Of a stretch of 64,000 nt of DNA, positions 1 to 64,000 are shown one piece after another (positions within the stretch are counted from its first letter, which is position 1; each line of letters starts with the position of its first letter). The notes beneath the pieces were generated by a model that was not told the DNA's origin, made no database searches, and was given only the letters and a program-made list of their open reading frames with translations. A program made the translations under genes and the position numbers. The stretch is taken from contig CAYUFS010000023.1 of assembly GCA_964443975.1 (NCBI GenBank), positions 1,953-65,952 of the forward strand. Direction: 5' to 3'. This stretch comes from an uncultured Myxococcales bacterium (GTDB lineage: Bacteria; Myxococcota_A; Polyangia; Fen-1088).

Positions 1-699
1 CTGATCGTCGCCGACGTCCTCGACGTCCTCGAGGCCGCGGCGAAGCCGGGCGTTTCCACCTGGGAGCTCAACGAGATCGCGGACCGCCGCCTGAAGCAGC
101 TCAAGGGCGAGTCGGCCTTCCTCGGCTACCATGGGTATCCTGCCGTCCTCTGCACGTCGGTCAATCAGGTGGTCGTGCATGGCATCCCGCGTAAGGATGT
201 CGTCCTCAAGGAAGGTGACCTGCTGTCGGTGGACTTTGGGGCGTTCAAGGACGGGTGGTGCGGGGACTCCGCGCGGACGCTACCCATCGGGCCCATCTCG
301 GCCGAGGCCCGCCGCCTGGTCGATGCCACCCGGGAGTCGCTGGAGCAGGCCATCGCGGTTTGCCTCCCGGGGCAGCGCCTCGGTGACATCGGTCACGCGG
401 TCCAGTCCACGGTCGAGCCGCTCGGGTTTGGGGTCGTGCGCCAGTTCGTCGGCCACGGAATCGGGCGAAAGATGCACGAAGAGCCCCACGTGCCGAATTA
501 TGGGGTAAAAGGGCGTGGACTCCGGCTCTCGGTCGGTCTGGTGGTGGCGATCGAGCCGATGATCAACGCCGGCAGCGCCGAGGTCTTCACCGAAGAAGAC
601 GGCTGGACGGCTGTAACCAAAGATGGTAGCCTCTCGGCCCATTTTGAGCATTCCGTGGCCATCACTGAAAATGGCCCGTTTGTGCTTTCGAAGGCCTGA
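1..699 (+). CDS. map: Methionine aminopeptidase type I, 5' end truncated by the window edge
   Basis: Frame 1 reads from nt 1 without a stop ([26 protein letters not shown]...). The C-terminal 176 aa carry the MetAP motifs ([24 protein letters not shown]). It sits at the 3' end of the ribosomal protein gene cluster. Confidence 0.9.
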
Positions 700-739
700 G
701 AAATTGCCGTCGAGAAATCCCGCGCGGCAGGAGTGAGAC

Positions 740-853
740 ATGAAGGTCAGAGCGTCCGTGAAGAAGGTCTGTGAAAAATGCAAGGTCATCCGCCGTCGCG
801 GGGTCTTGCGCGTCATCTGCGACAATGCTCGCCACAAGCAGCGACAGGGTTAG
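740..853 (+). CDS. rpmJ: 50S ribosomal protein L36
   Basis: 37-aa [40 protein letters not shown] with the Cys/His zinc-ribbon pattern of L36. It is too short for the ORF track. It lies directly upstream of rpsM. Confidence 0.9.
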
Positions 854-868
854 GAAAGGATCCATCTG

Positions 869-1252
869 ATGGCACGTATCGCCGGCGTTGATCTCCCCCG
901 CAACAAGCGCATGGAGATCGCTCTCACCTATCTCTACGGAATCGGCAGGGTTCTGTCCCGCCAGATTCTCATCGCGGCCGACGTCCCGCTCGACAAGCGC
1001 ACGGACGATCTCGATGACAACGAGGCGCGCCGCATCCGCGAGACCATCGAACAGCGAGGGCTGAAGGTGGAGGGCGATCTGCGGCGTGAGGTCGGCCTCA
1101 GCATCAAGCGATTGATGGATCTCGGCTGCTACCGGGGTCTCCGCCACCGCAAGAATCTTCCGGCGCGCGGCCAGCGCACGCACACGAATGCGCGTACGCG
1201 CAAGGGGCCCCGCAAGGGCCAGGCCATCAAACGTAAGGAGACCGCCGTCTAG
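869..1252 (+). CDS. rpsM: 30S ribosomal protein S13
   Basis: 127-aa protein starting [27 protein letters not shown], the S13 signature. An AGGAAAGGA Shine-Dalgarno lies upstream. Confidence 0.97.
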
Positions 1253-1272
1253 GCGGTGTCGCGGAGACCACC

Positions 1273-1674
1273 ATGTCGACCCCTACCGAGAACAAGCCCA
1301 AGTCCAAGGCCAAGAAGGTCAAGAAGAACATCCAGAGCGGGATCGCCCACATCACGGCGTCGTTCAACAACACCATCGTCACGATCACGGACGTGTCGGG
1401 CAACGTGGTGTCGTGGTCATCGGCGGGCGTCAAGGGCTTCAAGGGCTCGCGCAAATCGACGCCGTTCGCGGCGCAGCTGGCGGCCGAGGATGCTGGTCAC
1501 AAGGCGATGGAGCACGGCATGCGCTCGTTGTCGGTGTTCGTGCGCGGCCCCGGGTCAGGGCGCGAGTCGGCGCTGCGCGCGCTGGCCGCGGCTGGCTTCA
1601 AGATCGCCCTCATCCGCGATCTCACCCCCATCCCGCACAACGGCTGCCGGCCGCCGAAGCGCCGCCGCGTCTGA
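1273..1674 (+). CDS. rpsK: 30S ribosomal protein S11
   Basis: 133-aa protein with [22 protein letters not shown] and [25 protein letters not shown], which are S11 motifs. Confidence 0.97.
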
Positions 1675-1733
1675 GCGGCGCTGCGTTCGACTCCCTGATG
1701 CTTGCGACGTATTCGAAAGGAACCTGAAGAGCG

Positions 1734-2363
1734 ATGGCGAATTACTCCGGACCGGTGTGCCGCCTTTGTCGGCGCGAAGACATGAAGCTGTTCCTGAAGG
1801 GCGACCGCTGCTACACGGACAAGTGCGGCTACGAGCGTCGCGCCTACGCCCCCGGACAGCACGGGCAGGCGCGCCGCCGGAAGGTGTCGAACTATGGGGC
1901 GCAGCTGCGTGAGAAGCAGAAGGTCAAGCGTATCTATGGTCTCGCCGAGCGTCAGTTCCGCGGCTACTACTACAAGGCCATCCGCATGAAGGGCGTGGCG
2001 GGCGAGAACCTGCTGCAGCTCCTCGAGCGTCGCCTGGATAACGTCGTTTACCGCATGGGGTTCGCCTCGGATCACGCCGAGGCCCGGCAGCTGGTGCGCC
2101 ACGGACACTTCCGCGTGAACGGCCAGAAGGTCAACATCCCGTCCTTTCTCTGCAAGGCCAATGACGCCATCGAGGTGAAGGACACGTCGAAGAAGGTCAC
2201 CCGCATCCTCGAGAGTTTGGGCGCCGTCGACCGCCGGGGCGTGCCCCGCTGGATGGAGCTCGACAAGGAAGGCTTCAAGGGTCGGTTGACCTCGCTGCCT
2301 TCGCGCGAGGACTTGACCCTGCCCATCCGCGAGCAGCTCATCGTCGAGTTGTACTCGCGCTGA
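1734..2363 (+). CDS. rpsD: 30S ribosomal protein S4
   Basis: 209-aa protein starting [31 protein letters not shown] (the S4 zinc-finger N-terminus) with a downstream S4 RNA-binding domain. Confidence 0.97.
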
Positions 2364-2441
2364 GCCGTCGTCCGTTTCTTTCACGGTTTGGTTAATGCGT
2401 CCACGAACCGTTTTTCGCTGCACACGTAAGAGGAGAGTTGA

Positions 2442-3491
2442 ATGGCTACCGCTGCAATGACCACCTCAAGTCAGGGCTCGCAGAACTCCTTTGTTTCCCG
2501 CAACTGGCGTGACCTGATTCGACCGCGAAAGCTCGAGGTCGATCCGGATTCCTTGACGCCCACTTACGGGCGATTCACCTGCGAGCCTCTCGAGAGGGGC
2601 TTCGGCACCACGCTCGGCAACGGGTTGCGCCGGATTCTGCTGTCGTCCTTGCAGGGGTCGGCCATCACGGCCCTCAAGATCGAGGGCGCCCTGCACGAGT
2701 TCACGTCGATTCCCAACGTCGTCGAGGACGTCACGGACATCGTTTTGAACCTGAAGGAAGTCCTGTTGAAGTCGGTCGACGCGAAGGCGCGCGTGCTGCG
2801 CCTCGAGAAGGACGGCGAGGGCAGCGTGACCGCGGGCGACATCGCCGTCACCGACGGCATCGAGGTGCTGAACCCTGATCACGTCATTTGCACGTGCGCG
2901 AAGGGCGCCAAGCTGCGCATGGAGCTGTACGTCGGCACCGGCCGCGGATACGTGCAGGCCGACCGCAACAAGTCGCCCACGACGCCGGTGGGCGTGGTGC
3001 CGATCGACTCGCTCTTCTCTCCGATTCGCAAGGTGAACTTCCAGGTCACCAACGCGCGCGTCGGGCAGCAGACGGACTACGATCGCCTGTCGCTCGACGT
3101 CTGGACGAACGGCGCCGTTCGGCCCGAGGACGCGGTGGCGTTCGCCGCCAAGATCCTGAAGGACCAGCTGTCGATCTTCATCAACTTCGAGGAAGGCTCG
3201 GAGCCGGCCCACGAGACCCCGGTCTCCGAGGAGCAGGCCAAGCTGAACGACAACCTGTGGAAGTCCGTCGACGAGCTGGAGCTGTCGGTGCGTTCGGCGA
3301 ACTGCCTGCAGAACGCCAACATTCGTCACATCGGCGAGCTGGTGCAGAAGACCGAGTCCGAGATGTTGAAGACGAAGAACTTCGGTCGCAAGTCGCTGAA
3401 GGAGATCAAGGAGATCCTGGCCGAGATGGGCCTGTCCCTGGGGATGAAGCTGGAAGGATGGCCGGGAGACGGACCGCCCAAGAAGGCATAA
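2442..3491 (+). CDS. rpoA: DNA-directed RNA polymerase alpha subunit
   Basis: 349-aa protein with an alpha N-terminal domain ([16 protein letters not shown]) and a C-terminal alpha-CTD ([24 protein letters not shown]). Confidence 0.97.
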
Positions 3492-3498
3492 AAAGGCG

Positions 3499-3523
3499 CG
3501 CAGGGGGGACTTCGTCCCCCCTG
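3499..3523 (+). terminator. Perfect 11-bp GC-rich stem-loop between rpoA and rplQ; a candidate attenuator or terminator with no T-tract
   Basis: gcaggggggac-ttc-gtcccccctgc read directly from the sequence, 8 nt after the rpoA stop. Confidence 0.35.
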
Positions 3524-3675
3524 CGAGACCCCCCGGGGAGGGATCCGTGCCCGGATCTGCTCGTCGGGCGGCGTCTCCGGCGGGCTGAGCCCGCCTCCGA
3601 TCCGCTGGAAACCGGGTCGGCGATAGGCTTGTAGAAGTGAGTTTTTCGGGACGATTTTAGAAAGAGACGGACGTT

Positions 3676-4284
3676 ATGAGACATCGTAGAGCCGGAGTTC
3701 ACCTTTCACGGCCTTCTGCCCACCGCAAGGCGCTGTTTTCGAACCTGGTGGCGGCCCTGTTGACCAACGAGCGCATTCGCACGACGGACGCCAAGGCGAA
3801 GGAGACGCGCCGTCTGGCCGAGCGGACCATCACCTGGGCGCGTCGCGTGGGCGACATCCTCGTGAAGAAGGCCGACCGCCGAACGCCGGACGAGTCTGCC
3901 CGCGTCGTTCATGCGGTTCGGATGGCCCGCCGCGTGGTGCGCGACCGTACCGCCGTGACGAAGCTGTTCGACGACATCGCGCCGCGCTTCCTGGCGCGCC
4001 GCGGGGGCTACACCCGCATCGTCAAGATCGGCCAGCGCCCCGGTGACGCGGCGCCGATGTCGTTCCTCGAGCTGATTCCGGACGATGCCCCGAAGGCGGC
4101 GCCCGCGAGCAAGACGGACAAGCCGGTCAAGTCGGCAAAGACCGACAAGCCGGCCGCCAAGACCGAAAAGGCCCCGAAGGCGAAGGCCGAGGGTGCCGGC
4201 GCCGGCAAGGAAGCCAAGGCCAAGAAGTCCCCGGACGCGAAGGCCGAGCCAGCCGCCAAGAAGAAGCCCAAGTCCTCCGAGTAA
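3676..4284 (+). CDS. rplQ: 50S ribosomal protein L17 with a Lys/Ala/Pro-rich C-terminal extension
   Basis: N-terminal RAGVHLSRPSAHRKALFSNLVAALLTNERIRTT is the L17 signature. The last ~70 aa are a KAAPASKTDKPVKSAKT... low-complexity tail. Confidence 0.95.
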   Translation: MRHRRAGVHLSRPSAHRKALFSNLVAALLTNERIRTTDAKAKETRRLAERTITWARRVGDILVKKADRRTPDESARVVHAVRMARRVVRDRTAVTKLFDDIAPRFLARRGGYTRIVKIGQRPGDAAPMSFLELIPDDAPKAAPASKTDKPVKSAKTDKPAAKTEKAPKAKAEGAGAGKEAKAKKSPDAKAEPAAKKKPKSSE

Positions 4285-4513
4285 GGCCGGGCGTCGGACC
4301 GTCCGGGCCGCGAAGCCGTCAAGCAGGGGGTCACCGGGAGCGTCGGGTTCCTCGGCAGCTTGGCGGGCGGGGCGGTGGCCGGGCTCGCGTGCGGACCGGG
4401 AGCGCCCATCTGTGTTGGCGTCGGGTGTTTGCAGGTGGCCTTGTATTCGCGTTGGGCTCGGATTTTGCCTTTGACGAGATCTGGGAATAGCGTCGCCCCG
4501 CGCAAGTGCCCGG

Positions 4514-4981
4514 TTGGCTATGGAAGCGGTGCAGACATTCGCCATTCAGCCCCACGAAGGGACCAGCGGAGATTCGCGCCTGCTCGCCGAAGGAACCGCG
4601 ATCGGGCGCGTCGAGGGCCTGGTGCTCGAGGCGCAGTTTCGTTGTGGTCCCGGATACCTCGTCGTCACGTCGGACGGCAATCCATTCGAGGAGGGTCTTC
4701 ACTTCTACCTTCTTGACACCTCGTACGCTGTGCTCGACGACGTGTCGCTGGGCCGCATGTACCACGCTGGAATGTATCGCAACGTGATCGTCGGGCCGGA
4801 TCGCGACGCACTGGAGTTCGAGTTCTTCGGCAATGACCGCTGGCGGCTCTCGATCGCCAGCCAGCCACGCCGGACCTGGTTTCGGCGGCCATTCTCCGCG
4901 GTGACGCGGACCAGGAAGTGGCTGGCGCCGCACCGCCTCGATCTGCGGAAGGTCGAGCACCAGAGCCGCGCGGCACCTTGA
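4514..4981 (+). CDS. Hypothetical protein
   Basis: 155-aa ORF with balanced, protein-like composition (F/Y/E/D present) and no recognisable motif. The competing minus-strand ORF is Arg-rich. Confidence 0.45.
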   Translation: MAMEAVQTFAIQPHEGTSGDSRLLAEGTAIGRVEGLVLEAQFRCGPGYLVVTSDGNPFEEGLHFYLLDTSYAVLDDVSLGRMYHAGMYRNVIVGPDRDALEFEFFGNDRWRLSIASQPRRTWFRRPFSAVTRTRKWLAPHRLDLRKVEHQSRAAP

Positions 4982-5138
4982 CATAAAGACACGTCCCCAT
5001 CGTCGGGTTGGCGACCAAGGCAAGGTAGCTCGCGGTGCGTCGCGGTGAGCCGCCTCCTTCGGCCTTCAGTTTTACCCCCGGGCCGCCGAAGACTCTCTCG
5101 GACCGACCTATCCTAAAGGTGTCGGTCGAGGAGACTTC

Positions 5139-5531
5139 ATGAACTCAGGTGCTGTAGCCAAAGCCCCGGTCGTCGAGCCCCAGCAGCGAGCCGCCGAACG
5201 ACACAACGTCGAGGTCTCGGTCGATCTGGAGAGCGATTCCAATTTCTACACGGGCCTCACCCAGAACATCAGCGCGGGCGGGCTGTTCATCGCCACCCAC
5301 CAGATCAAGCGGGTGGGGGATCGCGTCCATTTGAAGTTCAACTTGCCGGGATCGTCGCGGGCGATCGAATGCGATACGGAGGTGCGCTGGATCCGCGAGA
5401 ACTCGTCGCTCCACCGCACGGACGGCGCCTCCGGAATGGGCGTCCGATTCATCGACATGTCCCCTGCCGACGCCGAGGCGATCCAGGCCTTCATCGAGAG
5501 CCGCGAGTCCCTGTTCTACGACGACGAATGA
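5139..5531 (+). CDS. PilZ-domain protein, a putative c-di-GMP receptor
   Basis: RxxxR...D-S-G-G pattern (RAAERHNVEVSVDLESDSNFYTGLTQNISAGGLFIAT) typical of PilZ. It is 34 nt upstream of the export-gate genes. Confidence 0.7.
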   Translation: MNSGAVAKAPVVEPQQRAAERHNVEVSVDLESDSNFYTGLTQNISAGGLFIATHQIKRVGDRVHLKFNLPGSSRAIECDTEVRWIRENSSLHRTDGASGMGVRFIDMSPADAEAIQAFIESRESLFYDDE

Positions 5532-5564
5532 CGAGGCCGGCGACCGGCCGGTGACCCACCGCGG

Positions 5565-5969
5565 TTGACTCGACGCGGGCTCCTGACGGATAACGCCGTG
5601 ATGGACAGCACGGGTTCGTTACCGGGGGTGGGGGGCTCGCTCGCCGTGTCGCTGGTGTCGCTGGGGGTCGTCTGCCTGATCGCGTACCTGGCGCTCAGGT
5701 TTCTCGGCCGGCGCGGCCTCGGCCGGCCGAATGGACCGATCAAGATCAGGGCGCGCTGCCCGCTCGAGCCGCGGCGGTGCCTGTACGTCGTCGAGACGGC
5801 CGGTCGCTGCTTCCTCATCGGCGTGGGTGACGGCCCCATGACCATGCTCGCCGAGCTGGGCCCGGCCGAGGTCCAGGCATCCCTGGCGGCCCCGCTCGAG
5901 CCGGGCGCGAAGTTCAGCGAGGTGCTCACGCGCGTACTCGGTCGCGGCGCGCGGTCGGAGCGGACATGA
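5565..5969 (+). CDS. FliO-like small membrane protein
   Basis: Single N-terminal TM helix (VSLVSLGVVCLIAYLALRF) followed by a FliO-like C-terminal region (LYVVETAGRCFLIGVGDGPMTMLAEL). Its stop overlaps the SctR/FliP start (ATGA). The start may instead be the internal Met at 5601. Confidence 0.5.
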   Translation: MTRRGLLTDNAVMDSTGSLPGVGGSLAVSLVSLGVVCLIAYLALRFLGRRGLGRPNGPIKIRARCPLEPRRCLYVVETAGRCFLIGVGDGPMTMLAELGPAEVQASLAAPLEPGAKFSEVLTRVLGRGARSERT

Positions 5970-6742
5970 GGCGGCCCGCGTTCGCGGCCGCGCTGACGGG
6001 CGGCTTGCTGGCCCCCCTGTGCGCGCACGCCGCCCGGACGAGCGCCGCTGCCGCCGCGACCGCTGGCGATGGGCTCACGGCGCGGCCGTTGCTGCTGTTC
6101 ATCGTGATGAGCGGGGTGGCGCTGGTGCCGTTCGCGCTGCTGATGACCACCTGCTTCGTCAAGGTGGCGGTGGTGCTGTCCATCCTGCGCAGCGCGATCG
6201 GCGTTCCCCAGGTCCCACCGACGCAGGTCATCACCGGGCTGGCGCTGATCCTCACCGCCTACGTGATGGCCCCCACCGCCGAGCGGACCTACGACGCCGT
6301 GAAGCCGGTCATGTCGCTTGGCGCGGGCGCCGATCTCGCCAGCGCCGCGACGGTGGATGCCCTTCAGCAAGCCGGTGCGCGCGCCAGCGAGCCCTTGCGC
6401 GCGTTCCTGTTGAAGCAGGCAGACCCGCGCGATCGCGCGACGTTTCATGGCCTCGCGCTGCGCATGCGGACGCCTGACCAGCGCGCGACGATCTCGGATC
6501 GCGATCTGATGGTGATCATTCCCGCGTTCGTGACCTCGGAGCTGAAGCGCGCATTCGAGATCGGGTTCTTGCTCTTCATTCCATTCCTCGTGCTCGACCT
6601 GGTCATCTCGAACCTCCTGCTGGCGCTCGGGATGCACATGCTGGCGCCGACGACGGTGTCGCTGCCGTTCAAGCTGCTGCTCTTCGTGCTCGCCGACGGG
6701 TGGCACCTGGTGGCCCGCGGGCTGGTCGAGAGCTACCTGTGA
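5966..6742 (+). CDS. sctR: Type III secretion / flagellar export apparatus protein, SctR/FliP family
   Basis: FALLMTTCFVKVAVVLSILRSAIGVPQVPPTQVITGLALILT is the FliP/YscR family signature, and the 258-aa length fits. Confidence 0.9.
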   Translation: MRRPAFAAALTGGLLAPLCAHAARTSAAAAATAGDGLTARPLLLFIVMSGVALVPFALLMTTCFVKVAVVLSILRSAIGVPQVPPTQVITGLALILTAYVMAPTAERTYDAVKPVMSLGAGADLASAATVDALQQAGARASEPLRAFLLKQADPRDRATFHGLALRMRTPDQRATISDRDLMVIIPAFVTSELKRAFEIGFLLFIPFLVLDLVISNLLLALGMHMLAPTTVSLPFKLLLFVLADGWHLVARGLVESYL

Positions 6743-6746
6743 CGTC

Positions 6747-7028
6747 ATGACCACGGTCGCCACGTCGTCCGAGCTGGTCCTGCGCGCCATCCACGAGGGG
6801 CTGTTACTGGCGCTGCTGGTGTCGGGGCCGCCGCTGCTGGCCAGCCTGCTGGTAGGCTTCGTCGTCGGGATCGTGCAGGCAGCGACGCAGATCCAGGATC
6901 AAGCGCTGGCGTTCGTCCCGAAGCTCGTGGTCGTGGTGGTGACCTTGCTCTCCGTCGGCCCCGTGCTGGGCACGCAGCTGGTCCGGTTCACGCAGGCGCT
7001 GTTGCTCGTCTTCCCTTCCATCAGGTGA
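6747..7028 (+). CDS. sctS: Type III secretion / flagellar export apparatus protein, SctS/FliQ family
   Basis: 93-aa two-TM protein (LLLALLVSGPPLLASLLVGFVVGIVQAATQIQDQALAFVPKL) matching FliQ/YscS. It lies 5 nt after sctR. Confidence 0.85.
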   Translation: MTTVATSSELVLRAIHEGLLLALLVSGPPLLASLLVGFVVGIVQAATQIQDQALAFVPKLVVVVVTLLSVGPVLGTQLVRFTQALLLVFPSIR

Positions 7029-7086
7029 GTGGCGGGCAAATGGGTGGTCGCAAAATGATACTCCGGCCCCTGGGGGCCCGCCGCGC

Positions 7087-7899
7087 GTGATCTCGCCGGG
7101 AGGGGACCGGGAGCGTTGGCTCCTCGCGGTGGGCCTTGGCGCCGCGCGGACGGTGCCGCTTTGCTGGGCCGTCCCCGCGGTCGGCGGGCCGCGCGTCGCG
7201 CCCGAGGTGCGGGCGGGGCTGGGGATCGTGTTGGCCGTCCTCTGCTTGCCGGCGTTGCTCCCCGCGGTGGACACGTCCGTGAGCGCCGCGCCTGGCCCCG
7301 TCGGCTGGACGCTCGTGCTCGCGCGCGAGCTCCTCGTCGGCCTGACCGTCGGCCTCTGCGTTGGGGCGGGCTTTCGCGCCGCCGAGGCGGCGGGGCGGCT
7401 CGCCGATCTCGCCCGCGGCGCCAACCTGGCCGAGGTGTTGTCGCCGATGTCGGACGAGCGCACCAGTCCAACCGGCGATCTCTATCTGTTCGTCGCGGTG
7501 ATCGTGTTCCTCGAGCTGGGTGGGTTGCGAGTGTTCGCGCAAGCGCTCGGGCGGAGCTACGAGGCGGTGCCCGTGGGCGCGTCCTCCGCCCTGTTTCCGG
7601 GCGGCCTGCGGGCCGCCGTGGCGCTAGTCACGGCGGCGGTGGCCAAGCTCATGGAGGCGGCGCTCGGGCTGGCGGCGCCCGTGCTGGTCGCAGCGTTGCT
7701 GGCCGACGCGACGCTGGGCCTGGTGGCGCGCGCCGCACCCCAAATTCCAATCTATTTCGCCGCCATGCCAGCGAAGGCGCTGCTCGGACTCGGCGTGTCG
7801 TTGGTTGGCGTGGGCGCCATCGAGGCCGTGTTCGCCGGGGGCTTTCACGCCTGGGCCGCGATGTTCGACCAGGCCGTCGCCGCATGGCGGCCGAGATAG
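7087..7899 (+). CDS. sctT: Type III secretion / flagellar export apparatus protein, SctT/FliR family
   Basis: 270-aa polytopic membrane protein in the conserved R-S-T order. It probably starts at a GTG. The hydrophobic profile and length match FliR/YscT. Confidence 0.8.
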   Translation: MISPGGDRERWLLAVGLGAARTVPLCWAVPAVGGPRVAPEVRAGLGIVLAVLCLPALLPAVDTSVSAAPGPVGWTLVLARELLVGLTVGLCVGAGFRAAEAAGRLADLARGANLAEVLSPMSDERTSPTGDLYLFVAVIVFLELGGLRVFAQALGRSYEAVPVGASSALFPGGLRAAVALVTAAVAKLMEAALGLAAPVLVAALLADATLGLVARAAPQIPIYFAAMPAKALLGLGVSLVGVGAIEAVFAGGFHAWAAMFDQAVAAWRPR

Positions 7900-7978
7900 G
7901 CAGCGAGATAACGCCGGTGTTCTTCGACGCCCCGAACGGCGATCTTCAGGCCCGGGCGGCTCCTGTCGAAGGACAGCT

Positions 7979-9029
7979 CATGCCGATGGGGTGGCGCAGG
8001 CCCGCTGCTGGGCTGAGAGTCGGGGTGGCGATCGTCTTGATCGCCGGGGTGGTGGCGCGCGCGCGCGGCGCTTCGGCGGCGGGGGCGGCGACCGACCCCG
8101 ACGCCTTCGACGATCCCAAGCTCGCGCGCGAGCCGGCGCCGTTTGCCCCGTCCGCCCCCGCCGCGAAGGCGCCGGAGCCAACGGTCGCGCCAGGGCCCGT
8201 CCCGACGCCTGCTCCGCCGAAGGTCGCCCCTCCTGCGTCCGCGCCGGTCCAGGCGCTCTCGCCGTCGCCTCCCGCCCCGTTGCCTGCGCCGCCGCCGCCG
8301 CCGAAGCTCGCCACGCCGGCGCCAGGTCCCGTCGCCGTGCCAGCGTCGGGTGTCGCGCCGCCGCCGCCTGTCTCGGCGTCTCCGGTGGACAGACCGGCCG
8401 CGCCGTCGCCGCAACCCCAACCGCTTCCGGCCGCGCCGCCGCGGCCGTCGCCGGCCGCAAGCGGTTCCCCGTCAGCCGACCTCAGCGTGAAGGCGCCCCC
8501 TCCCGCAGAGCCAGCTCCCACCGGAGCCTGGCCTTACGCGCCTCGGCTGAAGCTCAGCTATCGACGGTTCTCGTTTTCACGTATGCCCGCGACGGGGACC
8601 TCGTCCACCGCGGCGCCCGTCCCCGAGTCGTTCGAGAGCTTCGGCCTCGATTTCTATCCCATGTCCTGGTACCTGCGCGTCGGTTTCTCGTCGCAGTTCG
8701 GCTGGGAGAGCGGACAGTTTCAACGAACCGGCGATTACTTTCTGGCCGAGTCGGCGTCCGCGGGATTTCAGATTCCAGGCCGATTCACGCCGTTCGCGGA
8801 GGCGTTCGCAGGCGCGGGCTACATGCGCCGCTTCCAGAACGGCGCCACGTCGCCCTCCGCGTACTGGCAGACGGGCGTGGACGCGGGGGTCGAGATCTAT
8901 TTCGCGAAACGCGCCTACGGCAGCGTCGCTCTCGGGTATCTCCACCCGGGTAACCTGTTCCTGCAACAGAAGAACCTGTCGTCGGTGAACGCCGATACGT
9001 GGTCCCTGAAGGTCGGCATCGGCATCTGA
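7979..9029 (+). CDS. Hypothetical membrane-anchored proline-rich protein with a beta-rich C-terminal domain
   Basis: ATG at 7979 gives an N-terminal TM helix (MPMGWRRPAAGLRVGVAIVLIAGVVA), then about 170 aa of Pro/Ala repeats (PAPPKVAPPASAP...), then a C-terminal ~170-aa domain of alternating hydrophobic residues (FGLDFYPMSWYLRVGFSSQFGW...SLKVGIGI). The part of ORF 7116..9029 upstream of 7979 is Arg-rich and presumably not translated. Confidence 0.55.
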
Positions 9030-9107
9030 CCGGGGCTCGCCCGGCTCGCCAGCCCCCAGGATCTGGGGCAATCTCCTCCCAACGTGGCGACGAAGGGGCA
9101 GGTTTGA

Positions 9108-10241
9108 TTGGCGCGGTCGGGCGCTGAACCCACCGAACGACCCACGCCGCGGCGGTTGCTGAAGGCGCGGCAGGGGGGACACGTGCCCATCAGCCGCGAT
9201 CTCTCCTCGGCGATTGTCTTCCTGGCGCTCGGTGGACTGCTGTGGGGTGGGGCGGCGACCGGGGTGGGCCGCCTGCTGGGCTTGTTCCGGGCGACGTTCG
9301 CCGCGCCCTTCGGGTCCTCGATGGCGACGGCGGCGCTGGCCGCGCGCGCGTTCGATGTCGCGATGGCGCTGGTGCTTCCTCCGGTCGTCGTGGCGTGCGC
9401 CGGCGCGCTGCTGGTAGGGGCGCTGCAAACGCGGGGGTTGTTTGCCTGGCGGGCCGTCGCGACCGACGTGACGCGTTTGTCGCCGGCCGTCGGAATGGCA
9501 CGCGTCTTCAGCCCGAAGACGGCCGGCGACATCGCGCAGGGCGTGGTGAAGGTCTTCGTCGTGGCGGCGGCGGCGGTCGTGGGTGTCGAAGCATTGCTGC
9601 GCGGGCTACCGGCTCTGGTCGGGGCGGCGCCCGGCGCGGTGCTGGCCGTGCTCGGTCTCGAGGCGCGGGATCTGGCGATCCGCGGGGCCATGGCGTTCCT
9701 GGCGCTGGGCATTCTCGATGGGGTGCTCGGGCACCGGCGGCACCGCCGGTCGTTGCTGATGACTCGCGAGGAGGTGAAGCGGGACTTGAAGGAGGCCGAG
9801 GGCGACCTGCGCCACAAAGCCGAGCGCCAGCGTCTGCACCGGCAGCTCGGCGAGCGACGACTGAACGAGGATGTCCGAAGCGCGACCGCTGTCGTGGTGA
9901 ACCCCGAGCACATCGCCGTGGCCATCCGCTACGACCGTGATGGGGATCAGGCGCCGGTGGTGCTGGCGAAGGGCGAGCGGCTGCTCGCCGAACGTATCAA
10001 GCAGGTCGCCCGCGAGGCAGGCGTGCCGATCTATCGCGACGTCGCGCTGGCGCGCGCGCTTCACCAGCTCGACGAGGGTGAGGAAATCCCCCAGCCCCTT
10101 TACGAGTCCGTCGCCGAGCTGCTGCGCATGCTGTGGGAGCTCGAGCGCAAGCCGGCGACTTCACCCGCCGTCGCGGTCACCGCGACGGTCACTGATCGAC
10201 CGGACGGCCCGCCCCCGGCAAGCGGCGGACGACGCGTCTGA
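9108..10241 (+). CDS. sctU: Type III secretion / flagellar export switch protein, SctU/FlhB family
   Basis: FlhB-like N-terminus (EPTERPTPRRLLKARQGGHVPISRDLSSAIVFLA) and an autocleavage site NPEHIAVAIRY (the NPTH-type motif). Probable TTG start. Confidence 0.88.
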   Translation: MARSGAEPTERPTPRRLLKARQGGHVPISRDLSSAIVFLALGGLLWGGAATGVGRLLGLFRATFAAPFGSSMATAALAARAFDVAMALVLPPVVVACAGALLVGALQTRGLFAWRAVATDVTRLSPAVGMARVFSPKTAGDIAQGVVKVFVVAAAAVVGVEALLRGLPALVGAAPGAVLAVLGLEARDLAIRGAMAFLALGILDGVLGHRRHRRSLLMTREEVKRDLKEAEGDLRHKAERQRLHRQLGERRLNEDVRSATAVVVNPEHIAVAIRYDRDGDQAPVVLAKGERLLAERIKQVAREAGVPIYRDVALARALHQLDEGEEIPQPLYESVAELLRMLWELERKPATSPAVAVTATVTDRPDGPPPASGGRRV

Positions 10242-10271
10242 GCCGACGACGACGACGAGGAGCGAAGTCAC

Positions 10272-11243
10272 GTGCGTCGACGACAAGCGAGGCTGGAAAA
10301 CCATCACGGGTTCGAGGGCCGGGTCGTCGCCTTCATCCGTCTGGGGCGTCCGCAGTTCCTGGTGGGCGGATTCCTGCTCTACGGGCTCGGCGCGGCGGTC
10401 GCTTGCGCTGCCGTGGCGGGGGTGACGCTCGACGCGCGAACGTACCTGCTCGGACAGGCGGGCATCACCGCCATCCAGCTCATGACCCACTACGCGAACG
10501 AATACTTCGATCTCGGCGCCGATCGAGCCAACCTCACGCCGACCGAATGGTCGGGTGGCAGCCGCGTCCTCGTCTCGGGGGCCCTGTCGCCTCAGGTGGC
10601 CCTGCGCGCGGCGCAGGTGCTGAGGGCTCTCGGGGTCCTGCTCGCCGCGGCCGTATTCTTCGCGGGCGGCCGCGGCGGAAGGGTGGCCGCCGGCGCGCTG
10701 GTCGGCGCGCTGATCCTTGCGTGGGCATACAGCGCGCCCCCGCTTCGGCTGCATTCGCGGGGACTCGGCGAGGTCACGACGGCGATCGTCGTGACGGGCC
10801 TGACGCCGCTCGTCGGATTCGTGCTGCAGTCGGGAGGTCTGGCCGGAGCAGGCGGTCTCGCGCGGGCGTTGCTGCCGCTCGCCGGATTGCAGCTGGCGAT
10901 GTTGCTGGCCATCGAATTTCCAGACGCCGCGGGCGATGCGGCGGCGGGCAAACGAACGCTGGTGGTGAAGCTTGGCGCACGCGTCGCCGCCGCCGTGTAC
11001 CGCGCGCTTCTGGTCGCGATCTATGGCGCGATCCCCCTGCTCCTCATTGGCGGGCTGCCGGGCGGCGCGGCGGGCGCGGCCGCGTCGCTCGCCCCTGTGG
11101 CCGCGTGGCAATTCTGGGTGCTCGGCCGCGGCGCCTGGGGTGATGCGCGGCAATGGGAAGGCATGGCGTTCCGGGCCGTGGCGATGCTGATCGGCACCAC
11201 CGCAGCCGAGCTGGCCGCGTTCCTCTGGATCATTTGGCGGTAG
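10272..11243 (+). CDS. UbiA-family aromatic prenyltransferase
   Basis: Polytopic membrane protein with an Asp-rich motif NEYFDLGADRAN (NDxxDxxxD-like) and a second Asp-rich region (FPDAAGDAAAG). The 323-aa length fits. GTG start 28 nt after sctU. Confidence 0.8.
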   Translation: MRRRQARLENHHGFEGRVVAFIRLGRPQFLVGGFLLYGLGAAVACAAVAGVTLDARTYLLGQAGITAIQLMTHYANEYFDLGADRANLTPTEWSGGSRVLVSGALSPQVALRAAQVLRALGVLLAAAVFFAGGRGGRVAAGALVGALILAWAYSAPPLRLHSRGLGEVTTAIVVTGLTPLVGFVLQSGGLAGAGGLARALLPLAGLQLAMLLAIEFPDAAGDAAAGKRTLVVKLGARVAAAVYRALLVAIYGAIPLLLIGGLPGGAAGAAASLAPVAAWQFWVLGRGAWGDARQWEGMAFRAVAMLIGTTAAELAAFLWIIWR

Positions 11244-11348
11244 GCGCCGACAGCCTCCCAGGCCGCCGGTTCGACGATGACGCGTTTCGAGGACGAAACG
11301 GGCGCCGGGTGATTGGAGCGTGACTTTCATTGAGCCTGGGTCCCCGAC

Positions 11349-12467
11349 GTGTCAGGTTGTCCCCGGGAGGACCTATTGCCTGTCATCACCAGCGTCGCCA
11401 CCGCGGTCCCGAGGTTCTCGGCGACGCAGGACGAGACCAAGGCGGCGTTCGGACCACTGTTCGGGCTCGAGGGCCGTCGATTCGAAGCGACGATGTCGCT
11501 GTTCGACAACGCGGAGGTGGGCACACGCTACAGCGTGTTGCCGCTCTCCGAGCTGGTCCTGACCCGCTCCCTCACGGAGACGATGCGCCTCTATGCGGAC
11601 CACGTGCGCCGCCTCGGCGAGAGCGTGGCCCGCGCCTGTCTCGCCCAGGTGGCGATGTCGCCGGAGGCGCTCGACCTGATCGTCTCGGTGTCTTGCACGG
11701 GCGTCATGATCCCCTCGGTCGACGCGTTCCTGATGGATGCCCTCGGGACGCGCCGGGACGTGGTGAGGCTGCCCATCACCGAGCTCGGGTGCGTGGGCGG
11801 CGCCGCCTCGGTGGCGCGGGCCAACGACTTCTTGCGGGCGCACCCCGACCGGCGCGCGCTGGTCCTGGCCATCGAGCTGCCCAGCCTCAGCCTGCAACGG
11901 CGCGACGTCTCCATGGACAACCTGGTCGCGTCCGCCTTGTTCGGCGACGGCGTCGCGGCCGTGCTGATGGTCGGTGACGCCACGCCCGAGGCGATCGCCG
12001 CGCAGGCGGGCGGGTCGGCGCGCACCGGGGCAATCCGGATCGTCGATACCCTGTGCCACACCCGGCCGAGCAGCACCGATGCCCTGGGGTTCGATCTACA
12101 CGAGGACGGCTTTCATGCGGTGCTGGCGAAGCAGGTCGCCGGCATCGTGCGCGCCGATCTGTACGCGCTCGTGCAGCGGTTGACCGAGCGGGCGAACATC
12201 GACCCTGGCAAGCTCGGCGCGTTCGTCCTGCATCCCGGTGGGAAGAAGATTCTCGGCGCGGCCGAGGAGGCGCTTGGCCTGACGCGCGAACAGACCCAAC
12301 CATCGTGGGATGTCCTGCGCGCGTATGGCAACCAGTCGAGCGCCTCGGTGCTGTTCGTGCTCGACCGCTGGATGACCGCACGTCGGCCGGCGCGCGGTAC
12401 GCAGGGCGTGATGGCGGCGTTCGGGCCGGGGCTGACCACGGAGCTTTCGCTGCTCGAATGGCTATGA
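11349..12467 (+). CDS. Type III polyketide synthase, chalcone/stilbene synthase superfamily (RppA/SrsA-like)
   Basis: Catalytic Cys context SVSCTGVMIPS, plus GCVGG, HPGGKKIL, YGNQSSASVLFVL and FGPGLT. It aligns well by eye with bacterial RppA/Srs-type enzymes. An alternative TTG start at 11376 is preceded by GGGAGG. Confidence 0.9.
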   Translation: MSGCPREDLLPVITSVATAVPRFSATQDETKAAFGPLFGLEGRRFEATMSLFDNAEVGTRYSVLPLSELVLTRSLTETMRLYADHVRRLGESVARACLAQVAMSPEALDLIVSVSCTGVMIPSVDAFLMDALGTRRDVVRLPITELGCVGGAASVARANDFLRAHPDRRALVLAIELPSLSLQRRDVSMDNLVASALFGDGVAAVLMVGDATPEAIAAQAGGSARTGAIRIVDTLCHTRPSSTDALGFDLHEDGFHAVLAKQVAGIVRADLYALVQRLTERANIDPGKLGAFVLHPGGKKILGAAEEALGLTREQTQPSWDVLRAYGNQSSASVLFVLDRWMTARRPARGTQGVMAAFGPGLTTELSLLEWL

Positions 12468-13072
12468 CACCCGAAGTGTGGTGGTTCGTGGGGTTGCTCT
12501 GCGCGGTGGGCGTGGGGCGGCTCGTCGAGATGCGTGTGTCGCGCCGACATCAGAAGCGTCTGGCAGCGGTGGGACTCAATCGCGCCCGCGAGCCGGCGTT
12601 CGGGCTGATGGTGTTGCTCCACGCGGGGGTGCTGGTGGGGGTGGCGCTAGAGGTCGTCATCGCGCGCCGCCCGTTGCTCCCGTGGCTGGCCCTGCCATCG
12701 CTGGCCGCGTTCGTGCTGGCGAATATGTTGCGGCTCTGGGTCATCCGCACCCTGGCGGAGCACTGGAACGTGAATGTCGTCAACTCCCTCGCGCTGGGGA
12801 TCGTGACCTCCGGGCCTTACCGGTGGGTGCGCCACCCCAACTACGTGGCTGTGTTCGTCGAGCTCGTGGCGCTGCCCCTCGTGCACACGGCGTACGTCAC
12901 GGCGCTCTTCGGGGCGGCTCTGCACCTCGTGGTCCTCGGTCGCCGGCTGGCGGTCGAGGACGGCATCTTGCTCGCCGATCCGGGTTACCGGGCGGCGATG
13001 GCGGGGAAGCCCCGGTTTCTGCCGCAGCTCGGGGAGCTGTTGTCGTCGTCGGCGCGGGTGCCACCCGCATGA
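12458..13072 (+). CDS. Isoprenylcysteine carboxyl methyltransferase (ICMT)-family membrane methyltransferase
   Basis: GPYRWVRHPNY motif with a C-terminal E...L in a multi-TM protein. The ATG overlaps the PKS stop by 10 nt, indicating translational coupling. The ORF-track entry 12053..13072 is an upstream extension. Confidence 0.8.
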   Translation: MAMTPEVWWFVGLLCAVGVGRLVEMRVSRRHQKRLAAVGLNRAREPAFGLMVLLHAGVLVGVALEVVIARRPLLPWLALPSLAAFVLANMLRLWVIRTLAEHWNVNVVNSLALGIVTSGPYRWVRHPNYVAVFVELVALPLVHTAYVTALFGAALHLVVLGRRLAVEDGILLADPGYRAAMAGKPRFLPQLGELLSSSARVPPA

Positions 13073-14220
13073 ACGCGGATGTGTTGATCGCGGGCGGGGG
13101 ACCGGCCGGGTCGGCGCTCGCGATCCTCGCGGGGCGGGCGGGCCACTCGGTCTCGCTGTTCGACGGCGCGCGGTTTCCGCGCGAGAAGCCTTGCGGAGAA
13201 GGCCTGATGCCCTCCGGGGTCGGCGCGCTCGAGCGCCTCGGGCTCGCGGCGGCCACCGGAGGCGTGCCAATCGGCGGCATTCGCTACCACGGATTTGGCC
13301 TCACCGCGGAGACGGCGTTTCCGGCTCCCCGCCCGGGGCGTGGCCGCGTTGGTCCAGCCGCGCACGGTCTCGGTCAGCGACGGATCGTCTTCGACGACGC
13401 GCTGTGGGCGGCGGCGCGGGCGACGCCGAATGTGCGCGTGTTCGAGGACGCCGCGGTGGAAGGGGTCGTGTGTCGGGCGGGCCGGGCCGTCGGGCTGCGG
13501 GTCGCGGGGCAGACTGTCTCGGGTGGACTGATGGTGGGCGCGGACGGCGCGCGGTCGGTGGTGCGGCGCGCGGTGGGGTTGGAAGGGCCGCGCACCGAAC
13601 GTCCCCGCTGGGGCCTGCGCATGCACTTCCGGCTGGCCGCCGATCGGCCGGCGCCCAATTTCGTCGAGGTGTTCGTCGGTGACGGCCACGAGCTCTACCT
13701 GACGCCTTTGCCCGCGGGCGAGGTGCTGGTCGCGGTGCTGAGCGCGCACGGGCACCACGAGGATCGCCCGGCGCAGACCTTGCGGGCGTTCATCGACCGG
13801 CACCCGGCGCTCGTCGAGCGCCTGCGCGGGGCCGAGGCGGTGTCGGCGCCCCGGGGCCGCTCGCCGCTCGCCTCGACGGCGCGCGCGGGCGTTGCCCCGG
13901 GGGTGGTGCTGCTCGGCGACGCGGCCGGGTTCACCGATCCGCTCACCGGCGGCGGGATGGCGCAGGCGTTGCTGTCCGCCGAGCTGCTCGCTCCCTACCT
14001 GGGGCGGGCGCTCGGGGAGCGCGACGACGAATGGTTGTGGCGCTTCGATCGGCGGCGGCGCGCGATGCTGCGCGACTATGTCTGGCTCACGCGGTTGATG
14101 GTGCGCGCGGCCGGGCGTCCGCTGCTGGCGCGCGGCACTCTGAAGGCGATGCGGGCCTCCCCGGCGCTGATGCGGCACCTGGTCGGCGTGGCGGCGGGCC
14201 TGCGCCGCATCATCTTCTAA
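13069..14220 (+). CDS. FAD-dependent oxidoreductase, a flavin monooxygenase / geranylgeranyl-reductase-like fold
   Basis: N-terminal dinucleotide fold MNADVLIAGGGPAGSALAILAGRAGHSVSLFD, plus GADGARSVVRR and GDAAGFTDPLTGGGM motifs. ATGA overlap with the methyltransferase stop. Confidence 0.8.
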   Translation: MNADVLIAGGGPAGSALAILAGRAGHSVSLFDGARFPREKPCGEGLMPSGVGALERLGLAAATGGVPIGGIRYHGFGLTAETAFPAPRPGRGRVGPAAHGLGQRRIVFDDALWAAARATPNVRVFEDAAVEGVVCRAGRAVGLRVAGQTVSGGLMVGADGARSVVRRAVGLEGPRTERPRWGLRMHFRLAADRPAPNFVEVFVGDGHELYLTPLPAGEVLVAVLSAHGHHEDRPAQTLRAFIDRHPALVERLRGAEAVSAPRGRSPLASTARAGVAPGVVLLGDAAGFTDPLTGGGMAQALLSAELLAPYLGRALGERDDEWLWRFDRRRRAMLRDYVWLTRLMVRAAGRPLLARGTLKAMRASPALMRHLVGVAAGLRRIIF

Positions 14221-14312
14221 ACTCGCCCGCGCCAACGCGACTTCTGAACCTGATCGCCAACGCGTTGGCGTGCGGCGCTGGGGGCCGTACAATCGCTCCC
14301 GTGAGGACAAAG

Positions 14313-15220
14313 ATGCGCGTGCGTAAAGCGGTGATGCCGGTGGCGGGGCTGGGAACGCGGTTTCTTCCCGCGACGAAGGCGGTGCCCAAGGAGATGCTGC
14401 CCATCGTGGACGTCCCGACGGTGCAGTTGAACGTCGAGGAGTGCGTGGCGAGCGGCATCGAAGAGATCATCTTCGTGACCGCGCGGGGCAAGGGCGCCAT
14501 CGAGGACCACTTCGATCGGGCCGCCGAGCTGGAGGCGTTGCTCGAGCGCAAGGGCCGCAAGAGCGAGCTCGAGACGATCCGGAAGCTCACGACGATGGCG
14601 AAGTTCGTTTCGGTCCGCCAGGGCGAGGCGCGCGGTCTCGGTCACGCGGTGCTGTGCGCGCGCGAGGCCATCGGCGACGAGCCGTTCGCGGTGCTGCTCG
14701 GTGATGACCTGTTCGTGGGCCAACCGCCGGGACTGGCGCAGCTCCTGGCCGTCTACGATCGCCAGGGCGTGGGCGTGGTCGGGCTGCAAGAGGTACCCGC
14801 CGGGCAAGAACACCTCTACGGTATCGTGGGCGGGGAGCGGATCGACGACGGGGCCACCGGGGACCGCAATGGGTTGAAGCCGACGCTGCGTCTCTCGAAG
14901 CTGGTCGAGAAGCCGGCGCCAGGGACAGCGCCGTCGCGACTGGCGATCATCGGTCGATACGTGCTGCCTCCCGAGATCTTTCCCATCCTCGAACGCACGC
15001 CGCCGGGCCGCGGGGACGAGATCCAGCTGACCGATGCGATGGCGACCCTCTGCGCCGAGCAGGGAATGTGTGGCGTCGAGCTCGCGGGCCGGCGCTTCGA
15101 CGCCGGGGATCGGTCGGGCTACGTGCTGGCGGTGCTGTATCACGCGCTTCGACGGGCGGACATCGGCGCCGAGGTGCAAGCGGGAGCCGAGCGCCTGCTG
15201 GCCGAGCTGCGCGCCAGCCA

Positions 15221-15224
<4 letters not shown>
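14313..15224 (+). CDS. galU: UTP--glucose-1-phosphate uridylyltransferase
   Basis: VMPVAGLGTRFLPATKAVPKEMLPIVD N-terminal signature and VEKP motif. 304 aa. Confidence 0.9.
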
Positions 15225-17782
<2,558 letters not shown>

Positions 17783-17863
17783 GCGCCGCTCGGGCCGGCC
17801 TGGCCGCGGGACAGCGGCCAGGGAGAGTGTGACCAAAACCACGATTCTTGCTAAAAATCGGCC

Positions 17864-18781
17864 ATGGCGACCTTCAAGCGATCCCTTCCCCTGGTGTGGT
17901 GCGCGGCCCTCGCCTGGCTGGCGGCGCCGTCGTGCGGCTCGAGCGGTAGCTCGAGCGGGGGCAGCGGCGGCGTCTCCGCGAGCGGCGGCCGTGTCGGCAC
18001 GGGTGGCGGCACCAGCAGCGGTGGTTCTCCTGCGGGCGTCGGTTCGGGAGGCGCGGGCGTTGGTTCGGGGGGATCGGGATCGGGCGGCCTCGCATCGACG
18101 GGCGGGGTGACGACTCCTCCTGGAAGCGGCGGGGCCTCGGCAACGGGAGGCAACGTCGCGACGGGCGGCGTCGCGCCGACGGGTGGTGTCGGAGGTGGCA
18201 GCCTGGCGGCGGGCGGAGCGGGAGGCGGCAGTGGTGGCAACGCCGCTGGTGGAGGGCCGGCTTCGGGTGGCCGCGGCAGCGGGGCTGGGGGCGGACCCAG
18301 CGCAGCGGGTGGGTCAGCCGGCTTCGCGCTCACCAGCCCCACGCTCACCGAGGGCGGCATGTTTCCCGCCGTGAACACATGCGCCGGCGCTGACACGTCT
18401 CCGGAGCTCGATTGGACGGCGGGCCCCGCGACCGCGAAGGCTTACGCGCTCGTCCTCACCGACATGGCCAACAACCTGGTTCATTGGGTTCTGTGGGACA
18501 TCCCGGTCGCCACGCAGTCTCTCCCCGCCATGCTGCCCAACACACCGATGCTCACCACTCCCGCGGGTGCACGCCAGGTCGCGGTCCAGGGCACCGGCTA
18601 CACAGGCCCTTGCCCGAGTGGAAACGTTCACACCTATCAGTTCGACCTGCACGCGGTCGACGTCGCCATGCTTCCCGGCGTCGCCGCCAACGCGACCTCA
18701 GCGCAGGTGAAGGCGCTGGTGATGATGCACTCGCTCGGGAAGGCGTCCCTCAGCGCGATGTCGAACGCCAAGCGCCCGTGA
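17864..18781 (+). CDS. Lipoprotein with a Gly/Ser-rich linker and a C-terminal PEBP (YbhB/YbcL, Raf-kinase-inhibitor-like) domain
   Basis: Signal peptide with lipobox LAAPSCG, about 130 aa of GGSGG-type linker, then the PEBP signature (ELDW...YALVLTDMANNLVHWVLWDIP...GPCPSGNVHTYQFDLHAVD). Confidence 0.75.
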   Translation: MATFKRSLPLVWCAALAWLAAPSCGSSGSSSGGSGGVSASGGRVGTGGGTSSGGSPAGVGSGGAGVGSGGSGSGGLASTGGVTTPPGSGGASATGGNVATGGVAPTGGVGGGSLAAGGAGGGSGGNAAGGGPASGGRGSGAGGGPSAAGGSAGFALTSPTLTEGGMFPAVNTCAGADTSPELDWTAGPATAKAYALVLTDMANNLVHWVLWDIPVATQSLPAMLPNTPMLTTPAGARQVAVQGTGYTGPCPSGNVHTYQFDLHAVDVAMLPGVAANATSAQVKALVMMHSLGKASLSAMSNAKRP

Positions 18782-18827
18782 GACACCGCGGCGCCGACGC
18801 TATCCCGTGTTAACTTCCCGCTCCCAA

Positions 18828-18899
18828 AGGCGGGTAGCTCAGTGGTAGAGCGGGGTCTTTACACGGCCCGGGTCGCAGGTTCAATCCCTGTCCCGCCTA
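18828..18899 (+). tRNA. tRNA-Val (anticodon TAC)
   Basis: Folded by hand: acceptor AGGCGGG/CCCGCCT, D-arm GCTC-AGTGGTA-GAGC, anticodon stem GGGTC/GGCCC with loop TTTACAC, variable loop GGGTC, T-arm GCAGG-TTCAATC-CCTGT, discriminator A. No encoded CCA. Confidence 0.85.
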
Positions 18900-19016
18900 C
18901 TGGTTAAGTGGTTGATTCCACTATGGATAGGTAACCAGAGATGCTTCCGGTTGCCACGACTTTCGCCATTTCAGTCGCTCCGCTCCGGTGAGGCAGAACG
19001 CGAGCCAGCTTGCCCC

Positions 19017-19259
19017 ATGGTACCCTTTCCCGGCATGCAGGCGCACCGGATGATGATAGAGACGGACGATCAGGGTCGGCTCAAGAATGTGCCCGCGCTG
19101 CCGCCGCACGCGAAGGTCGAAGCGATTTTTCTCGTGCTCGACGAGGCCACGGCGCCCGCTGCGGATCGTCGGCCGCCCGCCTCGCTGGCGAAGCTCGAGA
19201 TCGTCGGCGACATCGTTACTCCTGCGATTGATGAGGCCGACTGGGCAATGACTTCGTGA
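19017..19259 (+). CDS. Putative VapB-type antitoxin
   Basis: Roughly 80-aa ORF whose stop overlaps the PIN-domain gene start (ATGA). No sequence signature was recognised; the call rests on position and size. The ORF track shows a longer form from 18912. Confidence 0.45.
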   Translation: MVPFPGMQAHRMMIETDDQGRLKNVPALPPHAKVEAIFLVLDEATAPAADRRPPASLAKLEIVGDIVTPAIDEADWAMTS

Positions 19260-19645
19260 TCCTTCTTGATTCCCACGCCTGGCTCTGGTGGGTTCAGGGC
19301 TCGATATCGCTGCCGCAGAAGGCAGTTGAGCGCATTCGGACAGCAGATATCGTCGCGGTCGCGTCCGTGTCGTGCCTTGAAGTCGCGTGGCTCGCAAAGA
19401 AGGGTCGGATCGTTCTGCCGGGCACCGTCGAGGAGTTTTTCGAAGAAGCACTCGACCGCGCCGGTCTGCAGTTGCTTCCCCTCACGCCTCAAATAGCCGC
19501 GAGGTCGGCGGTGTTGCCAGACATTCACCGCGATCCGATCGACCGGGTGATCGTCGCGACGGCGATCGAGCACACCGCCAATTTGCTGTCCAGGGACGGG
19601 ATGATCGCGAAGTATCCAGGCGTCGACGTTCGCTGGGACGTGTGA
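19256..19645 (+). CDS. vapC: PIN-domain ribonuclease toxin (VapC family)
   Basis: 129 aa with ILLDSHAWLWW at the N-terminus and acidic residues in DPIDRVIVATAIEHTANLLSRD, consistent with a PIN fold. Confidence 0.8.
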   Translation: MILLDSHAWLWWVQGSISLPQKAVERIRTADIVAVASVSCLEVAWLAKKGRIVLPGTVEEFFEEALDRAGLQLLPLTPQIAARSAVLPDIHRDPIDRVIVATAIEHTANLLSRDGMIAKYPGVDVRWDV

Positions 19646-19988
19646 CCAAGGCGGCACGACGCATGATCTGAGAGTCCGAGGGGCTCCTGCGCCACCAGTG
19701 GGCTCCGAGGAAACCTGCGAGGAAAACCTCGCCAGGCTCCGAGGAAAGGGTCACGCGGTTAGGCGTCCAGGTGTGTTGCGAGGGGGTTGGCGGGGAGGCG
19801 ACCCGACGCGGTGGGGCGCCACCAATCGGATTCCTGCTACCTGGTCGCGCGGGTGGCGGGGTGACACGCGCGGGGCGTCGCCGAATGAATCGTGATCGGG
19901 CACCTGACGATGTCGTGGGGGTACGGTGCCACCGGCTGCGGCCGACCGATACTATGCTGGAGGTGATGACGACCAATAGCGGCGGACC

Positions 19989-20387
19989 GTGCAAGTAGCT
20001 AGCGCAACCGCCGCAGTTTGGCGCATAGCCGTGGCTTGCACTGTGGTCAGTGGAATCGTTGGGTGCCGGCATTCCGATCGACCGCGCATTGCGATTCAGG
20101 TTGATGACACGGGTGGCGGAACGCCAATCTTCAGTTTCCGATCTCGGTCGGGTCAAGCGCCGCTCGTCTACGTTGTAGGAATCGAAGCCTCCCAGGGTCG
20201 CCAAGTGTGCACTCTGTCTGTGCCATCGATGTCGTCCGCCAGTAGTGGACCTTCTCGGTGGCGTTACGGAACTATGATCGCAGGTTATGACTTGGATGGA
20301 TGTTCGCCACTGCCGCCCGGTGAGTATTTGGTGTACGTCGATGCCACCGGCGGTAAAGGGTTTACGAGATTTGTTATCGATGAGTGA
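19989..20387 (+). CDS. Hypothetical small secreted or lipoprotein-like protein
   Basis: 132-aa ORF with a hydrophobic N-terminus ending in a Cys (AVACTVVSGIVGC) in a local region of about 58 % GC. No homology was recognised. Confidence 0.4.
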   Translation: MQVASATAAVWRIAVACTVVSGIVGCRHSDRPRIAIQVDDTGGGTPIFSFRSRSGQAPLVYVVGIEASQGRQVCTLSVPSMSSASSGPSRWRYGTMIAGYDLDGCSPLPPGEYLVYVDATGGKGFTRFVIDE

Positions 20388-20441
20388 CAACCTCCAGCGC
20401 CGCCATTCGGCGATCAACGACGTCATCGATGCTCTCGGCGT

Positions 20442-21017
20442 TCAGCCCTCCAAGTCTTCCCCGCGTACCGATCGCCAGAGCTCTTCGAGGCCCAGGTCGG
20501 CCACCCACCGTTCGATGTATGCGATATCCAGATCGTCTCCCCGGAGCTGGAGGATGCCCGAAACGTCTCGCAGCTGGAGCTGGCTGCCGCCCCCTTGCTT
20601 CGCCCACTCCAGTTTCGAGAGCAGCGTGTCTTCGGGCGAGGCGACGAAGACGCGCGCGCCCAGCAGATCGGCTTCGACGCGGCGGCGCATCTCCTCCACG
20701 GAAAATGGCCGCGCCTTCCGCACGATCAGGTCGGCCTTCCAGGCGGTCGCCATGTCGATGACATTGAACAGCCCACGACGACGAAGCGCATCGAACGCTG
20801 CCTCGGCATCGACGTAGTAGTCCTCGGGCGGGAGATCGGAGAGAAAGCGGCGAAGCGATTCGGCCTGTGGATCGATGACGAGATCGAGGTCCTGGCTGCT
20901 GCGTGGCACGCCATGGAACGAGCTGGCGAAGGATCCGACCACCATGCTCGGCACGCCAGCAGCGGCCAGCTTGGCCGTCAAGCGCGACAGGAAGGCGCCA
21001 GCGCCCCCATCGGTCAT
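20442..21017 (-). CDS. Minimal nucleotidyltransferase-fold protein (Pol-beta superfamily)
   Basis: hG[GS]-x(9-13)-DhD pattern in VGSFASSFHGVPRSSQDLDLVID. The start at the internal ATG 21017 forms an ATGA overlap with the upstream gene's stop. The ORF-track form extends to 21044. Confidence 0.5.
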   Translation of the reverse strand: MTDGGAGAFLSRLTAKLAAAGVPSMVVGSFASSFHGVPRSSQDLDLVIDPQAESLRRFLSDLPPEDYYVDAEAAFDALRRRGLFNVIDMATAWKADLIVRKARPFSVEEMRRRVEADLLGARVFVASPEDTLLSKLEWAKQGGGSQLQLRDVSGILQLRGDDLDIAYIERWVADLGLEELWRSVRGEDLEG

Positions 21018-21373
21018 GGCGCCAGCAGCGAATGCGCCGGCCATGCGCGACGAAACAGCTCGTCGCCTAGCCAGAGTCGGCGAAGCGCGCGCTCGACCTC
21101 TTCATCGGTGTAGTCGGGATGGCGTGCACGAATCCCTCCGCGCGCGAGCTCCCTCGTGTCGGCCGACAACCTCGCCGCTATGTTCGCTCGACCCGCTGAC
21201 CCCAAGCGCCGATAGGCCTGCAGCTGGGCCTCGTGGCTCTCCGATGTCGTGTCTCGCGACCGCACTTCACAGGAATATACCTCGGCTGCGCAGGTCAATG
21301 GGATCTCGAACCGCTGCGGCAAGTGCGCGGGCCGTGCGCCCGGCGTGCCACGGCCGATCTCTTCGGCTACCAT
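21014..21373 (-). CDS. Hypothetical 120-aa protein coupled to the nucleotidyltransferase
   Basis: The internal Met at 21373 gives MVAEEIGRGTPG...HPDYTDEEVERALRRLWLGDELF. Only this downstream part has protein-like composition; the 5' 100 codons of ORF 21014..21673 are Arg/Gly-rich. Confidence 0.4.
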   Translation of the reverse strand: MVAEEIGRGTPGARPAHLPQRFEIPLTCAAEVYSCEVRSRDTTSESHEAQLQAYRRLGSAGRANIAARLSADTRELARGGIRARHPDYTDEEVERALRRLWLGDELFRRAWPAHSLLAP

Positions 21374-21379
21374 CGAGAG

Positions 21380-22360
21380 ATGCGCAGGCACGTGGACTGG
21401 CGTTGGGTCGTGGGTGGGTTGAGCGCCGCGATGACTGCTGCGGGGGCGCCCTCGGCGGCAGAAGCGTGCGGCGGCCCACCGCCGTATATGCCGATCGGGC
21501 TGCCGCGACCGGCCGCGACCGCTGTTTCCACCGCGACGTCGATCGTCGTGATCTGGCAGGGCCAGCCCGCCGGTCTCGCCTTGCAGGCCGCGGGGCAGGA
21601 CGTGCCACTCGCCGAGGCCTTCGGTCTCGGTCTGGGCGCCGAGGGATTCAACCGAGCGCTTTCGTTCTGGCAAGTCCGTCCTGCGACGGCCAGCGGGCTG
21701 CTAGCACCGAGCGCGGAGCACGTGCTGACGGCGACGTACCAGGGCAGCACTGTCGAGGTCACGCGCTTCACGACCGCCGCCGGCTACGACAAGGCCGAGG
21801 GCGTCGCGCCGATCGTGCGCGCCCTTCAGCTCTGGCGTGTCCGCTACCCCCTGTCGGACATCGGCTCGGGGAACTGCGTGTTCGCCGAGTATCACGGCTT
21901 CCTGACCGTCGACTACGATCCCGCCACGGTCCCGAACACCCCGCCGGCATCGGTGGTGCAAACGTTCCGCCTGGCCCCGAAGACCGGCGGCGGTGCGCAG
22001 GTGTTCAACTACGTCGGCGACGCGCCGTTCGCCGGTCTGGCGCCGAGCGGCGACCACCCGCTGCCGCTCGGTCTCTGGCAGCCCGAGCTCGATCCGACGC
22101 TCGAGTATTGCCTGACCATCTCGGCCTCCGGCGACGGCGACATTGCGCGTCTGCGGCTCGAAAGCCAGCCGGTTTGCGCGACGGTGGCGCAGCTCTCGGC
22201 GTCGGGCGCGCCACCCTCGCCCGTGATCAGCGGCGCTGGCGGCGCAGGCGGAAGCGGCGGTTGTAGCGTGGCCGGAGATGCCGGTGCCGTTCCGGCGCTG
22301 GTCGTGGCATCGCTCGCGTTCGTGCGCGCGCTCCGGCGTCGGCCCCGATCAGCGTCGTGA
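21380..22360 (+). CDS. Secreted protein with a MYXO-CTERM-type C-terminal sorting signal
   Basis: The start at the internal Met gives signal peptide MRRHVDWRWVVGGLSAAMTAAGAPSAAEA. The C-terminus GAGGAGGSGGCSVAGDAGAVPALVVASLAFVRALRRRPRSAS has a Gly-rich stretch, a Cys, a TM helix and a basic tail. Confidence 0.6.
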   Translation: MRRHVDWRWVVGGLSAAMTAAGAPSAAEACGGPPPYMPIGLPRPAATAVSTATSIVVIWQGQPAGLALQAAGQDVPLAEAFGLGLGAEGFNRALSFWQVRPATASGLLAPSAEHVLTATYQGSTVEVTRFTTAAGYDKAEGVAPIVRALQLWRVRYPLSDIGSGNCVFAEYHGFLTVDYDPATVPNTPPASVVQTFRLAPKTGGGAQVFNYVGDAPFAGLAPSGDHPLPLGLWQPELDPTLEYCLTISASGDGDIARLRLESQPVCATVAQLSASGAPPSPVISGAGGAGGSGGCSVAGDAGAVPALVVASLAFVRALRRRPRSAS

Positions 22361-22373
22361 CGGAGCTGCCGCT

Positions 22374-22961
22374 GTGATTCTTGGCTCGACGCGCGAGGGC
22401 CGCTTCGGCGACAAGCCCGCCCACTGGATCCTCGGCGAGGCGAGCCGGCAGCCCGGAGTCGTGGCCGAGCTGCTCGACCTGCGCGACTTCCCGCTGCCGT
22501 TCTTCGACCGGCCCCAGTCACCCATCCGCGAGGGCGGCGTCTACCGCGACCCCGCCGTCACCCGCTGGGCCGCGCAGATCGCCCCGGCCGACGCCTACAT
22601 CGTCGTCGGGCCCGAGTACAACCACGGCTACTCGGCGGTGCTCAAGAACGCGCTCGATCACCTCTATCCCGAGTGGGTGCGCAAGCCGGTCGGGTTCGTG
22701 AGCTACGGCAACGCCGGCGGGGCGCGCGCCGTCGAGCAGCTTCGCCTCGTCGCCGTCGAGCTGCAGATGTGGCCGATCAGGACGGCCCTCCACCTCCCCC
22801 TCGAGGTCTACCTCGCGGCGATGAAGGAGCCCGTGCCGCCCAACCCGCAGGTCTTCGAGCCGCTCAAGAAGGGCATCGGCGGCGACCGCGTCGCGCAATT
22901 CTTCGGCGATCTGCTCTGGGCGGCGCGCGCGCTCAAGGCCGCGCGTCACGCCGCGACGTGA
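22374..22961 (+). CDS. NAD(P)H-dependent FMN reductase family protein
   Basis: VILGSTREGRFGDKPAHWI...VVGPEYNHGYSAVLKNALDHL...VGFVSYGNAGG, a flavodoxin-like FMN-reductase pattern. GTG start chosen to avoid an 80-nt overlap with the upstream gene. Confidence 0.75.
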   Translation: MILGSTREGRFGDKPAHWILGEASRQPGVVAELLDLRDFPLPFFDRPQSPIREGGVYRDPAVTRWAAQIAPADAYIVVGPEYNHGYSAVLKNALDHLYPEWVRKPVGFVSYGNAGGARAVEQLRLVAVELQMWPIRTALHLPLEVYLAAMKEPVPPNPQVFEPLKKGIGGDRVAQFFGDLLWAARALKAARHAAT

Positions 22962-22988
22962 CAGCCTGGGGGGCGCGCCTCGCCCGCC

Positions 22989-24098
22989 TCAGCAGAGCAT
23001 GAGGCGGGCGAGCAGGCGCTCGAGGCGCAGCGCCAGCCAGGTGTCGGAGCTCGTGTGCGCGTGGTCCATCGCCGCGAACAGGTGCGTCTGCTCAAGATCG
23101 AGGCGCTCGGGGTGGCGCTCGAGCAGGCGCACGAAGTGGCCCACCGCACGACGCTGGTCGAAGCGGGTCCGCGCGACCACGGCGTGCTTGACCGTCGCGT
23201 GCAGGGCGAAGCGTCCTTCGAGGGGCTCCTGGACGAGATGCCACCGCCGCAAGAGGGCCAGCGCCCGCGAAGCGGCTACGGTGGCCTTGCCGCTGCCGCC
23301 GGTGCTCGCGCCCGCCAGTGATGCCAGCGAGGCGACGTCGATGTGGTCGCCTTGCATGTGGGCGAGGACCGCCAGCAACCGGCGCCCCGTCGCCCCGAGG
23401 CGGGGCCAGACCCAGGCCACGAGGAGTCGAAGCTCCGGGAGATCGTCCTCGTGGGCGATCACCGAGACCTCACCCACGCCGCTCTTCACCAGCCAACCAC
23501 CGAGCGCTGTGACGGACACGGCGCCGCTGCCGACGAGCGCGTTGCTGATGTCGAGGGCGAGCGGGTTCCAGCGCAGGAGCGCCGTCAGCGCCGCGACGGC
23601 CGGGAAGGGACTGCGGCCGCTCGTCACGAGCGGGGGGACCACCGGGAACACGGACACGCCCGCGAGCAGGCACCGGCGCGCCGTCAGCACCCAGGTGACC
23701 GGCAGTCCCGCCAGCGCGTTCAGAAACCGGGCCATGGCCCGATCGTCCTCGTGGTTGTCGAGCACGATGAGCGTGCGCCCGCGTCGTTCGAGGCCCCGGC
23801 GCAGCTCGGTGACACGGCGGTCGCGCTCCTGGAACCCGCCGAGCGGGATCTTCATGCGAATCGCCAGCATGTCGAGCAACGTCAGCGCGTCCCACGCGCC
23901 GACGCGGAACCACTCGATGCCGCCGGGGTGCTCGGCGCGCACGCGATGCCCCAGGGCAGCCGCCAGGGTCGACTTGCCACCGCCGCCCGGACCGACGAGC
24001 GCCAGCCGCGGCGTCAGGCCGGCGCGACACACTGCCACCAGCGTCCTCAGCTCCGCCGTGCGGCCACGAAACGGTTCGGGTCTAGGAGGGAACGCCAC
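22989..24098 (-). CDS. P-loop NTPase of the NB-ARC/STAND-like type with no recognisable effector domain
   Basis: Walker A LALVGPGGGGKSTLAAALG and Walker B TLIVLDNHED in 369 aa. It is the last gene of an ECF-sigma operon. Confidence 0.6.
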   Translation of the reverse strand: MAFPPRPEPFRGRTAELRTLVAVCRAGLTPRLALVGPGGGGKSTLAAALGHRVRAEHPGGIEWFRVGAWDALTLLDMLAIRMKIPLGGFQERDRRVTELRRGLERRGRTLIVLDNHEDDRAMARFLNALAGLPVTWVLTARRCLLAGVSVFPVVPPLVTSGRSPFPAVAALTALLRWNPLALDISNALVGSGAVSVTALGGWLVKSGVGEVSVIAHEDDLPELRLLVAWVWPRLGATGRRLLAVLAHMQGDHIDVASLASLAGASTGGSGKATVAASRALALLRRWHLVQEPLEGRFALHATVKHAVVARTRFDQRRAVGHFVRLLERHPERLDLEQTHLFAAMDHAHTSSDTWLALRLERLLARLMLC

Positions 24099-24134
24099 GC
24101 AAGGGATGTATCACGTTTGCGCGGGCGGCGGGGC

Positions 24135-24926
24135 TCACGGCGCGCCGTCCAGGTGGGCGATCTCGGGGGCGCTCAGGGCCCGCTGATAGATCCGGATCTC
24201 GTCGACCGCGCCCTGAAAGGGCCAGATCAAGCCGTCGACGGCTTGCTCGATGCCGATGTGCAGGATGGTGTTTCCGGGCATGATCACCGATGGAATCGAC
24301 GTCTGGGACTGCATCACGGCGCCCTGGTAAAGGGACATCGTGAGGGCCCGGCTGTCGACGACCGCCGTCACATGCATCCACAGGTCGGGCTGGATCTGGC
24401 AGCACAGCAGCGCGCTGTAGTGTCCGGTGGAATCCCTGAAGCTGAATTCGAGCTCGGACGTCATGTTGCTCGCGGGCCCCTGCAGCTCCCAGCCGCCCGG
24501 GGTGACGACGATGCTCGGATCGCCGTGTGCGCTCGGGACCTCGGTAGTGACGATGCTGGCGAGATCGGTCCCGATGTCGGCCTGGGCGTAACGGACCCAC
24601 GCCGAGACTGTCCAGTCCGCCGTGGCCGCTGGGAAGCTCGGGACGGTCACGTAGTCACCGCGGGTGAGGTAGAGCGCACCGGCGAATTGCCCATCGGCGA
24701 TCCACAGGCCGCCGGTCAGCGCGCCGGCGAGCCCATTTCCCGAGCTGTCGAGCACGGTGGCGCCCTGGCCGTCATCGAACCGCCAGTGGGCGACGAGGCC
24801 GACGTCGATTGTGGGCGCATCGACGGCGTCGAGCGTGCCGGCGCCGCACGCGGTCGCGAGCGCGCACGTCACCGCGAGCGCGAGCGCTGGCAGCCCGGGC
24901 ACGGCGGCACGCGACGACCCCATCAA
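24135..24926 (-). CDS. LamG-like (concanavalin A-like jellyroll) lipoprotein
   Basis: Lipobox LATACG, then LVAHWRFDDGQGATVLDSSGNGLAGAL...GDYVTVPS...WTVSAWV, which is typical of the LamG-like jellyroll family. ATGA overlap with the upstream gene. Confidence 0.7.
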   Translation of the reverse strand: MMGSSRAAVPGLPALALAVTCALATACGAGTLDAVDAPTIDVGLVAHWRFDDGQGATVLDSSGNGLAGALTGGLWIADGQFAGALYLTRGDYVTVPSFPAATADWTVSAWVRYAQADIGTDLASIVTTEVPSAHGDPSIVVTPGGWELQGPASNMTSELEFSFRDSTGHYSALLCCQIQPDLWMHVTAVVDSRALTMSLYQGAVMQSQTSIPSVIMPGNTILHIGIEQAVDGLIWPFQGAVDEIRIYQRALSAPEIAHLDGAP

Positions 24927-26086
24927 AATCGCGCCTTCATCGTCACGGTGGCGGAGAGCCCGGGCCGACCCGTTCGGCCGCCGTCCAGCCCCGCGATCCG
25001 CACCTGTGGTTCGGGGAAGAGAAGGAATGGGCCGCCCTCTGCCTCGAGGGCCAGCCGCGGGGTCAGCGTCATTCCTGCTCCGGCCGAGAGGCTGACCGCC
25101 GCCGACACCCGGCTCGCCGTCCGGGCCGTGTAAGGGGCGGTCGCGGTTCCCTGCGCGCGCACGTCGTGGATGCCCACGCCTATCGCGAAGATCGGATGCA
25201 CCCGGGTGCTCGTCGGCGTGACGACGAGCTCACCCTCTGCCAAGCTCTCGGTGAACGTGGCGCTGCCGTTCATCCCGTCCAGCCGCGCGCCCGTTCCGAA
25301 GCCAGCCACCACGATTCGCAACGAGGACCACGGGGAAAGCTCGTGAGCGGCGCGCAGCACCGGGGCGACAGTCGTGCCGAGTCCCTGCAAGCTCTTGAAG
25401 GCGACGACGCCGAGCGACAGCGCCCAACCATAGGAATCGACCGAGGCCACGGCCGTCGCCGGAGGCAGCGTGTCCGCTGGCGTCGAGGTCGTGGCCGTCC
25501 CGGTTGCCGCTGCCGTCGGGCTCGCGGGTGCGGTCGCGGTCGTCGCGGGGGTGGCTGGCTCCGTAGCCGGGGCGAGGCTGGCGGGAGCCGTCTGTCCGTC
25601 GGCCATCGCGGCGGGCCGGGCGACCAGGAAGTCGAACATGCGCGCGCGTAGAAAATCGACAGCCTTCACCGCCAGCACGACCGACGCGCGATCGCCGGCT
25701 TGGTTCTCGACAGCCACGTGACCGAGCACGGTCTTGCCGGTGAGTCGATCGGTGAACCACACGTCGAAGGCGTGGGGGTCACCCCCGTTCACGAACGCCA
25801 CCGTCGCGACGGCGGATGCCGCGCGCGCGGCCTCCTCCATCTGCGCCAACGGCGTGCCCGAGGCGGAGCCCGCCACCACGGTGACCTCGAAACCGACGGA
25901 CGCCGCCTCGCCCTTGAAGCGACTCAGGGCCTCGGTGACCGCGGGATCGCCTCCCGGGGGCGCTACCACCGCGATCACGGGAATGGGCGCGCGCGCCGCG
26001 GGTGCCCGAGTCGCTGGTATTCGCGCCGCGGGTGCCGTGGCGGCTGCGAGCATCGCGGCCCACAACGCGGGACCGAGGGCGTTCAC
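24923..26086 (-). CDS. Secreted protein with a Thr/Ala/Pro-rich linker and a C-terminal beta-rich domain ending in Phe (outer-membrane-protein-like)
   Basis: A GTG at 26086 gives signal peptide VNALGPALWAAMLAAATAPAA and forms a GTGA overlap with the anti-sigma stop. The C-terminus ...LSATVTMKARF ends in an aromatic residue as outer-membrane barrels do. The ORF-track form (start 26551) is Arg-rich upstream. Confidence 0.5.
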   Translation of the reverse strand: MNALGPALWAAMLAAATAPAARIPATRAPAARAPIPVIAVVAPPGGDPAVTEALSRFKGEAASVGFEVTVVAGSASGTPLAQMEEAARAASAVATVAFVNGGDPHAFDVWFTDRLTGKTVLGHVAVENQAGDRASVVLAVKAVDFLRARMFDFLVARPAAMADGQTAPASLAPATEPATPATTATAPASPTAAATGTATTSTPADTLPPATAVASVDSYGWALSLGVVAFKSLQGLGTTVAPVLRAAHELSPWSSLRIVVAGFGTGARLDGMNGSATFTESLAEGELVVTPTSTRVHPIFAIGVGIHDVRAQGTATAPYTARTASRVSAAVSLSAGAGMTLTPRLALEAEGGPFLLFPEPQVRIAGLDGGRTGRPGLSATVTMKARF

Positions 26087-27456
26087 GGCCCCGTGTGGTC
26101 GACGAGCACCTGGGTCGCTTCGTGGACATAAACCCCGCGGGGATAGGACGCAAGGTACCGCTTCGCGACGTCGCGGGCCGCGGAGAGTTGCTGGTCTCGC
26201 CGCAACAGGATCAACTGGCGGCCGAGGGCCTCCTCGGCGTAGGAGCCATGGGTCGCCTCGCGCAGGTAGCGATCGTACCAGGTCAGCGCCTCGCGGCCGT
26301 CCCCGTTCCCGGTCTCGCTGAGGCGCCCGAGGAAGAAGGCTGCGTCTCGCGCGCGCTCGCCCGACGCAAACCGCGTGCGCAGCGCCATCAGGGACCGCCG
26401 CGCGAGCTCGCGGCGGTGGGTGTAGCGGGCGGCGTCCGCCAGCGCGGCGAGGTTCTGCTCGGTCTCGAAGCCGAGGCACGCGTCGACTCCCCTCCGCGTG
26501 GCCTGGTCGACGATGGCGTCGAAATCTCCGTGGGTCAAGAGCTGCGTCCACGCCGGATGCGCGGGCAGCGACCGCGCCACATGATGGCTCTGGGTTCTCC
26601 GGTTCTTGTCGTCACGAAGCGCCGGCGCGGCGACGAAGGCCGCGCGCGTCGAGGGAGAAGGCGCGGGCGCCTCTGCGGGTGCGCTTGCCCCGACCTCTCG
26701 CGCCAGCGGACGACCCAAATCGTCCAGGAATACGGATGCGCCCGCCGCGACCATCCGGGGCGCCCGATCGCCCGGGCCGACAAGCGCCACCTCGCCCGTG
26801 TGCATCGTGAGCTGGAAGCGGTGGCTCGCTGCCTGCCAACCGAGCGCGAACGACGTGCCCTTGACATGGACCACGAACGGTCCCGCCGCGAACGTCCATG
26901 TCGCGCCCGGTCGATGTCGCACGTCGACCTCGACGAAGCCATCGAGCAGCCGCACGGCCGAGCCGGTGGCCGCAAGCGAACCCACCGTCACGCGGGTCTC
27001 CGGGCGCAGCCACACCCGCGAACCATCCGTGAAGCGAACCGTGACCGGGCCCTTCGACGACGACACCTCGGCGCCGGTTGCACCGGGGTCGGCGTGGCCG
27101 TCGCCGTCGCCGCTGACGCTGAACTGCAGCGGCGCGGGCGGCGTGGTCCGGGTGAGGCGCCACGCGACGGGAATCAGGATGGCGGTGACGGCGAACGCCA
27201 CGGCCAGGCGCGGGCCGCTTCGGAGCCACAGCCTCGCCCACCACGCGGGCACAGGCTCCTCGGGGGCCGCTTGCCCGGCGAGAAGGCTCCGCTGCAGGCG
27301 CTGCCAGCCCATCGCGCGTTGCCAGGGCGCCAGGGTCGCTGCCGGAAATTGCCGCGCCACCTCGGCGAATGCTTCGAGGCGATCTCGCCGATCGGCGGGG
27401 AGCTCATCGCCGCGAACGTCGCCAGCTCGGTCGAGTGGTTGCGAATCGCGCGTCAT
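26083..27456 (-). CDS. Anti-sigma factor, FecR-like with a single TM helix
   Basis: The start at the internal Met (MTRDSQPLDRAG...) overlaps the ECF sigma stop. TM helix LAVAFAVTAILIPVAW, then a FecR-like periplasmic region (VRLLDGFVEVDVRHRPGATWTF..GPFVVHVKGTSFAL). Confidence 0.7.
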   Translation of the reverse strand: MTRDSQPLDRAGDVRGDELPADRRDRLEAFAEVARQFPAATLAPWQRAMGWQRLQRSLLAGQAAPEEPVPAWWARLWLRSGPRLAVAFAVTAILIPVAWRLTRTTPPAPLQFSVSGDGDGHADPGATGAEVSSSKGPVTVRFTDGSRVWLRPETRVTVGSLAATGSAVRLLDGFVEVDVRHRPGATWTFAAGPFVVHVKGTSFALGWQAASHRFQLTMHTGEVALVGPGDRAPRMVAAGASVFLDDLGRPLAREVGASAPAEAPAPSPSTRAAFVAAPALRDDKNRRTQSHHVARSLPAHPAWTQLLTHGDFDAIVDQATRRGVDACLGFETEQNLAALADAARYTHRRELARRSLMALRTRFASGERARDAAFFLGRLSETGNGDGREALTWYDRYLREATHGSYAEEALGRQLILLRRDQQLSAARDVAKRYLASYPRGVYVHEATQVLVDHTGP

Positions 27457-28058
27457 CGAATGGGGCTCCCCTTCGGCCGCAAGAGCCGGTTCAGGCGTGG
27501 ATCGCCCTCGATTCCTGCTTCGACGAGGCGGACCCCGCGCTTCAGCCAGCGTTTTGTGGTGCTGAGCGAGATCCCGAGCCCGTCGGCGATCTCGGCAAGT
27601 TCCTGGTCCTCGATGTAGCGCAGCACGAACACCGCCCGGACCTTCTTGGGCATCTTGTCGAGGATCAACTGGACGCGCGCCAGCAGATCGCGCACCTCGG
27701 GATTGCTCGAGACGACCTCCGGACCGTCGCTGTGCAACAGGGCTTCCTGGCTCCGGCGACGGGATTGCGCGCGCCGGATTTCCCAGCGTACGACGCGAAT
27801 GGTGATCGAGTAGATGAAGCTCCGCAGGGCGCTGAGATCGCGGAGGCCAATGACGCGATGAAAGACGCGAAGGAACACATCCTGGAGGAGATCGTCGAAG
27901 TCGTGCCCGGGACCGAGCGCACGCCGCAGAACTCCATTCACCATGGGTGCGTACAGGTCCCACACCTTCCGTTGGGCCCATGGCTCGCGCGCCACGACGG
28001 CGCGCGCGAGCGCTTCGTCGGTACCGTCCGGCCGTCCGTCGTCGGTTACAGCACCCAT
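27453..28058 (-). CDS. ECF (group IV) RNA polymerase sigma factor
   Basis: Region 2 (DLLQDVFLRVFHRV) and a region 4 helix-turn-helix (LAEIADGLGISLSTTKRWLKRG). The start is taken at the internal Met 28058; the ORF-track start is 28157. Confidence 0.85.
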   Translation of the reverse strand: MGAVTDDGRPDGTDEALARAVVAREPWAQRKVWDLYAPMVNGVLRRALGPGHDFDDLLQDVFLRVFHRVIGLRDLSALRSFIYSITIRVVRWEIRRAQSRRRSQEALLHSDGPEVVSSNPEVRDLLARVQLILDKMPKKVRAVFVLRYIEDQELAEIADGLGISLSTTKRWLKRGVRLVEAGIEGDPRLNRLLRPKGSPIR

Positions 28059-28202
28059 CGAGTCACGAGACCCGTCGGCCGAGTCGTCGCAAACCATGAG
28101 GATAGCGAGGCTTCGGGCGGGTTCCAACAACAAAGATGCTGTTGCGGCGTGATTCACCCTGCCGTCCGCTCTTCCCGGGCGCTTGCCGGGCTGTTGCCGC
28201 GC

Positions 28203-29357
28203 TCAATCAAGACAACCCACGCGCTTCGTATCGAGGACGATGTCATCGTAGTACACGTCGAACGCGTACGTCGCCGGGTGCCAAGCGTAGTAGCCGAACC
28301 CGAACGCGGCGAATCCGCCCACCAGCCCGGTGGTCGCGCCGCCGAACGTGAACGCCTTTTGTGAGAAGTCGGCGACGCCGTCGACGTAGACGGTGGCCTG
28401 GTCGGGCGCGTCGTCGAACTCCCATTCGAGGCAAAACCACCTTCCGGTGGGGACGTGGCCGCCCGAGTGATAGTCCTCGCCGTTCGCCGGCGGAACGAGG
28501 TCGACGTAGGTCAGCTGCCAGGCGAGGGGCGCCGCGCTCGCGACCTCGAGGTATTTGTATTGCGGGAAGCCCACCGTGCCGGCGTACACGTATTCGGTGT
28601 GATTCGTGGGCGGCATCGGCGTGATCATGAAGTACGCGCGCCCGAAATGGTGACCCGCGAGGGCCGCGGGCGGCTTCTTGGTGATGATGAAGTCATAGCT
28701 GACGGCGTTCGGGTTCGCGTGGAAGTGCGCGGCGAACTTGCCGTGGCCCACCATGCCCGCTTGCGAAACGACGGCAGGGGGGGGCTGGCCCCCGTTGGTC
28801 TTGACGTCCCAGACCGCGGGATCGATCGCGCCGCTCTCGAAATCCTCGCAAAACAGGCCCTTGCATCCGGTGGTTCCGCCGTCCGGGGTCGCCCCGCCGG
28901 GCGAGCCGGCGTCCGCCGGGGACGCCGCCCCGCCCGTCGCTCCGCCCGCGGCTCCTGCACCGGCGTTCCCGCCCCCGCCTGCGCTCGCCGGTCCACCGGC
29001 AGCGCCACCCCCGGTGCTGGCTGGGTCGCTGGCGCCGGCTGTTCCGCCCGTGCCTGGGCGACCCCCCGTCGCGGCGACGGCGCCGCCGGTCCCCACTTCC
29101 GGCTCGACGCCACCCCCGCCGCCCGACCCGCTCGCGCCGCCGGTTGCTGTCACGGTGAGGCCCCCGGTGCCCTGGCGCCCCCCCGAGCCCGCGGGCGCGC
29201 CGCCCCCTGTCCCTCCGCCACTCGACGCGTCGAGCGAGCCGCCAGTGCCGCCGCCACCACCACCCGCCGTCTGCCGGGACGCGCACGCGGCCGGCCCCAC
29301 CAACGCCAAGAGCATGGGAACGAGCGTGAGGGCCGTCGGGCGCGCATGGAGCCGCAT
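28203..29357 (-). CDS. Lipoprotein with a Gly-rich linker and an unknown C-terminal domain
   Basis: Lipobox LVGPAAC, about 140 aa of GGTGG repeats, then a C-terminal domain starting GCKGLFCEDFESGAIDPAVWDV with aromatic-rich beta-type sequence. Confidence 0.6.
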   Translation of the reverse strand: MRLHARPTALTLVPMLLALVGPAACASRQTAGGGGGGTGGSLDASSGGGTGGGAPAGSGGRQGTGGLTVTATGGASGSGGGGGVEPEVGTGGAVAATGGRPGTGGTAGASDPASTGGGAAGGPASAGGGGNAGAGAAGGATGGAASPADAGSPGGATPDGGTTGCKGLFCEDFESGAIDPAVWDVKTNGGQPPPAVVSQAGMVGHGKFAAHFHANPNAVSYDFIITKKPPAALAGHHFGRAYFMITPMPPTNHTEYVYAGTVGFPQYKYLEVASAAPLAWQLTYVDLVPPANGEDYHSGGHVPTGRWFCLEWEFDDAPDQATVYVDGVADFSQKAFTFGGATTGLVGGFAAFGFGYYAWHPATYAFDVYYDDIVLDTKRVGCLD

Positions 29358-29364
29358 CCTCGCG

Positions 29365-30723
29365 TCAGGCGAGCATGGAGGTGATGACCCCCGACTGGCC
29401 GCCCATGCTGGTGGTGACGCCCACCGCCTTGGCCAGCGTGTTCAACATGGTGGCGGTCGAGGCGCTGCCCGCGTCGACGTATTGACCCTTCTTCAAGAAG
29501 CCGCTCGCGGTTCCGGCCATGAGGAACGGCAACGGCCCGAAGCCGTGGTCGGGGCCAGTCGACAGCTGATTCGTGTTGACGGCGACCCCTTGATCGAGGA
29601 GCGGGCCCGTCGCCGTCTGCACCGCCGAGAGCTGGTCGAGAAAGTACTTGAAGTGGTTGATCTGAATCCGGTCGATGGCCTGGCATAGCGTGTACGAGTT
29701 GGGGAGCGTCCGGTGCGAGGCCGTGTGGAACTGCACGCTGGTCCCGTTGACCGTGTACACATGGTCGTCCTCTCGGTCTCCCACCTGCAACACGGCGACG
29801 CGTGTGTATCCCGACGACAGCGCGAACACCATCAGATCCATGTGGAGGGTCTGGATGAGCTCGTGGTTTTCGCCTGCGTAGGGCGACGCATCGACGGTGG
29901 TCATCTGGGAAATCTTGTCCGCCGACAGCGTGGCGTTGGTGATCTTGATCTCCATGTCGCGAATGGTCGAAAAGTGCTGGTCCAGTCGCTGCTGGTCGTC
30001 GGCGGTGAGCTCGGGGCGCGCGCGCAGCGCGGTGATTTGCGCGCGCAGGAGGTCGTTGACGCTCTTGCGCCGGAGCGCGAGCGGATCCGCGGCGCCGCCC
30101 GTGGTGGTGCCGAGGGTGCCGATCATTCTCTGATACGCCTTCAGGGGCGAATCGATCGCGGGTCGCTGCTGCCCGCCCGCGATGTAGGAGATATAGGACG
30201 GCACGTTGAAGCCGGAGCCCCCCGCCGAGTACATGCCCGCGTGCAGGAACAGCGGATCGACGCCGGGGGGATTGATGGCCTTGGCGATCACGGTGTCGAC
30301 GGACACGCTCGAAGACACGGCCTGGTTCGAGTTGCCGCTGACCGTCGGGGTGCCGGTGAGGATCTGCGCGCACGCCGAGGCGTGGTTGCAGCCCGTCGCC
30401 GACGCGGAATGGGACACGCCGCGGACGAGCAGCAGCCGGTCCGCGTACACCGCGAGCTCGCCCGTCGCGCGCGTCGGGTTGTCGGCCAGCATGCCCGCCT
30501 GGGTCAGGGCGCCGAGCTTCGTGGGCCACCAGGCCTCGGCCTCGCCGGTCTTGGCCTGCACCACGCCGTTGGCGCTGCAGACGATCCCGAGGAACGGCGG
30601 CGTGGCAGCCCACGCCCTCCTGGGCAGAGAGGCCTCGAGGATCGGCAGGCCGAGGGTCACGGCCCCGGCTCCCACGAGGAACTGGCGGCGACCGAACCGG
30701 CGCTGCTCGCGAATGGGGTTCAT
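29365..30723 (-). CDS. DUF1552-family protein with a twin-arginine signal
   Basis: An internal Met gives MNPIREQRRFGRRQFLVGAGAVTLGLPILEASLPRRAWA (RRQFL Tat motif). The family assignment comes from length and the conserved partner gene. The ORF-track form extends to 31212 through Arg-rich sequence. Confidence 0.65.
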   Translation of the reverse strand: MNPIREQRRFGRRQFLVGAGAVTLGLPILEASLPRRAWAATPPFLGIVCSANGVVQAKTGEAEAWWPTKLGALTQAGMLADNPTRATGELAVYADRLLLVRGVSHSASATGCNHASACAQILTGTPTVSGNSNQAVSSSVSVDTVIAKAINPPGVDPLFLHAGMYSAGGSGFNVPSYISYIAGGQQRPAIDSPLKAYQRMIGTLGTTTGGAADPLALRRKSVNDLLRAQITALRARPELTADDQQRLDQHFSTIRDMEIKITNATLSADKISQMTTVDASPYAGENHELIQTLHMDLMVFALSSGYTRVAVLQVGDREDDHVYTVNGTSVQFHTASHRTLPNSYTLCQAIDRIQINHFKYFLDQLSAVQTATGPLLDQGVAVNTNQLSTGPDHGFGPLPFLMAGTASGFLKKGQYVDAGSASTATMLNTLAKAVGVTTSMGGQSGVITSMLA

Positions 30724-32594
30724 CAGGGCGCCTCCACGCGGGTCACGAACGCGTCGTCCGACACCAAGGCCACCATCAGATCGACGCTGGAGATATTCTG
30801 GCCGAGCGATCGTTGCGCAGCGGCGGCCGCCGCGGTCAGGTCGCCCGCGCGCGGGATGCGCGAATAGAGATCGGCGGTCCAGCTGGTGGCGTAGCATGAG
30901 TGGAGTTGCTGGCTCTCCGCGAGCGCGTTGCTGAAGTCCACTTCGTTCGTGAACGACTTCGTTCCGTCGGTGAAGGGATAGCTGCCCGATGTGTCGATGG
31001 GCTGGCCGTTCTCCGTCGTCCGATAGACTCCCAGGCCGTTGAAGTTCTCGAAGGCGAATCCGGCGGGGTTGATGAACACGCCGTGACAGCTGGCGCCGCA
31101 CGTCCCGGGGCCGGTTATGCCGTTCACGATCTGGCGATTGGTCTGGTTCGTTCCGATCGGCGAGGGGATCGTCGGCAGGACGACCCCGGGCGGGGTCGAC
31201 ATCTCCTTGCACAGGAGGCGGCGGTTGATGTACACGCCCCGGTGGATCGAGTCCTGGGTGCTGCCGTCGTGGCCGTAGTAGGCGAGAAATCCGAGGCGCG
31301 TCAGGACGCCGGGGCGCTGTGTAGGATCGAGCTGAACCTGGGTCCAGGTGTTCGCCGAAAAGCTGCCGGTGAGACCGTAAAGGCTGGCGACGGTGCTGTT
31401 CACGAACGTGACCGGCGACGTGAAGATGTCTCGCAGGGTGCCGTTCTGGGCGAAGAGGTACTGGAGGAACTGCTGCGTCTCGGTGTGTAGCAGGGGACCC
31501 ACGGCGGCCGTGAAGGCGGGCGCGACCGCGGGATCCTTCTCGAGCGTGTCGTACTGGCCGAGCCCGAAGAACTGGAAATAGAAGCGATCCACCGCCGACT
31601 TCCCCGCGGCCGTGGCGATCAAGCGCCGCGCGTGCGCGGCGATCGCGTCTGTCCCAGCCAGCGCCGCCTGATCGGCGGCAGCCGCCAGCGTCGCATCGGG
31701 CAGGGAGTTCGTGAGCGCGTAGGACAGATTCGCCGCGATCTCGTAGTCGGTGAGGCGGGCGCGCCCCTGGACGGCGGTGTCGCCGAAGCCCGTTCGATAA
31801 AGAAAATAGGGCGATTGCAGCACGGCCTCGAGGGTGACCTTCACTCCCGCGGCAAACGTCGTCAGGCCTGTCGTCAGGCTCGGAGCCTGGTTGAACAACG
31901 TCAGGTACGCTTGCGTCTCGTCCGAGGTCAGGGGTCGCCGGAACGCGCGCCGCCCGAAGGATTGAATGAAGGACGTGGCCTTACCGGTGGCGTCGGTGGG
32001 GGCGTTGCTCGGCACCAGACGGGCGATGGCGGTGGCGTCGCCGGCGACTTGCCCGGCGAGGCTCTCCGCCGCGGATTGCAGATCGTCGTGCAAGGCCTGA
32101 TTCACGAACAGCGAGTCCGCCTCGTTGTCGAGCCGCACGACGGCGTCGGCGGTCGGCAAGGTCAAAGGCCCCGGATTCGGCAGCATCAGGAGGTCACGCA
32201 CGCTGTTCGCCCATTGGAGCTGACTGAGGCGCGAGATGGTCGGTGTGGCGACGATGGCCGCCACGCCCGGGTCGCTCCCCCCCGAGCCGGTCGCGGCTCC
32301 CGTCCCGCCGATCGCATTGCCCGTTCCGCCGCCCGTCACGCTACCGGTCCCGCCGCCGGTTCCGGGACCAGCGCCACCCGAGGCTGCGGACGTCGCGTTG
32401 CCGCCGGACCCCGGCGAAGCGCCGCCGCCAGTCCCCGAGGTCGGTGTGGCGCCGCCGCTTGCGGACGTGGCGCTCTGGCCACCTGATTGCCCGCCCCCGT
32501 CCGGGGCCGCTTGACCGCTGCCAACGACGCCCGTGCAAGCCCCCATCCCGACGAGGCAGGCCATGAAGCAGCAGGTTCCAGCGCGAGATTTCAC
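30723..32594 (-). CDS. DUF1592/DUF1588/DUF1585-type large secreted protein, partner of DUF1552
   Basis: About 620 aa with an N-terminal hydrophobic Cys-containing signal, a Gly/Ser linker and a C-terminal region (HGVFINPAGFAFENFNGLGVYR). Its stop shares a base with the DUF1552 ATG. The GTG start at 32594 is uncertain; the alternative ATG is 32564. Confidence 0.6.
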   Translation of the reverse strand: MKSRAGTCCFMACLVGMGACTGVVGSGQAAPDGGGQSGGQSATSASGGATPTSGTGGGASPGSGGNATSAASGGAGPGTGGGTGSVTGGGTGNAIGGTGAATGSGGSDPGVAAIVATPTISRLSQLQWANSVRDLLMLPNPGPLTLPTADAVVRLDNEADSLFVNQALHDDLQSAAESLAGQVAGDATAIARLVPSNAPTDATGKATSFIQSFGRRAFRRPLTSDETQAYLTLFNQAPSLTTGLTTFAAGVKVTLEAVLQSPYFLYRTGFGDTAVQGRARLTDYEIAANLSYALTNSLPDATLAAAADQAALAGTDAIAAHARRLIATAAGKSAVDRFYFQFFGLGQYDTLEKDPAVAPAFTAAVGPLLHTETQQFLQYLFAQNGTLRDIFTSPVTFVNSTVASLYGLTGSFSANTWTQVQLDPTQRPGVLTRLGFLAYYGHDGSTQDSIHRGVYINRRLLCKEMSTPPGVVLPTIPSPIGTNQTNRQIVNGITGPGTCGASCHGVFINPAGFAFENFNGLGVYRTTENGQPIDTSGSYPFTDGTKSFTNEVDFSNALAESQQLHSCYATSWTADLYSRIPRAGDLTAAAAAAQRSLGQNISSVDLMVALVSDDAFVTRVEAP

Positions 32595-32786
32595 CAAAAG
32601 GGTCCTTTCACGCCCGCTGGGCTGGCGGCAGGTGGCCAGATCGGCGGGTAAGAAGTTCGGCCTCCCGCAGTGCCGGCAGCGGGGCAGAAGGTCCACCCGC
32701 TTTGCAGAATCTCCCCATTTGAACGGGGTGCACATGCACCTACACGCAGGCCGAGGGGGAGCGGCCCGGTGCGGGCCGCATCCGCC

Positions 32787-34103
32787 TCATTCCAGATCGC
32801 GCGAGGCGTGGCGGACGGCGGTCGCGAAGCGGCCGGTCGGGAACCGAGCCAGGTAGTCCCGCAGGTCGGCGCGAGCCAGGGTTTGATTCCCGGAGGCCAG
32901 GTGACAGGCGGCGCGGCCATAGAGCGCGCGCTCCGCGACCGCCGCCGCTGGATTCGCCTCGAGCAGTCGCGTGAAGTCGGCGGTGGCTTCTGCGCACCGC
33001 TTGGCGCCGGCGCGAAGCTCGCCGCGCAGGAGCGTCAGCTCCAGGCCGCGCGCGGTAGTGGGGATCCGCATGCGCTCCAGCACGGCCAGCGCGGCGGGGC
33101 GTCGGTCCAACGCCAGGAGGGCATCCACGCGCGTGACATCGGCCTCGAGCGTCAGCGCGCTGTTGGGAAATCGCAGCGTGTGCTCGTCGAGGGCCGCCAA
33201 GGCGGCACGGGGATCGTGGTCGCGGCGCAGGCTCCGCAACGCGAGACCGAGGAGCCGCGCTTCCTGCGCGATGCCGGGCAGTGCTGGGGGCGTGGCCTCG
33301 AGCCAGTACGGGGCCGCGTGGCCCCGGGACGTCGGCGGCGTCGGCGCGGCTGGATTGACCGGATGAGTGGCCGGATCGGCGATCGCCACGACGCGGGTCG
33401 CCGGGGGCGGGATGGGCGGGGGCTCCGTCGGGAGGGGAGCCGCGGCAACGGGCGCCGAAGGTCGAGCCTCGCTGGCCGCCGCCGCCGCGACGACCGGCGG
33501 GGCAATTCGGCTCGGGAATCGGCGCGGTGGCACGGCGGTTGGAGTCGGGGCGTGGGTCGTGACGGGAGCCGACGACGGTCCTCCGCCCGCGACGGGACCA
33601 AGCAGGGGTCGCTGCTCGTTGCCCGAAGGCGATACCGCCGAAGCCGACACGACCGAAGGCACTTCGGTCGGCGGATCGGCCCCGACACCTGTCGCCGGGC
33701 GGGTGTCGGGGAGGGCTTCCGGGCGGGGCGACGGGGGCCTGACCCCGCGCACACGCGATCGGAGCTTCCGCAGCGCCTCGAAGGGCGCCGCCGAGGTGAT
33801 GGGCCTCCCGTTCCGGAGCTGAGGCATGGCGACCCACACGCCCGCGGCCGTGACCCCTCCGATGCCGACGCTGAGGGCCACCAAGGCGATGATCGTCTTC
33901 CAACGCAGGCGCGGAGGCGCCATCGGCGAGGGTGACGTGATCCGGTACGCCAGCCGCTGTTGAACGCGCGCGAGCGCGGCGGGGCTGGGGGGCTTCCGAT
34001 TGGCGGCGCTCCGAAGCAGGGTGGCGGCGGCGTCCTCGAGGGTGCCCGCCCGCTGGGGCGAGCCGAGGAGCCTGTCGACCGACGAGGTTCGAGGCGCCCT
34101 CAC
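32787..34103 (-). CDS. Anti-sigma factor with a TM helix, a Pro-rich spacer and C-terminal TPR-like repeats
   Basis: A GTG start at 34103 forms GTGA with the sigma stop. TM helix TIIALVALSVGIGGVTAAGVWVA, a Pro-rich stretch, and C-terminal helical repeats (ALAVLERM...AERALYGRAACHLASGNQTLARADLRDYLARFP). Confidence 0.6.
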   Translation of the reverse strand: MRAPRTSSVDRLLGSPQRAGTLEDAAATLLRSAANRKPPSPAALARVQQRLAYRITSPSPMAPPRLRWKTIIALVALSVGIGGVTAAGVWVAMPQLRNGRPITSAAPFEALRKLRSRVRGVRPPSPRPEALPDTRPATGVGADPPTEVPSVVSASAVSPSGNEQRPLLGPVAGGGPSSAPVTTHAPTPTAVPPRRFPSRIAPPVVAAAAASEARPSAPVAAAPLPTEPPPIPPPATRVVAIADPATHPVNPAAPTPPTSRGHAAPYWLEATPPALPGIAQEARLLGLALRSLRRDHDPRAALAALDEHTLRFPNSALTLEADVTRVDALLALDRRPAALAVLERMRIPTTARGLELTLLRGELRAGAKRCAEATADFTRLLEANPAAAVAERALYGRAACHLASGNQTLARADLRDYLARFPTGRFATAVRHASRDLE

Positions 34104-34675
34104 GGCTGGTCCTCGTCGCGTGGGCTGGTCGCTCGAATCCGCTGGAGGAAAAGCGCGCGCGCGCGATGCAGACGCACCCAGACGGTGGCCGTCTTCAGCC
34201 CCGTTAGCGACGCAATCTGCTCGCCCGAGAGCCCCTCGAGCTCGAAGAGAACCAGCACCATCCGGTACTTCTCGCCGAGGCTGTCGAGGATCCGGTAAAC
34301 CTGCGCTGCTCGCTGCCTGTCGATCAGCACATCGACGGGTGTCAGCGCGGAAGCCCCCAGATCGATGGTCGCCCCGTCGTCGGCCACCGAGCGCGTCAGC
34401 CACGCGCGCAGGCGCGACTTCCGCCGATGAGCGCGCACGATCAAATCCGTGGTCCGGAACAACCACGTGGCAGGCTTCGCGTCGCCCCGAAACTCTCCCA
34501 GTCGTCGGTGAGCGACCAGGAAGACCTCGTGCACGACGTCCTCCGCGTCGACAGCCGGTCCGCCGAGCCGCGTGGCCCATCGCGCCACGGTTGGAGCGTG
34601 GGCTCGGTAGAGCTCCCCGATATCGGGGCGCTCGGCGAGCAACGGGCCGCGGACGCTGAGCTCAGGTCGGTTCAC
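34100..34675 (-). CDS. ECF (group IV) RNA polymerase sigma factor
   Basis: 192 aa from the GTG at 34675. Region 2 (VHEVFLVAHRRLGEF) and region 4 (GLSGEQIASLTGLKTATVWVRLHRAR). Confidence 0.85.
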   Translation of the reverse strand: MNRPELSVRGPLLAERPDIGELYRAHAPTVARWATRLGGPAVDAEDVVHEVFLVAHRRLGEFRGDAKPATWLFRTTDLIVRAHRRKSRLRAWLTRSVADDGATIDLGASALTPVDVLIDRQRAAQVYRILDSLGEKYRMVLVLFELEGLSGEQIASLTGLKTATVWVRLHRARALFLQRIRATSPRDEDQP

Positions 34676-34713
34676 GACTGCCTGGCCTCGTGTCCTGCTC
34701 CGGCCAAGACCTT

Positions 34714-35664
34714 TCACCGAAAACGCCCCAGGCTGACGCCGGCCGACAGCTGGAGCTCGAAGCGGGGCAAAGAGGCCTCGAACCCCGTGCCGCTGGCTAT
34801 CACCGCCTGGCGGCCCGGCCAGGTCCAGGCGTCGAACGCCACAAACGGGGCGAGGCGCCCTTGCGGCCACGCCAACCTGCCCCCGAGCCCGATGCCCACG
34901 TCGACACCTGTCTGGTCGTAGTTCGTGCCGAAACCATCGCCCTGCAACCGAATCACGGCCGCCTCGACGTGCGCCCGGGCGTCGAAGGCGAGCCCTCCGA
35001 GCCAGACCCGCTCCTTCAATCCGGCGTCGAGCGCCGCGCGCGACCAGCGCGCGCGCCCTGGCGCCGGGCCCAGGGCAACGGCGTGCGACCCTTCCACGAG
35101 CAGGGCCGCTCGCGCGCCCAAGCTCGACCGGGCGCGCCCGACCTGCACGTCGACGACCGCGCCGGCGGCGACATCCCCAGCTTGCGCGCCGAGCACGGCC
35201 GCGCCCACTTCCCACGGGCGGTCGGACACGGGGGGAATGGGAGGCGGCTGCGGGGACGCGGTGATCGTCGCCGCCACGGACGAGCGTTCCGGTGCGCTGC
35301 GGGTACGCCGGGGACTGGGCGACGACGGCAACTCCGGCCCGAGGTCGGCGCGCATTTCGCCCTCCCAGGTCGTGATGATCACCGCGGCCGCCGCCGCCAG
35401 ATCCGCGCAGGAGCCCGAGCGCACCAGAGTTCGCTGCGCCAGCAACTCGCCCGTCTGGTTCCGCAGGGAGATGGCGAGGCCCCCATCGCCCAGCACAACG
35501 TCCGCGCTGAGCCGGGGCCCCAGCGACGCCCGTGGCGGGGAGTCGCCCGTCCCGGCGAGTCGGTCGAGCTCGAACGACACCTCGGCGCGCGACGGGCAGT
35601 CCGTGTGGACCTGGAGGTCCACGCCGGCAGCGAGCCACAAGGACACGACGAGGAGCCCTGACAT
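34714..35664 (-). CDS. Hypothetical secreted protein
   Basis: N-terminal signal-like MSGLLVVSLWLAAGVDLQ. No known motif. It lies upstream of the ECF sigma on the same strand. Confidence 0.4.
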   Translation of the reverse strand: MSGLLVVSLWLAAGVDLQVHTDCPSRAEVSFELDRLAGTGDSPPRASLGPRLSADVVLGDGGLAISLRNQTGELLAQRTLVRSGSCADLAAAAAVIITTWEGEMRADLGPELPSSPSPRRTRSAPERSSVAATITASPQPPPIPPVSDRPWEVGAAVLGAQAGDVAAGAVVDVQVGRARSSLGARAALLVEGSHAVALGPAPGRARWSRAALDAGLKERVWLGGLAFDARAHVEAAVIRLQGDGFGTNYDQTGVDVGIGLGGRLAWPQGRLAPFVAFDAWTWPGRQAVIASGTGFEASLPRFELQLSAGVSLGRFR

Positions 35665-35794
35665 GGCTCTAGCTTGCGCTTTCCACGCGTGCCGCCGGTC
35701 TAACCGCGAGCGCGCCGACGCGCGCGGGCTTCGCTCGCAGGCGCCATCCCGCGGGGGATGAAAAGGACCCTCTCAGGGTCCTTTTCATAGTAGG

Positions 35795-38700
35795 TCACGG
35801 GGCCATGAAGACATAGTTGCCAGAGCCCGCGACCAGCTGAAGGGTGGATGTGCCGGTCGTGTTCGCGGTGATCCCCGGCGCGCTCGTCGCGGGCATGCCG
35901 CCTTCGGTGACGCCCGCCGGATTGGCGGTGGGCAGCGTGATGGTGGCGGTCGTGTTCGGGGGAATGCTGACGGTGTAAGTCACGGCTGTGCCGGCTCCGC
36001 GTTGCCAGGCGCTGGTGATCGGTCCCTGGATCGAGTGGTACTGAACGTTCACCGAAGCGACCCCGGTTTGCGGTTGCGGTCGCACGATGAACTTCTTCCA
36101 GCCGGGGGCGGCGGGGTCGGTGCTGATGCCGCCGAGCCCGCTGTAGAGCCACTCCTCTGCGTGGCCCAGCATGGCGTGGTTCTGGGAGTCTGCCGGGTTC
36201 GCGTCCCACGCCTCGGTCAGCGCGGTCGCGCCGCGGTTCACTTGATAGAGATATCCCGGACCGGCCGACTGCTTGACCATCGAGAACATGACGTCGTCCC
36301 GCCCCGCCTGCGACAGCGCGTGGACGAGATAGCGGAAGCCGACGTCTCCGGCGGTGACGCGGTTCTGGGCGCCCGTGACGCTCGAAACCAGGCGCGTGAT
36401 CACGTTCGCGCGCTGGGCGTCCGGCACCAGGCCGAGCGCGATCGGCATGGCCTGGCCGGTCTGGCTGCCGCGATCGAAGGTTCCGTTCGCGGCGAGGAAC
36501 TTCGCGTTGAACGCGTTCGTGACGGTGGCGATCGTCGACTGATACTGGGTGGCGTCGGCCGTGTTGCCGAGCAGCGTCGCCGCCTGTTGCATGACTTGCA
36601 TGTCTTCCAGCCAGATCGCCGTCGCCGTGACACCAGCGGTCGTGAGCTGCGAGGCGCCGGGGGCGGCCGGGCCAACGTCGTACCAGTCCCCGAGGCCGTA
36701 GGCGACAATGTTGCCCGTGGCCTTGCCGGCGAGATAGGTCACGTAGCGCTTCATGTTCGCGTAGTGCTCGCCGAGCGGTTGGCGATCGCCGTACATCTGG
36801 TAGACGCGCCAGGGAGCGAGGATGTACGCGCTCCCCCACTCGGGGGAATCGCGAAAGGCGCCGGCGAACACCGTCATTTCGGGCGCTATGTCGGGGATCA
36901 GGCCGTCGGCGCCCTGCCCGTCCCGCATGTCGCGGATGATCTTCTCGTAGAACGTCGCGACGTCGAAGTTGAACATGATCCCGGTCGCCAGCAAGTGGGA
37001 GGTCTCGAGCCACCCGAGCTTCTCGCGATGTGGGCAGTCGGTGAGGACGTTCTGCAGGTTGCTACGAAAGGCGGCCAGGATGAGCGCGTGGATACGGTTC
37101 AGGTCCGCGTCCGACGACGTGAACTGGCCGACGCTCTCCGCCGAAGCGTAGATGGCCTCGCCCGAGAGGGCCGTGATCTGCGGCCGCGTCGGAAAGCTCG
37201 CGGCCTGCGCGGCGGGAACCGCGGCGTCGACCTGAATGTAACGGAAGCCCGTGTACGAGAAACGCGGGTGCCAGGTCTCCGGGGCGCCACCCTTCAGGGT
37301 GTACGAGAACCAGACGGGCGCGCCCATGCTGGCCTGGTTCACCACCCCGGTCGCGTCGAGAAGCTCACCAGGAGTGAGCTTCACGGCCACGCCGGCGGTT
37401 CCCTGCAGGGTGACCTCGGGCCAACCGGCAAAGTTCTGGCCGAAGTCGTAAACGAACACACCTGGCTGCGGCTGGGTGATCTTCGGCGTCGCGTACTGTT
37501 GTTGGACCTTCACCGGCGGCGCCAAGCGGCCTGTCAGCGTCGGGCCCGCGCCCGCCACCACCGTCGGCCGGGCCCAGGCGGTGTCGACGAAGCCGGCCTT
37601 GTCCCAGCCCGCGGGCTCGGCGCGCGCGTCGAAGTCCTCGCCGCCAAAGATGTTCGAGAAAGTGATGGGGCCCGGCGTCGTCCGCCACGTCGTGGCGTCG
37701 CTGACCACCGCGTCCTTGGTGCCGTCCGCGTACTCGATCTGCAGCCGAAGGATCAGCTTCGGCGGGCCGAAGGATCCGGTGAACTTCGCGTAGCGGGCGC
37801 TGGCCGGAACGTTGTACATGCCGTTGCCTAGGAGTATTGCGACCGCGTTCTGTCCCTGGGTGACGAGGCTCGTCACGTCGTAGGCGGCGTAGTGACACGT
37901 CTTCGCGTAGGTGGTCCAGCTCGGCTCCATCACTGCGTCGCTGACGTTCGTCCCGTTGATGCGCAGCTCGTATTGACCCAGCCCGCAAATGAAGGCCAGC
38001 GCGCGCTGCACGGGCTTGGAGACGGCGACCTCGCGACGGAAGATCGGCAGCGTGCCCGTGGTCCCGCCCCCGGTTATCCATTGCCCGCCCCAATCACCAG
38101 GCGCGAGCAGGCCGATCGTCAGCTCGGCAGGGGCGCTCCACGCGGACAGCCGCCCGGCCTCGTCGTGCACGCGCACCTTCCAGACGACGTGGGCCGCGGA
38201 GGCGAGGGGGCCACCCGCGTAGGTCACGCTCGTGTCGTTTCCGCTGACGACGCCCGTCGCCCAGAGATCGCCCTGGTCGGCGGCGAGCTTGTTGGCCGAC
38301 GTCGCCACGAGGAGCTCGTACGACGCCTGCGCCTGCCCTCGCGCCTTGGCATCGGAGGACTGCAGCTCCCACCCGAGGCGCGGCGTCGCGGTTTGCAGGC
38401 CGATGGGCGTGTCACGAAGCTCCGCGCGCAGGCGGACGGGAAGCAGCGAGCTCGGTTGCCCCGAGGCGCCACCGGCCGAGCCACCCGTGTCTCCCGCGCC
38501 GCCCGAGCCCGTCGGTGATCCGCCGGAGGCCGCGCCGCCCACTCCGTTGACGCCGCCCGTGCCAGCCGGCTGTCCGCCCGCGCCGCCCGAGCCCATCGGC
38601 GATCCGCCCGAAGCCGTGCCGCCGCCGGTGCCGGTCGGAGAACCGCCCGCCATGCCGCCCGAACCAACGCCCGTCCGACCTCCGGTGCCGTTGTTCGCGC

Positions 38701-38893
38701 CGCCTGTCCCGCCAACATGGTTCCCGCCGGTGCCGCTCGAGGATCCACCGGTGCCGGACGCGCCGCCGCTATCTCCGCCGCCCCCGCTGCCCGTGGTGGG
38801 TGTTCCCCCCGATTGCGACGCAGAGCAGGCGGTCCCCAGCGAGGCCAGCAGCAGCAAGGGGAGCACTCCATTCGACTGCGGGGATATCTTCAT
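35795..38893 (-). CDS. Alpha-L-rhamnosidase (glycoside hydrolase family 78) lipoprotein
   Basis: The start at Met 38893 gives lipobox LGTAC, followed by about 150 aa of Gly-rich linker. The GH78 six-hairpin catalytic region (NVLTDCPHREKLGWLETSHLLATGIMFNFD, EAWDANPADSQNHAMLGHAEEWLYSGLGGI) and the overall ~1000-aa architecture fit bacterial rhamnosidases. Confidence 0.8.
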   Translation of the reverse strand: MKISPQSNGVLPLLLLASLGTACSASQSGGTPTTGSGGGGDSGGASGTGGSSSGTGGNHVGGTGGANNGTGGRTGVGSGGMAGGSPTGTGGGTASGGSPMGSGGAGGQPAGTGGVNGVGGAASGGSPTGSGGAGDTGGSAGGASGQPSSLLPVRLRAELRDTPIGLQTATPRLGWELQSSDAKARGQAQASYELLVATSANKLAADQGDLWATGVVSGNDTSVTYAGGPLASAAHVVWKVRVHDEAGRLSAWSAPAELTIGLLAPGDWGGQWITGGGTTGTLPIFRREVAVSKPVQRALAFICGLGQYELRINGTNVSDAVMEPSWTTYAKTCHYAAYDVTSLVTQGQNAVAILLGNGMYNVPASARYAKFTGSFGPPKLILRLQIEYADGTKDAVVSDATTWRTTPGPITFSNIFGGEDFDARAEPAGWDKAGFVDTAWARPTVVAGAGPTLTGRLAPPVKVQQQYATPKITQPQPGVFVYDFGQNFAGWPEVTLQGTAGVAVKLTPGELLDATGVVNQASMGAPVWFSYTLKGGAPETWHPRFSYTGFRYIQVDAAVPAAQAASFPTRPQITALSGEAIYASAESVGQFTSSDADLNRIHALILAAFRSNLQNVLTDCPHREKLGWLETSHLLATGIMFNFDVATFYEKIIRDMRDGQGADGLIPDIAPEMTVFAGAFRDSPEWGSAYILAPWRVYQMYGDRQPLGEHYANMKRYVTYLAGKATGNIVAYGLGDWYDVGPAAPGASQLTTAGVTATAIWLEDMQVMQQAATLLGNTADATQYQSTIATVTNAFNAKFLAANGTFDRGSQTGQAMPIALGLVPDAQRANVITRLVSSVTGAQNRVTAGDVGFRYLVHALSQAGRDDVMFSMVKQSAGPGYLYQVNRGATALTEAWDANPADSQNHAMLGHAEEWLYSGLGGISTDPAAPGWKKFIVRPQPQTGVASVNVQYHSIQGPITSAWQRGAGTAVTYTVSIPPNTTATITLPTANPAGVTEGGMPATSAPGITANTTGTSTLQLVAGSGNYVFMAP

Positions 38894-38987
38894 CGACCCA
38901 CCTCGTCTCTCATCATAACAGGCCGCCGGGCAGGTCTCATTGCGCATACGCCGGCGATCGCCGCGCAAGCGGCGACGACGACGATGA

Positions 38988-39944
38988 CTACTGCGTGACC
39001 GCGGTCAGTGACTCGAGGCAGAAGTCGAAGGGATTGGCGGCAGTGGCCAAACCCGGAATCTGGATCTCGATGAGCGCGATCAGGGTCGGATCCCAGGTTT
39101 CCACGGTCTCCCACGAACCCTGCCCGAGCGGTGGAACGGACGCCAAGACCGTATTCGCGCCGAGCGTGGTGACGGTGGCGAAGAACACGTTGTCGTCGCC
39201 TTTCTTCCCGTAGGCAAACCGAACTCCGCCGGAGGGGAGCGTCCCCGACAGCACAAAGCTGAATCCCTTGACGCCGTTCTTGGTCAGGTTGAAGGGCTGC
39301 TGCCCCCCCGTGTCATTCAGCTCGAAGCCGATGCCTCCATAGGAGCTCGAGGCGGCAAGGAGGGTTCCCTTCGTGCACATCTTGCCGCCGACGTTCGTGA
39401 AGCTTCCCTTGCCGGGAGAAATTGTCGATGCGGTGTCGGAGTAAGCGAACCAGTTGCCGTTGATTCCGAGGGAGTTGCTCGCGGCATCGACATGCCCGGT
39501 GGCGTCCGGCGTGATCAGAACACCAGGGCCGGCCCCCATGGAACCACCGTTGCCCGAGGAGCCACCGCTGGCCGAGGAGCCACCGCTGGGCGAGGAGCCG
39601 CCGCTGGCCGAGGATCCACCGCTGGCCGAGGAGCCACCGCTGGCCGAGGATCCACCGCTGGCCGAGGATCCACCGCTGGCCGAGGATCCACCGCTGGCCG
39701 AGGATCCGCCGCTGGCCGAGGATCCGCCGCTGGCGGACGAGCCGCCGCTGGCGGACGAGCCGCCACTCGCGGACGAGCCGCCACTCGCGGACGAGCCGCC
39801 GCTGCCCGAGCCGCCTGACGAGGTTCCGCCGCCCGAACCGGACGATGAGCCGCCACCGCCAGCGGAGCAGGCCATCGCCATCAGAGGAGCAGCCATGATT
39901 GCAATCAACGAAGAGTGGGGCCGACCGAGCTTCATTGACCTCAC
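38988..39944 (-). CDS. Lipoprotein with a (GGSSAS)n tandem-repeat linker and an unknown C-terminal domain
   Basis: Lipobox LMAMACSAG, about 15 exact SGGSSA repeats, and a C-terminal ~170-aa domain (GINGNWFAYSDTAS...CTKGTLLAASSSYGGIGFELND...). Confidence 0.65.
   Translation of the reverse strand: MRSMKLGRPHSSLIAIMAAPLMAMACSAGGGGSSSGSGGGTSSGGSGSGGSSASGGSSASGGSSASGGSSASGGSSASGGSSASGGSSASGGSSASGGSSASGGSSASGGSSASGGSSPSGGSSASGGSSGNGGSMGAGPGVLITPDATGHVDAASNSLGINGNWFAYSDTASTISPGKGSFTNVGGKMCTKGTLLAASSSYGGIGFELNDTGGQQPFNLTKNGVKGFSFVLSGTLPSGGVRFAYGKKGDDNVFFATVTTLGANTVLASVPPLGQGSWETVETWDPTLIALIEIQIPGLATAANPFDFCLESLTAVTQ
39541..39830 (-). repeat. Near-perfect 18-nt tandem repeat (about 15 units) encoding the GGSSAS linker
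   Basis: Units gccgaggatccaccgctg / gccgaggagccaccgctg are read directly on the plus strand. The period is 18 nt and the array stays in frame. Confidence 0.85.
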
Positions 39945-40031
39945 ACTAGTACCTCAGGCCCGAAATGGCCATCCAGCAGACGGCAAGTTGGCCCCGTCCC
40001 GCGGCGCGCGAGGCGTTTCGGGCCGGCGTCT

Positions 40032-41126
40032 TCAGCCAGCCGCCCTGACGTGTCGCGGCGCCGTCGAGGCGAGGTGGAACCGCCCGGACGCGGCGGACTG
40101 GCTCGCAAGGTACGCCTGGAACCGCGGCGTGCAAGCCTCGGCGTCGAGCTCGATCCGGCCGTAGTTTTGACCAAAGAGACTGTTCGTGAACTCGAGTTGC
40201 AAGAGCAAGCGCTCTCCGGCCTCGGGGGCCTTGCCCTTGTGGAAGCCGCGCGTGTCGACCGCGAAGATGCTGCCGCGCGGAGCGGTCAGCTCGACGAGAT
40301 CTCCTGGCGGAAAATGTCGGGCGATCTCGTCATCGGGGATCCTGCCGTCGCGAAGCAACTCACGAGGCTTGCGCCGGCACGAGCCCCGGACGTAGCAGTG
40401 GGGCGAGCTCACGGACGTCACGTCCGAAAGATAGATGAAGAACTTGAGAAACTTCAGGCGGTCCATGTCGAAGTGATAGAGCTGGGCGGCCTTCGAAAGC
40501 GCCTCCACGGAGTTGCTGAACGGCGCGACCCACCACATCGACACGAAGTCGAGGATGGGCGTGCAGCCGAGGTAGGCGGTCGCGACCGCGCGAATGGATT
40601 CGTCGAGCAGCAAGGCCTGGACGTCCGCGTTCGCGGCGACCACGGCCTCGGGCAGATCGTACCGGTTGGCGACGAGGCGCGCGCGATCATAGAGCTGGGG
40701 GCCCCCGGCCACGCCGCCGATGCCGCCAAGCTTGCACGGCGTTCGCAGCGCCAGCCCGCGCAAACCATCGCACACCTCCTCGGGCAGCCGCTGCTCGAAG
40801 ACGTAAAAGCCGTCCCGTCCGATGGCCTCGACGATGGTGTCGAGGCGCGCGTCGTCCGTGGCGCCGAGCACTCCGCTCGCCGCCGCGGGACGGGCACCCC
40901 CGCCAGTGTTCTTCGAGAGAAGCTGGTGAACGAGATCGTTGAACTCGCCGTTCGTGGCGCAGAACAATCGCCGCATGGCCAGGTAGGCGGGAACCGGGGT
41001 CTCACCCGTGCGCTCGAATTCGCGGTACCCGGCGATGAAGGTCGCGATGAGCTCGGAGAACGGGGACGGGCCCGCGGACAGGACAGGCCCGAAGGCCGCG
41101 TCGAGGACATTGCTGAATGACGTCAT
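40032..41126 (-). CDS. Putative phytanoyl-CoA dioxygenase (PhyH)-like Fe(II)/2-oxoglutarate oxygenase
   Basis: Start at the internal Met (MTSFSNVLDAAFGP...). An HxD...H arrangement (LYHFDMD ... TRGFHKG) fits the PhyH double-stranded beta-helix fold. The call is weak. Confidence 0.4.
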   Translation of the reverse strand: MTSFSNVLDAAFGPVLSAGPSPFSELIATFIAGYREFERTGETPVPAYLAMRRLFCATNGEFNDLVHQLLSKNTGGGARPAAASGVLGATDDARLDTIVEAIGRDGFYVFEQRLPEEVCDGLRGLALRTPCKLGGIGGVAGGPQLYDRARLVANRYDLPEAVVAANADVQALLLDESIRAVATAYLGCTPILDFVSMWWVAPFSNSVEALSKAAQLYHFDMDRLKFLKFFIYLSDVTSVSSPHCYVRGSCRRKPRELLRDGRIPDDEIARHFPPGDLVELTAPRGSIFAVDTRGFHKGKAPEAGERLLLQLEFTNSLFGQNYGRIELDAEACTPRFQAYLASQSAASGRFHLASTAPRHVRAAG

Positions 41127-41367
41127 GGCGGCTGTGCCGCTGCAAACGGGCGTCCAGGCACGGCGCTCCCCAAGAGGCTCGATGAGTGGGGCTCCCCGGG
41201 CCCAGGGTTGACCTCGCGGGCGCGGCCCAGCGTCGCCAGCGTCAAAATCGTGACGCTGGGGTGCCGCGCTCGCGCCATGATTTTGACCCCCGCGGAGCTC
41301 GGGGAGCCGCCACGCGCGAGCTTGCGCGACCGGACCCGTGGCCGTTGGCTTGCAGACCCGACGACTC

Positions 41368-42639
41368 ATGTCCAATCCAGCCGCCGCAGCGACGACCCCG
41401 ATCCTCCTCGACGAGCTCGAGAACTGGAGCGCCGCGCAGGCCGATCCGTTCCTCGAAGCCATCGTTCACGACCCGGAGATGAAGGCGTTCATCCGCCGAT
41501 TGATGCGGGCGCCGAACGCGCCCATCACCTCGTTGGCGACGCTGGTGACGGCGCTGTGGCAGGGGATGCTGAGCCGTCTCAAGGACATGCCCGAGCCCGA
41601 TCCCAAGCTGACCGAGTCACTCGCGGACGTGGCCCGCTACCTGGCGACGATGCGCGCGACGACGGACGCGTACAACGCCAAGACCAAACCCAATCCCGGC
41701 GCCGTGTTCTGGCCCAATCCCCAGCGCGGCACGTCGCTCTTCGACACGTTGCCCACCGTCAGCAACCTCGGGCTGGTCTCGAAGACGACGCCGGTCGGCT
41801 CCGCGGGGAGCTGCTTCGCCTTCGAGATCGCTTACAGCCTGCAGCGCCGCGGCTTCAACTACGTGGTCACGGAGAGGGGGCACCAGCCCGAGGCGGGCGT
41901 GTTCCTCGACAGCCACAAGCCGGACGACGTCCACGAAAGGTTCACGGCCGGGTACGGGATCCTCTTCAACACCCCGAGCTTCCGCCAGCTCGCCGAGAAG
42001 GCCTTCCATGAGCGTGAGCTGCCGCGTCTCCTGACCCGGCGCCGCGCGGACGACGGCCGCTGGATGTACGCCGATCCATACCGCGAGAACGTGTACTTCT
42101 CGTCGGCCGAGGCCTACGCCGAGGACTACGAGAAGCACCGAACGGCGGTGCGCGAAGGATTTCTCAAGTCGGAGGTCTTCATCATCACACTGGGGCTCAA
42201 CGAGTGCTGGGAGTACATGCCTGACGGCTCCGTCATCTCACGCAACCCGAGCAGCTCCAAGGCGTTGAATGCCCTGCTGCGCCACAAGGTGCTGACCGTC
42301 GAAGAGAACGTCGCCAACGTCCAGCGATTCATCGACGTCATCCGCGCCCACAACCCGAACTTCAAGCTGATCGTCAGCGTGTCTCCCATCCCTTTCCTCG
42401 CCACCGGTCTGGCGCGAACCACGCATGTGGTCACCGCCAATGGTCACTCCAAGGCCGTGCTCCGCGTCGCAGCCGAGGAGCTGGTCAAGCGCAACAAGGA
42501 CGTTCATTACCTGCCGAGCTTCGAGCTCGTCACGTCCTGCATCAAGGACGCGTGGGAAGACGACCAGCGGCACGTGAAGCGATCGTCCGTCGATCGGGTG
42601 ATGACCCTGTTCGACGCCATGTTCGTTGCCGGCTCGTAG
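41368..42639 (+). CDS. GSCFA-family protein
   Basis: Contains the literal family-defining motif GSCFAFEIA. About 420 aa. It is divergent from the PhyH-like gene. Confidence 0.65.
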   Translation: MSNPAAAATTPILLDELENWSAAQADPFLEAIVHDPEMKAFIRRLMRAPNAPITSLATLVTALWQGMLSRLKDMPEPDPKLTESLADVARYLATMRATTDAYNAKTKPNPGAVFWPNPQRGTSLFDTLPTVSNLGLVSKTTPVGSAGSCFAFEIAYSLQRRGFNYVVTERGHQPEAGVFLDSHKPDDVHERFTAGYGILFNTPSFRQLAEKAFHERELPRLLTRRRADDGRWMYADPYRENVYFSSAEAYAEDYEKHRTAVREGFLKSEVFIITLGLNECWEYMPDGSVISRNPSSSKALNALLRHKVLTVEENVANVQRFIDVIRAHNPNFKLIVSVSPIPFLATGLARTTHVVTANGHSKAVLRVAAEELVKRNKDVHYLPSFELVTSCIKDAWEDDQRHVKRSSVDRVMTLFDAMFVAGS

Positions 42640-42949
42640 GCAGATCTCCGCGGCCTTCGGGCCGCTCTCTCAAGTCCCGCCCCCACGACCACCGAGATCG
42701 GACGCAACGTCGCCGAGGCCGCCATGCGCGCCTCAGAGATCGCCAGCAGCATTGCGGGCGTCGCCGCCGCGGCGGGCAGCACCCGAACGGGGGCGACGGA
42801 TACCGAGGAGGCGTCGGCAGGCCTGGCCAAGATGGCGGCCGAGATGCAAACGCTGATCGCGCGATTCAAATACTGACGCCGGTCCGCCCGATGACTTCCC
42901 GGGCGGGGGCGTAGGCCGCCCGGGCTCAATGGCGTAGTCAATTGTCGAC

Positions 42950-44545
42950 TCATTCTCGGCGCGCAGGCGGCCGATCCAGCGCCCCGGCGGGCGGCGGGGC
43001 GTCGGAGTCCCACCCCTTCGCTTCCAGGAAACGCCGGAGGCCGGCGTGGTCCAGAGACAGCGGCGGCAGCCACTCGGCCAACCGGGTGCGTGTCCACCAG
43101 ACCTTGGCGGGCGGCGTTGCCATCTCGTAGCGGTAGAGCTCGACTCGCACGAAGTGGGGGGGCGTGCCGGCGAACGGATCGCCCGCCAGCAACTCGACGG
43201 TCGCCGGATCGCCGCGCAGGAGCTTCCAGACGAAGTGAGCGACGAAGGGGTAGTCGCCCGGGCCACGCATGGCGGCGAACCACATCAGCCAGTCGAGCCG
43301 ATAGTGATAGGGGCTCATCCAGCACGGCCGGCGTGCCGGATCGCCTGGTTTGCACTTGAAGGCGTAGGGGGTCCAGCGGGTGGACGGGGTCACGGTCGCA
43401 TCGGAGGTTCCCTCGAACACCAGCTCGTTGCGTTCGCGTCCGACGCTGCCGAACGCGCCGTAGGTGTTTACGAGCGGCAGGCGCGTGAAGGAGGTGTTCA
43501 TGGCTTGCTCTCCGGAAGCCAGGTTGATCATCACCGGCACACTCAGGACGGCGACGACGATCGCGGCCGCCTGGGCGAGCCGAGACTGCGCCCGTGACGG
43601 CGTCGCAACCGCTGCGGCGCGACGCGCGTGGGCCACCAGGCGCCGAGGCAGGATTCGGCTCCAGACGCCGTCGTCGAAGCACGCCAGGATGGGCACCAGC
43701 GTCAGCCAGTTGAGGAACGACAGATTTCCGCTGGCGAGCAGCACCAGTTGCAGCGTCGCCATGACCGCGCCGGCGACGTGCCGGACCCTTCTGGGTCCGA
43801 ACACGAAGAACGGGGCCAGCAGCTCGGCGACGTGATTGAACAAAACCCCGGCCCTGTGCGCCGCTGCGGGCAACCCGTGAAACCAGGGGCTGAGCGGGTT
43901 CGGGACGGGCTGGGTCTGGAAATGGAAGTCGAGGCAGGTCAGGTCGCGCCAGCACGGATCGCCGCGCAGCTTGATCAGCCCGGCGCCCCACATGATGCGG
44001 ACGATGAGCCAGCGAAACAGCCAGATCGCGACGAGCGAGGGCGGGCGGCGCGGAAACGGCCGGCCGTCGAGCAATGGCACGAGGAACAGCGCGAGAAACC
44101 CGGTCTCGACGAGCTGGAGCTCCCACCCGAAGCTGTAGAAGGTCTGGCCCGCGGGCAGGACCGACACCTGCAGCACCAGGAGCACGAGCAACGCGAGCGC
44201 GTTGCCGTAGCCTGCCAGCAAGAGGATCGAAATGCCGACGCCGAGCCACCCGGCGCCGAACAGGAACCGATCGCCGTCGGCGAGCCAGAACAGCGACGGC
44301 TCCTGCCAGAACGCCGCCCTCCGCGAGCCGAGGGCATCCTCGACCCGTTCGAAGGCGGATGCCGCGGGGAGCAGCCCGTGGCTGCCGAACAGCGCGGGGC
44401 CCTGATTCACCCAGGTGAGGAACGCCATCAAGTACACGAGCCCCAGCAAGCGCAAGATCAAGAACCGCGTCAGCCAGTGTCCGGGTCGGGCGGGCGGCGG
44501 CGGCGAATCCGGCTCGACGGCCCCCAACGCATCGACGGAGCCCAT
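42950..44545 (-). CDS. Lipase maturation factor (LMF1/DUF1222)-family polytopic membrane protein
   Basis: Multiple TM helices, then a C-terminal soluble region with ACFDDGVW, TYGAFGSVGRERNELVFEGT and CWMSPYHYRLDWLMWFAAM blocks characteristic of the LMF family. The start could be 44545, 44611 or 44629. Confidence 0.65.
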   Translation of the reverse strand: MGSVDALGAVEPDSPPPPARPGHWLTRFLILRLLGLVYLMAFLTWVNQGPALFGSHGLLPAASAFERVEDALGSRRAAFWQEPSLFWLADGDRFLFGAGWLGVGISILLLAGYGNALALLVLLVLQVSVLPAGQTFYSFGWELQLVETGFLALFLVPLLDGRPFPRRPPSLVAIWLFRWLIVRIMWGAGLIKLRGDPCWRDLTCLDFHFQTQPVPNPLSPWFHGLPAAAHRAGVLFNHVAELLAPFFVFGPRRVRHVAGAVMATLQLVLLASGNLSFLNWLTLVPILACFDDGVWSRILPRRLVAHARRAAAVATPSRAQSRLAQAAAIVVAVLSVPVMINLASGEQAMNTSFTRLPLVNTYGAFGSVGRERNELVFEGTSDATVTPSTRWTPYAFKCKPGDPARRPCWMSPYHYRLDWLMWFAAMRGPGDYPFVAHFVWKLLRGDPATVELLAGDPFAGTPPHFVRVELYRYEMATPPAKVWWTRTRLAEWLPPLSLDHAGLRRFLEAKGWDSDAPPPAGALDRPPARRE

Positions 44546-44662
44546 GCCGGGCGCGCCGTCGCGGCCAGGTCGCGTGCAACCGAGCTTCCAGAACCTCACC
44601 CGCCGAATCATGGACCTCGACTGGGCCACGCGTCAGGGGGCGGCCATGGTAAGGGTTGGGCC

Positions 44663-45220
44663 ATGCCAGCCGAGAGCCAGAGCCAGCACGACGACATTCG
44701 CGAGCTGATTCGTTCGATCCACGAGGACCGGGTCGCCGCCAAGCAAAAGGAAAAGCGGGAGAGCTGGACGCGCTACGTTTCGCTCATGATCGTGGCGCTT
44801 GCCGTCGCGACGGCGATCGGCTCGCTCAAGTCGGGGGGATTCGGCGGCAAGGTCATGCTGTTTCAGTCGCAGGCCTCGGACACCTGGGCCTTCTACCAGG
44901 CCAAGAGCATCAAGCAGCGCATCGCCGAGATGGAGGCGCACAGCGCGGACGCGGCGTTGGCGGCGAAGGCCGCGTCCGACGTGGCGCGCTACCAGGCCGA
45001 CGAGGGCGAGCTGCTGGGCAAAGCGCAGAAGCTAGAGGCCAACCGCGACGCCATGGCCAAGCATGGTCCTCCGCTGGGGTTCGCCATCGCCAGCTTGCAG
45101 ATCGCGATCGCGCTGGCTTCGGTGTGCCTGATCACCAAGCGCAAGATCCTCTGGGGCGCCTCCGCGCTGCTCGGGGTCATCGGAATCACCTACCTCGTGA
45201 TCGGCCTGTACTTCGTGTGA
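44663..45220 (+). CDS. DUF4337-like small membrane protein
   Basis: Only the last 185 aa of ORF 43628..45220 are plausible; upstream it is antisense to the LMF gene. There is a TM helix near each end, and the QASDTWAFYQAKSIKQ motif resembles DUF4337. Confidence 0.45.
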   Translation: MPAESQSQHDDIRELIRSIHEDRVAAKQKEKRESWTRYVSLMIVALAVATAIGSLKSGGFGGKVMLFQSQASDTWAFYQAKSIKQRIAEMEAHSADAALAAKAASDVARYQADEGELLGKAQKLEANRDAMAKHGPPLGFAIASLQIAIALASVCLITKRKILWGASALLGVIGITYLVIGLYFV

Positions 45221-45459
45221 AGCTCCGGTCGAGAGCTCGGGATCGCCAGGGAGAGGGAAGCCCCGGCTGTCCGGAGCCCGTTACCTGTGTTCCGGGATCG
45301 TTTCCCCGCGGTGCCTCCGGGACCGCCACGCGAGCGCCAGACGCCCGTGGCAACTGGCGTTCGATTTTGGTACAAGCCTTGAAAGTGCCGGGACGGTCTT
45401 CCCCCCTGAACCGCCAATCCGCGATAACCATGCCCAGATTCGAATCCGAGGAGACGCCC

Positions 45460-46752
45460 ATGAGCAAACGCCGCAGTAACGCTTCGAGCCCTGTTGGAAC
45501 GACCATTTCGAGGAAGCTGCTCCTGTTGTCCTGCGTTGGCGCCATGGCTGCGCTCGGCGCTTGCGGCTCGAGCGGGTCGTCACCCGACGGGGGCGTCGGC
45601 GGAGGACAGGGCGGCGCGACGGGCGGCGCTGGGGTCGGCGGGCACGGCGGGTCGGGCGTCGGCGGCCACGCCGCTGGAGGGAAAGGTGGTTCGGCGGCCG
45701 GGGGATCGGCCGTGGGCGGTGGCAACGGCGGCGCCCCGGTCGGCGTCGGCGGTTCGCTCGGAGCCGGAGGTTCGGCCGGCACGCCGGGGGCCGCTGGGAG
45801 CCCGGGCACCGCGGGAGGAACCGCAGGTGGGCCCGGAACGGGTGGCGCCGGCGGGAGCGGTGGCACCGCTGGACACGGCGCGGGGGGCACCGCCGGTCGT
45901 GGCGAGATGGGCGGCAACGCGGGCGGTCCGGCCTCTGGCGGTGGGCGCGGAGGTCGCGGTGGCGCTGGTGGTGGTCGCGGTGGCGCAGGCGGCGCCGGCG
46001 GCGCGAGCTGCGGCGCCGAAACCGAAACGTGCTGCGCGAACCAGACCTGCGACAGCGGCCTCGGGTGCGCGAACCCGGCCGGGCCGGGGCAAGACATCTG
46101 TATGGCGTGCGGAGCGGTGGGCACCGCCTGTTGCGCCGGCGACCGGTGTCAGCCGCACGGGCTCTGCGCAGCGCAGATGTGCGTCGCGTGCGGCGGCGTC
46201 GGTCAGCCTTGCTGCACCACCACCATCGGTGGGCAGACCGAGTGCGGCGCCAACCTCCTCTGTAACACCCAGCTCTTCGGGGCGGGGACGTGCACGCCCT
46301 GTGGCGCCGCCTCCCAGGTGTGTTGCGCAGGAAATACGTGCGGAACCGGGCTCGGCTGCGCCAATCCGGGCGGCGGCGCGCCGCGGACCTGCATGATGTG
46401 CGGAACCGTCGGTGGCGCCTGCTGCCCCGGGGACATTTGCCAGACCGGAAGTGCGTGCGTCGCGAGCGGCGGCGCCGGGGGCGCGGGCGGCGCGCCGGCG
46501 GCAAACAAGTGCGAAGCGTGCGGCGGCGCGAATCAGGCTTGCTGCCCGGGCCAGGGACAGGGCAACGGCACCTGCGGCGCCAACTTCAACTGCACGGCGG
46601 TCGGCGGTGGCGCGCCGGCGATGTGCACCGCTTGTGGAGCCATGAGCCAGCCTTGCTGCGGCACCGGGAACAACCGGACGTGCAGCGGCGGGCTCATGTG
46701 TCTGCAGCCCGTCGGTGGGATGGCAGCGGACGCCCGCTGCAGCTCGCTGTAG
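45460..46752 (+). CDS. Lipoprotein with a Gly-rich linker and about seven Cys-rich repeats
   Basis: Lipobox LGACG, about 170 aa of Gly-rich linker, then repeated CxxCG(x)GxxCCxGxxCxxGxxC modules roughly 35-40 aa long (for example CMACGAVGTACCAGDRCQPHGLC). Confidence 0.7.
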   Translation: MSKRRSNASSPVGTTISRKLLLLSCVGAMAALGACGSSGSSPDGGVGGGQGGATGGAGVGGHGGSGVGGHAAGGKGGSAAGGSAVGGGNGGAPVGVGGSLGAGGSAGTPGAAGSPGTAGGTAGGPGTGGAGGSGGTAGHGAGGTAGRGEMGGNAGGPASGGGRGGRGGAGGGRGGAGGAGGASCGAETETCCANQTCDSGLGCANPAGPGQDICMACGAVGTACCAGDRCQPHGLCAAQMCVACGGVGQPCCTTTIGGQTECGANLLCNTQLFGAGTCTPCGAASQVCCAGNTCGTGLGCANPGGGAPRTCMMCGTVGGACCPGDICQTGSACVASGGAGGAGGAPAANKCEACGGANQACCPGQGQGNGTCGANFNCTAVGGGAPAMCTACGAMSQPCCGTGNNRTCSGGLMCLQPVGGMAADARCSSL

Positions 46753-47032
46753 CAACGCAGGGAGGCCGGGACCAATTTCGCGGGGCCCTGGGGGCTCGGG
46801 GCGGGGCAGGGGCCTCGCGCCTCGGGCTGCCTGGGGCATTCGGACGTCGGGCCTTTGGGGCCTCGGGGGCGTTCAGCGAGCTGAGACAGTTGCGATTGCC
46901 GATCGCGCGTCTGCATAGCCGCTTCCTTCCCGAAGCCAGAAGGCAGAGGCCCGAGGTCACGTCCGGGCGTTCCCGATTCGTAACCAAGAAAATCGTTGAC
47001 GGGGGACGAGTTTGGATTGACACTGCCAAAAT

Positions 47033-47674
47033 ATGAATCGCCGTTCAATTTCTGAACTCCCTCATCAAACCCTGAGGGAGCGCAACCGTTCGACCACGAT
47101 CGAGACGGTGCTGGCGGCGGCCGAGGAGGTTTTCGCCGATCAGGGCCTGCACGCGGCGCACATGGGAGAGATCGCGGCGCGGGCCGGGGTCTCGGTGGGG
47201 ACCCTGTACAATCACTTCAAGGATCGCGAGGATCTGCTGGCGGGCCTGCTCGAGGCGCGGCGCGCGGAGCTGCTCTCCCACCTGGACGAGGCCTTGAAGG
47301 ACGCGGCGGGGCGGCCTGCCATCGACCGCCTGCGGGTGGCGATCGAGACGATGCTGGCCCACAAGAGCCGGCACCGAAAGTTCATGCAGATCCTCCTGCA
47401 GGGCGAGATCGGGCGCTACGAGAACACGTTCCCGTCCGCGTGTCACATGCCGGGCGCGACCCTGCGCGAGATTTACGGGCGGGTCGAAAAGGTGGTGCGC
47501 CAGGGCGTCCGCGATGGAACGCTGCGCGCGGACATCGAGGCCACGGCGCCGATGTTCTTGATGGGGATGGTGCGGTCGCTCGCGATCCGGGATGCGCTGC
47601 GAAAGTCTCAGGGCGATCCCGTCGCGGACGCAGCGGAGCTGTTCGATTTCTTCTTGAAGGGAGCCGCAGCGTGA
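47033..47674 (+). CDS. TetR-family transcriptional regulator
   Basis: N-terminal helix-turn-helix (ETVLAAAEEVFADQGLHAAHMGEIAARAGVSVGTLYNHFKDREDL). Confidence 0.85.
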   Translation: MNRRSISELPHQTLRERNRSTTIETVLAAAEEVFADQGLHAAHMGEIAARAGVSVGTLYNHFKDREDLLAGLLEARRAELLSHLDEALKDAAGRPAIDRLRVAIETMLAHKSRHRKFMQILLQGEIGRYENTFPSACHMPGATLREIYGRVEKVVRQGVRDGTLRADIEATAPMFLMGMVRSLAIRDALRKSQGDPVADAAELFDFFLKGAAA

Positions 47675-49284
47675 GCGCCGCCGTCGTTCCGTTTTCGCCG
47701 CCCGCCTCCTCGGCGCGACCGCCCGTCAACAAGTGGCTCGTCACGCTCTCCGTCACGTTCGGCACCCTGATGGGCGCGCTCGACACCTCCATCGTCGCCG
47801 TCGCGACTCCGCACCTGCGCGGCGCCCTCGGCTCGACTGTCGAGGAGATGACCTGGGTCACGACCGGCTTCGTCATTGCCACCGTCATCGTCATGCCGCT
47901 CACCGCGTTCCTCGGGCGCACCTTCGGCCAGAAGCGCGTGTACATGTTTTCCCTGGCCCTATTCGTGGTCGGATCGGCGTTGTGCGGCCTCGCGCGCTCG
48001 TTGCCGATGATGGTGGCGTTCCGCGCCCTCCAGGGCCTCGGCGCCGGCGCGCTGCAACCGACCGAGCAAGCCATCTTGCGCCAGACGTTCCCGCCCGAGG
48101 AGCAGGGCATGGCCATGGCGCTGTTCGGGCTGGCTGTGGTCGTCGGTCCGGCGGCCGGACCGGCGCTCGGCGGCATCATCGTCGACAACTACAGCTGGCC
48201 GTGGATCTTCTACATCAACTTGCCGATCGGCATCCTGGCGCTGTTCATGGTCAGCCGCTTCGTGCACGAGCCGGAGGATATTCGGCGGGCAAACCTCGAG
48301 CGGGCACGACGCGAGCGCGGTGACCTCGACTGGATTGGCATCGTCCTCATGACCATCGGCCTCGCGTGTCTTCAGTACGTGCTCGAGGAAGGCAGCCGGA
48401 ACGATTGGTTTCAGTCGAAGGCGATCGCCACCTGCGCGTTCCTGGCGATCGCCATCCTGGCGGCGTTCGTCCTCCGCGAGCTGACGGCCCCCCATCCCGC
48501 CGTCGATCTATCCCTGTTTCGCGATCCGGTGTTTCTGACCGGCACGGTGATCGGCGGGATCATGTTCGCGATCCTGATGTCGATCACGTTCCTGTTGCCG
48601 GTCTTCATGCAAGAGCTGCTGGGATTCACAGCCACGCAATCGGGCGAGGCCCTGATGCCGCGGGCGCTGGCCATGATGGTCGGCATCCCGATCATCGGGC
48701 GACTCTACAACGTCGTGCAGCCGCGCATCCTCGTCTCCGTGGGTGTCTGTCTGGTCGCCTTCAGTACGTATTTGATGGCGCACTACACCCTCGACACGAG
48801 CGCGCGGACGGTGGCGGGCGCCATCATCATCCAGGGGTTCGGCTTCGCGGCGCTGTTCGTTCCCCTGACCACCGTCGCGCTCATGGGGATCCCACGCTAT
48901 CGATTGGCCGACGCGACCGGCCTCAACTCGCTGGTGCGGCAGATCGGCGGATCGCTTGGCCTGGCCGCGTTCGCCACGTTGTTGCCGCACTTCGTGGTCA
49001 CGGCGCGCACCGGCCTCGTGGCCCACGTCGTCGCGGGCCGCGCCGACGTCACCGCGCGACTGGGCCGGATCCAGCAGGGGCTGGTCGGTCGTGGCCTCGA
49101 CCCGGGGGACGCGCCAGGCGCGGCGCGCAGGATGCTGGCCGGCTTGATCGAGCGCCAAGCGAACGTGCTGGCCTTCGAGCGCATGTTCCTGCTCGCAGGC
49201 ATGGCGTTCCTCTTCGTCCTGCCGCTGGGGATGTTCCTCAAGGCCCCGCGCGGGGCGCGACGGTCGAAGCCCGACCTTCACTAG
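47671..49284 (+). CDS. MFS drug:H+ antiporter, DHA2 (EmrB/QacA) family
   Basis: A GTG start overlaps the TetR stop (GTGA). 14-TMS profile with motif A (ALQGLGAGAL) and DHA2-type blocks (WIFYINLPIG). Confidence 0.9.
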   Translation: MSAAVVPFSPPASSARPPVNKWLVTLSVTFGTLMGALDTSIVAVATPHLRGALGSTVEEMTWVTTGFVIATVIVMPLTAFLGRTFGQKRVYMFSLALFVVGSALCGLARSLPMMVAFRALQGLGAGALQPTEQAILRQTFPPEEQGMAMALFGLAVVVGPAAGPALGGIIVDNYSWPWIFYINLPIGILALFMVSRFVHEPEDIRRANLERARRERGDLDWIGIVLMTIGLACLQYVLEEGSRNDWFQSKAIATCAFLAIAILAAFVLRELTAPHPAVDLSLFRDPVFLTGTVIGGIMFAILMSITFLLPVFMQELLGFTATQSGEALMPRALAMMVGIPIIGRLYNVVQPRILVSVGVCLVAFSTYLMAHYTLDTSARTVAGAIIIQGFGFAALFVPLTTVALMGIPRYRLADATGLNSLVRQIGGSLGLAAFATLLPHFVVTARTGLVAHVVAGRADVTARLGRIQQGLVGRGLDPGDAPGAARRMLAGLIERQANVLAFERMFLLAGMAFLFVLPLGMFLKAPRGARRSKPDLH

Positions 49285-49335
49285 TCAATAGCGAGATCCT
49301 GGAAAGCCAATCTTTCATCAGAAAAGAAGGACGAT

Positions 49336-50652
49336 ATGGAGACCGCACGAAATCAGAAGTCAGCAACCGGGACCGCCAACCCAGTCGGGGTGGGTGGGCC
49401 GGTGCCCGGAGCGGTAGGTGACGCGGCGGCCGTGCCGGCACCGACCACCAGCGCCGCGCCAGCCCAAGCTCCGACCGCCGCGAAGCCGGCGCGGTCGCGC
49501 CGCCCGTTCGCCATCCTGGCCACGCTCGTTCTCGTGGGACTGGCCGGCGTGGGCGTTTACCGCCACCTCACCGCCGGCCAGGAGACCACCGACGACGCGC
49601 AGGTCGGGGCGGACACCGTCCCCGTCGGGACGCGCGTCGGCGGCATCCTGGCGCACGTCGCCGTCCGCGAGGATCAGCCGGTGAAGAAGGGCGACCTCCT
49701 GGCGCAGATCGACGACGCCGACTATGCCGCCCGCGTGCAGCAGGCGGAGGCCGATCTGGCGATCGCCCAGGCGCAGGCGGCCAGCGCCGAGGCGGAGTCA
49801 GAGATCGTCGAGGCGACTTCCAAGGGCGGCCTCGACGCCGCGCGCGCCGCCCTGCGTGGCTCGAGCGTGGGCGTGAGCAGCGCGTCGGCCCAGGTCGACG
49901 CCGCCCGCGCCGCGCTCGACCGCGCCCATGCCGACGCGCGCAAGGCGGAGATCGACCTGACCCGCGCCCGCGAGCTGCGCGCCGCGAACGCAATCCCGGC
50001 GGAGCGCCTGGACGCCGCGCAGATCGCCTTCGAATCGGCCCGCGCCGGGCTGGCGCAGGCAAAGGCCCAGGTGGCCCTGGCGGTCGAGGCGAAGAGCGCA
50101 GCCCAGAGCCACGTGGGCGAGGCGCGCGGCCACCTCTCGCAGAGCGCGCCGATCGCGCCCCAGATCGCCGCGGCTCACGCCGGGGTCGAGCTCGCCCACG
50201 CACGCGTCCGGAGCATGCAGGCCGCCGTGACGCTGGCGCGCCTGCAGCTCGGCTACACGCGCATCGTGGCGCCGGCCGATGGCGTGGCGTCGAAGTTGAT
50301 GGTCCACGACGGGCAGCTGGTCACCGTGGGCCAACCGGTGATCGATCTGGTCCCGAGCGGGACGTACCTGATCGCGAACTTCAAGGAAACGCAGATCGGG
50401 AAGATGCGCATCGGGCAGCGTGCCGAGATCGAGCTCGACGCGTTCCCCGGCCAGAAGTTCGAGGGTCAGGTGACGAGTCTGTCGGGTGGCACGGGCGCCA
50501 GCTTCTCGCTGTTGCCCGCCGACAATGCCACCGGGAACTTCGTGAAGGTGGTGCAGCGGGTTCCCGTCCGCATCGCCTGGACCTCGCCGCCGCGGGACGC
50601 CGCCATGCGCGCGGGCCTCTCCGCGGACGTCACCGTCTTCGTGGAGAAGTAG
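49336..50652 (+). CDS. HlyD/EmrA-family membrane fusion protein
   Basis: Single N-terminal TM helix, a coiled-coil (ADYAARVQQAEADLAIAQAQAASAEAE...) and a beta-barrel/lipoyl region (ANFKETQIGKMRIGQRAEIELDAFPG). Confidence 0.85.
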   Translation: METARNQKSATGTANPVGVGGPVPGAVGDAAAVPAPTTSAAPAQAPTAAKPARSRRPFAILATLVLVGLAGVGVYRHLTAGQETTDDAQVGADTVPVGTRVGGILAHVAVREDQPVKKGDLLAQIDDADYAARVQQAEADLAIAQAQAASAEAESEIVEATSKGGLDAARAALRGSSVGVSSASAQVDAARAALDRAHADARKAEIDLTRARELRAANAIPAERLDAAQIAFESARAGLAQAKAQVALAVEAKSAAQSHVGEARGHLSQSAPIAPQIAAAHAGVELAHARVRSMQAAVTLARLQLGYTRIVAPADGVASKLMVHDGQLVTVGQPVIDLVPSGTYLIANFKETQIGKMRIGQRAEIELDAFPGQKFEGQVTSLSGGTGASFSLLPADNATGNFVKVVQRVPVRIAWTSPPRDAAMRAGLSADVTVFVEK

Positions 50653-50654
50653 CC

Positions 50655-51977
50655 ATGCCCCTGATCTCGTGGGCGACCCTCGCCGCGATCCTGGTGGCGG
50701 CCGGTGCCGCGCCGTCCCTCGCGTGGGCCGCGTCGCCGTCGCCGGCACAGACCTTGACCATCGAGGAGGCGGTGGCGCGGGCGCTGCGGGACAATCCCCG
50801 CCTCGGCGCCGCCCGCCGTCGGCTCGAGGGTCGAACGGAAGCGACGACGGCGGCCGGGCGACGAATGTTGCCCTCCGTCCACCTGAGCGAGGAGTTGCAG
50901 TATTACGACCGGCCGTTCAGCGTCACCTTCGGCCCCAGCGCCCTGACGGTCCGCGACCAGACGACGAACGCGTTCGCGGCGTCGGCGAACCAGCCGGTGC
51001 TGGGGCTGTTGCGCCTCGACAGCGAGCGGGAGGCGCTGGCGGAGGGCCGGGTGGCCGCCGAAGCGCAGCTGGCGGCAGCCGAGGCCGACCTGCGCGAGGC
51101 CATCAAGATAGAGTTCCTGCGCACGTTCGAGGCGCAGGCGATGAAGCACATCGCCGAGACGTCCGCCGCCGAGCTGTCCGACCAGGTCACGGTGGCGCGC
51201 GCGCGGCTGGCGACCGGCGTCATCACCGAGGCCGACCTGCTGCGTCTGCAGGTCGCGGTGGCCAACGCGCGCCAGCAGGCGCTGCAGGCGGAGGGCCAGG
51301 CGCGCGCGTCGCGGGCGACGCTGTTCGCGGCGATGGGCGTAGAGCCCGCGGACGGCAACGCTGTCACGCTGATCGAACCGCAGGCCTTCCTCGATGCGGC
51401 GCGCGTCGCGGCGACTGCGTCCGCCGAGGCGCTGTTGTCCGGCGCGCACGCTCGCCGCCCCGAGGTCGTTCAGCAGACGCACCTCGTGTCGTCGCTGGAC
51501 CTCGACGCGCGGGCGCGCGGCTATGCGATGCTGCCCGAGATCGATCTCGAGGCGGCGTATGTGCGCATCGATGGCCAGCAGTTCGCGCCGAAGAACTCGG
51601 CCTATGTCGGGGTCAAGGCGGAGTGGGGAATCTGGGAGTGGGGGACGACCGAGCATCGGCGGCGGGCGGCGCTGGCCGAGGCGGCGGCGGCGCGCCAGGA
51701 CGCGGAGGGCGTCGATCGCCAGATCGAGGCGGAGGTGGTGGGCGCCGTCTCGGAGGGCGACGCCGCTCGCGGGGCCGTTCAGGCGGCCGAGGAGGCCATC
51801 GCGAGCGCGGAGGAGGCCTTCCGCGTGACCGAGGCGCAAACGAAGGCCGGCACGGCCACGACGACGGATCTGCTGGAGGCGCAGTCCGCGCTGACGCAGG
51901 CGCGCCTCAACCTGACCCGCGCGGAATACGAGCTCGCGCTCGCGCAGGTGCGGCTCACGCGCGCGTCGGGCGGGTGA
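50655..51977 (+). CDS. Outer-membrane efflux protein (TolC/OMF family)
   Basis: Signal peptide, then two repeats of coiled-coil/beta segments (LTIEEAVARALRDNPRL ... TATTTDLLEAQSALTQARLNLTRAEYELALAQVRL). Confidence 0.8.
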   Translation: MPLISWATLAAILVAAGAAPSLAWAASPSPAQTLTIEEAVARALRDNPRLGAARRRLEGRTEATTAAGRRMLPSVHLSEELQYYDRPFSVTFGPSALTVRDQTTNAFAASANQPVLGLLRLDSEREALAEGRVAAEAQLAAAEADLREAIKIEFLRTFEAQAMKHIAETSAAELSDQVTVARARLATGVITEADLLRLQVAVANARQQALQAEGQARASRATLFAAMGVEPADGNAVTLIEPQAFLDAARVAATASAEALLSGAHARRPEVVQQTHLVSSLDLDARARGYAMLPEIDLEAAYVRIDGQQFAPKNSAYVGVKAEWGIWEWGTTEHRRRAALAEAAAARQDAEGVDRQIEAEVVGAVSEGDAARGAVQAAEEAIASAEEAFRVTEAQTKAGTATTTDLLEAQSALTQARLNLTRAEYELALAQVRLTRASGG

Positions 51978-52423
51978 CGCCCGCGGCGGTCGGGGGCGGC
52001 CGCGTGCGGCCTCAAGGGCGTCGACCGTTCCGCCGATGGTCCTGCCGATGAACGGAACGTCCGCTTGCTCGGGGGCCAGCGACCCTCAGTCCGACAGCTC
52101 GGCCATCTACCAGGCGGCGATGGCGAAGCGCGCGCAAGACAGCAGCCGGATCGATGGCGCGAACGCGCTTCGCCTGATCGAAGCGGCGAGCGCCCCGGCT
52201 CCCGCGCCGCGTCCCTTGCCCGACGGGGCGACGATCAGCGTCCGCGCGTAGCCAGCGGCATCAGCGTCCCGGAGCCCGATCTCACGGCGCTTGCCGCGGT
52301 GGCGGGCGTCCCCCGTCATCTTGCGGCGCGCAGGTCCGATCGCGGGACGCCGAAGACGCGCCACTGGCGGTCGGCCCCGGAGAAATTCCCCCGGCGCCGA
52401 CCGGGCGTGGAGAGCCGCCGCGG

Positions 52424-53407
52424 TCAGCGCGCGGGAGAAATGGTGACGTGGACGAGGGTCTGATTGAGCAACTGGAAGGCAATCTCGCCGAACGTCATGG
52501 GACCAAGGAGTGACCCCGTTCGGTGGTTTTCGAGCTCGCCGTAGAGGTAATTGAGCACGCAATTGCAGGTGAACACGGGCGCCCCGACGTCCGAGGGGAT
52601 CGAGGCGAGGAAACGTTGCGGATAGCTCTCGATGGGGCGGGCGAATCGATACGACACGCCCTCGAACACGGGGGCGTAGAGCTTGACGGTCGCGCTTTGC
52701 GCGTCGAGCGCCTGAATGCTGACGTTGATCAGCGCGCCGCAAAAATTGGCGACCAGGGGCAGGCGGGTGTCGAGGCGCTTGCCCACTACGTAGTCGTGGA
52801 AGTTCCGACGCTCACCGTTGATCGTGCAGTCCTTCACCCCGAAGCCCGAGGCAGGGAAGGTGATCTCATCTCCGTCCGCGGCGGGCTCGAAGATGTTGAC
52901 GATACCGATCTGCGCGCGGTGGGATTCGGGCAAGTCGACGTGAAGCGCCACCCCGCGATCCGACAGCACCTCGCCGGTCATGCCGTTGAAGACCTTCGGG
53001 GTTTTCTTGCCGAGATCATCGAGGTGAATCCCCGAGATCCACCCGGCCACCGTCTTCAGGAACAGGTCCTTGTAGAGCGGCGCCTCGAGCGCGTATTGCT
53101 GGTGGATGGGCGTGAAGGCAGGGAGGATCAGGATGGTGTAGCCGTTCTCCGGGGAGTCCTCGCCAATCTTGGCGATGGTGCTCACGTCGTAGACCGTGGC
53201 GGTCCGCGGGTGCGCGAACGGCGGGGCCACCTCCACGAAGATGCCCGTGCGAGATGTCTTGCCGCCCTCCTCGGTCATGAAGTAAGGGATGGTGCCTCCG
53301 ATCCAACTGCCGCGAGGCACGGCGCGCAGCACATCCTCCTCCGCGGCGAGGACGAGGGTCTTGCCGGCCGCCAAAAGTTCCTTCACTTGGTCGATGGTCG
53401 CGAACAT
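52424..53407 (-). CDS. Possible FIST-domain sensor protein
   Basis: The C-terminal block LGPMTFGEIAFQLLNQTLVHV resembles the FIST_C consensus (GEI...NqT) as I recall it. About 327 aa. Confidence 0.35.
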   Translation of the reverse strand: MFATIDQVKELLAAGKTLVLAAEEDVLRAVPRGSWIGGTIPYFMTEEGGKTSRTGIFVEVAPPFAHPRTATVYDVSTIAKIGEDSPENGYTILILPAFTPIHQQYALEAPLYKDLFLKTVAGWISGIHLDDLGKKTPKVFNGMTGEVLSDRGVALHVDLPESHRAQIGIVNIFEPAADGDEITFPASGFGVKDCTINGERRNFHDYVVGKRLDTRLPLVANFCGALINVSIQALDAQSATVKLYAPVFEGVSYRFARPIESYPQRFLASIPSDVGAPVFTCNCVLNYLYGELENHRTGSLLGPMTFGEIAFQLLNQTLVHVTISPAR

Positions 53408-53417
53408 GCGCTTCTCC

Positions 53418-53636
53418 TTAGCCGAACAGCCGCTTGATATCGTCGCCGAGGATGGCCTCGTATTTGAGGAAGAACTTCCGCGCTTCTTCCGCGAGCGCGT
53501 CGAACTGCGAGTGGTCCTTCTGGTACTTGCTGCGCAGGTTGAACATCAGCATGCTGGCGGAGGCCAACTTGAATTGGTGGTTCGTGCTGCCCTTGATCAG
53601 TGCTGCCCACGCGGGGTGCGTCTTTGCAGGAATCAT
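53418..53636 (-). CDS. Hypothetical 72-aa protein
   Basis: Small ORF 10 nt upstream of the FIST-like gene on the same strand. The codon pattern looks coding. No motif recognised. Confidence 0.3.
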   Translation of the reverse strand: MIPAKTHPAWAALIKGSTNHQFKLASASMLMFNLRSKYQKDHSQFDALAEEARKFFLKYEAILGDDIKRLFG

Positions 53637-54043
53637 TTCGCTTTGTCCCTCTCGCAGGGGCCATCGGTGAGGGGGGAGCGAACTTGAGAGGGCGCGCGAA
53701 GAGGCCGGATCCCCGCGGCCGGGACGGCTCGGGCGACGCGGGTCTACGATTGTCGGCGAGTCGGCGATCGTCGGGCCGATCCTTCATTCGATGCGCAATC
53801 TGCGCAGGCCGATCCGCGTGAGCGACCGTCGCTTTCCCTAATTGAGCAACCCCGCGACCCGCGCTCCGGAAGCGCTCGTGTGGGGCGCCGGCCGCCCTGC
53901 CCATCAGTTTGGTTCGATCCCTGCAGGTGCGGGCGGCCACGATGCTCCAGCCCGCGACCTCCGTGACACGCCAAGGCGCGGGGACGATGAAATCGGCGCT
54001 TGCCTGCCCGCGGGTCTCCGTGCCAGGACTGGTTAGGCCCACG

Positions 54044-55225
54044 ATGGGAAGCGGCTTCCGGATCGACGCGTACCTTCAGGACTGTCGCCGGTTGACGCTT
54101 GAGGAAATCAAGAGACACGTCCCGCGCGACACCCGAAACACCGCGGGCCTGTACGACCTCATCCTCGACTATCCGATGCGTCCCGCCAAGGCGCTGCGTC
54201 CCGCGCTCTGCATTGGTGTCTGCCTGGGTCTAGGAGGCCACCTCGATGCGGCGCTGCCCTCGGCGGCCGCATTCGAATTGTTTCACAACGCGTTCCTGGT
54301 CCACGACGACGTCGAGGACGCGTCGCTGCTGCGTCGCCACGGGCCGACGCTGCACTCCACTCATGGCGTCCCGATCGCGGTCAACGTAGGTGACGCGATG
54401 TTGGCGGTCGCCTTCGCTCCGTTGCTCGACAACGTTCGCGTCGTCGGGCTGGGCCCGGCGCTGAAGATCCTGCAGTCGTTCGCACGGATGGCACGTGAAT
54501 CCGCTGAGGGACAGATGCTGGAGCTCGACTGGATCCGAAACCGTCGCTGGGATTTGGAGGACCGTGACTACCTGCGCATGGTCCACAAGAAGACAGGGTG
54601 GTATTCGTTCATAGCGCCGATACAGGTGGGCGCGATCGCCGCCGGCGCGGATCGCCGGACCATCGATACGCTGGGGCGGTTCGCCGTGACCCTGGGCATC
54701 GCGTTCCAGATTCAAGACGACTTGCTGAGCTTGGAGGGAGGGGAGGGCACGATCGGGAAGGACGCACTGGGCGACCTCTGGGAGGGGAAGTACACGCTCG
54801 CGCTGCTGCACGCGCTGCGCTCGTTGCCCGAGCCCGAGCGCCGCGAGGCGTTCGCGATTCTGGCGCTGTCGCGCGCGACGCCGCCGGATGACGGAGCGCC
54901 TCCCGACGATTCGACGGACCGGGCCCGGCTGTTCGCAAGGCTCGTGAATGGGGCCGTCCCGCTTTCCGTGGGCGAGCGGGCCATCCTCGAGAAGGCGCTC
55001 CTCGGCGCGCCCGCCGACAACCGAACCGCCGCCGACGTCCGCAGGCTCCACGAGCTCGTCACGGGTCGCGGAGGAGAGAGTCTCCTGCACGCGCGGCGAA
55101 TCGCCCGCCGGCTGGCGGGTCGATCCATGGCGGTGCTGGACCGCGGCCTGAAGGAGTTGCCCGATTCCATACACAAACTGTTTCTGAAAGAACTGGTCGA
55201 GTTTGTGATACACAGATCCCGCTGA
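54044..55225 (+). CDS. Polyprenyl (trans-isoprenyl) diphosphate synthase, FPP/GGPP synthase family
   Basis: First Asp-rich motif FLVHDDVED and second FQIQDDLLS. The start is placed at Met 54044 (alternative 53987). Confidence 0.85.
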   Translation: MGSGFRIDAYLQDCRRLTLEEIKRHVPRDTRNTAGLYDLILDYPMRPAKALRPALCIGVCLGLGGHLDAALPSAAAFELFHNAFLVHDDVEDASLLRRHGPTLHSTHGVPIAVNVGDAMLAVAFAPLLDNVRVVGLGPALKILQSFARMARESAEGQMLELDWIRNRRWDLEDRDYLRMVHKKTGWYSFIAPIQVGAIAAGADRRTIDTLGRFAVTLGIAFQIQDDLLSLEGGEGTIGKDALGDLWEGKYTLALLHALRSLPEPERREAFAILALSRATPPDDGAPPDDSTDRARLFARLVNGAVPLSVGERAILEKALLGAPADNRTAADVRRLHELVTGRGGESLLHARRIARRLAGRSMAVLDRGLKELPDSIHKLFLKELVEFVIHRSR

Positions 55226-55243
55226 GGCGGGGGAGGGAGACGA

Positions 55244-55819
55244 ATGACGAGGTCTGGCTCGGGGGGCGAATCGGCGGGTGAAGAGGATGCGCTGCTCGCT
55301 GCGCTGCTAAGAATCCACCGAACGAAGCGGCAGCGGCAGAGAGAGCGCGAGGGAGCGCCGAACGCTTCGTATGAGCGAATCCTCGGTCATTTCGCCCAGA
55401 GGGGAGACAGACTGCGCGGCGAGAAGCTGGTCACGGCCGAGCTGATCGAGCGACTGTTCGAGGCCGGACGCGTGATTCCGGCGCGTCGGGTTCAACAGGA
55501 GCTCAACATCGTCGGCGGCGCTGGCTCCCGGGCGGCGGGGCGATTGAGGCTCGCTAACCGTTCGGCCACACGAGCGCGCTTCGAGTTCGTCGTTGGTGAT
55601 CCCCTTGAAGGCGGCAGCCCTCCACGGGTCGTCTTCGAGCCCCACGGGGGCGAGCTCGATCCAGGCGAGACGCGGCTGGTCAGGGTCGAGGCGGACCTCG
55701 GAGGTTGGCGCGAGGGGGACGCGATGACGATCCCGGTGGAATGTCGATGGGACAAGGGCCGTGATCGTCTTTGGCTCGATGTCTCCGCCCTGCCCCTCGC
55801 TCGTGAGGGCGATCGATGA
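55244..55819 (+). CDS. Hypothetical protein
   Basis: 191-aa ORF 19 nt after the prenyl synthase. Its stop overlaps the next start (ATGA). Confidence 0.45.
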   Translation: MTRSGSGGESAGEEDALLAALLRIHRTKRQRQREREGAPNASYERILGHFAQRGDRLRGEKLVTAELIERLFEAGRVIPARRVQQELNIVGGAGSRAAGRLRLANRSATRARFEFVVGDPLEGGSPPRVVFEPHGGELDPGETRLVRVEADLGGWREGDAMTIPVECRWDKGRDRLWLDVSALPLAREGDR

Positions 55820-56199
55820 CCGCTCCGGACGACGATCTGCTGCCCGAGGTCGTGATTGGCGATCAGGAGGACGCCGTCCTCGATCTGCTGCGTGAAATGC
55901 AGAGCGCCGCGCTCGTGCACTCGGAGGCGACTCGGGCCCTGTACCGGAGCCTCATACAGGAAGGCAGGCTATTCGCGCAGACCGCCATCGGCAGGCGATG
56001 GAAGGACCGGATCCTTCGGTCGACGCTGCTCGAGCGGGCCGTGTTGATTTGGCAGAACGCCACGCTGTGGATAACGGAGGAGCCAGCAGACACCGCGACG
56101 CCCTCGGCGCTGATCGACGCGGTCGCGGCGGCCGCCACGTCGCCGCGCCGAGACGAGTTGCTGGATCGCCTCTTCAAAGACCTGGACGACGGAGCGTGA
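55816..56199 (+). CDS. Hypothetical protein
   Basis: 127-aa ORF, translationally coupled on both sides. Confidence 0.45.
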   Translation: MTAPDDDLLPEVVIGDQEDAVLDLLREMQSAALVHSEATRALYRSLIQEGRLFAQTAIGRRWKDRILRSTLLERAVLIWQNATLWITEEPADTATPSALIDAVAAAATSPRRDELLDRLFKDLDDGA

Positions 56200-56200
56200 C

Positions 56201-56500
56201 ATGCTGGAAGAACAGCTCGAGCAATTCTCCGGCCGTGATGGATTCGCTCACATGCTGCTCGGGATCGTGGGATTCACCGAGCGCTTGGCGGCGGTCACCG
56301 CCATTCCCCGTCCGGACGGGGGCGTCTGTGCTGACGGACCTTTGGCTCACCTCCTGATGGGGGTGATCTCCGCGGGGCTGACCCTGCGGGCTGCCCTGCT
56401 GTGCGATCAGGCCCGCGCGGCGGCGGAATCGAAGCCCGAGGGGGGCGGCGCTGCCAACGAGCCGGGGCCCATCGATGCGTCCAAGGGGATGCTGCGATGA
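56201..56500 (+). CDS. Hypothetical protein
   Basis: 99-aa ORF with hydrophobic stretches (HMLLGIVGFTERLAAVTAI, LLMGVISAGLTL). Its stop overlaps the next start. Confidence 0.4.
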   Translation: MLEEQLEQFSGRDGFAHMLLGIVGFTERLAAVTAIPRPDGGVCADGPLAHLLMGVISAGLTLRAALLCDQARAAAESKPEGGGAANEPGPIDASKGMLR

Positions 56501-57561
56501 CCGTCACGGGTCGTCTGGACCCCGCGATCGCACGTTCCGTGACGCGCGTGGACGCCTGGCGCCAATCAGCGAAGAGCGCCGCCAGCGACAGTGGCTCGTA
56601 CAAGGAGTGGATGCACTTCTGCGTCTGCCTCGCGGATCGCACCCACCCAACGGGACACCTGCTGGTGAACCTCAACGTCACTGACAGCCTCCTGGCGGGA
56701 GCTCGAACGCGCAATCCCCGGCTGATTGCGCTCGGCTACCTCGGCGATTGGACGGGAACGCTGGAGACCTTCGGGGACGATGCGGTTTCGGGCGGCGCGG
56801 GCGGATTGGATCTGTTCCTCGGGCGAAATGGCGTGAGCTGGAGGGACGGCGCGTATGTCCTCGTCCTCGACGCCGCAGAGATCGCCGCCGACCTCCGGCT
56901 CCGGCCCCTCGTGCCGCCCACGGTACCGAGTCAGGTGTCGTTCGGCGGCCGGCACTCGATAGCGTGGGTGGTCGTCCCGCGCCTCGAGGCCACGGGCTGG
57001 GTGCGGATCGGCGGCCGCACGTTACGTCTCGAGCGGGCGTCCGCCTATCACGATCACAACTGGGGACACTTCCGATGGGGCGGCGACCTCGCCTGGGAGT
57101 GGGGCTTCGTCAACCCGGCCGATGCGCGCTGCCCGTTCAGCGTCGTCTTCGCGCGGGTGTCCGATCGCGGTCGTCATTGCACGTTCAGCCAAAGCGTGCT
57201 GCTGTGGCGCCGGGACAGCCTCATCCGCACCTTCCAGGACCGAGAGGTGCGGATGACCATGGAGGGTGCCCACCCGGGCCCCCGTCCGTTCACCCTGCCC
57301 CGGGTGGCGTCGCTCCTGCTGCCCGGCACCAGCTCCGGCGTGCCGTCGCGGGTCCTCGTCGAAGCGCGGGGCAGGGACGAGCAAGTGACGATAGACCTCG
57401 TCACGAGCTCGAAGGCTCGCATCGGAATCCCGAGCGACACGGACCCCTTTCGGCTTGTCGTGCTCAACGAGACCTGCGGCGAAGCCCGCGTGAAGGGCTC
57501 CACCCGCGCGGCCGACCTCGACTTCGCCGGCCCCGCTGTCATGGAGTTCGTACGTGGCTGA
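56497..57561 (+). CDS. Hypothetical 354-aa protein; weak resemblance to a carotenoid-hydratase (CrtC)/AttH-like beta-sandwich
   Basis: Start at the internal Met (MTVTGRLDPAIAR). Contains AYHDHNWGHFRWGGDLAWEWGF. The family call is unverified. Confidence 0.45.
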   Translation: MTVTGRLDPAIARSVTRVDAWRQSAKSAASDSGSYKEWMHFCVCLADRTHPTGHLLVNLNVTDSLLAGARTRNPRLIALGYLGDWTGTLETFGDDAVSGGAGGLDLFLGRNGVSWRDGAYVLVLDAAEIAADLRLRPLVPPTVPSQVSFGGRHSIAWVVVPRLEATGWVRIGGRTLRLERASAYHDHNWGHFRWGGDLAWEWGFVNPADARCPFSVVFARVSDRGRHCTFSQSVLLWRRDSLIRTFQDREVRMTMEGAHPGPRPFTLPRVASLLLPGTSSGVPSRVLVEARGRDEQVTIDLVTSSKARIGIPSDTDPFRLVVLNETCGEARVKGSTRAADLDFAGPAVMEFVRG

Positions 57562-58000
57562 GACGCGCGCGGAGGCGCTGCCGCGGTTTCTCGAAGCCGC
57601 CATGTCGAGTCTCTCACATGAATCGCCCGCGCATCTGAGCGCCATGCAGCAGACGCTGCGCGACCTGCGCGCGGTTGTCCGCGTCGATGGCGCACCTCCC
57701 TTCAGCGTCTGCGTCGGCGCTGGACACGCATGGGTCGACCGGCGTCTCGCTCAAGGCGACGTTGAAGTTACGATGGAGGAATCGGCACTTACTGACCTCC
57801 TCCTAGGTCGCCTCACCATGGAGGAAGGCGTCCTCAACGACCGGGTCTTCGTTCGGGGCTCGCTGGATACCCTCCTGAAATTCTTGGAGGGCTGGGCTGA
57901 ATGGCTTCATGGCGCCTTGCGCTGCCCTTCGATGCCGGCTGTCCACCGGCAACTCCTGGCCATGGAAGTTGGCCGCCCAGTGAACCACCGTCCGGAATAG
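57554..58000 (+). CDS. SCP2 sterol-carrier-like domain protein
   Basis: A GTG start overlaps the upstream stop. TMEESALTDLLLGRLTMEEGVLNDRVFVRGSLDTLLKFLEGW resembles the SCP2 lipid-binding fold pattern. Confidence 0.5.
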   Translation: MAETRAEALPRFLEAAMSSLSHESPAHLSAMQQTLRDLRAVVRVDGAPPFSVCVGAGHAWVDRRLAQGDVEVTMEESALTDLLLGRLTMEEGVLNDRVFVRGSLDTLLKFLEGWAEWLHGALRCPSMPAVHRQLLAMEVGRPVNHRPE

Positions 58001-58017
58001 AGAACAGGGAGGCCATC

Positions 58018-61000
58018 ATGTTCAATCAGGGAAAAAAGTCGCAGAGGCTGAGCTTTGGACCGCGGGCGAGGGACTTTCTTCCTCCGGAACCGTCTGACCC
58101 GACAAGCGTGGCTGCGGATTCAGCCGCCGGGCCAGCTCGCCCGGGGGCCAAGCAGAACGCAGGCGCGAGCGCCGTTGTTACCGCCCAAGCTGCCGCACGA
58201 CAGGAATCGAAGCTGCTCGAGAAGCTGCGGGCGGACGGGCGCAGTCGCCGGCCGGAGCCGAGGCTGCCCGGCAAACACGCGCTGAACCCGCCGATCGTGA
58301 CTATCTTTGGCGCGGGAGTGGCGGGGCTGACGGCGGCTCATGAGTTGGTCGATCGTGGATTCCTCGTCCAGGTAGTGGAAGCCAGCGAAGATTTGTCTTG
58401 CCCGGGTCGCCCGATTGTCGGCGGCCTGGCCGCCAATCAGCCGGCCAGGGTCAGAGCCAACATCGAGGACCTTCACCGAGACATCATGATCGCTGCCCTG
58501 ACACCCCAAGTTGACGGCGAGCCGCAGGCGCTCAGCTCCACGAGGCGAGTCGCGGCGTGGCTCTTGAATTTGTTCGCGTTCAATCGTAGCCGATGGATTC
58601 AGACCGAGGAGCCCCAGAGAATCAATGGGTGCATCTTTTCCTCTCCAACCGATCCCGCTGCAAAGATATACAAGGAGCATCTTCTGCGCGACCTGGCAAA
58701 TGCCCGCCACCACTACAGAAACCGCTGGTTGTGGGACCTCATTGTCCGACCAGCAATGTTGGGCGCTATCAAGCCAAGAACGCCGGACGTCGACGTCAAC
58801 GCCGACTGCAAGAAGCTCTACGACAAGCTCATGGGGGCTGATGTCGCGGTGACGTCCATCTCAAAGGAGCTCCTTACCCATTTCGAGGGAACGGACGTCA
58901 CGACCGAGTTGCCGAGCTCCACGCAGATCCACTCCTGCCCGTCCCTGGTCACCCTGGGCATGGAACGGGAGTTCCTTTCGTTTCGCTTGATCCCTTTCGC
59001 CCGCCAAGGCTTCGAAGACGCCCCTAGGCTGGCGCGCGCCCTCTACCAGGAGTGGCTCCACGTGTTCGAGAGTCACGATATCTTCAAGTACTCTTGCGTC
59101 TCTTGCCCTCCGCCGGAAATGGAACAGGCTCTCAATGAAGGTACCAAGCACACGAGGTCGACACGAGAAAACCTAGTTCCGCTTGATGGTGACGGCGTTC
59201 CAATCGCGGTCGAAGTCGCAGAGGCACCGCCGGAATTCCCATTTCAAGCGTGGCTTCAGCTCGAGATTGTCGAGCAACGTCTGCCCGGAGAGCACGGGTA
59301 TCGCTTTTTCCCGTCATTTTATCGGCATCTCGACGACACCATGGCCCGCATCCCCCTTTATCAAAATGGCCAGACCACTGGACGAACGGTTCTCGACAAT
59401 CTCAAGCCCACGGTCTTCCAGGGCATCGGGCTATCCGACGAGGATCGTAAGACGATCGTGTCGCTCAGGCAGAGTAGCCGCCGACCCAATCTGGAAGCGC
59501 AGGATCCGAACCAAAGGGACGACAGATATCCAAACTACGACGACCCGATGCTTTCGCCGTGCCGTGACGAAGCGAGCGGCGCGGTCGTAGAACTGCACCG
59601 CGAGAAGCCTCGCAGTATCGAGGCGTTCCGGGACTGCACGGATCGATTCGTCAAACGTCTGGGCGGGACGAGGCGAGATGCGGTGATCCTACTGTCCAAG
59701 CTGATTCGTTTCATGACATCGAGTCCAGAGCGGCGGAGGGCCAAGTACGAGGACCTGACCTGGGCAGAGTTCCTGGACGTGTCGAAGTTTTCAAAACCGA
59801 TGCAAAAGCAGATTCAATCGGCTGCTCAGGCGCTGTTGGCATTTTCGGCTTCAGAGGCGGACGCCAGAACCTACGGAAACATAGCGGTCCAAATGCTGCT
59901 CGACGAGTTGCGGGATGGCACACGGGTCGATCGAACCCTCAACGGACCAACGAGCGATGCGTGGCTGGAGCCGTGGCGAGAGCACCTTGAGCGCCAAGGC
60001 GTCAGATTCTTTCTCGGAAGGCTCAGCGCGCTGGAGCTCAAGAACGATGAGATCATTCCAAGAATCGACTTTAGTTCAGCGCAGGATCGGGTGTCCCAGG
60101 ACGCCCACGAGATTTTGACTGCGTCATTGGCCAACGAAGGGTTGCGGCCGGATTTTTATGTGTTGGCTCTGAATATCGAGCAGAGCCAGCGGTTGATTGA
60201 GCAGATTGTGATCGATCCGGGAGCCGACGCGGCCGCGCCTGTCACCGCTGGAGTGGTCGTCGAAAAGCATAAAGATCTGGCGCCGGATTTCGCGACCTTC
60301 CTCGACTTCGGGAAGGAGGTGCAAGATCGAAAGGCGATGAAGACCATGACGGGCGTGCAGTATTTTTTTGATGCCAAGACCGACGTTGGAAGAGGGCACA
60401 TGTACTTCCCATTCTCGAGTTGGGGTTTGTCATCCATTTCCCAGTCTCAATTTTGGTCCCGGCGCGGGAGCTTCTCCGATGGATACTTCGGGCTCCTTTC
60501 AGTGGACGTATGCACCACCGGGATAGGACCTGATGGCCCTCCCGAGCCAGGATCGTTCGCCGATGCTCTCAGACCCGGGGAGCAGAAGGATGGGTACGAC
60601 GTACAGAGGCGTGTTCTCGAAACAGGCCAGCAGACCCTAAAGCAAATTGCGGACAGGATCGGGGGAGGACGGCAACTCGGAGATCCCAGATGTCTTCACA
60701 TCGATCGGAATCTGTCTCGGCCGGCGAAGGAGAAGACAGAGTTCCTCGCGTCCATGGCGGGGATGAAGAAGCCCCGCGCTGGTCTGAGACCGGTTGGCCC
60801 CGATGGGCATGTGTGTGTGGGTGTCAAAGAGATCGAATACGATCTGAACTTCAAAAGATGGGTGTTATGCGGGACGTTCATGGCGACCCGCACCCGCATG
60901 ACGACTATGGAGTCAGCCAATGAATCGGGCCGACATGCCGTCGCCGCAATTCTGAGACGCCTGTCGATGGACGACGCGTCTGACAGCGTCAAGGCAGAAT

Positions 61001-61443
61001 ACCTCGACCACGGCTACCAGATCGAGAACCTGTCAAACAGGACCTACAATTGGGCGTCGAAGTTTAGAACGTACGAGGCGCCGCCCACTTGGAATCCTGA
61101 AGACGAGGAGTTGGAGGATCTGGACTTCTTCCGCCGGGTGGACCGGCGCTTGATGAACCTGAACCTTCCTCACCTCATGGATATCGTTGACTTTGATGAC
61201 AAGGTCGAGCATGCGGTTCAGGCGATCGAGCTGTACGGGAGAGAGAAGCCGCTGTCGAACCTCTTTGGGGCGTCAATGGCGGGGCTCGACGCCGGATTGG
61301 TCAAGGAGTTGGGGGATGGGTATGCGAAGCTCGAAACGGCTCGGTGGGACGAGGCGACGCGAGCGGCGGCCGGGCCACCATTCGGCGATATGGTGCAGAT
61401 AAACGAACGGTGGAAGAAGGTTCTTGGGCTCTTCAGGCTTTAG
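58018..61443 (+). CDS. Giant (1141 aa) flavin amine-oxidase-fold protein with about 900 aa of inserted sequence
   Basis: AGGGAGG Shine-Dalgarno before the ATG at 58018. Beta-alpha-beta FAD fold PIVTIFGAGVAGLTAAHELVDRGFLVQVVEAS about 110 aa in. C-terminal amine-oxidase motif VLCGTFMATRTRMTTMESANESGRHAVAAIL. The local GC content is markedly lower. Confidence 0.7.
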   Translation: MFNQGKKSQRLSFGPRARDFLPPEPSDPTSVAADSAAGPARPGAKQNAGASAVVTAQAAARQESKLLEKLRADGRSRRPEPRLPGKHALNPPIVTIFGAGVAGLTAAHELVDRGFLVQVVEASEDLSCPGRPIVGGLAANQPARVRANIEDLHRDIMIAALTPQVDGEPQALSSTRRVAAWLLNLFAFNRSRWIQTEEPQRINGCIFSSPTDPAAKIYKEHLLRDLANARHHYRNRWLWDLIVRPAMLGAIKPRTPDVDVNADCKKLYDKLMGADVAVTSISKELLTHFEGTDVTTELPSSTQIHSCPSLVTLGMEREFLSFRLIPFARQGFEDAPRLARALYQEWLHVFESHDIFKYSCVSCPPPEMEQALNEGTKHTRSTRENLVPLDGDGVPIAVEVAEAPPEFPFQAWLQLEIVEQRLPGEHGYRFFPSFYRHLDDTMARIPLYQNGQTTGRTVLDNLKPTVFQGIGLSDEDRKTIVSLRQSSRRPNLEAQDPNQRDDRYPNYDDPMLSPCRDEASGAVVELHREKPRSIEAFRDCTDRFVKRLGGTRRDAVILLSKLIRFMTSSPERRRAKYEDLTWAEFLDVSKFSKPMQKQIQSAAQALLAFSASEADARTYGNIAVQMLLDELRDGTRVDRTLNGPTSDAWLEPWREHLERQGVRFFLGRLSALELKNDEIIPRIDFSSAQDRVSQDAHEILTASLANEGLRPDFYVLALNIEQSQRLIEQIVIDPGADAAAPVTAGVVVEKHKDLAPDFATFLDFGKEVQDRKAMKTMTGVQYFFDAKTDVGRGHMYFPFSSWGLSSISQSQFWSRRGSFSDGYFGLLSVDVCTTGIGPDGPPEPGSFADALRPGEQKDGYDVQRRVLETGQQTLKQIADRIGGGRQLGDPRCLHIDRNLSRPAKEKTEFLASMAGMKKPRAGLRPVGPDGHVCVGVKEIEYDLNFKRWVLCGTFMATRTRMTTMESANESGRHAVAAILRRLSMDDASDSVKAEYLDHGYQIENLSNRTYNWASKFRTYEAPPTWNPEDEELEDLDFFRRVDRRLMNLNLPHLMDIVDFDDKVEHAVQAIELYGREKPLSNLFGASMAGLDAGLVKELGDGYAKLETARWDEATRAAAGPPFGDMVQINERWKKVLGLFRL

Positions 61444-61455
61444 AATCCGCTGCCG

Positions 61456-64000
61456 CTATGGCGCGCGCGGAGACACCCTGAGCTGGTCAGAAATGAGCCG
61501 TTCGACGCGCGCGAGATCGTGGCGCGCACCAATTCTACGAAAGAGCTCTGCCGCCTCTCCGAGGTAGCGCGCGCGGTCAGGAGGGCTGATCGCGTGTTCT
61601 CCCAGGGCGGCCAGCGCCATCCCTTCATCATGCGCCATCGAGAGACTGCGGGCGCGCTTCAGACTCGCTTGAAAATGACGCCTGGCGCGCTTCACGTTTC
61701 CGTCCACGTTGGCGGCCTCGATGCCCTGCCAGAGGGAAGCCCGTGGCGAAGCGATCACCATCACCCGGCTCACCGCCCTTATTCGCTTCACGGCATGTCG
61801 TACGAGCTGTTCTAGGTCGTGCTTGTCTTGGCGGTTCGTCGACAGGGTCCACAAACGGAAGTGGACCTCGGCAACGGCGCCGTAAGCGAAGATGTTGTAG
61901 AAGACCGGAGCCGTCCCCTTGCTATCCCATGCCGAGCAGCGTCGCGCGGCGTCTTGGGCCGCCTGAGCGTCGCCGGACCTCAAATAAGCGAGAGCCAGAG
62001 CGCCAAGCGCATAGATCCACTCGGCACGGCCGAGGGCGTTGCGGCAAAGTCGTTCTCCTTCTCTCGCGTCCGTGACGGCAGCGGTCGCTTCGCCGCCCAT
62101 CAAATGTAGCTCCGCCCGCTTGACCACGGCCCAGCATTTGCTCTGGGGATCTGCCCGTTCCGTCGTTCCGAGGAGCCGTTCATTGACATCGTGGGCCTCG
62201 CGGAATCGTCCTGCAAGGAATAGGGCGGTGCCGAGTTGTGCAGTGGATTCCTCCCACCTCCGACTAAAGCCCATCCGCAATGACATGAGTCCGACCTGCT
62301 GGAGGGTTGATTGAGTCTGGTCCCAGCGACCCGCCTGGAGATGGACGAGCGCCACGTTCATTAGGACCCACGTCTCCGCGAGCTCGTCTCCGCTCTCCTT
62401 GGCCACCTGCGTGGCCCGTTGGCAGTAGGATTGGGCAATACCATCGAGGTTGGCGAGCGAACACATCGCCGCGAACGTGGCATACCCGAGTGCGCGCTCT
62501 GCTGAGGCGCCGCCCGCCTGTTCTGCGAGATCCATGTTTGTCAGGCCGGCGAGGGTCACCGCCAGCATGTTGCCGGTGACAAAGTAGTGCACGACCAACA
62601 GCCGTTCGTAGGCACGGGCCGCTTCCAGCAGCAATTCGCGAGCAACACCTTCCGGTTGCAGAAGGGGCAGTGATGACGGCAGCGAACGCCGAATGAGCTC
62701 TCGGGCGAGTGAAAGGACGCAGCGAGCGGCCATTCCCGCCCGGGAGCGAGGCCAGCGTTTCCCCGCGATCCCAGCGGCCTCGACCAGACTCGACGAAGCC
62801 AGGTCCATGTTCCCCAGAGCCAGGGCATTGAGACCGAGGAGTCGTTCTCTTCGGGCGCGGGCGAGCACCGAGGCCTTCGCAGAAACCAACATCTCCAGCG
62901 ACTTGGCTCTCTCCAGCAAGCCGATCGCCTCGGCATTCGCGTGCATCGCATGGGCGGCCTCACCGGCCTTGTCCAGGTACTCCAGGGCTTTTGCGAAGTC
63001 CTTTGCTTTCTCGAAGTGATGGGCCAGGGTGGCGTAGACGCTGTCCAAGGTCCCTGCCTCCGCGTGCCGGCGCTCTAGCAGGACCGCCGCTGCCGCATGG
63101 AGCCTCGCCTGTCGCTCGGCGGATAGCCCCTCGTAGGCGATCTCCCGGAGCTTGTCGTGTACGAACCTCACCGATCCCGGCAGTGAGGGCTCGAGGATCT
63201 GCCGCACCAGGAGGTTTCGCAGCGTCTGCCCGAACGCTGTCTCATCGGCGACTCCGACGGCGAGGGCCAGCGCGGACAACACCTCGATCTGCACTTCGCG
63301 GCCCAGGACCGCCGCGACCTCGGTCAGGCGTCGCGAGGTATCGAGGAGGCCGTCGAGTCGGCGCGTCACCAGCGCCTGCAAGGTGTGCGGCAGGCCGAGG
63401 CCATCGAGCGCCATTCCCCCGCCGGACTGTTGCCATCTCCCGCGGTCGTCCCGGAAAAGCAGGCCAGCGTCGACCGCGGCCCTCAGGTATTCAGCGACAA
63501 AGAACGGGTTTCCGGACGACTCCTCGGTCAGGAAAGCCGCCAGCGTGTCCGGAACTTGCCTCTGCCCGAGCATGTCCGCCGACATGGCGCCGATCGTCGC
63601 GGCGTCGAGCCTGTCCAGGCGAAAGTGGGTTGAATGCGAAAGCCCGGCCAGTCGGTCGAGGTCGGGGGTCGACTCCTCGGCGCGATAGGTCGCGACGACG
63701 AGGACCGGGTTCTCTCCGTAGTAGCGTTCCGTCAACGAGGACAGGAAGGCCAGGGTGAGATCGTCCGCCCACTGCAGGTCATCCAGCACCAACAGGGTCG
63801 GTCTGTCCGAGGCGAAGCTCGCCAGGGTTTCGGCCATTGCATCGATCAGCCGCCGTCGGGAGGCTTCGCCGGGTATCTCGGCCGGCTCTGGATAGGATTC
63901 GACCCCCGGCAGGTTTCGTAGCGTGGGCTCGCATGCGGCCAAGACCTTGGCGCGCTCACCGAGCATCCGTCGCGTGAGCGTCTCTCCCCCCGCGACGCAG
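61456..64000 (-). CDS. STAND-type P-loop NTPase with C-terminal TPR-like repeats (partial; its 5' end lies beyond the window)
   Basis: The frame is open to the window edge upstream of the first Met. LLVLDDLQWADD (Walker B / hhhhDD), a GNPFFV helical domain, then about 500 aa of helical repeats. It converges on the flavoprotein gene. Confidence 0.7.
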   Translation of the reverse strand, partial: CVAGGETLTRRMLGERAKVLAACEPTLRNLPGVESYPEPAEIPGEASRRRLIDAMAETLASFASDRPTLLVLDDLQWADDLTLAFLSSLTERYYGENPVLVVATYRAEESTPDLDRLAGLSHSTHFRLDRLDAATIGAMSADMLGQRQVPDTLAAFLTEESSGNPFFVAEYLRAAVDAGLLFRDDRGRWQQSGGGMALDGLGLPHTLQALVTRRLDGLLDTSRRLTEVAAVLGREVQIEVLSALALAVGVADETAFGQTLRNLLVRQILEPSLPGSVRFVHDKLREIAYEGLSAERQARLHAAAAVLLERRHAEAGTLDSVYATLAHHFEKAKDFAKALEYLDKAGEAAHAMHANAEAIGLLERAKSLEMLVSAKASVLARARRERLLGLNALALGNMDLASSSLVEAAGIAGKRWPRSRAGMAARCVLSLARELIRRSLPSSLPLLQPEGVARELLLEAARAYERLLVVHYFVTGNMLAVTLAGLTNMDLAEQAGGASAERALGYATFAAMCSLANLDGIAQSYCQRATQVAKESGDELAETWVLMNVALVHLQAGRWDQTQSTLQQVGLMSLRMGFSRRWEESTAQLGTALFLAGRFREAHDVNERLLGTTERADPQSKCWAVVKRAELHLMGGEATAAVTDAREGERLCRNALGRAEWIYALGALALAYLRSGDAQAAQDAARRCSAWDSKGTAPVFYNIFAYGAVAEVHFRLWTLSTNRQDKHDLEQLVRHAVKRIRAVSRVMVIASPRASLWQGIEAANVDGNVKRARRHFQASLKRARSLSMAHDEGMALAALGEHAISPPDRARYLGEAAELFRRIGARHDLARVERLISDQLRVSPRAP

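Follow-up and report, generated by a model that had tools for sequence, protein, structure and literature searches.

What is the DNA that lies directly 3′ of a tRNA-Val gene in this 64,000-nucleotide stretch (the window), and does it form one piece? An earlier note on the sequence had taken it for a single element of 3.5 kb. Our preferred reading, to which we give a probability of about 55%, is that positions 18901 to 21290 (~2.4 kb) are an accreted patch of two independent toxin-antitoxin modules at a tRNA-Val 3′ recombination hot spot in an uncultured Polyangia-type soil myxobacterium, and not a single 3.5-kb island. As accessory DNA, the patch is of a common type and does not represent a new system.

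The tRNA-Val gene and its surroundings

The variable region is anchored by the tRNA gene on its left, and a host gene follows on its right:

18828..18900, plus strand: tRNA-Val (anticodon TAC), found by ARAGORN and by Rfam RF00005 (63.1 bits)
18901..19016, no strand: spacer between the tRNA and VapB, 56% GC
22374..22961, plus strand: NADPH-dependent FMN reductase, the right host flank (Pfam PF03358, E = 3.6e-37; GC3 of 0.94)

The earlier note had named both the tRNA-Val(TAC) and, as the right-hand neighbor, the FMN reductase, and both identifications held. The tRNA gene is 100% identical over 81 nt to that of the relatives L103 and L104 and 94% identical to that of L105. The initial ~50 nt of the spacer resemble the sequence that follows a tRNA fragment in the relatives L101 and L102 (local alignment score of 51, compared to a null of 15.6 ± 2.2), and the spacer is also present in L096. 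On the other side of the tRNA, the upstream PEBP gene is replaced in L103, showing that variability is not confined to the 3′ side. A synteny comparison, as suggested in the earlier note, found nothing in common downstream of PriA, tRNA included, either with the nine genome representatives closest by PriA identity (48 to 75%) or with three more distant Myxococcota loci (43 to 46%).

A VapBC pair and the noncoding DNA beside it

The first proposed module would consist of a VapBC pair (19017-19645) and about 0.8 kb of noncoding, lower-GC DNA. The features of this part are as follows:

19017..19259, plus strand: VapB-like antitoxin candidate, 80 aa, start codon uncertain, GC3 of 0.75
19256..19645, plus strand: PIN-domain VapC toxin of 129 aa (Pfam PF01850, E = 8e-15; 55.9 bits, cut-off 23.6)
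19646..20425, no strand: low-GC stretch without coding signal, GC3 flat in all frames
19989-20387, plus strand: unsupported ORF of 132 aa (“lipoprotein”), GC3 of 0.53, no frame signal
19482-20426, minus strand: unsupported ORF of 314 aa that automatic gene finders predict

The PIN domain, together with a 4-nt overlap between the stop codon of the VapB candidate and the start codon of VapC (GTGA, 19256-19259), bears out the VapB-VapC pair that had been proposed here. As in type II VapBC systems, the PIN-domain toxin gene overlaps the small ORF that precedes it, and the conserved acidic residues are kept (by inspection, D5, E42, D93/D96, and D114). Unlike in those systems, no antitoxin family or solved structure in Pfam, NCBIfam, or PDB sequences matches the putative VapB, and it is a VapB candidate by position only. 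VapC is predicted to act as an RNase that would be restrained by the product of the short gene preceding it. We found an identical VapC protein on 20 metagenome contigs; the 10 places listed among these all have the context seen in the window.

The stretch from 19646 to 20425 matches no Rfam family and is missing from L103 and L105. Neither the 132-aa nor the 314-aa ORF matches a family in Pfam, NCBIfam, or PADLOC scans. The shorter one had been described as an orphan lipoprotein-like ORF; since it lacks both a coding signal and a homologue among 5.8 billion protein clusters, it is not supported as a gene.

A MenAT1-like toxin-antitoxin cassette

The second module would be a cassette on the opposite strand:

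20426..21290, minus strand: whole MenAT1-like toxin-antitoxin cassette (865 bp), a unit whose end points recur in L101 and L105
20442..21017, minus strand: nucleotidyltransferase toxin, MenT1-like, 191 aa (200 aa if translated from an ATG farther upstream, at 21044)
21014..21265, minus strand: antitoxin-like partner of 83 aa that starts with GTG and whose stop codon overlaps the toxin start (ATGA, 21014-21017)
21274..21279, minus strand: −10-like box TATATT, 8 nt before the GTG that starts the partner gene

Judged from sequence and from a structural model, the nucleotidyltransferase pair is a MenAT1-like (Rv0078B/Rv0078A) toxin-antitoxin cassette of putative activity. MenAT1 (Rv0078B-Rv0078A) of Mycobacterium tuberculosis, a member of the MenT/AbiEii (DUF1814) superfamily, is the nearest known system. 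The toxin family profile matches MenT1 (8an4) at an E value of 2.7e-9, and in a Foldseek search of the PDB with the AlphaFold model of the toxin (pLDDT of 95.6), the best five matches were all MenT1/MenAT1, at full length and with TM scores of 0.55 to 0.73. Homologues begin where the 191-aa version begins, a size close to the 196 aa of MenT1, and the two-lobed fold of the model is common to both. The conserved residues of the toxin family are S/T41, D43, D45, K135, and D151, the first three of which, in an N-terminal catalytic motif PRxS/TxDxD, align with T39, D41, and D43 of MenT1 (for MenT1 residues and mechanism, see PMC10435456 and PMC11375011). In contrast, the toxin shares just 20 to 24% sequence identity with MenT1, scores under the Pfam AbiEii cut-off, and has Ser in place of Thr at the phosphoacceptor position in this copy. 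Its family is itself large, with 6339 representatives at 50% clustering, and part of it consists of partner-toxin fusions, which are found in some genomes.

The partner also resembles its MenAT1 counterpart, being encoded by a short gene that lies upstream of the toxin gene and overlaps it, and this gene order was seen in every context compared (L091 to L095 among these). It weakly matches the Rv0078B-related antitoxin family (Pfam PF18993, E = 7e-5), with 23.2 bits against a cut-off of 27.1, so that it falls below the threshold; 7 of 15 family members match PF18993. An ATGA-coupled 120-aa protein and a minimal nucleotidyltransferase had been reported here, of which the overlap and the nucleotidyltransferase stand; the partner has 83 aa rather than 120. 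In relatives, conservation is limited to the final ~80 residues, starting at (V/M)R(P/S)RDT. The 83-aa partner would neutralize the toxin by binding and may also induce autophosphorylation of the active-site Ser/Thr of the toxin, here S41. Both modules would act as addiction or defense genes that keep the patch in place. Upstream of the partner, a −10-like box lies 8 nt before the start codon in all seven aligned loci (six distinct contexts, as L093 and L094 are the same), reading TATATT except in L095, where it is TATACT. A scan for consensus promoters found nothing; any promoter function of the box is putative.

We found by blastn that the cassette is 91 to 93% identical to L101 and L105 over 865 to 866 nt, with abrupt loss of homology at both ends. 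Both genes of the pair are likewise kept together in L091 to L095, whose contexts are unrelated. Cassette homologues with 79 to 90% identity, located in unrelated chromosomal contexts and on cyanobacterial plasmids, speak for mobility of the cassette. Close toxin copies come from Polyangia-labeled MAGs and soil metagenomes, and toxin relatives at 30 to 42% are found on cyanobacterial and Herpetosiphon plasmids.

Four arrangements at tRNA-Val

The order in the window is tRNA, VapBC, spacer, cassette, and MYXO-CTERM gene, and it is one of four different arrangements that we found at tRNA-Val. In L103/L104, with an 86% amino acid identity of PriA and an identical tRNA-Val, the cassette follows 40 nt after the tRNA, without VapBC and without the 0.8-kb spacer. 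L105 has tRNA-Val, a 118-nt spacer, the cassette, and then other genes, the MYXO-CTERM gene not adjoining the cassette. In L101/L102, a 31-nt tRNA-Val 3′ fragment is followed by the MYXO-CTERM gene and the cassette, the unit being ~2.15 kb long and either circular or in tandem. These differing layouts bear out the earlier proposal that the sequence just 3′ of tRNA-Val is accessory DNA. They do not bear out a single 3.5-kb element, as VapBC with its spacer, the cassette, and the MYXO-CTERM gene are modules that are each separately distributed.

We consider it unlikely that a single integrated element, now without its integrase, spans all of 18.9 to 22.36 kb and takes in the MYXO-CTERM gene. The joint occurrence of the MYXO-CTERM gene and the cassette in L101/L102, between tRNA-Val 3′ fragment copies or on a circle, is what such an element would predict, but VapBC and the spacer are missing from L103 and L105, the L105 cassette sits at the tRNA without an adjoining MYXO-CTERM gene, the two stand in a different order in the window than in L101, in separate, sharply bounded homology blocks, and the window has no distal repeat. 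A search for a second, directly repeated copy of the tRNA 3′ end, which had been suggested as a check, found none in all 64 kb at up to 3 mismatches (local alignment P of about 0.2). In agreement with the earlier note, no integrase was matched in Pfam, NCBIfam, or PADLOC among the ORFs scanned from 17.9 to 24.1 kb, nor in seven further ORFs selected from other parts of the window.

With neither a tRNA repeat nor an integrase match in the window, the case for site-specific integration comes from a relative only: the signature of tRNA-targeted integration is absent here, and L101/L102 carry a highly significant tRNA-Val 3′ copy and spacer beside the same genes. Islets associated with tRNA genes include integrase-less remnants such as cis-mobilizable elements (CIMEs), which keep their att sites and have no recombinase. 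The patch resembles these in abutting a tRNA 3′ end, in its lower GC content, in its toxin-antitoxin cargo, in its variability among relatives, and in the duplicated tRNA 3′ end of one relative; it differs in that the window has no integrase or distal repeat, in its length of only 2.4 kb, and in that the gene 5′ of the tRNA is variable too. As to mode of entry and the direction of events, we infer that site-specific recombination targeted at the tRNA probably brought the patch in and that the integrase and distal repeat would have been lost since.

We consider it unlikely that there was no site-specific integration and that this is a vertically inherited, fast-evolving stretch in which selfish cassettes are exchanged by illegitimate or homologous recombination, with the tRNA as a bystander. 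Such a history would fit the lack of an att repeat and integrase in the window, the presence of the same cassette at loci without a nearby tRNA, and the different gene upstream of the tRNA in L103. However, it does not account for the 31-nt tRNA-Val 3′ copy and spacer in L101/L102, and the cassette adjoins tRNA-Val in three independent arrangements, more than expected from random insertion.

The Logan contigs L101 and L102 are short and come from two different runs (SRR28969987 and SRR28969990) of a single study, their circularity is based on a 26-nt overlap, and the stop codon of their MYXO-CTERM ORF is lost at the cassette junction, all of which could be the mark of an assembly artifact of short-read de Bruijn contigs. 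If so, there would be evidence for a tRNA-derived repeat nowhere. We regard an artifact as very improbable, since the fragment-MYXO and MYXO-cassette junctions are each found in both contigs, from the two runs, with 99.9% identity, and the tRNA fragment is embedded in unique sequence, away from contig ends.

The MYXO-CTERM gene

Two features lie between the cassette and the FMN reductase:

21291..21348, no strand: junction of the cassette and the MYXO module, specific to the window, without homology to L101 or L105
21380..22360, plus strand: MYXO-CTERM surface protein, 326 aa (TIGR03901, TIGR03382)

The junction shows no significant similarity to the tRNA 3′ end (P of about 0.2), and beyond it the homology block with L101 covers 21349-22347. 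The MYXO-CTERM tail narrowly passes the cut-offs of TIGR03901 (20.3 bits; cut-off, 20) and TIGR03382 (16.1 bits; cut-off, 15.85), in line with the earlier identification. The protein combines a signal peptide containing Cys30 with a pair of Ig/FN3-like beta-sandwich domains (model pLDDT of 86.8, with structural matches of the FN3/Ig type) and a Cys-TM-Arg tail; Cys30 and Cys295 are conserved. Its C terminus, with a Cys motif, hydrophobic helix, and Arg-rich end, is like that of MYXO-CTERM sorted surface proteins, which are myxosortase substrates (PMC11980579), whereas its passenger, two generic Ig/FN3-like sandwiches, belongs to no named family. Most of its 115 homologues have no taxon label, and the few labeled ones are mostly Polyangia or Myxococcales.

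Although the gene had been counted as part of the islet, its composition is host-like (71.7% GC; GC3 of 0.83), which also argues against one element spanning the region. The gene probably belongs to the host flank and not to the islet, and together with the FMN reductase it would most likely represent the original flank. Its place inside the repeated or circular unit of L101/L102 counts against a plain host flank, and homologues with 62 to 74% identity occur in unrelated contexts, so that this gene also moves around, as the one-element explanation would have it.

Composition of the patch

In 400-nt windows, GC content is 57 to 66% across 18.6 to 21.2 kb, compared to 72 to 78% upstream and a mean of 68.6% for the whole window. 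The dip in GC and GC3 is limited to 18.6 to 21.3 kb, and 57 to 59% is reached only at 20.0 to 20.6 kb. The GC drop claimed 3′ of the tRNA is present but modest, with 61.9% for 19646-20441 instead of 58 to 60%, and 63.2% for 18901-21290 (z = −1.5), a value equally low in 7.6% of same-sized windows in the contig. A shift in codon usage is likewise seen but is weaker than had been stated, with a GC3 of 0.72 to 0.79 in the toxin-antitoxin genes versus 0.84 ± 0.05 in 31 putative host genes. Tetranucleotide deviation, another suggested check, was unremarkable (z = 1.1). The modest size of the deviation counts against our reading, as does the fact that toxin-antitoxin genes are often compositionally deviant anyway, and a modest signal would also suit a bystander tRNA.

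Elsewhere in the window, the region from 58 to 62 kb has a far stronger compositional anomaly than the patch beside tRNA-Val.

Gene content and source of the tRNA-Val region

The DNA directly 3' of tRNA-Val(TAC) is an ordinary accessory patch in which two toxin-antitoxin modules sit at a tRNA gene; its components belong to known kinds and challenge nothing in current understanding. The surrounding window has a GC content of 68.6%, and its genes match uncultured Myxococcota, with near homologues labelled Polyangia or Myxococcales MAGs. We found the exact VapC protein of the patch on 20 metagenome contigs, and all 10 of the places shown keep the gene order of the window, at 99.3 to 100% identity and with no indel inside the patch region. 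Rfam, which also found the tRNA, reported no other RNA gene, and scans for promoters and terminators gave chance-level matches only. The features of the region are as follows.

Genes and other features around tRNA-Val(TAC)
to 15224 (+), NTP-transferase
15221-17782 (+), PriA
17864-18781 (+), PEBP-family lipoprotein
18828-18900 (+), tRNA-Val(TAC)
19017-19259 (+), small VapB-like ORF, 80 aa
19256-19645 (+), PIN-domain gene, VapC (Pfam)
after VapC, about 800 bp, stretch without a convincing gene
20442-21265 (-), overlapping gene pair, putative toxin and partner
21380-22360 (+), MYXO-CTERM protein
22374-22961 (+), FMN reductase
22989-24098 (-), STAND-type NTPase, 369 aa

The P-loop NTPase gene that directly follows the FMN reductase has weak STAND-type matches (nSTAND1, NB-ARC, and AAA_16) and a faint PADLOC match to mad8, and may be a defence-related gene adjoining the toxin-antitoxin patch.

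A putative MenAT1-like toxin-antitoxin pair

The overlapping pair encodes a 191-aa nucleotidyltransferase (20442-21017, -), whose homologues start at the same position, and an 83-aa partner with a GTG start (21014-21265, -), which is conserved across relatives from (V/M)R(P/S)RDT onward; the two genes overlap in ATGA. No curated family reached its threshold for either protein. The nucleotidyltransferase scored 18.3 to 18.5 bits against Pfam AbiEii (PF08843; cut-off, 22.5), and among 70 members of its family, 28 had a weak DUF6036 match and 18 an AbiEii match. The partner scored 23.2 bits against PF18993, the Rv0078B/MenA1 family (cut-off, 27.1), a model also matched below threshold by 7 of 15 partner-family members (best E value, 3.1e-5). 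When profiles were searched against the PDB, the 70-sequence toxin profile found MenT1 of M. tuberculosis (8an4; E = 2.7e-9), and the partner profile found no MenA1 chain, its hits being limited to de novo designed proteins and repeat proteins of no relation.

The AlphaFold model of the toxin (pLDDT, 95.6) points to the same relationship, as the top five PDB matches in Foldseek are all MenT1 or MenAT1, with TM scores of 0.55 to 0.73 over the full protein length (183 to 199 columns). The toxin is thus predicted to share the MenT (DUF1814-like) nucleotidyltransferase fold with MenT1, although the two are just 20 to 24% identical. Its family keeps PRx(T/S)xDxD, K135, and D151. The motif aligns with T39, D41, and D43 of MenT1, with S41 of the toxin corresponding to T39 and D43 to D41, and the nearly invariant K135 and D151 lie, by sequence position only, at almost the same places as K137 and D152 of MenT1. 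MenT1 extends the acceptor ends of tRNAs with cytidines and is blocked by asymmetric binding of MenA1 (PMC10435456), which also induces autophosphorylation of MenT1 at T39 (PMC11375011). From sequence and predicted structure, we conclude that this pair, named only "hypothetical protein" in the sources, is a putative MenAT1-like toxin-antitoxin cassette, with an activity predicted by homology.

Work on MenT1-like minimal nucleotidyltransferase toxins has so far dealt with M. tuberculosis. The relatives of these toxins form a very large family lying under Pfam thresholds, with 6339 representatives at 50% clustering; the toxin has 969 matches in 90% clusters, the best 120 of these at 70 to 97% identity, and its close members abound in MAGs labelled Polyangia and in metagenomes from soil. 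Some family members (among P0241-P0384) are natural partner-toxin fusions, single proteins of 240 to 300 aa in which the first ~80 residues show homology with the antitoxin-like partner.

The cassette as a discrete and mobile unit

At 79 to 90% protein identity, the toxin and partner genes sit in quite different chromosomal neighbourhoods and always occur together, and relatives at 30 to 42% identity are carried by plasmids of cyanobacteria and Herpetosiphon. Nucleotide homology with the closest relatives spans precisely 20426-21290 (865 bp, 91 to 93%) and stops sharply at both ends. The only non-coding element kept in every cassette context examined is a TATATT box (21274-21279, -), 8 nt upstream of the partner start; loci L091, L093, L094, L101, and L105 have the same box, which reads TATACT at L095. 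This arrangement suggests that the cassette mRNA may be leaderless.

Two other origins were considered and rejected. For an integron gene cassette, the common 3' flank of just 16 nt (20426-20441) is too short for attC (about 57 nt or more), and no inverted repeat was seen in this flank. For a phage, IMG/VR lacks the tRNA 3' end, and a search of the phage collection with the toxin gave no match; the toxin was found on one IMG/VR contig.

VapC, its upstream ORF, and a non-coding stretch

The earlier note had read a VapB-VapC pair next to the tRNA. The VapC half holds, since the protein is a PIN domain (PF01850, 55.9 bits against a cut-off of 23.6; E = 8e-15), but its partner was assigned by position alone. 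This 80-aa ORF, whose stop is overlapped by 4 nt by the VapC start, matched no antitoxin family and no solved structure, and by its position it is a candidate VapB-like antitoxin.

The 132-aa ORF that had been called lipoprotein-like is unsupported: its GC3 is 0.53, and it has no frame signal, family match, or homologue in 5.8 billion clusters. Automatic gene callers place a 314-aa antisense ORF (19482-20426, -) on every contig of the organism. This ORF overlaps VapC by 164 nt, has a flat GC3 (0.62) and no family match, and is probably a spurious gene call. Since neither ORF has coding support, we treated 19646-20425 as non-coding, which tidies the locus annotation by one automatic call and one hand-read ORF.

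Composition and extent of the patch

The reported fall in GC 3' of tRNA-Val is real but moderate, with 400-nt windows of 57 to 66% across 18.6 to 21.2 kb. The interval 18901-21290 has a GC content of 63.2%, compared to 68.6 to 68.7% for the window (z = -1.5), and 7.6% of equal-sized windows of the same contig are as low. Tetranucleotide deviation, proposed earlier as a check, does not set the patch apart (z = 1.1). The GC3 of the four toxin-antitoxin genes is 0.72 to 0.79, compared to 0.84 ± 0.05 for 31 putative host genes. The islet had been drawn to 22.36 kb; however, the MYXO-CTERM gene (GC, 71.7%; GC3, 0.83) and the FMN reductase gene (GC3, 0.94) are host-like, so by composition the patch ends near 21.3 kb.

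The MYXO-CTERM gene is taken as a host-type gene that adjoins the patch. Its assignment was borne out, as the C-terminal Cys motif, transmembrane helix, and Arg cluster pass TIGR models: the isolated tail scored 20.3 against TIGR03901 (cut-off, 20) and 16.1 against TIGR03382 (cut-off, 15.85), and a scan of the whole 326-aa protein gave no match to either model at E ≤ 0.01. The family has 115 members, few of them taxon labelled and those mostly Polyangia or Myxococcales. A cysteine after the signal peptide (Cys30) is conserved, 65 homologues share an invariant Cys295 in the tail, and two Ig/FN3-like beta-sandwiches are seen in the predicted structure. The contexts of MYXO-CTERM homologues (L097-L100) are unrelated and say nothing about where the island ends.

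Arrangements at tRNA-Val in relatives

The synteny comparison suggested earlier could not discriminate at the species level. We took 80 genome loci via PriA and inspected the twelve closest (43 to 75% PriA identity); five of these also share the upstream NTP_transferase gene and none has tRNA-Val, and tblastn with window proteins across the 80 loci found nothing from downstream of PriA. Low-complexity patterns dominated a scan of metagenomes for the PEBP protein, which yielded a single locus.

Closer metagenomic relatives were informative and show that the DNA at this tRNA varies. L103/L104 (PriA, 86% aa identity) have the order PriA, a 293-aa gene, an identical tRNA-Val, 40 nt, and the cassette, and L105 has tRNA-Val, 118 nt, and the cassette, followed by unrelated genes. 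VapBC and the 0.8-kb spacer between VapC and the cassette are thus missing from relatives that keep both tRNA and cassette; L096 (PEBP, 95%) has the spacer that lies in the window between tRNA-Val and the VapB-like ORF. Homology with L103 and L105 stops 1 to 6 nt past the tRNA 3' end, placing the patch directly 3' of tRNA-Val.

The 293-aa gene of L103 (966-1847), unrelated and on the opposite strand, replaces the PEBP gene (17864-18781) between PriA and tRNA-Val, so the variable zone reaches 5' of the tRNA too. The same difference would fit a plain fast-evolving region, which may explain the variation. We instead take tRNA-Val to mark a hot spot of recombination at which small modules build up, because four arrangements occur at one tRNA and the tRNA 3' end is duplicated in one of them.

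Six Logan contigs from different samples (L004, L005, and L007-L010) all start at window position 18880, 30 nt before 18910 and inside the tRNA. This shared start fits an assembly-graph branch at which variants present together diverge immediately downstream of the tRNA.

Searches for traces of integration in the window

A direct repeat of the tRNA 3' end, which the earlier note had proposed seeking, was not found, as a 22-nt query allowing up to 3 mismatches gave no second copy in all 64 kb. Generic repeat finding across 18.7 to 24.5 kb and Smith-Waterman searches for the tRNA 3' end across 19 to 30 kb and the 21.28- to 21.37-kb junction gave chance-level matches only. The junction sequence CGCAGG-TCAAT was tried as a tRNA 3' remnant and rejected, since local alignment to 21280-21365 did not rise above shuffled controls (P about 0.2). 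The statement that no integrase is visible stood: the ORFs scanned at 17.9 to 24.1 kb (Pfam, NCBIfam, and PADLOC) and seven further selected ORFs elsewhere in the window, a set confined to ORFs of 50 aa or more, contained no recombinase family.

A possible 2.15-kb unit in one relative

A less ordinary lead is a possible integrase-less element of 2.15 kb in L101/L102, two contigs from different sequencing runs. These contigs lack an intact tRNA; what they have is a 31-nt copy of the 3' end of tRNA-Val together with related spacer (score of 51, compared to 15.6 ± 2.2 for the null), a copy known only from them and not from the window. The tRNA fragment is followed by the MYXO-CTERM gene (85% nucleotide identity), 11 nt, and the cassette (91%). 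The last 26 bases of L101 are identical to the first 26 of L102, and L102 then re-enters the tRNA fragment, so that a unit of about 2.15 kb results, either circular or tandem. This unit may be a circle that has been excised, a tandem array, or two copies of the cassette merged during assembly. A 19-nt match of the L101 spacer to window 35451-35469 was judged to be chance.

In L101, the MYXO-CTERM ORF (172-1398) lacks the normal stop and runs on, antisense to the toxin gene, for ~80 extra codons to a total of 408 aa, a read-through that probably disables the C-terminal sorting signal.

Proposed history of the patch

In the simplest history, the ancestral state of the window would have been tRNA-Val followed by the MYXO-CTERM and FMN reductase genes. 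Toxin-antitoxin DNA would then have been inserted at the tRNA 3' end, and the distal repeat and any integrase would have been lost afterwards. Earlier, the region had been read as integrated accessory DNA, perhaps an integrase-less remnant; the observation was partly confirmed and the interpretation is partly supported.

A bolder reading, which we regard as improbable, is that the MenAT1-like cassette and the MYXO-CTERM gene form an integrase-less miniature mobile element of ~2.15 kb with an attP-like copy of the tRNA-Val 3' end, existing as a circle or tandem array, as in L101/L102, and moved in trans by a tRNA-Val-specific integrase encoded elsewhere. The islet in the window would then be an anchored, decayed derivative of such satellites stacked at one tRNA. 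If tRNA-Val is an active integration site, it could serve as a landing site and could mark strain-level variation in these uncultured bacteria.

Other compositional anomalies in the window

The strongest compositional anomaly of the window lies at 57900-62000, with a GC content of 56 to 60% (z to -2.9) and a tetranucleotide z of about 4. An ORF of 1180 aa (57901-61443, +) coincides with this anomaly; the sole match of this ORF is a weak N-terminal one of NAD/FAD-binding type, and the ORF is adjoined by a TPR/AAA_16 ATPase gene (61456-63966, -). At 500-1500, GC dips mildly a second time (61.8%; z = -1.6), and near this dip lies a 185-aa ORF without a Pfam match (280-837, -), with a low GC3 of 0.72.

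Follow-up and report, generated by a model that had tools for sequence, protein, structure and literature searches.

Two described signalling systems come closest to the locus analysed here. In FecI-FecR-FecA, an ECF sigma factor is translationally coupled to a single-pass anti-sigma factor with a FecR domain, a neighbouring gene encodes an outer-membrane beta-barrel whose N-terminal domain is periplasmic, and a signal is presumed to pass from the outer membrane to the periplasmic part of FecR. The cassette described below shares these features, but its barrel is a small, 8-strand, OmpA/OmpX-like one whereas that of the FecA type is a 22-strand TonB-dependent receptor; neither profile searches nor fold comparison found a Plug, TonB_dep_Rec or STN domain in the cassette. 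It differs further in an anti-sigma factor that ends in a TPR-like region, in an extra LamG or lyase lipoprotein and in the lack of an iron-transport context. The second system, Dma, is similar in layout: a long disordered region that spans the periplasm joins its anti-sigma factor to an outer-membrane beta-barrel, and it pairs with an ECF sigma factor and has lipoproteins as partners or targets. In Dma, however, barrel and anti-sigma factor are fused into one polypeptide, whereas the cassette barrel is encoded by a separate, translationally coupled gene and carries a periplasmic domain and a linker of its own; Dma has also been reported as restricted to Bacteroidota and paired with ECF21. Group ECF267 (ECF classification 2.0, PMC7826278), compared by its description, has a conserved protein kinase neighbour, and none is seen at the cassette.

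An earlier note had read five genes at this locus as one operon in which an ECF cassette is paired with an NB-ARC-like NTPase. The pairing is indeed non-standard. On balance, and by a modest degree, we favour a 4+1 arrangement over an obligate five-gene operon, with a link to the NTPase that is facultative but non-random.

Gene structure and protein architecture of the cassette

The window is the whole stretch of DNA that was analysed, 64,000 nucleotides of a contig from an uncultured Myxococcales bacterium. GC3 frame plot and start-codon analysis support five co-oriented genes on its minus strand within 22989–28058, which confirms the five genes initially proposed. Overlapping stop and start codons had been claimed throughout, and this is correct for the first four genes: the FecR ATG lies over the sigma stop (ATGA), the GTG of the gene for protein C lies over the FecR stop (GTGA), and the LamG ATG overlaps the protein C stop by 1 nt (TGATG). 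It is not correct for the NTPase gene, which is separated from the LamG gene by a 36-nt gap. Upstream of the sigma gene, the 145-nt gap that separates it from the gene for lipoprotein X384 contains the putative cassette promoter TTGGAAC-N16-TATCCT (28099–28127, minus strand). The pattern TTGGAAC-N14-19-TANNNT has a single match in the window (0.02 expected), and TTGGAAC-N16-TAnnnT also precedes the sigma orthologues of loci L007 and L013. From this gap, genes 1–4 would be expressed as one translationally coupled transcription unit.

Domain searches of all five proteins, together with structural models, upheld the original calls, those for the LamG and outer-membrane-like proteins included. The 201-aa product of the first gene (27453–28058, minus strand) is an ECF (group 4) sigma-70 factor, with Sigma70_r2 and Sigma70_r4_2 above their Pfam cut-offs and TIGR02937 at 75.9 bits (cut-off 42.9); an identical protein is present in a public collection. 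The 457-aa anti-sigma factor (26083–27456, minus strand) matches Pfam FecR at 37.4 bits (cut-off 24), and its hydropathy profile has a single transmembrane segment at residues ~80–102. The N-terminal ~80 aa are cytoplasmic, the FecR domain beyond the transmembrane segment is periplasmic, and the C-terminus is helical and TPR/YbgF-like; residues 351–442 give a weak YbgF/TPR match, and distant homologues match TPR_16.

Protein C (387 aa; 24923–26086, minus strand) has no match in Pfam or NCBIfam. It had been described as a secreted protein with an outer-membrane-like C-terminal Phe, and its AlphaFold model (pLDDT ~85–90 in both domains) bears this out: a signal peptide and a periplasmic alpha/beta domain (~37–156) are followed by a disordered Pro/Ala/Thr linker (160–217) and by an 8-strand, OmpA/OmpX/Ail-like barrel (221–386) that ends in Phe. 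The best Foldseek matches are OmpA, Ail, OmpX and NspA, with target-normalised TM-scores of 0.64–0.78. The family alignment of protein C is A1. The fourth gene (24135–24923, minus strand) encodes a 262-aa LamG/concanavalin-A-like lipoprotein that matches Laminin_G_3 at 70.8 bits (cut-off 27.6); an extracellular arabinanase (5ho0/5hon, E 3e-7) has a similar C-terminal domain. The N-terminus of the lipoprotein consists of a hydrophobic segment and then a Cys, in a lipobox-like ...LATAC context.

Cassette conservation, fourth gene and adjoining trio

The genes for sigma, FecR and protein C are contiguous in 15/15 loci found through protein C, and the gene that follows them varies. LamG occupies this fourth position in six distinct Polyangia loci beside the window (seven records: L007, its duplicate L008, L009 and L012–L015), where the overlapping junctions are also kept. 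In L016, L017 and L021 the fourth gene instead encodes a PL11 rhamnogalacturonan-lyase lipoprotein, and in the group of loci that we call clade C a 515-aa orphan lipoprotein; it is absent in the type-B cassette and in L018–L020. This variability suggests that the fourth gene supplies a ligand module.

The cassette is adjoined by a trio of genes, upstream of it in the window, L007, L012 and L015 and downstream in L009. The first encodes a DUF1592-type protein (30723–32735, minus strand) with the Pfam domains PSD3, PSD5, PSD4, PSCyt3 and PSD2, and keeps synteny with the cassette in L007, L009, L012 and L015. The second encodes a DUF1552 protein (Pfam HXXSHH, E 1.4e-50), the longest reading frame of which spans 29365–31212 on the minus strand; its true start probably lies close to 30.7 kb, given a Pfam match from residue 210 onwards and orthologue lengths of ~455–465 aa. 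The third encodes lipoprotein X384 (28203–29357, minus strand), which has a lipobox, a Gly-rich linker and a conserved C-terminal domain of ~220 aa, without a match in a Pfam search; orthologues with 66–78% identity adjoin the cassette in L007/L008, L009, L012 and L015. No promoter motif common to cassette and trio was found in the window. Judging from synteny, the trio is likely a target of the orthologous cassette's sigma factor.

Taken together, the architecture points to an envelope-spanning signalling device that would operate without a TonB-dependent transducer. The LamG lipoprotein may sense or bind a ligand, probably a glycan, in the envelope or outside the cell, and the barrel of protein C would pass the signal through its periplasmic N-terminal domain to the FecR/TPR part of the anti-sigma factor, also in the periplasm. 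The sigma factor, presumably held by the cytoplasmic N-terminus of the anti-sigma factor, would be released and turn on its targets, most plausibly the adjacent trio.

A minimal NB-ARC protein with a promoter-like element of its own

The fifth gene (22989–24098, minus strand) encodes a stand-alone, NB-ARC-fold P-loop NTPase. Its GTG start at 24098, which gives 369 aa, is confirmed by the N-termini of orthologues, and an in-frame TGA lies 15 nt upstream; database gene callers chose a 349-aa start. Pfam gives only sub-threshold scores, for nSTAND1, NB-ARC and AAA_16. The structural model (pLDDT 90, pTM 0.83) comprises a nucleotide-binding domain, a helical domain, a winged helix and a short helical tail, and its best Foldseek matches are Apaf-1, CED-4, NRC1/2/3 and MalT, NB-ARC modules fitting best. 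Neither Pfam nor the model revealed an effector, sensor, DNA-binding or repeat domain, so the description of a 369-aa NB-ARC-like NTPase without an effector domain stands. The family shares its nucleotide-binding, helical and winged-helix fold with Apaf-1, CED-4 and plant NLR NB-ARC proteins and with MalT/AfsR-like regulators, and it also conserves the P-loop, sensor-I Arg, GxP-like NPLAL and MHD-like His of NB-ARC modules; the motifs GxGGxGKS, VLDNHED, TARR, RWNPLAL and LHAT are invariant. In contrast to these modules, the family has an invariant Asn in place of the second acidic residue of Walker B (VLDNHED). Beyond the family, the closest relatives in sequence have HTH_31-NB-ARC-TPR and BTAD-NB-ARC-TPR architectures. 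Unlike such HTH- or SARP-type regulators, every member is a bare module, without an N-terminal effector or DNA-binding domain or a C-terminal repeat sensor. With a mean column identity of 71%, a uniform length of 356–369 aa, more than 100 clusters and clear isolation (~430 bits within the family against ~110 bits to the next relatives), the NTPase stands out as a minimal switch protein of the NB-ARC type that a Polyangia lineage has conserved.

The NB-ARC/STAND fold, the weak nSTAND1 matches and the presence of Avs3, far down the Foldseek list, could be taken to favour the defence-related role raised at first. In such a unit, envelope sensing would be coupled to a STAND-like NTPase that detects phage or conflict. 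We consider this highly improbable. No PADLOC family matched significantly (best E 0.006, to the P-loop only), the protein has no effector or sensor domain, and its nearest outgroups have the architectures of transcription regulators. The conservation of the family and its housekeeping-type neighbours are also unlike patchy, fast-evolving defence genes.

In the gap that follows the LamG gene, 6 nt separate the end of the extended -10-like element TGATACATC (24105–24113, minus strand) from the NTPase GTG, the geometry of a leaderless promoter. The pattern TGnTAnnnn occurs 5–8 nt before the start in 31 of 59 unique upstream regions of NTPase orthologues, most often with a 6-nt spacer, against 1–2 of 59 in control windows, and the element is kept in unrelated contexts. 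On this sequence pattern, the NTPase gene in the window is probably transcribed from its own extended -10 promoter into a leaderless mRNA, although the element could instead be a regulator binding site. This putative promoter argues largely against an NTPase gene that depends on the operon. No terminator was found between the LamG and NTPase genes, so co-transcription is possible in this genome, and read-through from the cassette may add to the gene's own transcription.

Linkage of the NTPase to ECF cassettes

The earlier proposal of a five-gene operon therefore holds for the coupled genes 1–4; the NTPase gene has its own promoter-like element and is mostly unlinked elsewhere. In related Polyangia loci the cassette of four is kept, and the NTPase is absent behind the orthologous, type-A cassette in all five distinct loci with readable downstream DNA (L007/L008, L009, L013, L014 and L015; L012 was left out because its sequence ends too soon). 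Conversely, the cassette is missing from 6/6 NTPase orthologue neighbourhoods at 65–84% identity, and about 38 of the ~40 distinct upstream contexts of NTPase orthologues lack it; ~85% of NTPase loci have unrelated neighbours, and synteny between the window and its close relatives is limited to the NTPase itself. A CMD gene lies directly upstream of the NTPase in L004 and L023, and in L024 cassette B lies between the two; the NTPase is unaffected by this loss or insertion, and it is intact in L022, L024 and L047, where protein C is truncated.

All of this, together with the conserved leaderless-type element retained in the window, weighs against a genuine operon of five genes in which the NTPase belongs to the ECF unit as an integral cytoplasmic part, with, for example, nucleotide-dependent control over the release of sigma or the turnover of the anti-sigma factor. 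Such an operon would nevertheless fit a co-oriented NTPase gene behind a gap of only 36 nt without a terminator, and its five-part layout (sigma, FecR, barrel, lipoprotein, NTPase) recurs in clade C, where the NTPase start follows the preceding lipoprotein gene by 4–10 nt and the -10 motif is absent; type B is a four-part version. Even with NTPase-cassette adjacency enriched over background, we regard a five-gene operon of this kind as unlikely.

A coincidence, in which the accessory ECF cassettes that abound in large Polyangia genomes land in a plastic region upstream of the NTPase without any functional tie, is in our assessment rather doubtful. It would suit the NTPase flanks, which vary strongly even at ~80% protein identity, and the insertion/deletion polymorphism of cassette B; it would also suit the many ECF sigma factors of Sorangium genomes, with 70–82 each (PMC7826278). 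In unrelated loci, among them L027, L064 and L083, DUF1592/DUF1552 pairs also lie close to the NTPase, which indicates that paralogous families of high abundance do end up there. Against it, three mutually distant cassette types (window, B and C; ~40% identity in sigma, ~34% in FecR and ~25–35% in C) are placed and oriented alike, immediately upstream of the NTPase, and no other cassette was found in 572 kb of NTPase-flanking DNA. Three cassette contexts among ~40 compare with an estimated 0.05–0.25 expected by chance, a figure that hinges on an assumed number of cassettes per genome and on counting each upstream context as independent. Since the NTPases of the window and of the type-B loci belong to a single clade, there were perhaps two association events rather than three. 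The loss of a separate promoter and the fused junction in clade C would be unexpected for a neutral neighbour.

The recurrence, in different lineages, of non-orthologous cassettes upstream of the NTPase and their tight coupling to it in clade C support the facultative functional link of the 4+1 arrangement. The NTPase would then be an autonomous cytoplasmic partner of this cassette class, working with whichever paralogue is present, rather than a dedicated fifth subunit.

Gene layout of the cassette and its four proteins

Lists of open reading frames (ORFs) are noisy here because the G+C content of the window is ~70%, and gene models were taken from a codon-position GC plot and start-codon analysis. 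They place on the minus strand, in order of transcription, genes for an ECF sigma factor (27453-28058, 201 aa), a FecR-type anti-sigma factor (26083-27456, 457 aa), a protein that we call protein C (24923-26086, 387 aa), a LamG lipoprotein (24135-24923, 262 aa) and a P-loop NTPase (22989-24098, 369 aa). The earlier note had read these as one operon with overlapping stop and start codons throughout. Overlaps do join the first four genes, hereafter the cassette (ATGA at sigma/FecR, GTGA at FecR/protein C and TGATG at protein C/LamG), but the claim ends there because 36 nt lie between the end of the LamG gene and the GTG that starts the NTPase gene, with an in-frame TGA 15 nt 5' of this GTG. Four of the five predicted proteins are present verbatim in public collections, where the NTPase is called from a shorter 349-aa start; the 369-aa start is confirmed by the N-termini of its orthologues (M/V-AFPPRP...). 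A generic scan for promoters and terminators found no match to the sigma-70 consensus, and sequences that resemble terminators occurred no more often than in shuffled sequence. At the meeting point of the convergent NTPase and FMN-reductase (22278-22961, plus strand) genes there is a perfect hairpin, GTCACG-N6-CGTGAC (22945-22962), which lacks a run of T residues and may terminate transcription from either side. Elsewhere on the plus strand, judged by N-terminal sequences alone, are what we take to be an rpsM-rpsK-rpsD-rpoA-rplQ-like cluster (869-4284) and, after it, a run of small membrane proteins that look like those of a type III or flagellar export apparatus (~5100-10250).

Profile searches upheld the calls made for the first two genes from the sequence alone. 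The sigma factor matches Sigma70_r2 (39.6 bits) and Sigma70_r4_2 (48.2 bits) above the Pfam cut-offs and TIGR02937 of NCBIfam with 75.9 bits against a cut-off of 42.9; its 201 residues contain sigma-2 and sigma-4 domains only, as expected of a group 4 sigma-70 factor. The anti-sigma factor, whose gene overlaps that of the sigma factor by ATGA, has one hydrophobic stretch (80-102), predicted to be its single transmembrane segment, between a predicted cytoplasmic N-terminus of ~80 aa, to which no profile matched, and a periplasmic FecR domain at residues 134-223 (PF04773, 37.4 bits, cut-off 24). Its C-terminus is helical and weakly similar to YbgF/TPR sequences, and TPR_16 is matched by distant homologues.

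Protein C, which has few homologues (37 clusters), matched no family in Pfam or NCBIfam. An AlphaFold model built with a 19-sequence alignment (A1) shows two confident domains, alpha/beta (37-156) and beta (221-386), with a disordered Pro/Ala/Thr linker between them. The beta domain matches the 8-strand barrels of OmpA, Ail, OmpX and NspA (Foldseek E 4e-9 to 2e-6; target-normalised TM-score 0.64-0.78), the terminal Phe is kept in most of A1, and there is a weak N-terminal signal-like segment. On the strength of this model protein C is predicted to be a small outer-membrane barrel of the OmpA-TM/OmpX/Ail kind, and the suggestion that its C-terminal Phe is outer-membrane-like gains support from the barrel match. 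The LamG assignment likewise holds at profile level: residues 88-256 of the fourth protein match Laminin_G_3 (PF13385) with 70.8 bits, above the curated threshold of 27.6, a match that places the protein in the LamG/concanavalin-A-like lectin-glucanase superfamily, and among PDB sequences it is similar to the C-terminal domain of an arabinanase that acts extracellularly (E 3e-7).

Conservation of the cassette and its neighbours

Related loci were gathered by neighbourhood look-ups of protein C, a genome-collection scan and tblastn of all window proteins. The sigma, FecR and protein C genes are contiguous in 15 of 15 loci recovered via protein C, and a LamG gene is fourth, with the same kind of overlapping junctions, in six distinct closer loci (L007/L008, L009 and L012-L015). 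The NTPase gene follows the orthologous cassette in none of these six, the flank of L012 being too short to tell. Further away the fourth gene changes: in L016 (8930-10885), L017 (8933-10918) and L021 (8894-10876) it encodes, in place of LamG, a lipoprotein that is a PL11 rhamnogalacturonan lyase (RGL11_C, E ~1e-190); in the group of loci that we call clade C it encodes a 515-aa orphan lipoprotein with no similarity to LamG, to the trio lipoprotein X384 or to Pfam or PDB sequences; and in some other distant cassettes it is missing. From this variation the fourth gene would seem to be an exchangeable module, for ligand or output, that has to do with polysaccharides, and the PL11 lyase in that position suggests that the cassette family is connected with polysaccharides of plants or algae.

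In the window the cassette is immediately preceded by a trio of minus-strand genes encoding a DUF1592-type PSD/PSCyt protein (30723-32735), a DUF1552/HXXSHH protein (29365 to ~30.7 kb) and X384 (28203-29357), a lipoprotein that has a Gly-rich linker and no match among PDB sequences. Taken at its longest, the DUF1552 ORF would share ~490 nt with the DUF1592 gene, and its start is therefore probably mis-called. Trio orthologues (66-79% identity) adjoin the orthologous cassette in every locus with enough flank, upstream in the window, L007, L012 and L015 and downstream in L009. Judging from gene order, the trio is likely the best candidate for the functional partner or regulon of the cassette.

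The element TTGGAAC-N16-TATCCT (28099-28127) is unique in the window, and the pattern recurs upstream of the sigma gene in L007 and L013; it is probably the cassette promoter, and looks sigma-70-like, not ECF-like. A regulon search with TTGGAAC-N14-19-TANNNT returned one site only in the window, and so gives no motif evidence for the trio or the NTPase gene as sigma targets. In L007, L013 and L014 the leader from the putative promoter to the sigma start is long and holds a conserved element resembling GGGCGTCACTGCGGGAT; the shorter sigma leader of the window lacks it.

A bare NB-ARC protein with its own predicted promoter

The NTPase scores below the Pfam thresholds for NB-ARC (19.7 against 23.5 bits), nSTAND1 (22.5 against 27.1) and AAA_16, and several of its orthologues carry precomputed PF00931 or PF20703 matches. 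Its model (pLDDT 90, pTM 0.83) is best matched by the NB-ARC modules of Apaf-1, CED-4 and tomato NRC, with MalT lower in the list, and the family has invariant P-loop GxGGxGKS, VLDNHED, TARR, RWNPLAL and LHAT motifs, the last corresponding to MHD. By predicted fold (nucleotide-binding, helical and winged-helix domains) and motifs (Walker A and B, sensor-I Arg, GxP and MHD-type His) the protein belongs to the NB-ARC/STAND class, though it falls below the Pfam thresholds. In the model an NB-ARC module and three helices account for the full 369 aa with nothing over, and neither an effector or DNA-binding N-terminus nor a repeat-sensor C-terminus was found in the NTPase or its family members, in agreement with its original description as lacking an effector domain. 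The family is abundant and uniform (356-369 aa, 71% mean column identity); we know of no role assigned to highly conserved NB-ARC proteins that are bare in this way, lacking effector and sensor domains. STAND NTPases normally have a second acidic residue in Walker B. In alignment A2 this motif is invariantly VLDNHED (window residues 112-119), with Asn in place of that residue, a substitution that might make hydrolysis slow or partner-dependent.

The unit had also been considered possibly defence-related. In an exhaustive profile search the NTPase family stands sharply apart: only 40 library proteins scored E <=1e-30, mostly fragments of the family itself, and the next relatives (~110 bits) are ~850-aa HTH_31-NB-ARC-TPR, SARP/BTAD-NB-ARC-TPR and Trypsin-NB-ARC-HEAT proteins, so that its closest kin are regulator-type STANDs. 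A PADLOC scan of the five proteins and X384 gave only P-loop-level matches (E 0.006 or worse), and in six neighbourhoods of NTPase orthologues the adjacent genes are transporters and metabolic genes, with no defence-island context. The defence reading was dropped, and such a role of the NTPase is unlikely.

The same six neighbourhoods (orthologues of 65-84% identity) contain no ECF, FecR or LamG genes. When the window is compared with the loci holding the closest NTPases (L004-L006 and L022-L026), the NTPase itself is the sole match, so a shared insertion site is not directly demonstrable; the genes found upstream of the NTPase gene in 80 further metagenome loci make up about 40 clusters unrelated to one another. 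With the upstream regions aligned at the NTPase start codon, 31 of 59 unique sequences have a conserved TGnTAnnnn that ends 5-8 nt before the start (mode 6), whereas control windows have it in 1-2 of 59. Among its hexamers are TACACA, TACATC, TAGACA and TAGAGT, and many of the remaining regions show, by eye, TAGAGT, TAAGAT, TAGGAT or TATCAT at the same place. This position has the geometry predicted for an extended -10 promoter giving a leaderless mRNA. The copy in the window, TGATACATC (24105-24113), lies within the 36-nt gap between the LamG and NTPase genes.

A CMD-family gene is directly 5' of the NTPase gene in L004 (700-1146) and L023. In L024 the CMD gene (100-540) is 5.4 kb upstream, with a response-regulator/EAL gene and a cassette of a second version, type B, in between. 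Read from these sequences, the 5' flank of the NTPase gene has an insertion/deletion polymorphism, and a cassette can be gained or lost there without touching the NTPase and its promoter. We regard the NTPase as an autonomous, clade-wide gene. That it is instead an integral fifth subunit of the window's operon, as its place 36 nt after the LamG gene on the same strand might suggest, we consider unlikely: tight junctions and conserved co-occurrence extend to four genes only, and the NTPase has a predicted promoter of its own, is absent after orthologous cassettes and is unlinked in most related genomes. The single five-gene operon of the earlier note is accordingly disfavoured for the window.

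Recurrent adjacency and the proposed signalling system

The NTPase had at one stage been regarded, from the six neighbourhoods, as simply unlinked; this view was given up when 80 metagenome loci were scanned and iterated HMMs of the first three cassette proteins showed cassettes beside it. Directly upstream of the NTPase gene and co-oriented with it are a type B cassette, without a lipoprotein gene, in L022, L024, L026 and L047, and a type C cassette, with the gene for the 515-aa lipoprotein, in L067-L070 and L083. Types B and C and the window's own cassette (type A) share ~40% identity in sigma, 34% in FecR and 25-35% in protein C, and are equally far from cassettes unlinked to the NTPase; on these identities they are paralogues rather than a single arrangement inherited by all three. 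The 572 kb of NTPase-selected DNA gave no further match to sigma, FecR or protein C. If a genome of ~9,000 genes holds 20-100 cassettes (our own estimate), 0.05-0.25 cassette contexts would be expected among the about 40 upstream contexts, and three were observed. On this estimate the adjacency is not random. Type B protein C is truncated to ~217 aa in L022 (1722-2375), L024 (5289-5942) and L047 (2-730), where the periplasmic domain is kept and the barrel is lost, and is full length (365 aa) in L026; the short form could be a product of decay or a soluble variant.

In clade C (L067, L068, L069, L070 and L083) the NTPase start (GTG/TTG) is 4-10 nt after the stop of the 515-aa lipoprotein gene, the N-terminus is ~8 residues longer and the -10 motif is absent, so that the gene looks operon-coupled and was apparently captured into the operon. 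A neighbour-joining tree of the NTPase has clade C monophyletic and places the window and type B in a clade with unlinked loci, which implies two or three independent association events.

The window is best described as 4+1, a translationally coupled envelope-signalling cassette and a minimal NB-ARC gene with a putative promoter of its own. For the cassette, topology and analogy to FecIRA and to the Dma proteins suggest a mechanism in which the LamG lipoprotein and the small barrel would pass a signal on to the FecR/TPR region of the anti-sigma factor in the periplasm, and sigma would be released. To our knowledge, ECF/FecR signalling is understood almost entirely via TonB-dependent transducers. 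Unlike FecIRA cell-surface signalling, the cassette has no such transducer: TonB_dep_Rec, Plug and STN were not found in any of its proteins, and the barrel is 8-stranded. The recently described Dma proteins of Bacteroidota are fused anti-sigma/barrel proteins (PMC10927553); these are single polypeptides, whereas here barrel and anti-sigma are split into separate ORFs in different frames, in the window and in 15 of 15 related loci. [quoted passage not shown]

Whether the NTPase has any functional link to cassettes of this class seems to us an even question. A more specific proposal, improbable though worth stating, is that the NTPase acts in trans as a shared cytoplasmic switch for a family of TonB-independent envelope-spanning ECF cassettes in Polyangia. 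One NTPase serving many paralogous cassettes would explain why it is fused into operons with different paralogues in different lineages and yet is usually solitary and self-promoted; if true, ECF sigma signalling would gain a STAND step that depends on nucleotide.

Each component of the cassette and the NTPase falls within a known superfamily. In the material searched, the architecture of FecR/TPR anti-sigma factor, OmpA-like barrel with periplasmic domain and exchangeable lipoprotein appears to be undescribed, as do the bare, conserved NB-ARC family and the recurrent association of the two. For annotation, the locus illustrates how adjacency in a single genome exaggerates operon membership, and the reproducible, facultative link to cassettes gives a testable hypothesis for one bare NB-ARC family. 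The cassette itself would be a split counterpart of the Dma proteins, in which the place of the TonB-dependent transducer is taken by a small OmpA-like barrel that has a periplasmic domain, together with an exchangeable lipoprotein (LamG, PL11 lyase or orphan), and it would give large-genome soil predators and degraders a compact, modular means of sensing envelope or polysaccharide cues.

Follow-up and report, generated by a model that had tools for sequence, protein, structure and literature searches.

Operon layout and conservation across phyla

The window, which here means the whole 64-kb stretch of DNA analyzed, contains seven tightly packed ORFs on the plus strand at positions 54044-61443. 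They were designated A to G, in the order of the ORF calls. A regulator gene on the minus strand adjoins the block.

A: 54044-55225, plus strand, 393 aa; trans-polyprenyl diphosphate synthase (PF00348)
B: 55244-55819, plus strand, 191 aa; lineage-specific protein with a probable Ig-like C-terminal half
C: 55816-56199, plus strand, 127 aa; conserved helical core protein
D: 56201-56500, plus strand, 99 aa; core protein with a linker and a C-terminal hydrophobic-Leu-Arg
E: 56497-57561, plus strand, 354 aa; AttH/CrtC-superfamily double beta-barrel protein, predicted prenyl C=C hydratase
F: 57554-58000, plus strand, 148 aa, GTG start; probable SCP2-fold lipid-binding protein
G: 58018-61443, plus strand, 1141 aa; FAD flavoprotein with a phytoene-desaturase/amine-oxidase fold
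STAND regulator: 61456-64000, minus strand; AAA_16 and TPR in the window, gene cut by the window end

A and B are separated by an 18-nt gap, B and C overlap by 4 nt, and C and D are separated by 1 nt. D and E share a 4-nt ATGA overlap, E and F overlap by 8 nt, and a 17-nt gap lies between F and G. The same seven products were obtained from independent gene calls on identical metagenome contigs. Both sets of calls agree with an earlier note on this DNA, which had described seven plus-strand genes with small gaps or overlaps. Inside the block, promoter-like and terminator-like sites were not above the number expected from shuffles. Judged by gene spacing only, A to G form one operon and would be co-transcribed. 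The GC content of G is 58.9% (GC3 0.70), compared to 64-69% in A to F (GC3 0.71-0.84), which reproduces the depressed GC noted earlier for the 3' half. The GC3 of the upstream efflux genes is 0.91.

For comparison, 79 loci were retrieved through G alone. The order A-C-(D)-E-(F)-G was collinear in 36 non-self loci among them. Loci sharing this gene order belong to Myxococcota, Binatia, Mycobacteriaceae, and Pseudonocardiaceae, and cultured carriers include Pyxidicoccus, Nannocystaceae ST9, Mycolicibacterium, and Mycobacterium. The earlier note had proposed a search for co-occurring homologous operons, and these 36 loci from several phyla are what it returned. Since the identical gene order recurs in 36 other loci of several phyla, the arrangement of A to G exceeds chance. 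The conserved order indicates that, apart from B, all genes of the block are co-inherited across phyla. This collinearity, together with fusions between E and F, speaks against genes that are not co-conserved or that have unrelated housekeeping functions, either of which would have told against the earlier proposal.

Chance juxtaposition of unrelated genes, with B, C, and D as spurious small ORFs in high-GC DNA, was also considered. Many long spurious ORFs do arise in such DNA, and B is poorly conserved. However, C and D are kept in position and sequence across phyla with synonymous variation, the small ORFs were also called by independent gene callers, the GC3 of B to D is 0.72-0.83 in the coding frame, and the gene order is kept in 36 loci. 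We regard chance juxtaposition as having a negligible probability.

As the earlier note had found them unrecognizable, B, C, and D had no family match in Pfam or NCBIfam, and B had none in PADLOC. The N-terminal part of B is basic and helical, and its C-terminal half is probably an Ig-like beta-sandwich. The best PDB matches of the B profile were designed Ig domains (E-value 0.003-0.02), and one member of the B family matched Ig_VWA7 (E-value 1e-4). Clear B homologues were confined to L004 and L005, which are the two closest orthologous loci, and in the remaining Myxococcota-type loci the B slot is occupied by very divergent ORFs of 190-280 aa. By this distribution, B appears lineage-specific and outside the conserved core. 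C was detected by tblastn in the same operon position in 32 loci, mycobacteria included, and its alignment has the conserved motif hP-AAxA...LvaEGR-fa-T-EG...vWe-SLN-L...P; neither a PDB nor a family match was found for C. D is made up of a pair of amphipathic helices and a linker rich in Pro, Ala, and Gly, and it ends in a conserved hydrophobic-Leu-Arg-COOH. In Myxococcota-type as well as actinobacterial loci, E is immediately preceded by an ORF of 85-116 aa that aligns with D, and 93-aa genes in this slot were predicted by independent gene callers. Because the terminal Leu codon varies across loci (CTG, TTG, CTC, CTT, CTA), the D tail is conserved at the protein level.

The STAND gene, which the earlier note did not mention, is convergent to the operon and encodes a Ser/Thr kinase-AAA_16-TPR protein. 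Its N-terminal kinase domain lies outside the window; the full product on identical contigs has 1292 aa with Pkinase and AAA_16. The same convergent gene was found in L004 and L005 (52-58% identity) and in Pyxidicoccus trucidator. AAA_16 proteins adjoin the operon in 29 of the 37 operon loci, and the adjoining protein in Actinomycetota is an AAA_16-GAF-adenylate cyclase. A STAND (AAA_16) regulator with a kinase or cyclase domain is usually the conserved neighbor of the operon. Anti-phage defense, a role prompted by this neighbor, was rejected; the PADLOC defense models gave a single match, between a 31-residue Rossmann stretch of G and a desaturase model, and nothing relevant. A neighboring DUF6976 gene was also rejected as an operon member, as it was not co-conserved and no literature on it was found.

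Enzymes and probable lipid-binding partner of the operon

A matched PF00348 with an E-value of 2.3e-55 and 188 bits (gathering cutoff 27 bits). DDVED (FARM) at residue 88 and FQIQDDLLS (SARM) at residue 225 are intact and kept in all operon copies, as is the motif HNAFL[IV]HDD[IV]ED. These motifs indicate that A is an intact trans-prenyl diphosphate synthase, with an insertion of about 60 aa ahead of the C-terminal helix. The best solved homologue was the GGPP synthase of Thermus thermophilus (1wmw, E-value 4.6e-51). Ahead of FARM, A has Phe at -4 and Ala at -5, which is only suggestive for chain length. The product is probably short-chain (GGPP type) and not a long-chain polyprenyl diphosphate. 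The family given in the earlier note, polyprenyl diphosphate synthase, is thus retained at the level of PF00348, and the enzyme itself looks short-chain, with 1wmw closest.

E has the AttH/CrtC double beta-barrel fold. It gave no direct Pfam match, PF07143 (CrtC) included, and PDB sequence searches with E found nothing. The E family aligned with P0218, a protein bearing PF07143, at an hhalign probability of 98.5% (E-value 2.7e-15). The motif YHDHNWG is common to both proteins, and residues 183-190 of E read AYHDHNWG. The fold and this alignment bear out the suggestion of the earlier note that the HDHNWG protein is possibly CrtC/AttH-like. In R. gelatinosus CrtC, Tyr266 and Asp268 are catalytic and Trp241 lies upstream (residue roles from PMC4717167). 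Y184, D186, and W157 of E were invariant in 50 sequences. Matched by motif order and spacing and not by direct alignment to RgCrtC, E keeps the catalytic Tyr-x-Asp and the upstream Trp of CrtC. The residue two positions before W157, which corresponds to CrtC His239 by spacing only, was variable (I, S, D, or H). E is predicted from these residues to be a prenyl C=C hydratase or a related protonation/elimination enzyme. DUF3237 proteins of sister encapsulin loci were rejected as E homologues (hhalign 0.2%).

AttH-fold enzymes also include Diels-Alderases, pericyclases, and the 25-phosphosteroid (phosphate) lyase, so hydration is not the sole possible chemistry for E. E could instead be a non-canonical terpene synthase or lyase that converts the product of A to a diterpene hydrocarbon or alcohol, by diphosphate ionization or elimination or by protonation-driven cyclization. 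G would then oxidize this compound to a volatile or signaling terpenoid. The operon has a prenyl synthase and no canonical terpene synthase, the AttH fold hosts a lyase and pericyclases, and E contains many invariant Trp residues as well as the invariant or near-invariant basic residues K36, R75, and R162. Moreover, volatile products are known from terpenoid systems that are linked to encapsulins (PMC8346489, PMC11550324). However, E has no Mg-binding DDxxD or NSE motif, the residues common to E and CrtC point to alkene protonation and hydration, and this proposal starts from fold analogy alone and has to postulate a diphosphate site in E. We consider it rather improbable and prefer hydratase-type chemistry for E.

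F matched Pfam SCP2 (PF02036) with an E-value of 0.04 and 14.7 bits, below the 21.3-bit cutoff, and Alkyl_sulf_C with an E-value of 0.037, also below cutoff. Its top PDB profile matches were nearly all SCP2-fold proteins (alkylsulfatase C-terminal domains, SCP2-like 2, UbiJ) at weak E-values of 0.07-0.8. An alignment with human SCP2, for which an approximate query sequence was used, placed the correct C-terminal motif at an hhalign probability of only 4%. At least four proteins are E-F fusions with F as the C-terminal part (hhalign 99.0-99.6%), and three of these fusions are distinct representatives at ≤50% identity. These results suggest that F is probably an SCP2-fold lipid-binding protein and the partner of E. 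The SCP2-like assignment of the earlier note is therefore consistent with the type of profile matched, all matches being sub-threshold, and is the weakest of the domain guesses in that note. In the Ubi metabolon, an SCP2 protein carries polyprenyl intermediates between flavin monooxygenases. UbiJ-UbiK resembles the present operon in pairing an SCP2-like protein with flavoenzymes on a prenylated lipid, and UbiJ is among the weak F matches. In contrast to the Ubi metabolon, the operon has no aromatic prenyltransferase, methyltransferase, or UbiK-like genes, and with sub-threshold similarity the likeness is a functional analogy only.

G has the two-domain PDS/CrtI/amine-oxidase flavoprotein fold. 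It contains a disordered N-terminus of about 90 aa, a helical insertion of about 270 aa (residues ~150-420), and a helical C-terminal extension. The dinucleotide-binding beta-alpha-beta motif with GxGxxG, IFGAGVAGLTAAHEL at residues 96-110, is invariant in the family. G scored 23.0 bits against PF13450 (cutoff 21.9) and 20.3 bits against PF01593 (cutoff 19.8). The top Foldseek match was phytoene desaturase (PDS), and a CrtI-type desaturase was also matched; amine oxidases and carotenoid desaturases score alike, and G is about as similar to one class as to the other. The motif and the fold confirm the amine-oxidase-fold flavoprotein of the earlier note. A PDB sequence search with G matched at the Rossmann motif only, and a search with the insertion found nothing. 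The JGI name 'NAD-binding domain and iron-sulfur cluster' was not followed for the Fe-S cluster, as the G alignment has no invariant Cys; C832 is only nearly invariant. Some G paralogues are fused to OmpA, but operon-linked G proteins are not, which gives no reason to place G in the periplasm. The top NCBIfam match of G was HpnE (33 bits against a cutoff of 283 bits). G resembles the HpnC/HpnD/HpnE squalene route as an amine-oxidase-fold flavoprotein that would act on a hydroxylated isoprenoid. However, the HpnE match covers 33 N-terminal residues only, and there are no HpnC/D (SQS_PSY) genes.

The folds of E and G also raise the possibility of accessory carotenoid tailoring. E and G would then act in a CrtC- and CrtD-like manner on C40 carotenoids from a carotenoid cluster at another place in the genome, and A would only boost the GGPP supply. 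The catalytic motif of CrtC is kept in E, one E homologue carries the NCBI name carotenoid 1,2-hydratase, and G is closest in structure to phytoene desaturase. Many hosts are also pigmented (myxobacteria, Mycolicibacterium aurum). On the other hand, E is only 26-37% identical to proteins outside its own operon-linked family and has no direct Pfam CrtC match. G is twice the size of CrtD and CrtI and matches their NCBIfam models at the dinucleotide-binding motif only. No crtB or crtI neighbors were found in five annotated loci, and the operon brings its own prenyl synthase, a carrier-like protein, and three further conserved proteins for which canonical carotenoid pathways have no need. Carotenoid tailoring is thus unlikely in our judgment, and we favor a non-carotenoid isoprenoid as the substrate of E and G.

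Encapsulin shells in related loci

Operons in Actinomycetota begin with a protein of about 260 aa, a feature of the relatives that is absent from the earlier note. This protein aligned over its full length with the Linocin_M18 encapsulin (hhalign 95.1%, E-value 3.4e-8), and its only PDB match was the T. maritima encapsulin. No Pfam or NCBIfam model matched it. It is probably a very divergent encapsulin shell, with the operon enzymes packed inside. In sister systems, G-like and A-like genes occur together with true Linocin_M18 encapsulins. In two of them, L082 and L042, a PF04454 shell gene is followed immediately by the gene of a G-like flavoprotein whose C-terminus consists of a P/A/S linker and then GRVELIPH or GRVRILPQ. 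In these sister loci, and in the full-length homology of the actinobacterial shell, there is a resemblance to family 1 (Linocin_M18) encapsulins, whose cargo is tagged at the C-terminus. Differences from family 1 are that Pfam and NCBIfam models do not match the actinobacterial shell and that the window has no shell. PMC8346489 lists no cargo type that combines a flavoprotein with isoprenoid enzymes.

Family 2B encapsulin terpenoid systems contain a 2-MIB or geosmin synthase and a polyprenyl transferase as cargo (PMC8346489, PMC11550324). The present systems are similar in that isoprenoid enzymes are tied to an HK97-fold shell in the Actinomycetota relatives, with a link to cyclic-nucleotide signaling. 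They differ in having no terpene cyclase and, in the window, no shell, and the shell of the relatives is family-1-like without a cNMP-binding domain. The best NCBIfam match of A was NF041169 (family 2 encapsulin cargo polyprenyl transferase), at 172 bits against a cutoff of 450 bits.

Myxococcota commonly have encapsulins, and the window organism might also encapsulate the pathway with a shell gene located elsewhere, the D tail or the C-terminal helix of G serving as the cargo-loading signal. The actinobacterial versions carry a shell gene, and the linker and terminal motif of D have a layout typical of family 1 cargo that is kept with and without a shell. However, neither the window nor the 10-kb surroundings of any Myxococcota-type locus contained a match to HMMs built from the actinobacterial and Linocin_M18 shells. 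The window G also does not have the disordered [QKR]SL[FY]-type tail of shell-linked G proteins, and the D tail is unlike the known LxxGSL[KR] loading peptides. Since D is kept in shell-less operons, its tail more likely binds another operon protein. Encapsulation in the window organism is very unlikely on this evidence, and we treat its operon, which has the Ig-like B and no shell gene, as shell-less. B itself was rejected as a replacement shell, as its hhalign probability against the actinobacterial shell protein was 0.1% and it is Ig-like instead.

Proposed isoprenoid pathway and its meaning

The CrtE/CrtC/CrtD(CrtI) steps of acyclic carotenoid synthesis (spirilloxanthin, myxobacterial carotenoids) use the same three enzyme superfamilies as A, E, and G. 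The operon differs from them in having no phytoene synthase, cyclase, or methyltransferase, in placing E and G on their own deep branches, with large insertions in the 1141-aa G, and in adding the SCP2-like partner, three small proteins, and the STAND regulator. Pfam found no phytoene synthase (CrtB, SQS_PSY) among A to G, and no phytoene/squalene synthase (PF00494-type) or terpene cyclase was present in the Pfam-annotated flanks of five loci, as the earlier note had remarked for this stretch. Because no phytoene synthase is present, the CrtE/CrtC/CrtD logic may operate on a non-carotenoid chain.

On balance, we consider it somewhat probable that the block encodes a self-contained isoprenoid-modifying pathway of a conserved type, with supply by A, hydration by E, carriage by F, and oxidation by G. 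A would supply a prenyl diphosphate of the C20 range. E would protonate and hydrate a terminal isoprene double bond, like CrtC and kievitone hydratase. F may hold the hydrophobic intermediate and pass it on, and G would then desaturate or oxidize it, like CrtD/CrtI/PDS beside a hydroxyl made by CrtC. C, D, and, in this lineage, B may be non-catalytic assembly or scaffold subunits, and the window version would probably work as a free or B/C/D-scaffolded complex. The adjacent STAND kinase may control operon expression or activity. The product is probably a modified isoprenoid made in a protein-organized assembly, and on this reading it would be hydroxylated or desaturated and of the C20 type. 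A mycobacterial C35 heptaprenylcycline was dropped as a product lead, as one review mentions the compound and gives no gene link.

The earlier note had read the prenyl synthase, carrier, and flavoenzyme as a possibly undescribed pathway. No description of the cluster or of its encapsulin link was found in the searchable literature, and the proposal of an undescribed isoprenoid pathway is accordingly upheld at the level of bioinformatic inference. More tentatively, the operon might be the shell-less myxobacterial form of an unrecognized cross-phylum system. In such a system, which we propose as a whole and with considerable doubt, C and D would be small adaptors that organize the prenyl synthase, the CrtC-like enzyme with its SCP2 partner, and the giant flavoprotein. 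Actinomycetota would enclose these enzymes in shells of a new encapsulin family that Pfam misses and of which about 590 members were detected. The product might be a new class of oxidized C20 isoprenoid, possibly a signal or volatile, under the control of a STAND kinase or cyclase. If so, encapsulins would gain a new family with a new type of cargo, and a new terpenoid route would operate without a canonical terpene synthase.

Experiments on the system are feasible in cultured hosts, namely Pyxidicoccus trucidator, Nannocystaceae ST9, Sorangium, and Mycolicibacterium species. If the proposed pathway is true, soil myxobacteria, Binatia, and many environmental mycobacteria share an isoprenoid pathway that has been overlooked, and this pathway might yield a novel lipid, a pigment precursor, or a signal. 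It would also give CrtC-type hydratases and PDS-type flavoproteins a function outside carotenoids, which would be of interest for biocatalytic terpene hydration. The actinobacterial relatives would reveal an encapsulin-like shell family missed by Pfam and NCBIfam, with a multi-enzyme isoprenoid cargo, and the shell-less version in the window would be a natural comparison for what encapsulation adds.

Organization and conservation of the operon

Seven genes, A to G, were found in order on the plus strand. The identical operon is present on JGI, ENA and Logan contigs, and independent gene callers gave the same seven products.

Genes of the operon in the window
54044-55225, +, gene A, polyprenyl synthase, 393 aa
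55244-55819, +, gene B, 191 aa
55816-56199, +, gene C, 127 aa
56201-56500, +, gene D, 99 aa
56497-57561, +, gene E, 354 aa
57554-58000, +, gene F, 148 aa, GTG start
58018-61443, +, gene G, flavoprotein, 1141 aa

The junctions from A/B to F/G measured, in order, +18, -4, +1, -4, -8 and +17 nt. A simple scan found no promoter-like or terminator-like sites above shuffled expectation inside the A-G block. The GC drop described in the earlier note was borne out: G has 58.9% GC and a GC3 of 0.70, A-F have 64-69% GC and a GC3 of 0.71-0.84, and the overall GC of the window is 68.6%. The efflux genes just upstream have a GC3 of about 0.91, far above that of the isoprenoid block. They form a tripartite operon (47056-51977, +) encoding an MFS transporter, an HlyD-type membrane-fusion protein and an OEP outer-membrane factor. 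A DUF6976 protein (52424-53407, -; PF22396, E 2e-130) is encoded divergently from gene A; its gene adjoined the operon in no other locus, and the family has no mention in the searchable literature. At 41287-44632, a GSCFA-family protein (+) and a membrane protein resembling lipase maturation factor LMF1 (-) are encoded. LMF1 is better known from eukaryotes.

An alignment of G was searched against one genome per species, giving 79 distinct loci, against which all seven proteins were run by tblastn. The earlier note had suggested a search for co-occurring homologous operons. In 36 non-self loci, A, C, E and G, in most cases with F, were collinear in the same order and shared one strand. Juxtaposition of the genes by chance is excluded by this conservation. 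Myxococcota hosts include Archangium, Labilithrix, Polyangiaceae, Nannocystaceae ST9 and Pyxidicoccus, whose operon was found separately from the G-alignment search. Actinomycetote hosts include Mycolicibacterium aurum, M. chlorophenolicum, M. tusciae, several Mycobacterium species and Pseudonocardiaceae; other hosts include Binatia and unclassified proteobacterial MAGs.

Nannocystaceae ST9 carries two complete operon copies at different chromosomal sites (L021, L080), and the Pyxidicoccus trucidator operon (L087:10506-15926) has two tandem G paralogues of 895 and 902 aa. In the long-read MAG loci, the synthase gene is in two pieces and the D/E region is interrupted (L004, contig_33651, 5975-7196 and 8155-8849), and E has an in-frame stop in L005 (8421-9506). 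These breaks are probably assembly frameshifts and not pseudogenes. Sorangium and other Myxococcota also encode many shorter flavoproteins of the G family (P0047, P0048, P0053, P0072 and others) that are fused to an OmpA-like domain (PF00691), a peptidoglycan-binding domain that is an odd partner for an FAD enzyme; this domain was absent from every operon-linked G protein.

A regulator gene adjoins the operon downstream and is convergent with it. The C-terminal 836 residues, with AAA_16 and TPR, are present in the window, and the full protein on identical contigs has 1292 aa with a Ser/Thr kinase domain at the start. The same gene was found in the same orientation in L004, L005 and Pyxidicoccus. 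In 29 of 37 loci, an AAA_16 protein is encoded next to the operon, and the upstream neighbour in Actinomycetota is an AAA_16-GAF-adenylate cyclase of about 1440-1485 aa. The system therefore includes a signalling ATPase of the STAND type whose output domain can be swapped.

Enzymes and small proteins

Pfam places A among the polyprenyl synthases (PF00348, E 2e-55); both of its Asp-rich motifs are intact, and among solved structures its nearest relative is GGPP synthase from Thermus thermophilus (1wmw, E 4.6e-51). Its top NCBIfam match was the family 2 encapsulin cargo polyprenyl transferase model, at 172 bits against a 450-bit cutoff. Because this score is far under the cutoff, A is not a member of that family.

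E gave no useful sequence match in Pfam or PDB. An AF2 model of E from a 50-sequence alignment had a pLDDT of 93.7, and hhalign joined the E family and a PF07143 (CrtC) protein at 98.5%, with the motif YHDHNWG common to both. Tyr266, Asp268 and Trp241 are essential in CrtC (PMC4717167); Y184, D186 and W157 of E, invariant in the alignment, match them in order and spacing. The CrtC/AttH assignment guessed in the earlier note was therefore correct. In a rival reading, E would be a non-canonical terpene synthase or lyase acting on the diphosphate. A search of 1.84 billion proteins gave 313 representative clusters for the E family at E<=1e-30, so the family is small but diverse.

F fell below every curated threshold; its weak Pfam matches and the best PDB matches of its profile were nearly all SCP2-fold, UbiJ included. 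At least four E-F fusions were found, three of them distinct representatives at <=50% identity (hhalign 99.0-99.6%).

E-F fusions
P0191, P0389, P0414 and P0436, metagenome proteins, each a single 491-508-aa polypeptide, AttH/CrtC-like plus SCP2-like

This Rosetta-stone link ties the carrier-like F to the AttH-fold enzyme E.

B, C and D had no family match and no match to known proteins in database searches. B probably has an Ig-like fold in its C-terminal half. B was recognisable in only the two closest orthologous loci; its slot holds very divergent ORFs in other Myxococcota-type loci, and Pyxidicoccus and the actinobacteria have none. The D slot holds ORFs of 85-116 aa, alignable with D in both the Myxococcota-type and actinobacterial lineages. 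These proteins have a Pro/Ala/Gly-rich linker followed by hydrophobic-Leu-Arg-COOH (56470-56500 in the window; D-gene ends of 16 loci), and in most cases the D stop and the E start share an ATGA overlap. Because the tail is conserved while the codon of the terminal Leu varies synonymously between loci, D is a real gene under protein-level selection.

Encapsulin-like shells in related loci

Every actinobacterial copy has a gene for a protein of about 260 aa between the regulator and A.

Shell genes and sister systems
L033:5906-6691, shell gene of about 260 aa; equivalents in L029, L031, L034, L037, L038, L043, L049, L059, L060, L070, L084 and L086
L082:7352-12961 (Granulosicoccaceae) and L042:4199-12752 (Chthonomonadaceae), sister systems: regulator, (Crp), DUF3237, Linocin_M18 encapsulin, G-like, A-like

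No Pfam or NCBIfam model matched this protein. The sole PDB match of its profile was the Thermotoga maritima encapsulin, full length and in register (E 0.36). Against all locus ORFs it gave two matches, in L082 and L042, both of them genuine members of Linocin_M18 (E 5e-21 and 4e-18). Hhalign joined the two groups at 95.1% (E 3.4e-8, 246 columns), as did a reverse HMM search. Nearly all of the approximately 590 detectable family members are named hypothetical; one is 'Phage major capsid protein' in UniRef. From its sequence, the protein is predicted to be a very divergent family-1-like encapsulin shell missed by current models.

In the sister loci, the regulator is an adenylate cyclase-AAA_16 protein, and the A-like synthase, of the same subfamily, carries the same HNAFLVHDDIED and FQIQDDLLNL motifs. 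In the G-like protein, an amine-oxidase flavoprotein of 650-670 aa, a linker rich in P/A/S leads into a C-terminal GRVELIPH or GRVRILPQ, and G proteins of the actinobacterial operons have disordered tails with [QKR]SL[FY]. These tails have the layout of encapsulin cargo-loading peptides. In an encapsulin survey (PMC8346489), polyprenyl transferases are listed as cargo of family 2B alone, and neither flavoprotein nor isoprenoid cargo is given for family 1. The sister systems look like an undescribed encapsulin cargo type.

The window locus and a proposed pathway

Shell HMMs matched nothing in the 64-kb window, nor up to 10 kb from any Myxococcota-type locus. B was considered as a shell relative and rejected, being unrelated to the shell, and the C-terminus of the window G is a conserved helix and not a disordered tagged tail. 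In a rival explanation, a shell gene located elsewhere would provide for encapsulation of the pathway. Taken together, the missing shell match, the unrelated B and the helical G end show that the window locus is a version of this enzyme set that lacks the shell, has additional domains in G and includes the lineage-specific B.

None of the superfamilies is new, and isoprenoid gene clusters in general are well known. The searchable literature held no description of this gene set, the three small proteins, the STAND partner or the encapsulin-bearing relatives.

The trio A, E and G parallels CrtE/CrtC/CrtD(CrtI) logic. The operon differs from carotenoid pathways in the absence of phytoene synthase, which was also not in the annotated flanks of five loci; in a rival explanation, it would tailor carotenoids whose synthesis is encoded elsewhere in the genome. 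The most economical model would have four steps. A would make a C20-range prenyl diphosphate, E, with F, would hydrate a terminal isoprene unit, and G would desaturate or oxidise the product. The enzymes would be held together by C and D, with B in the window, a role that the shell may play in Actinomycetota.
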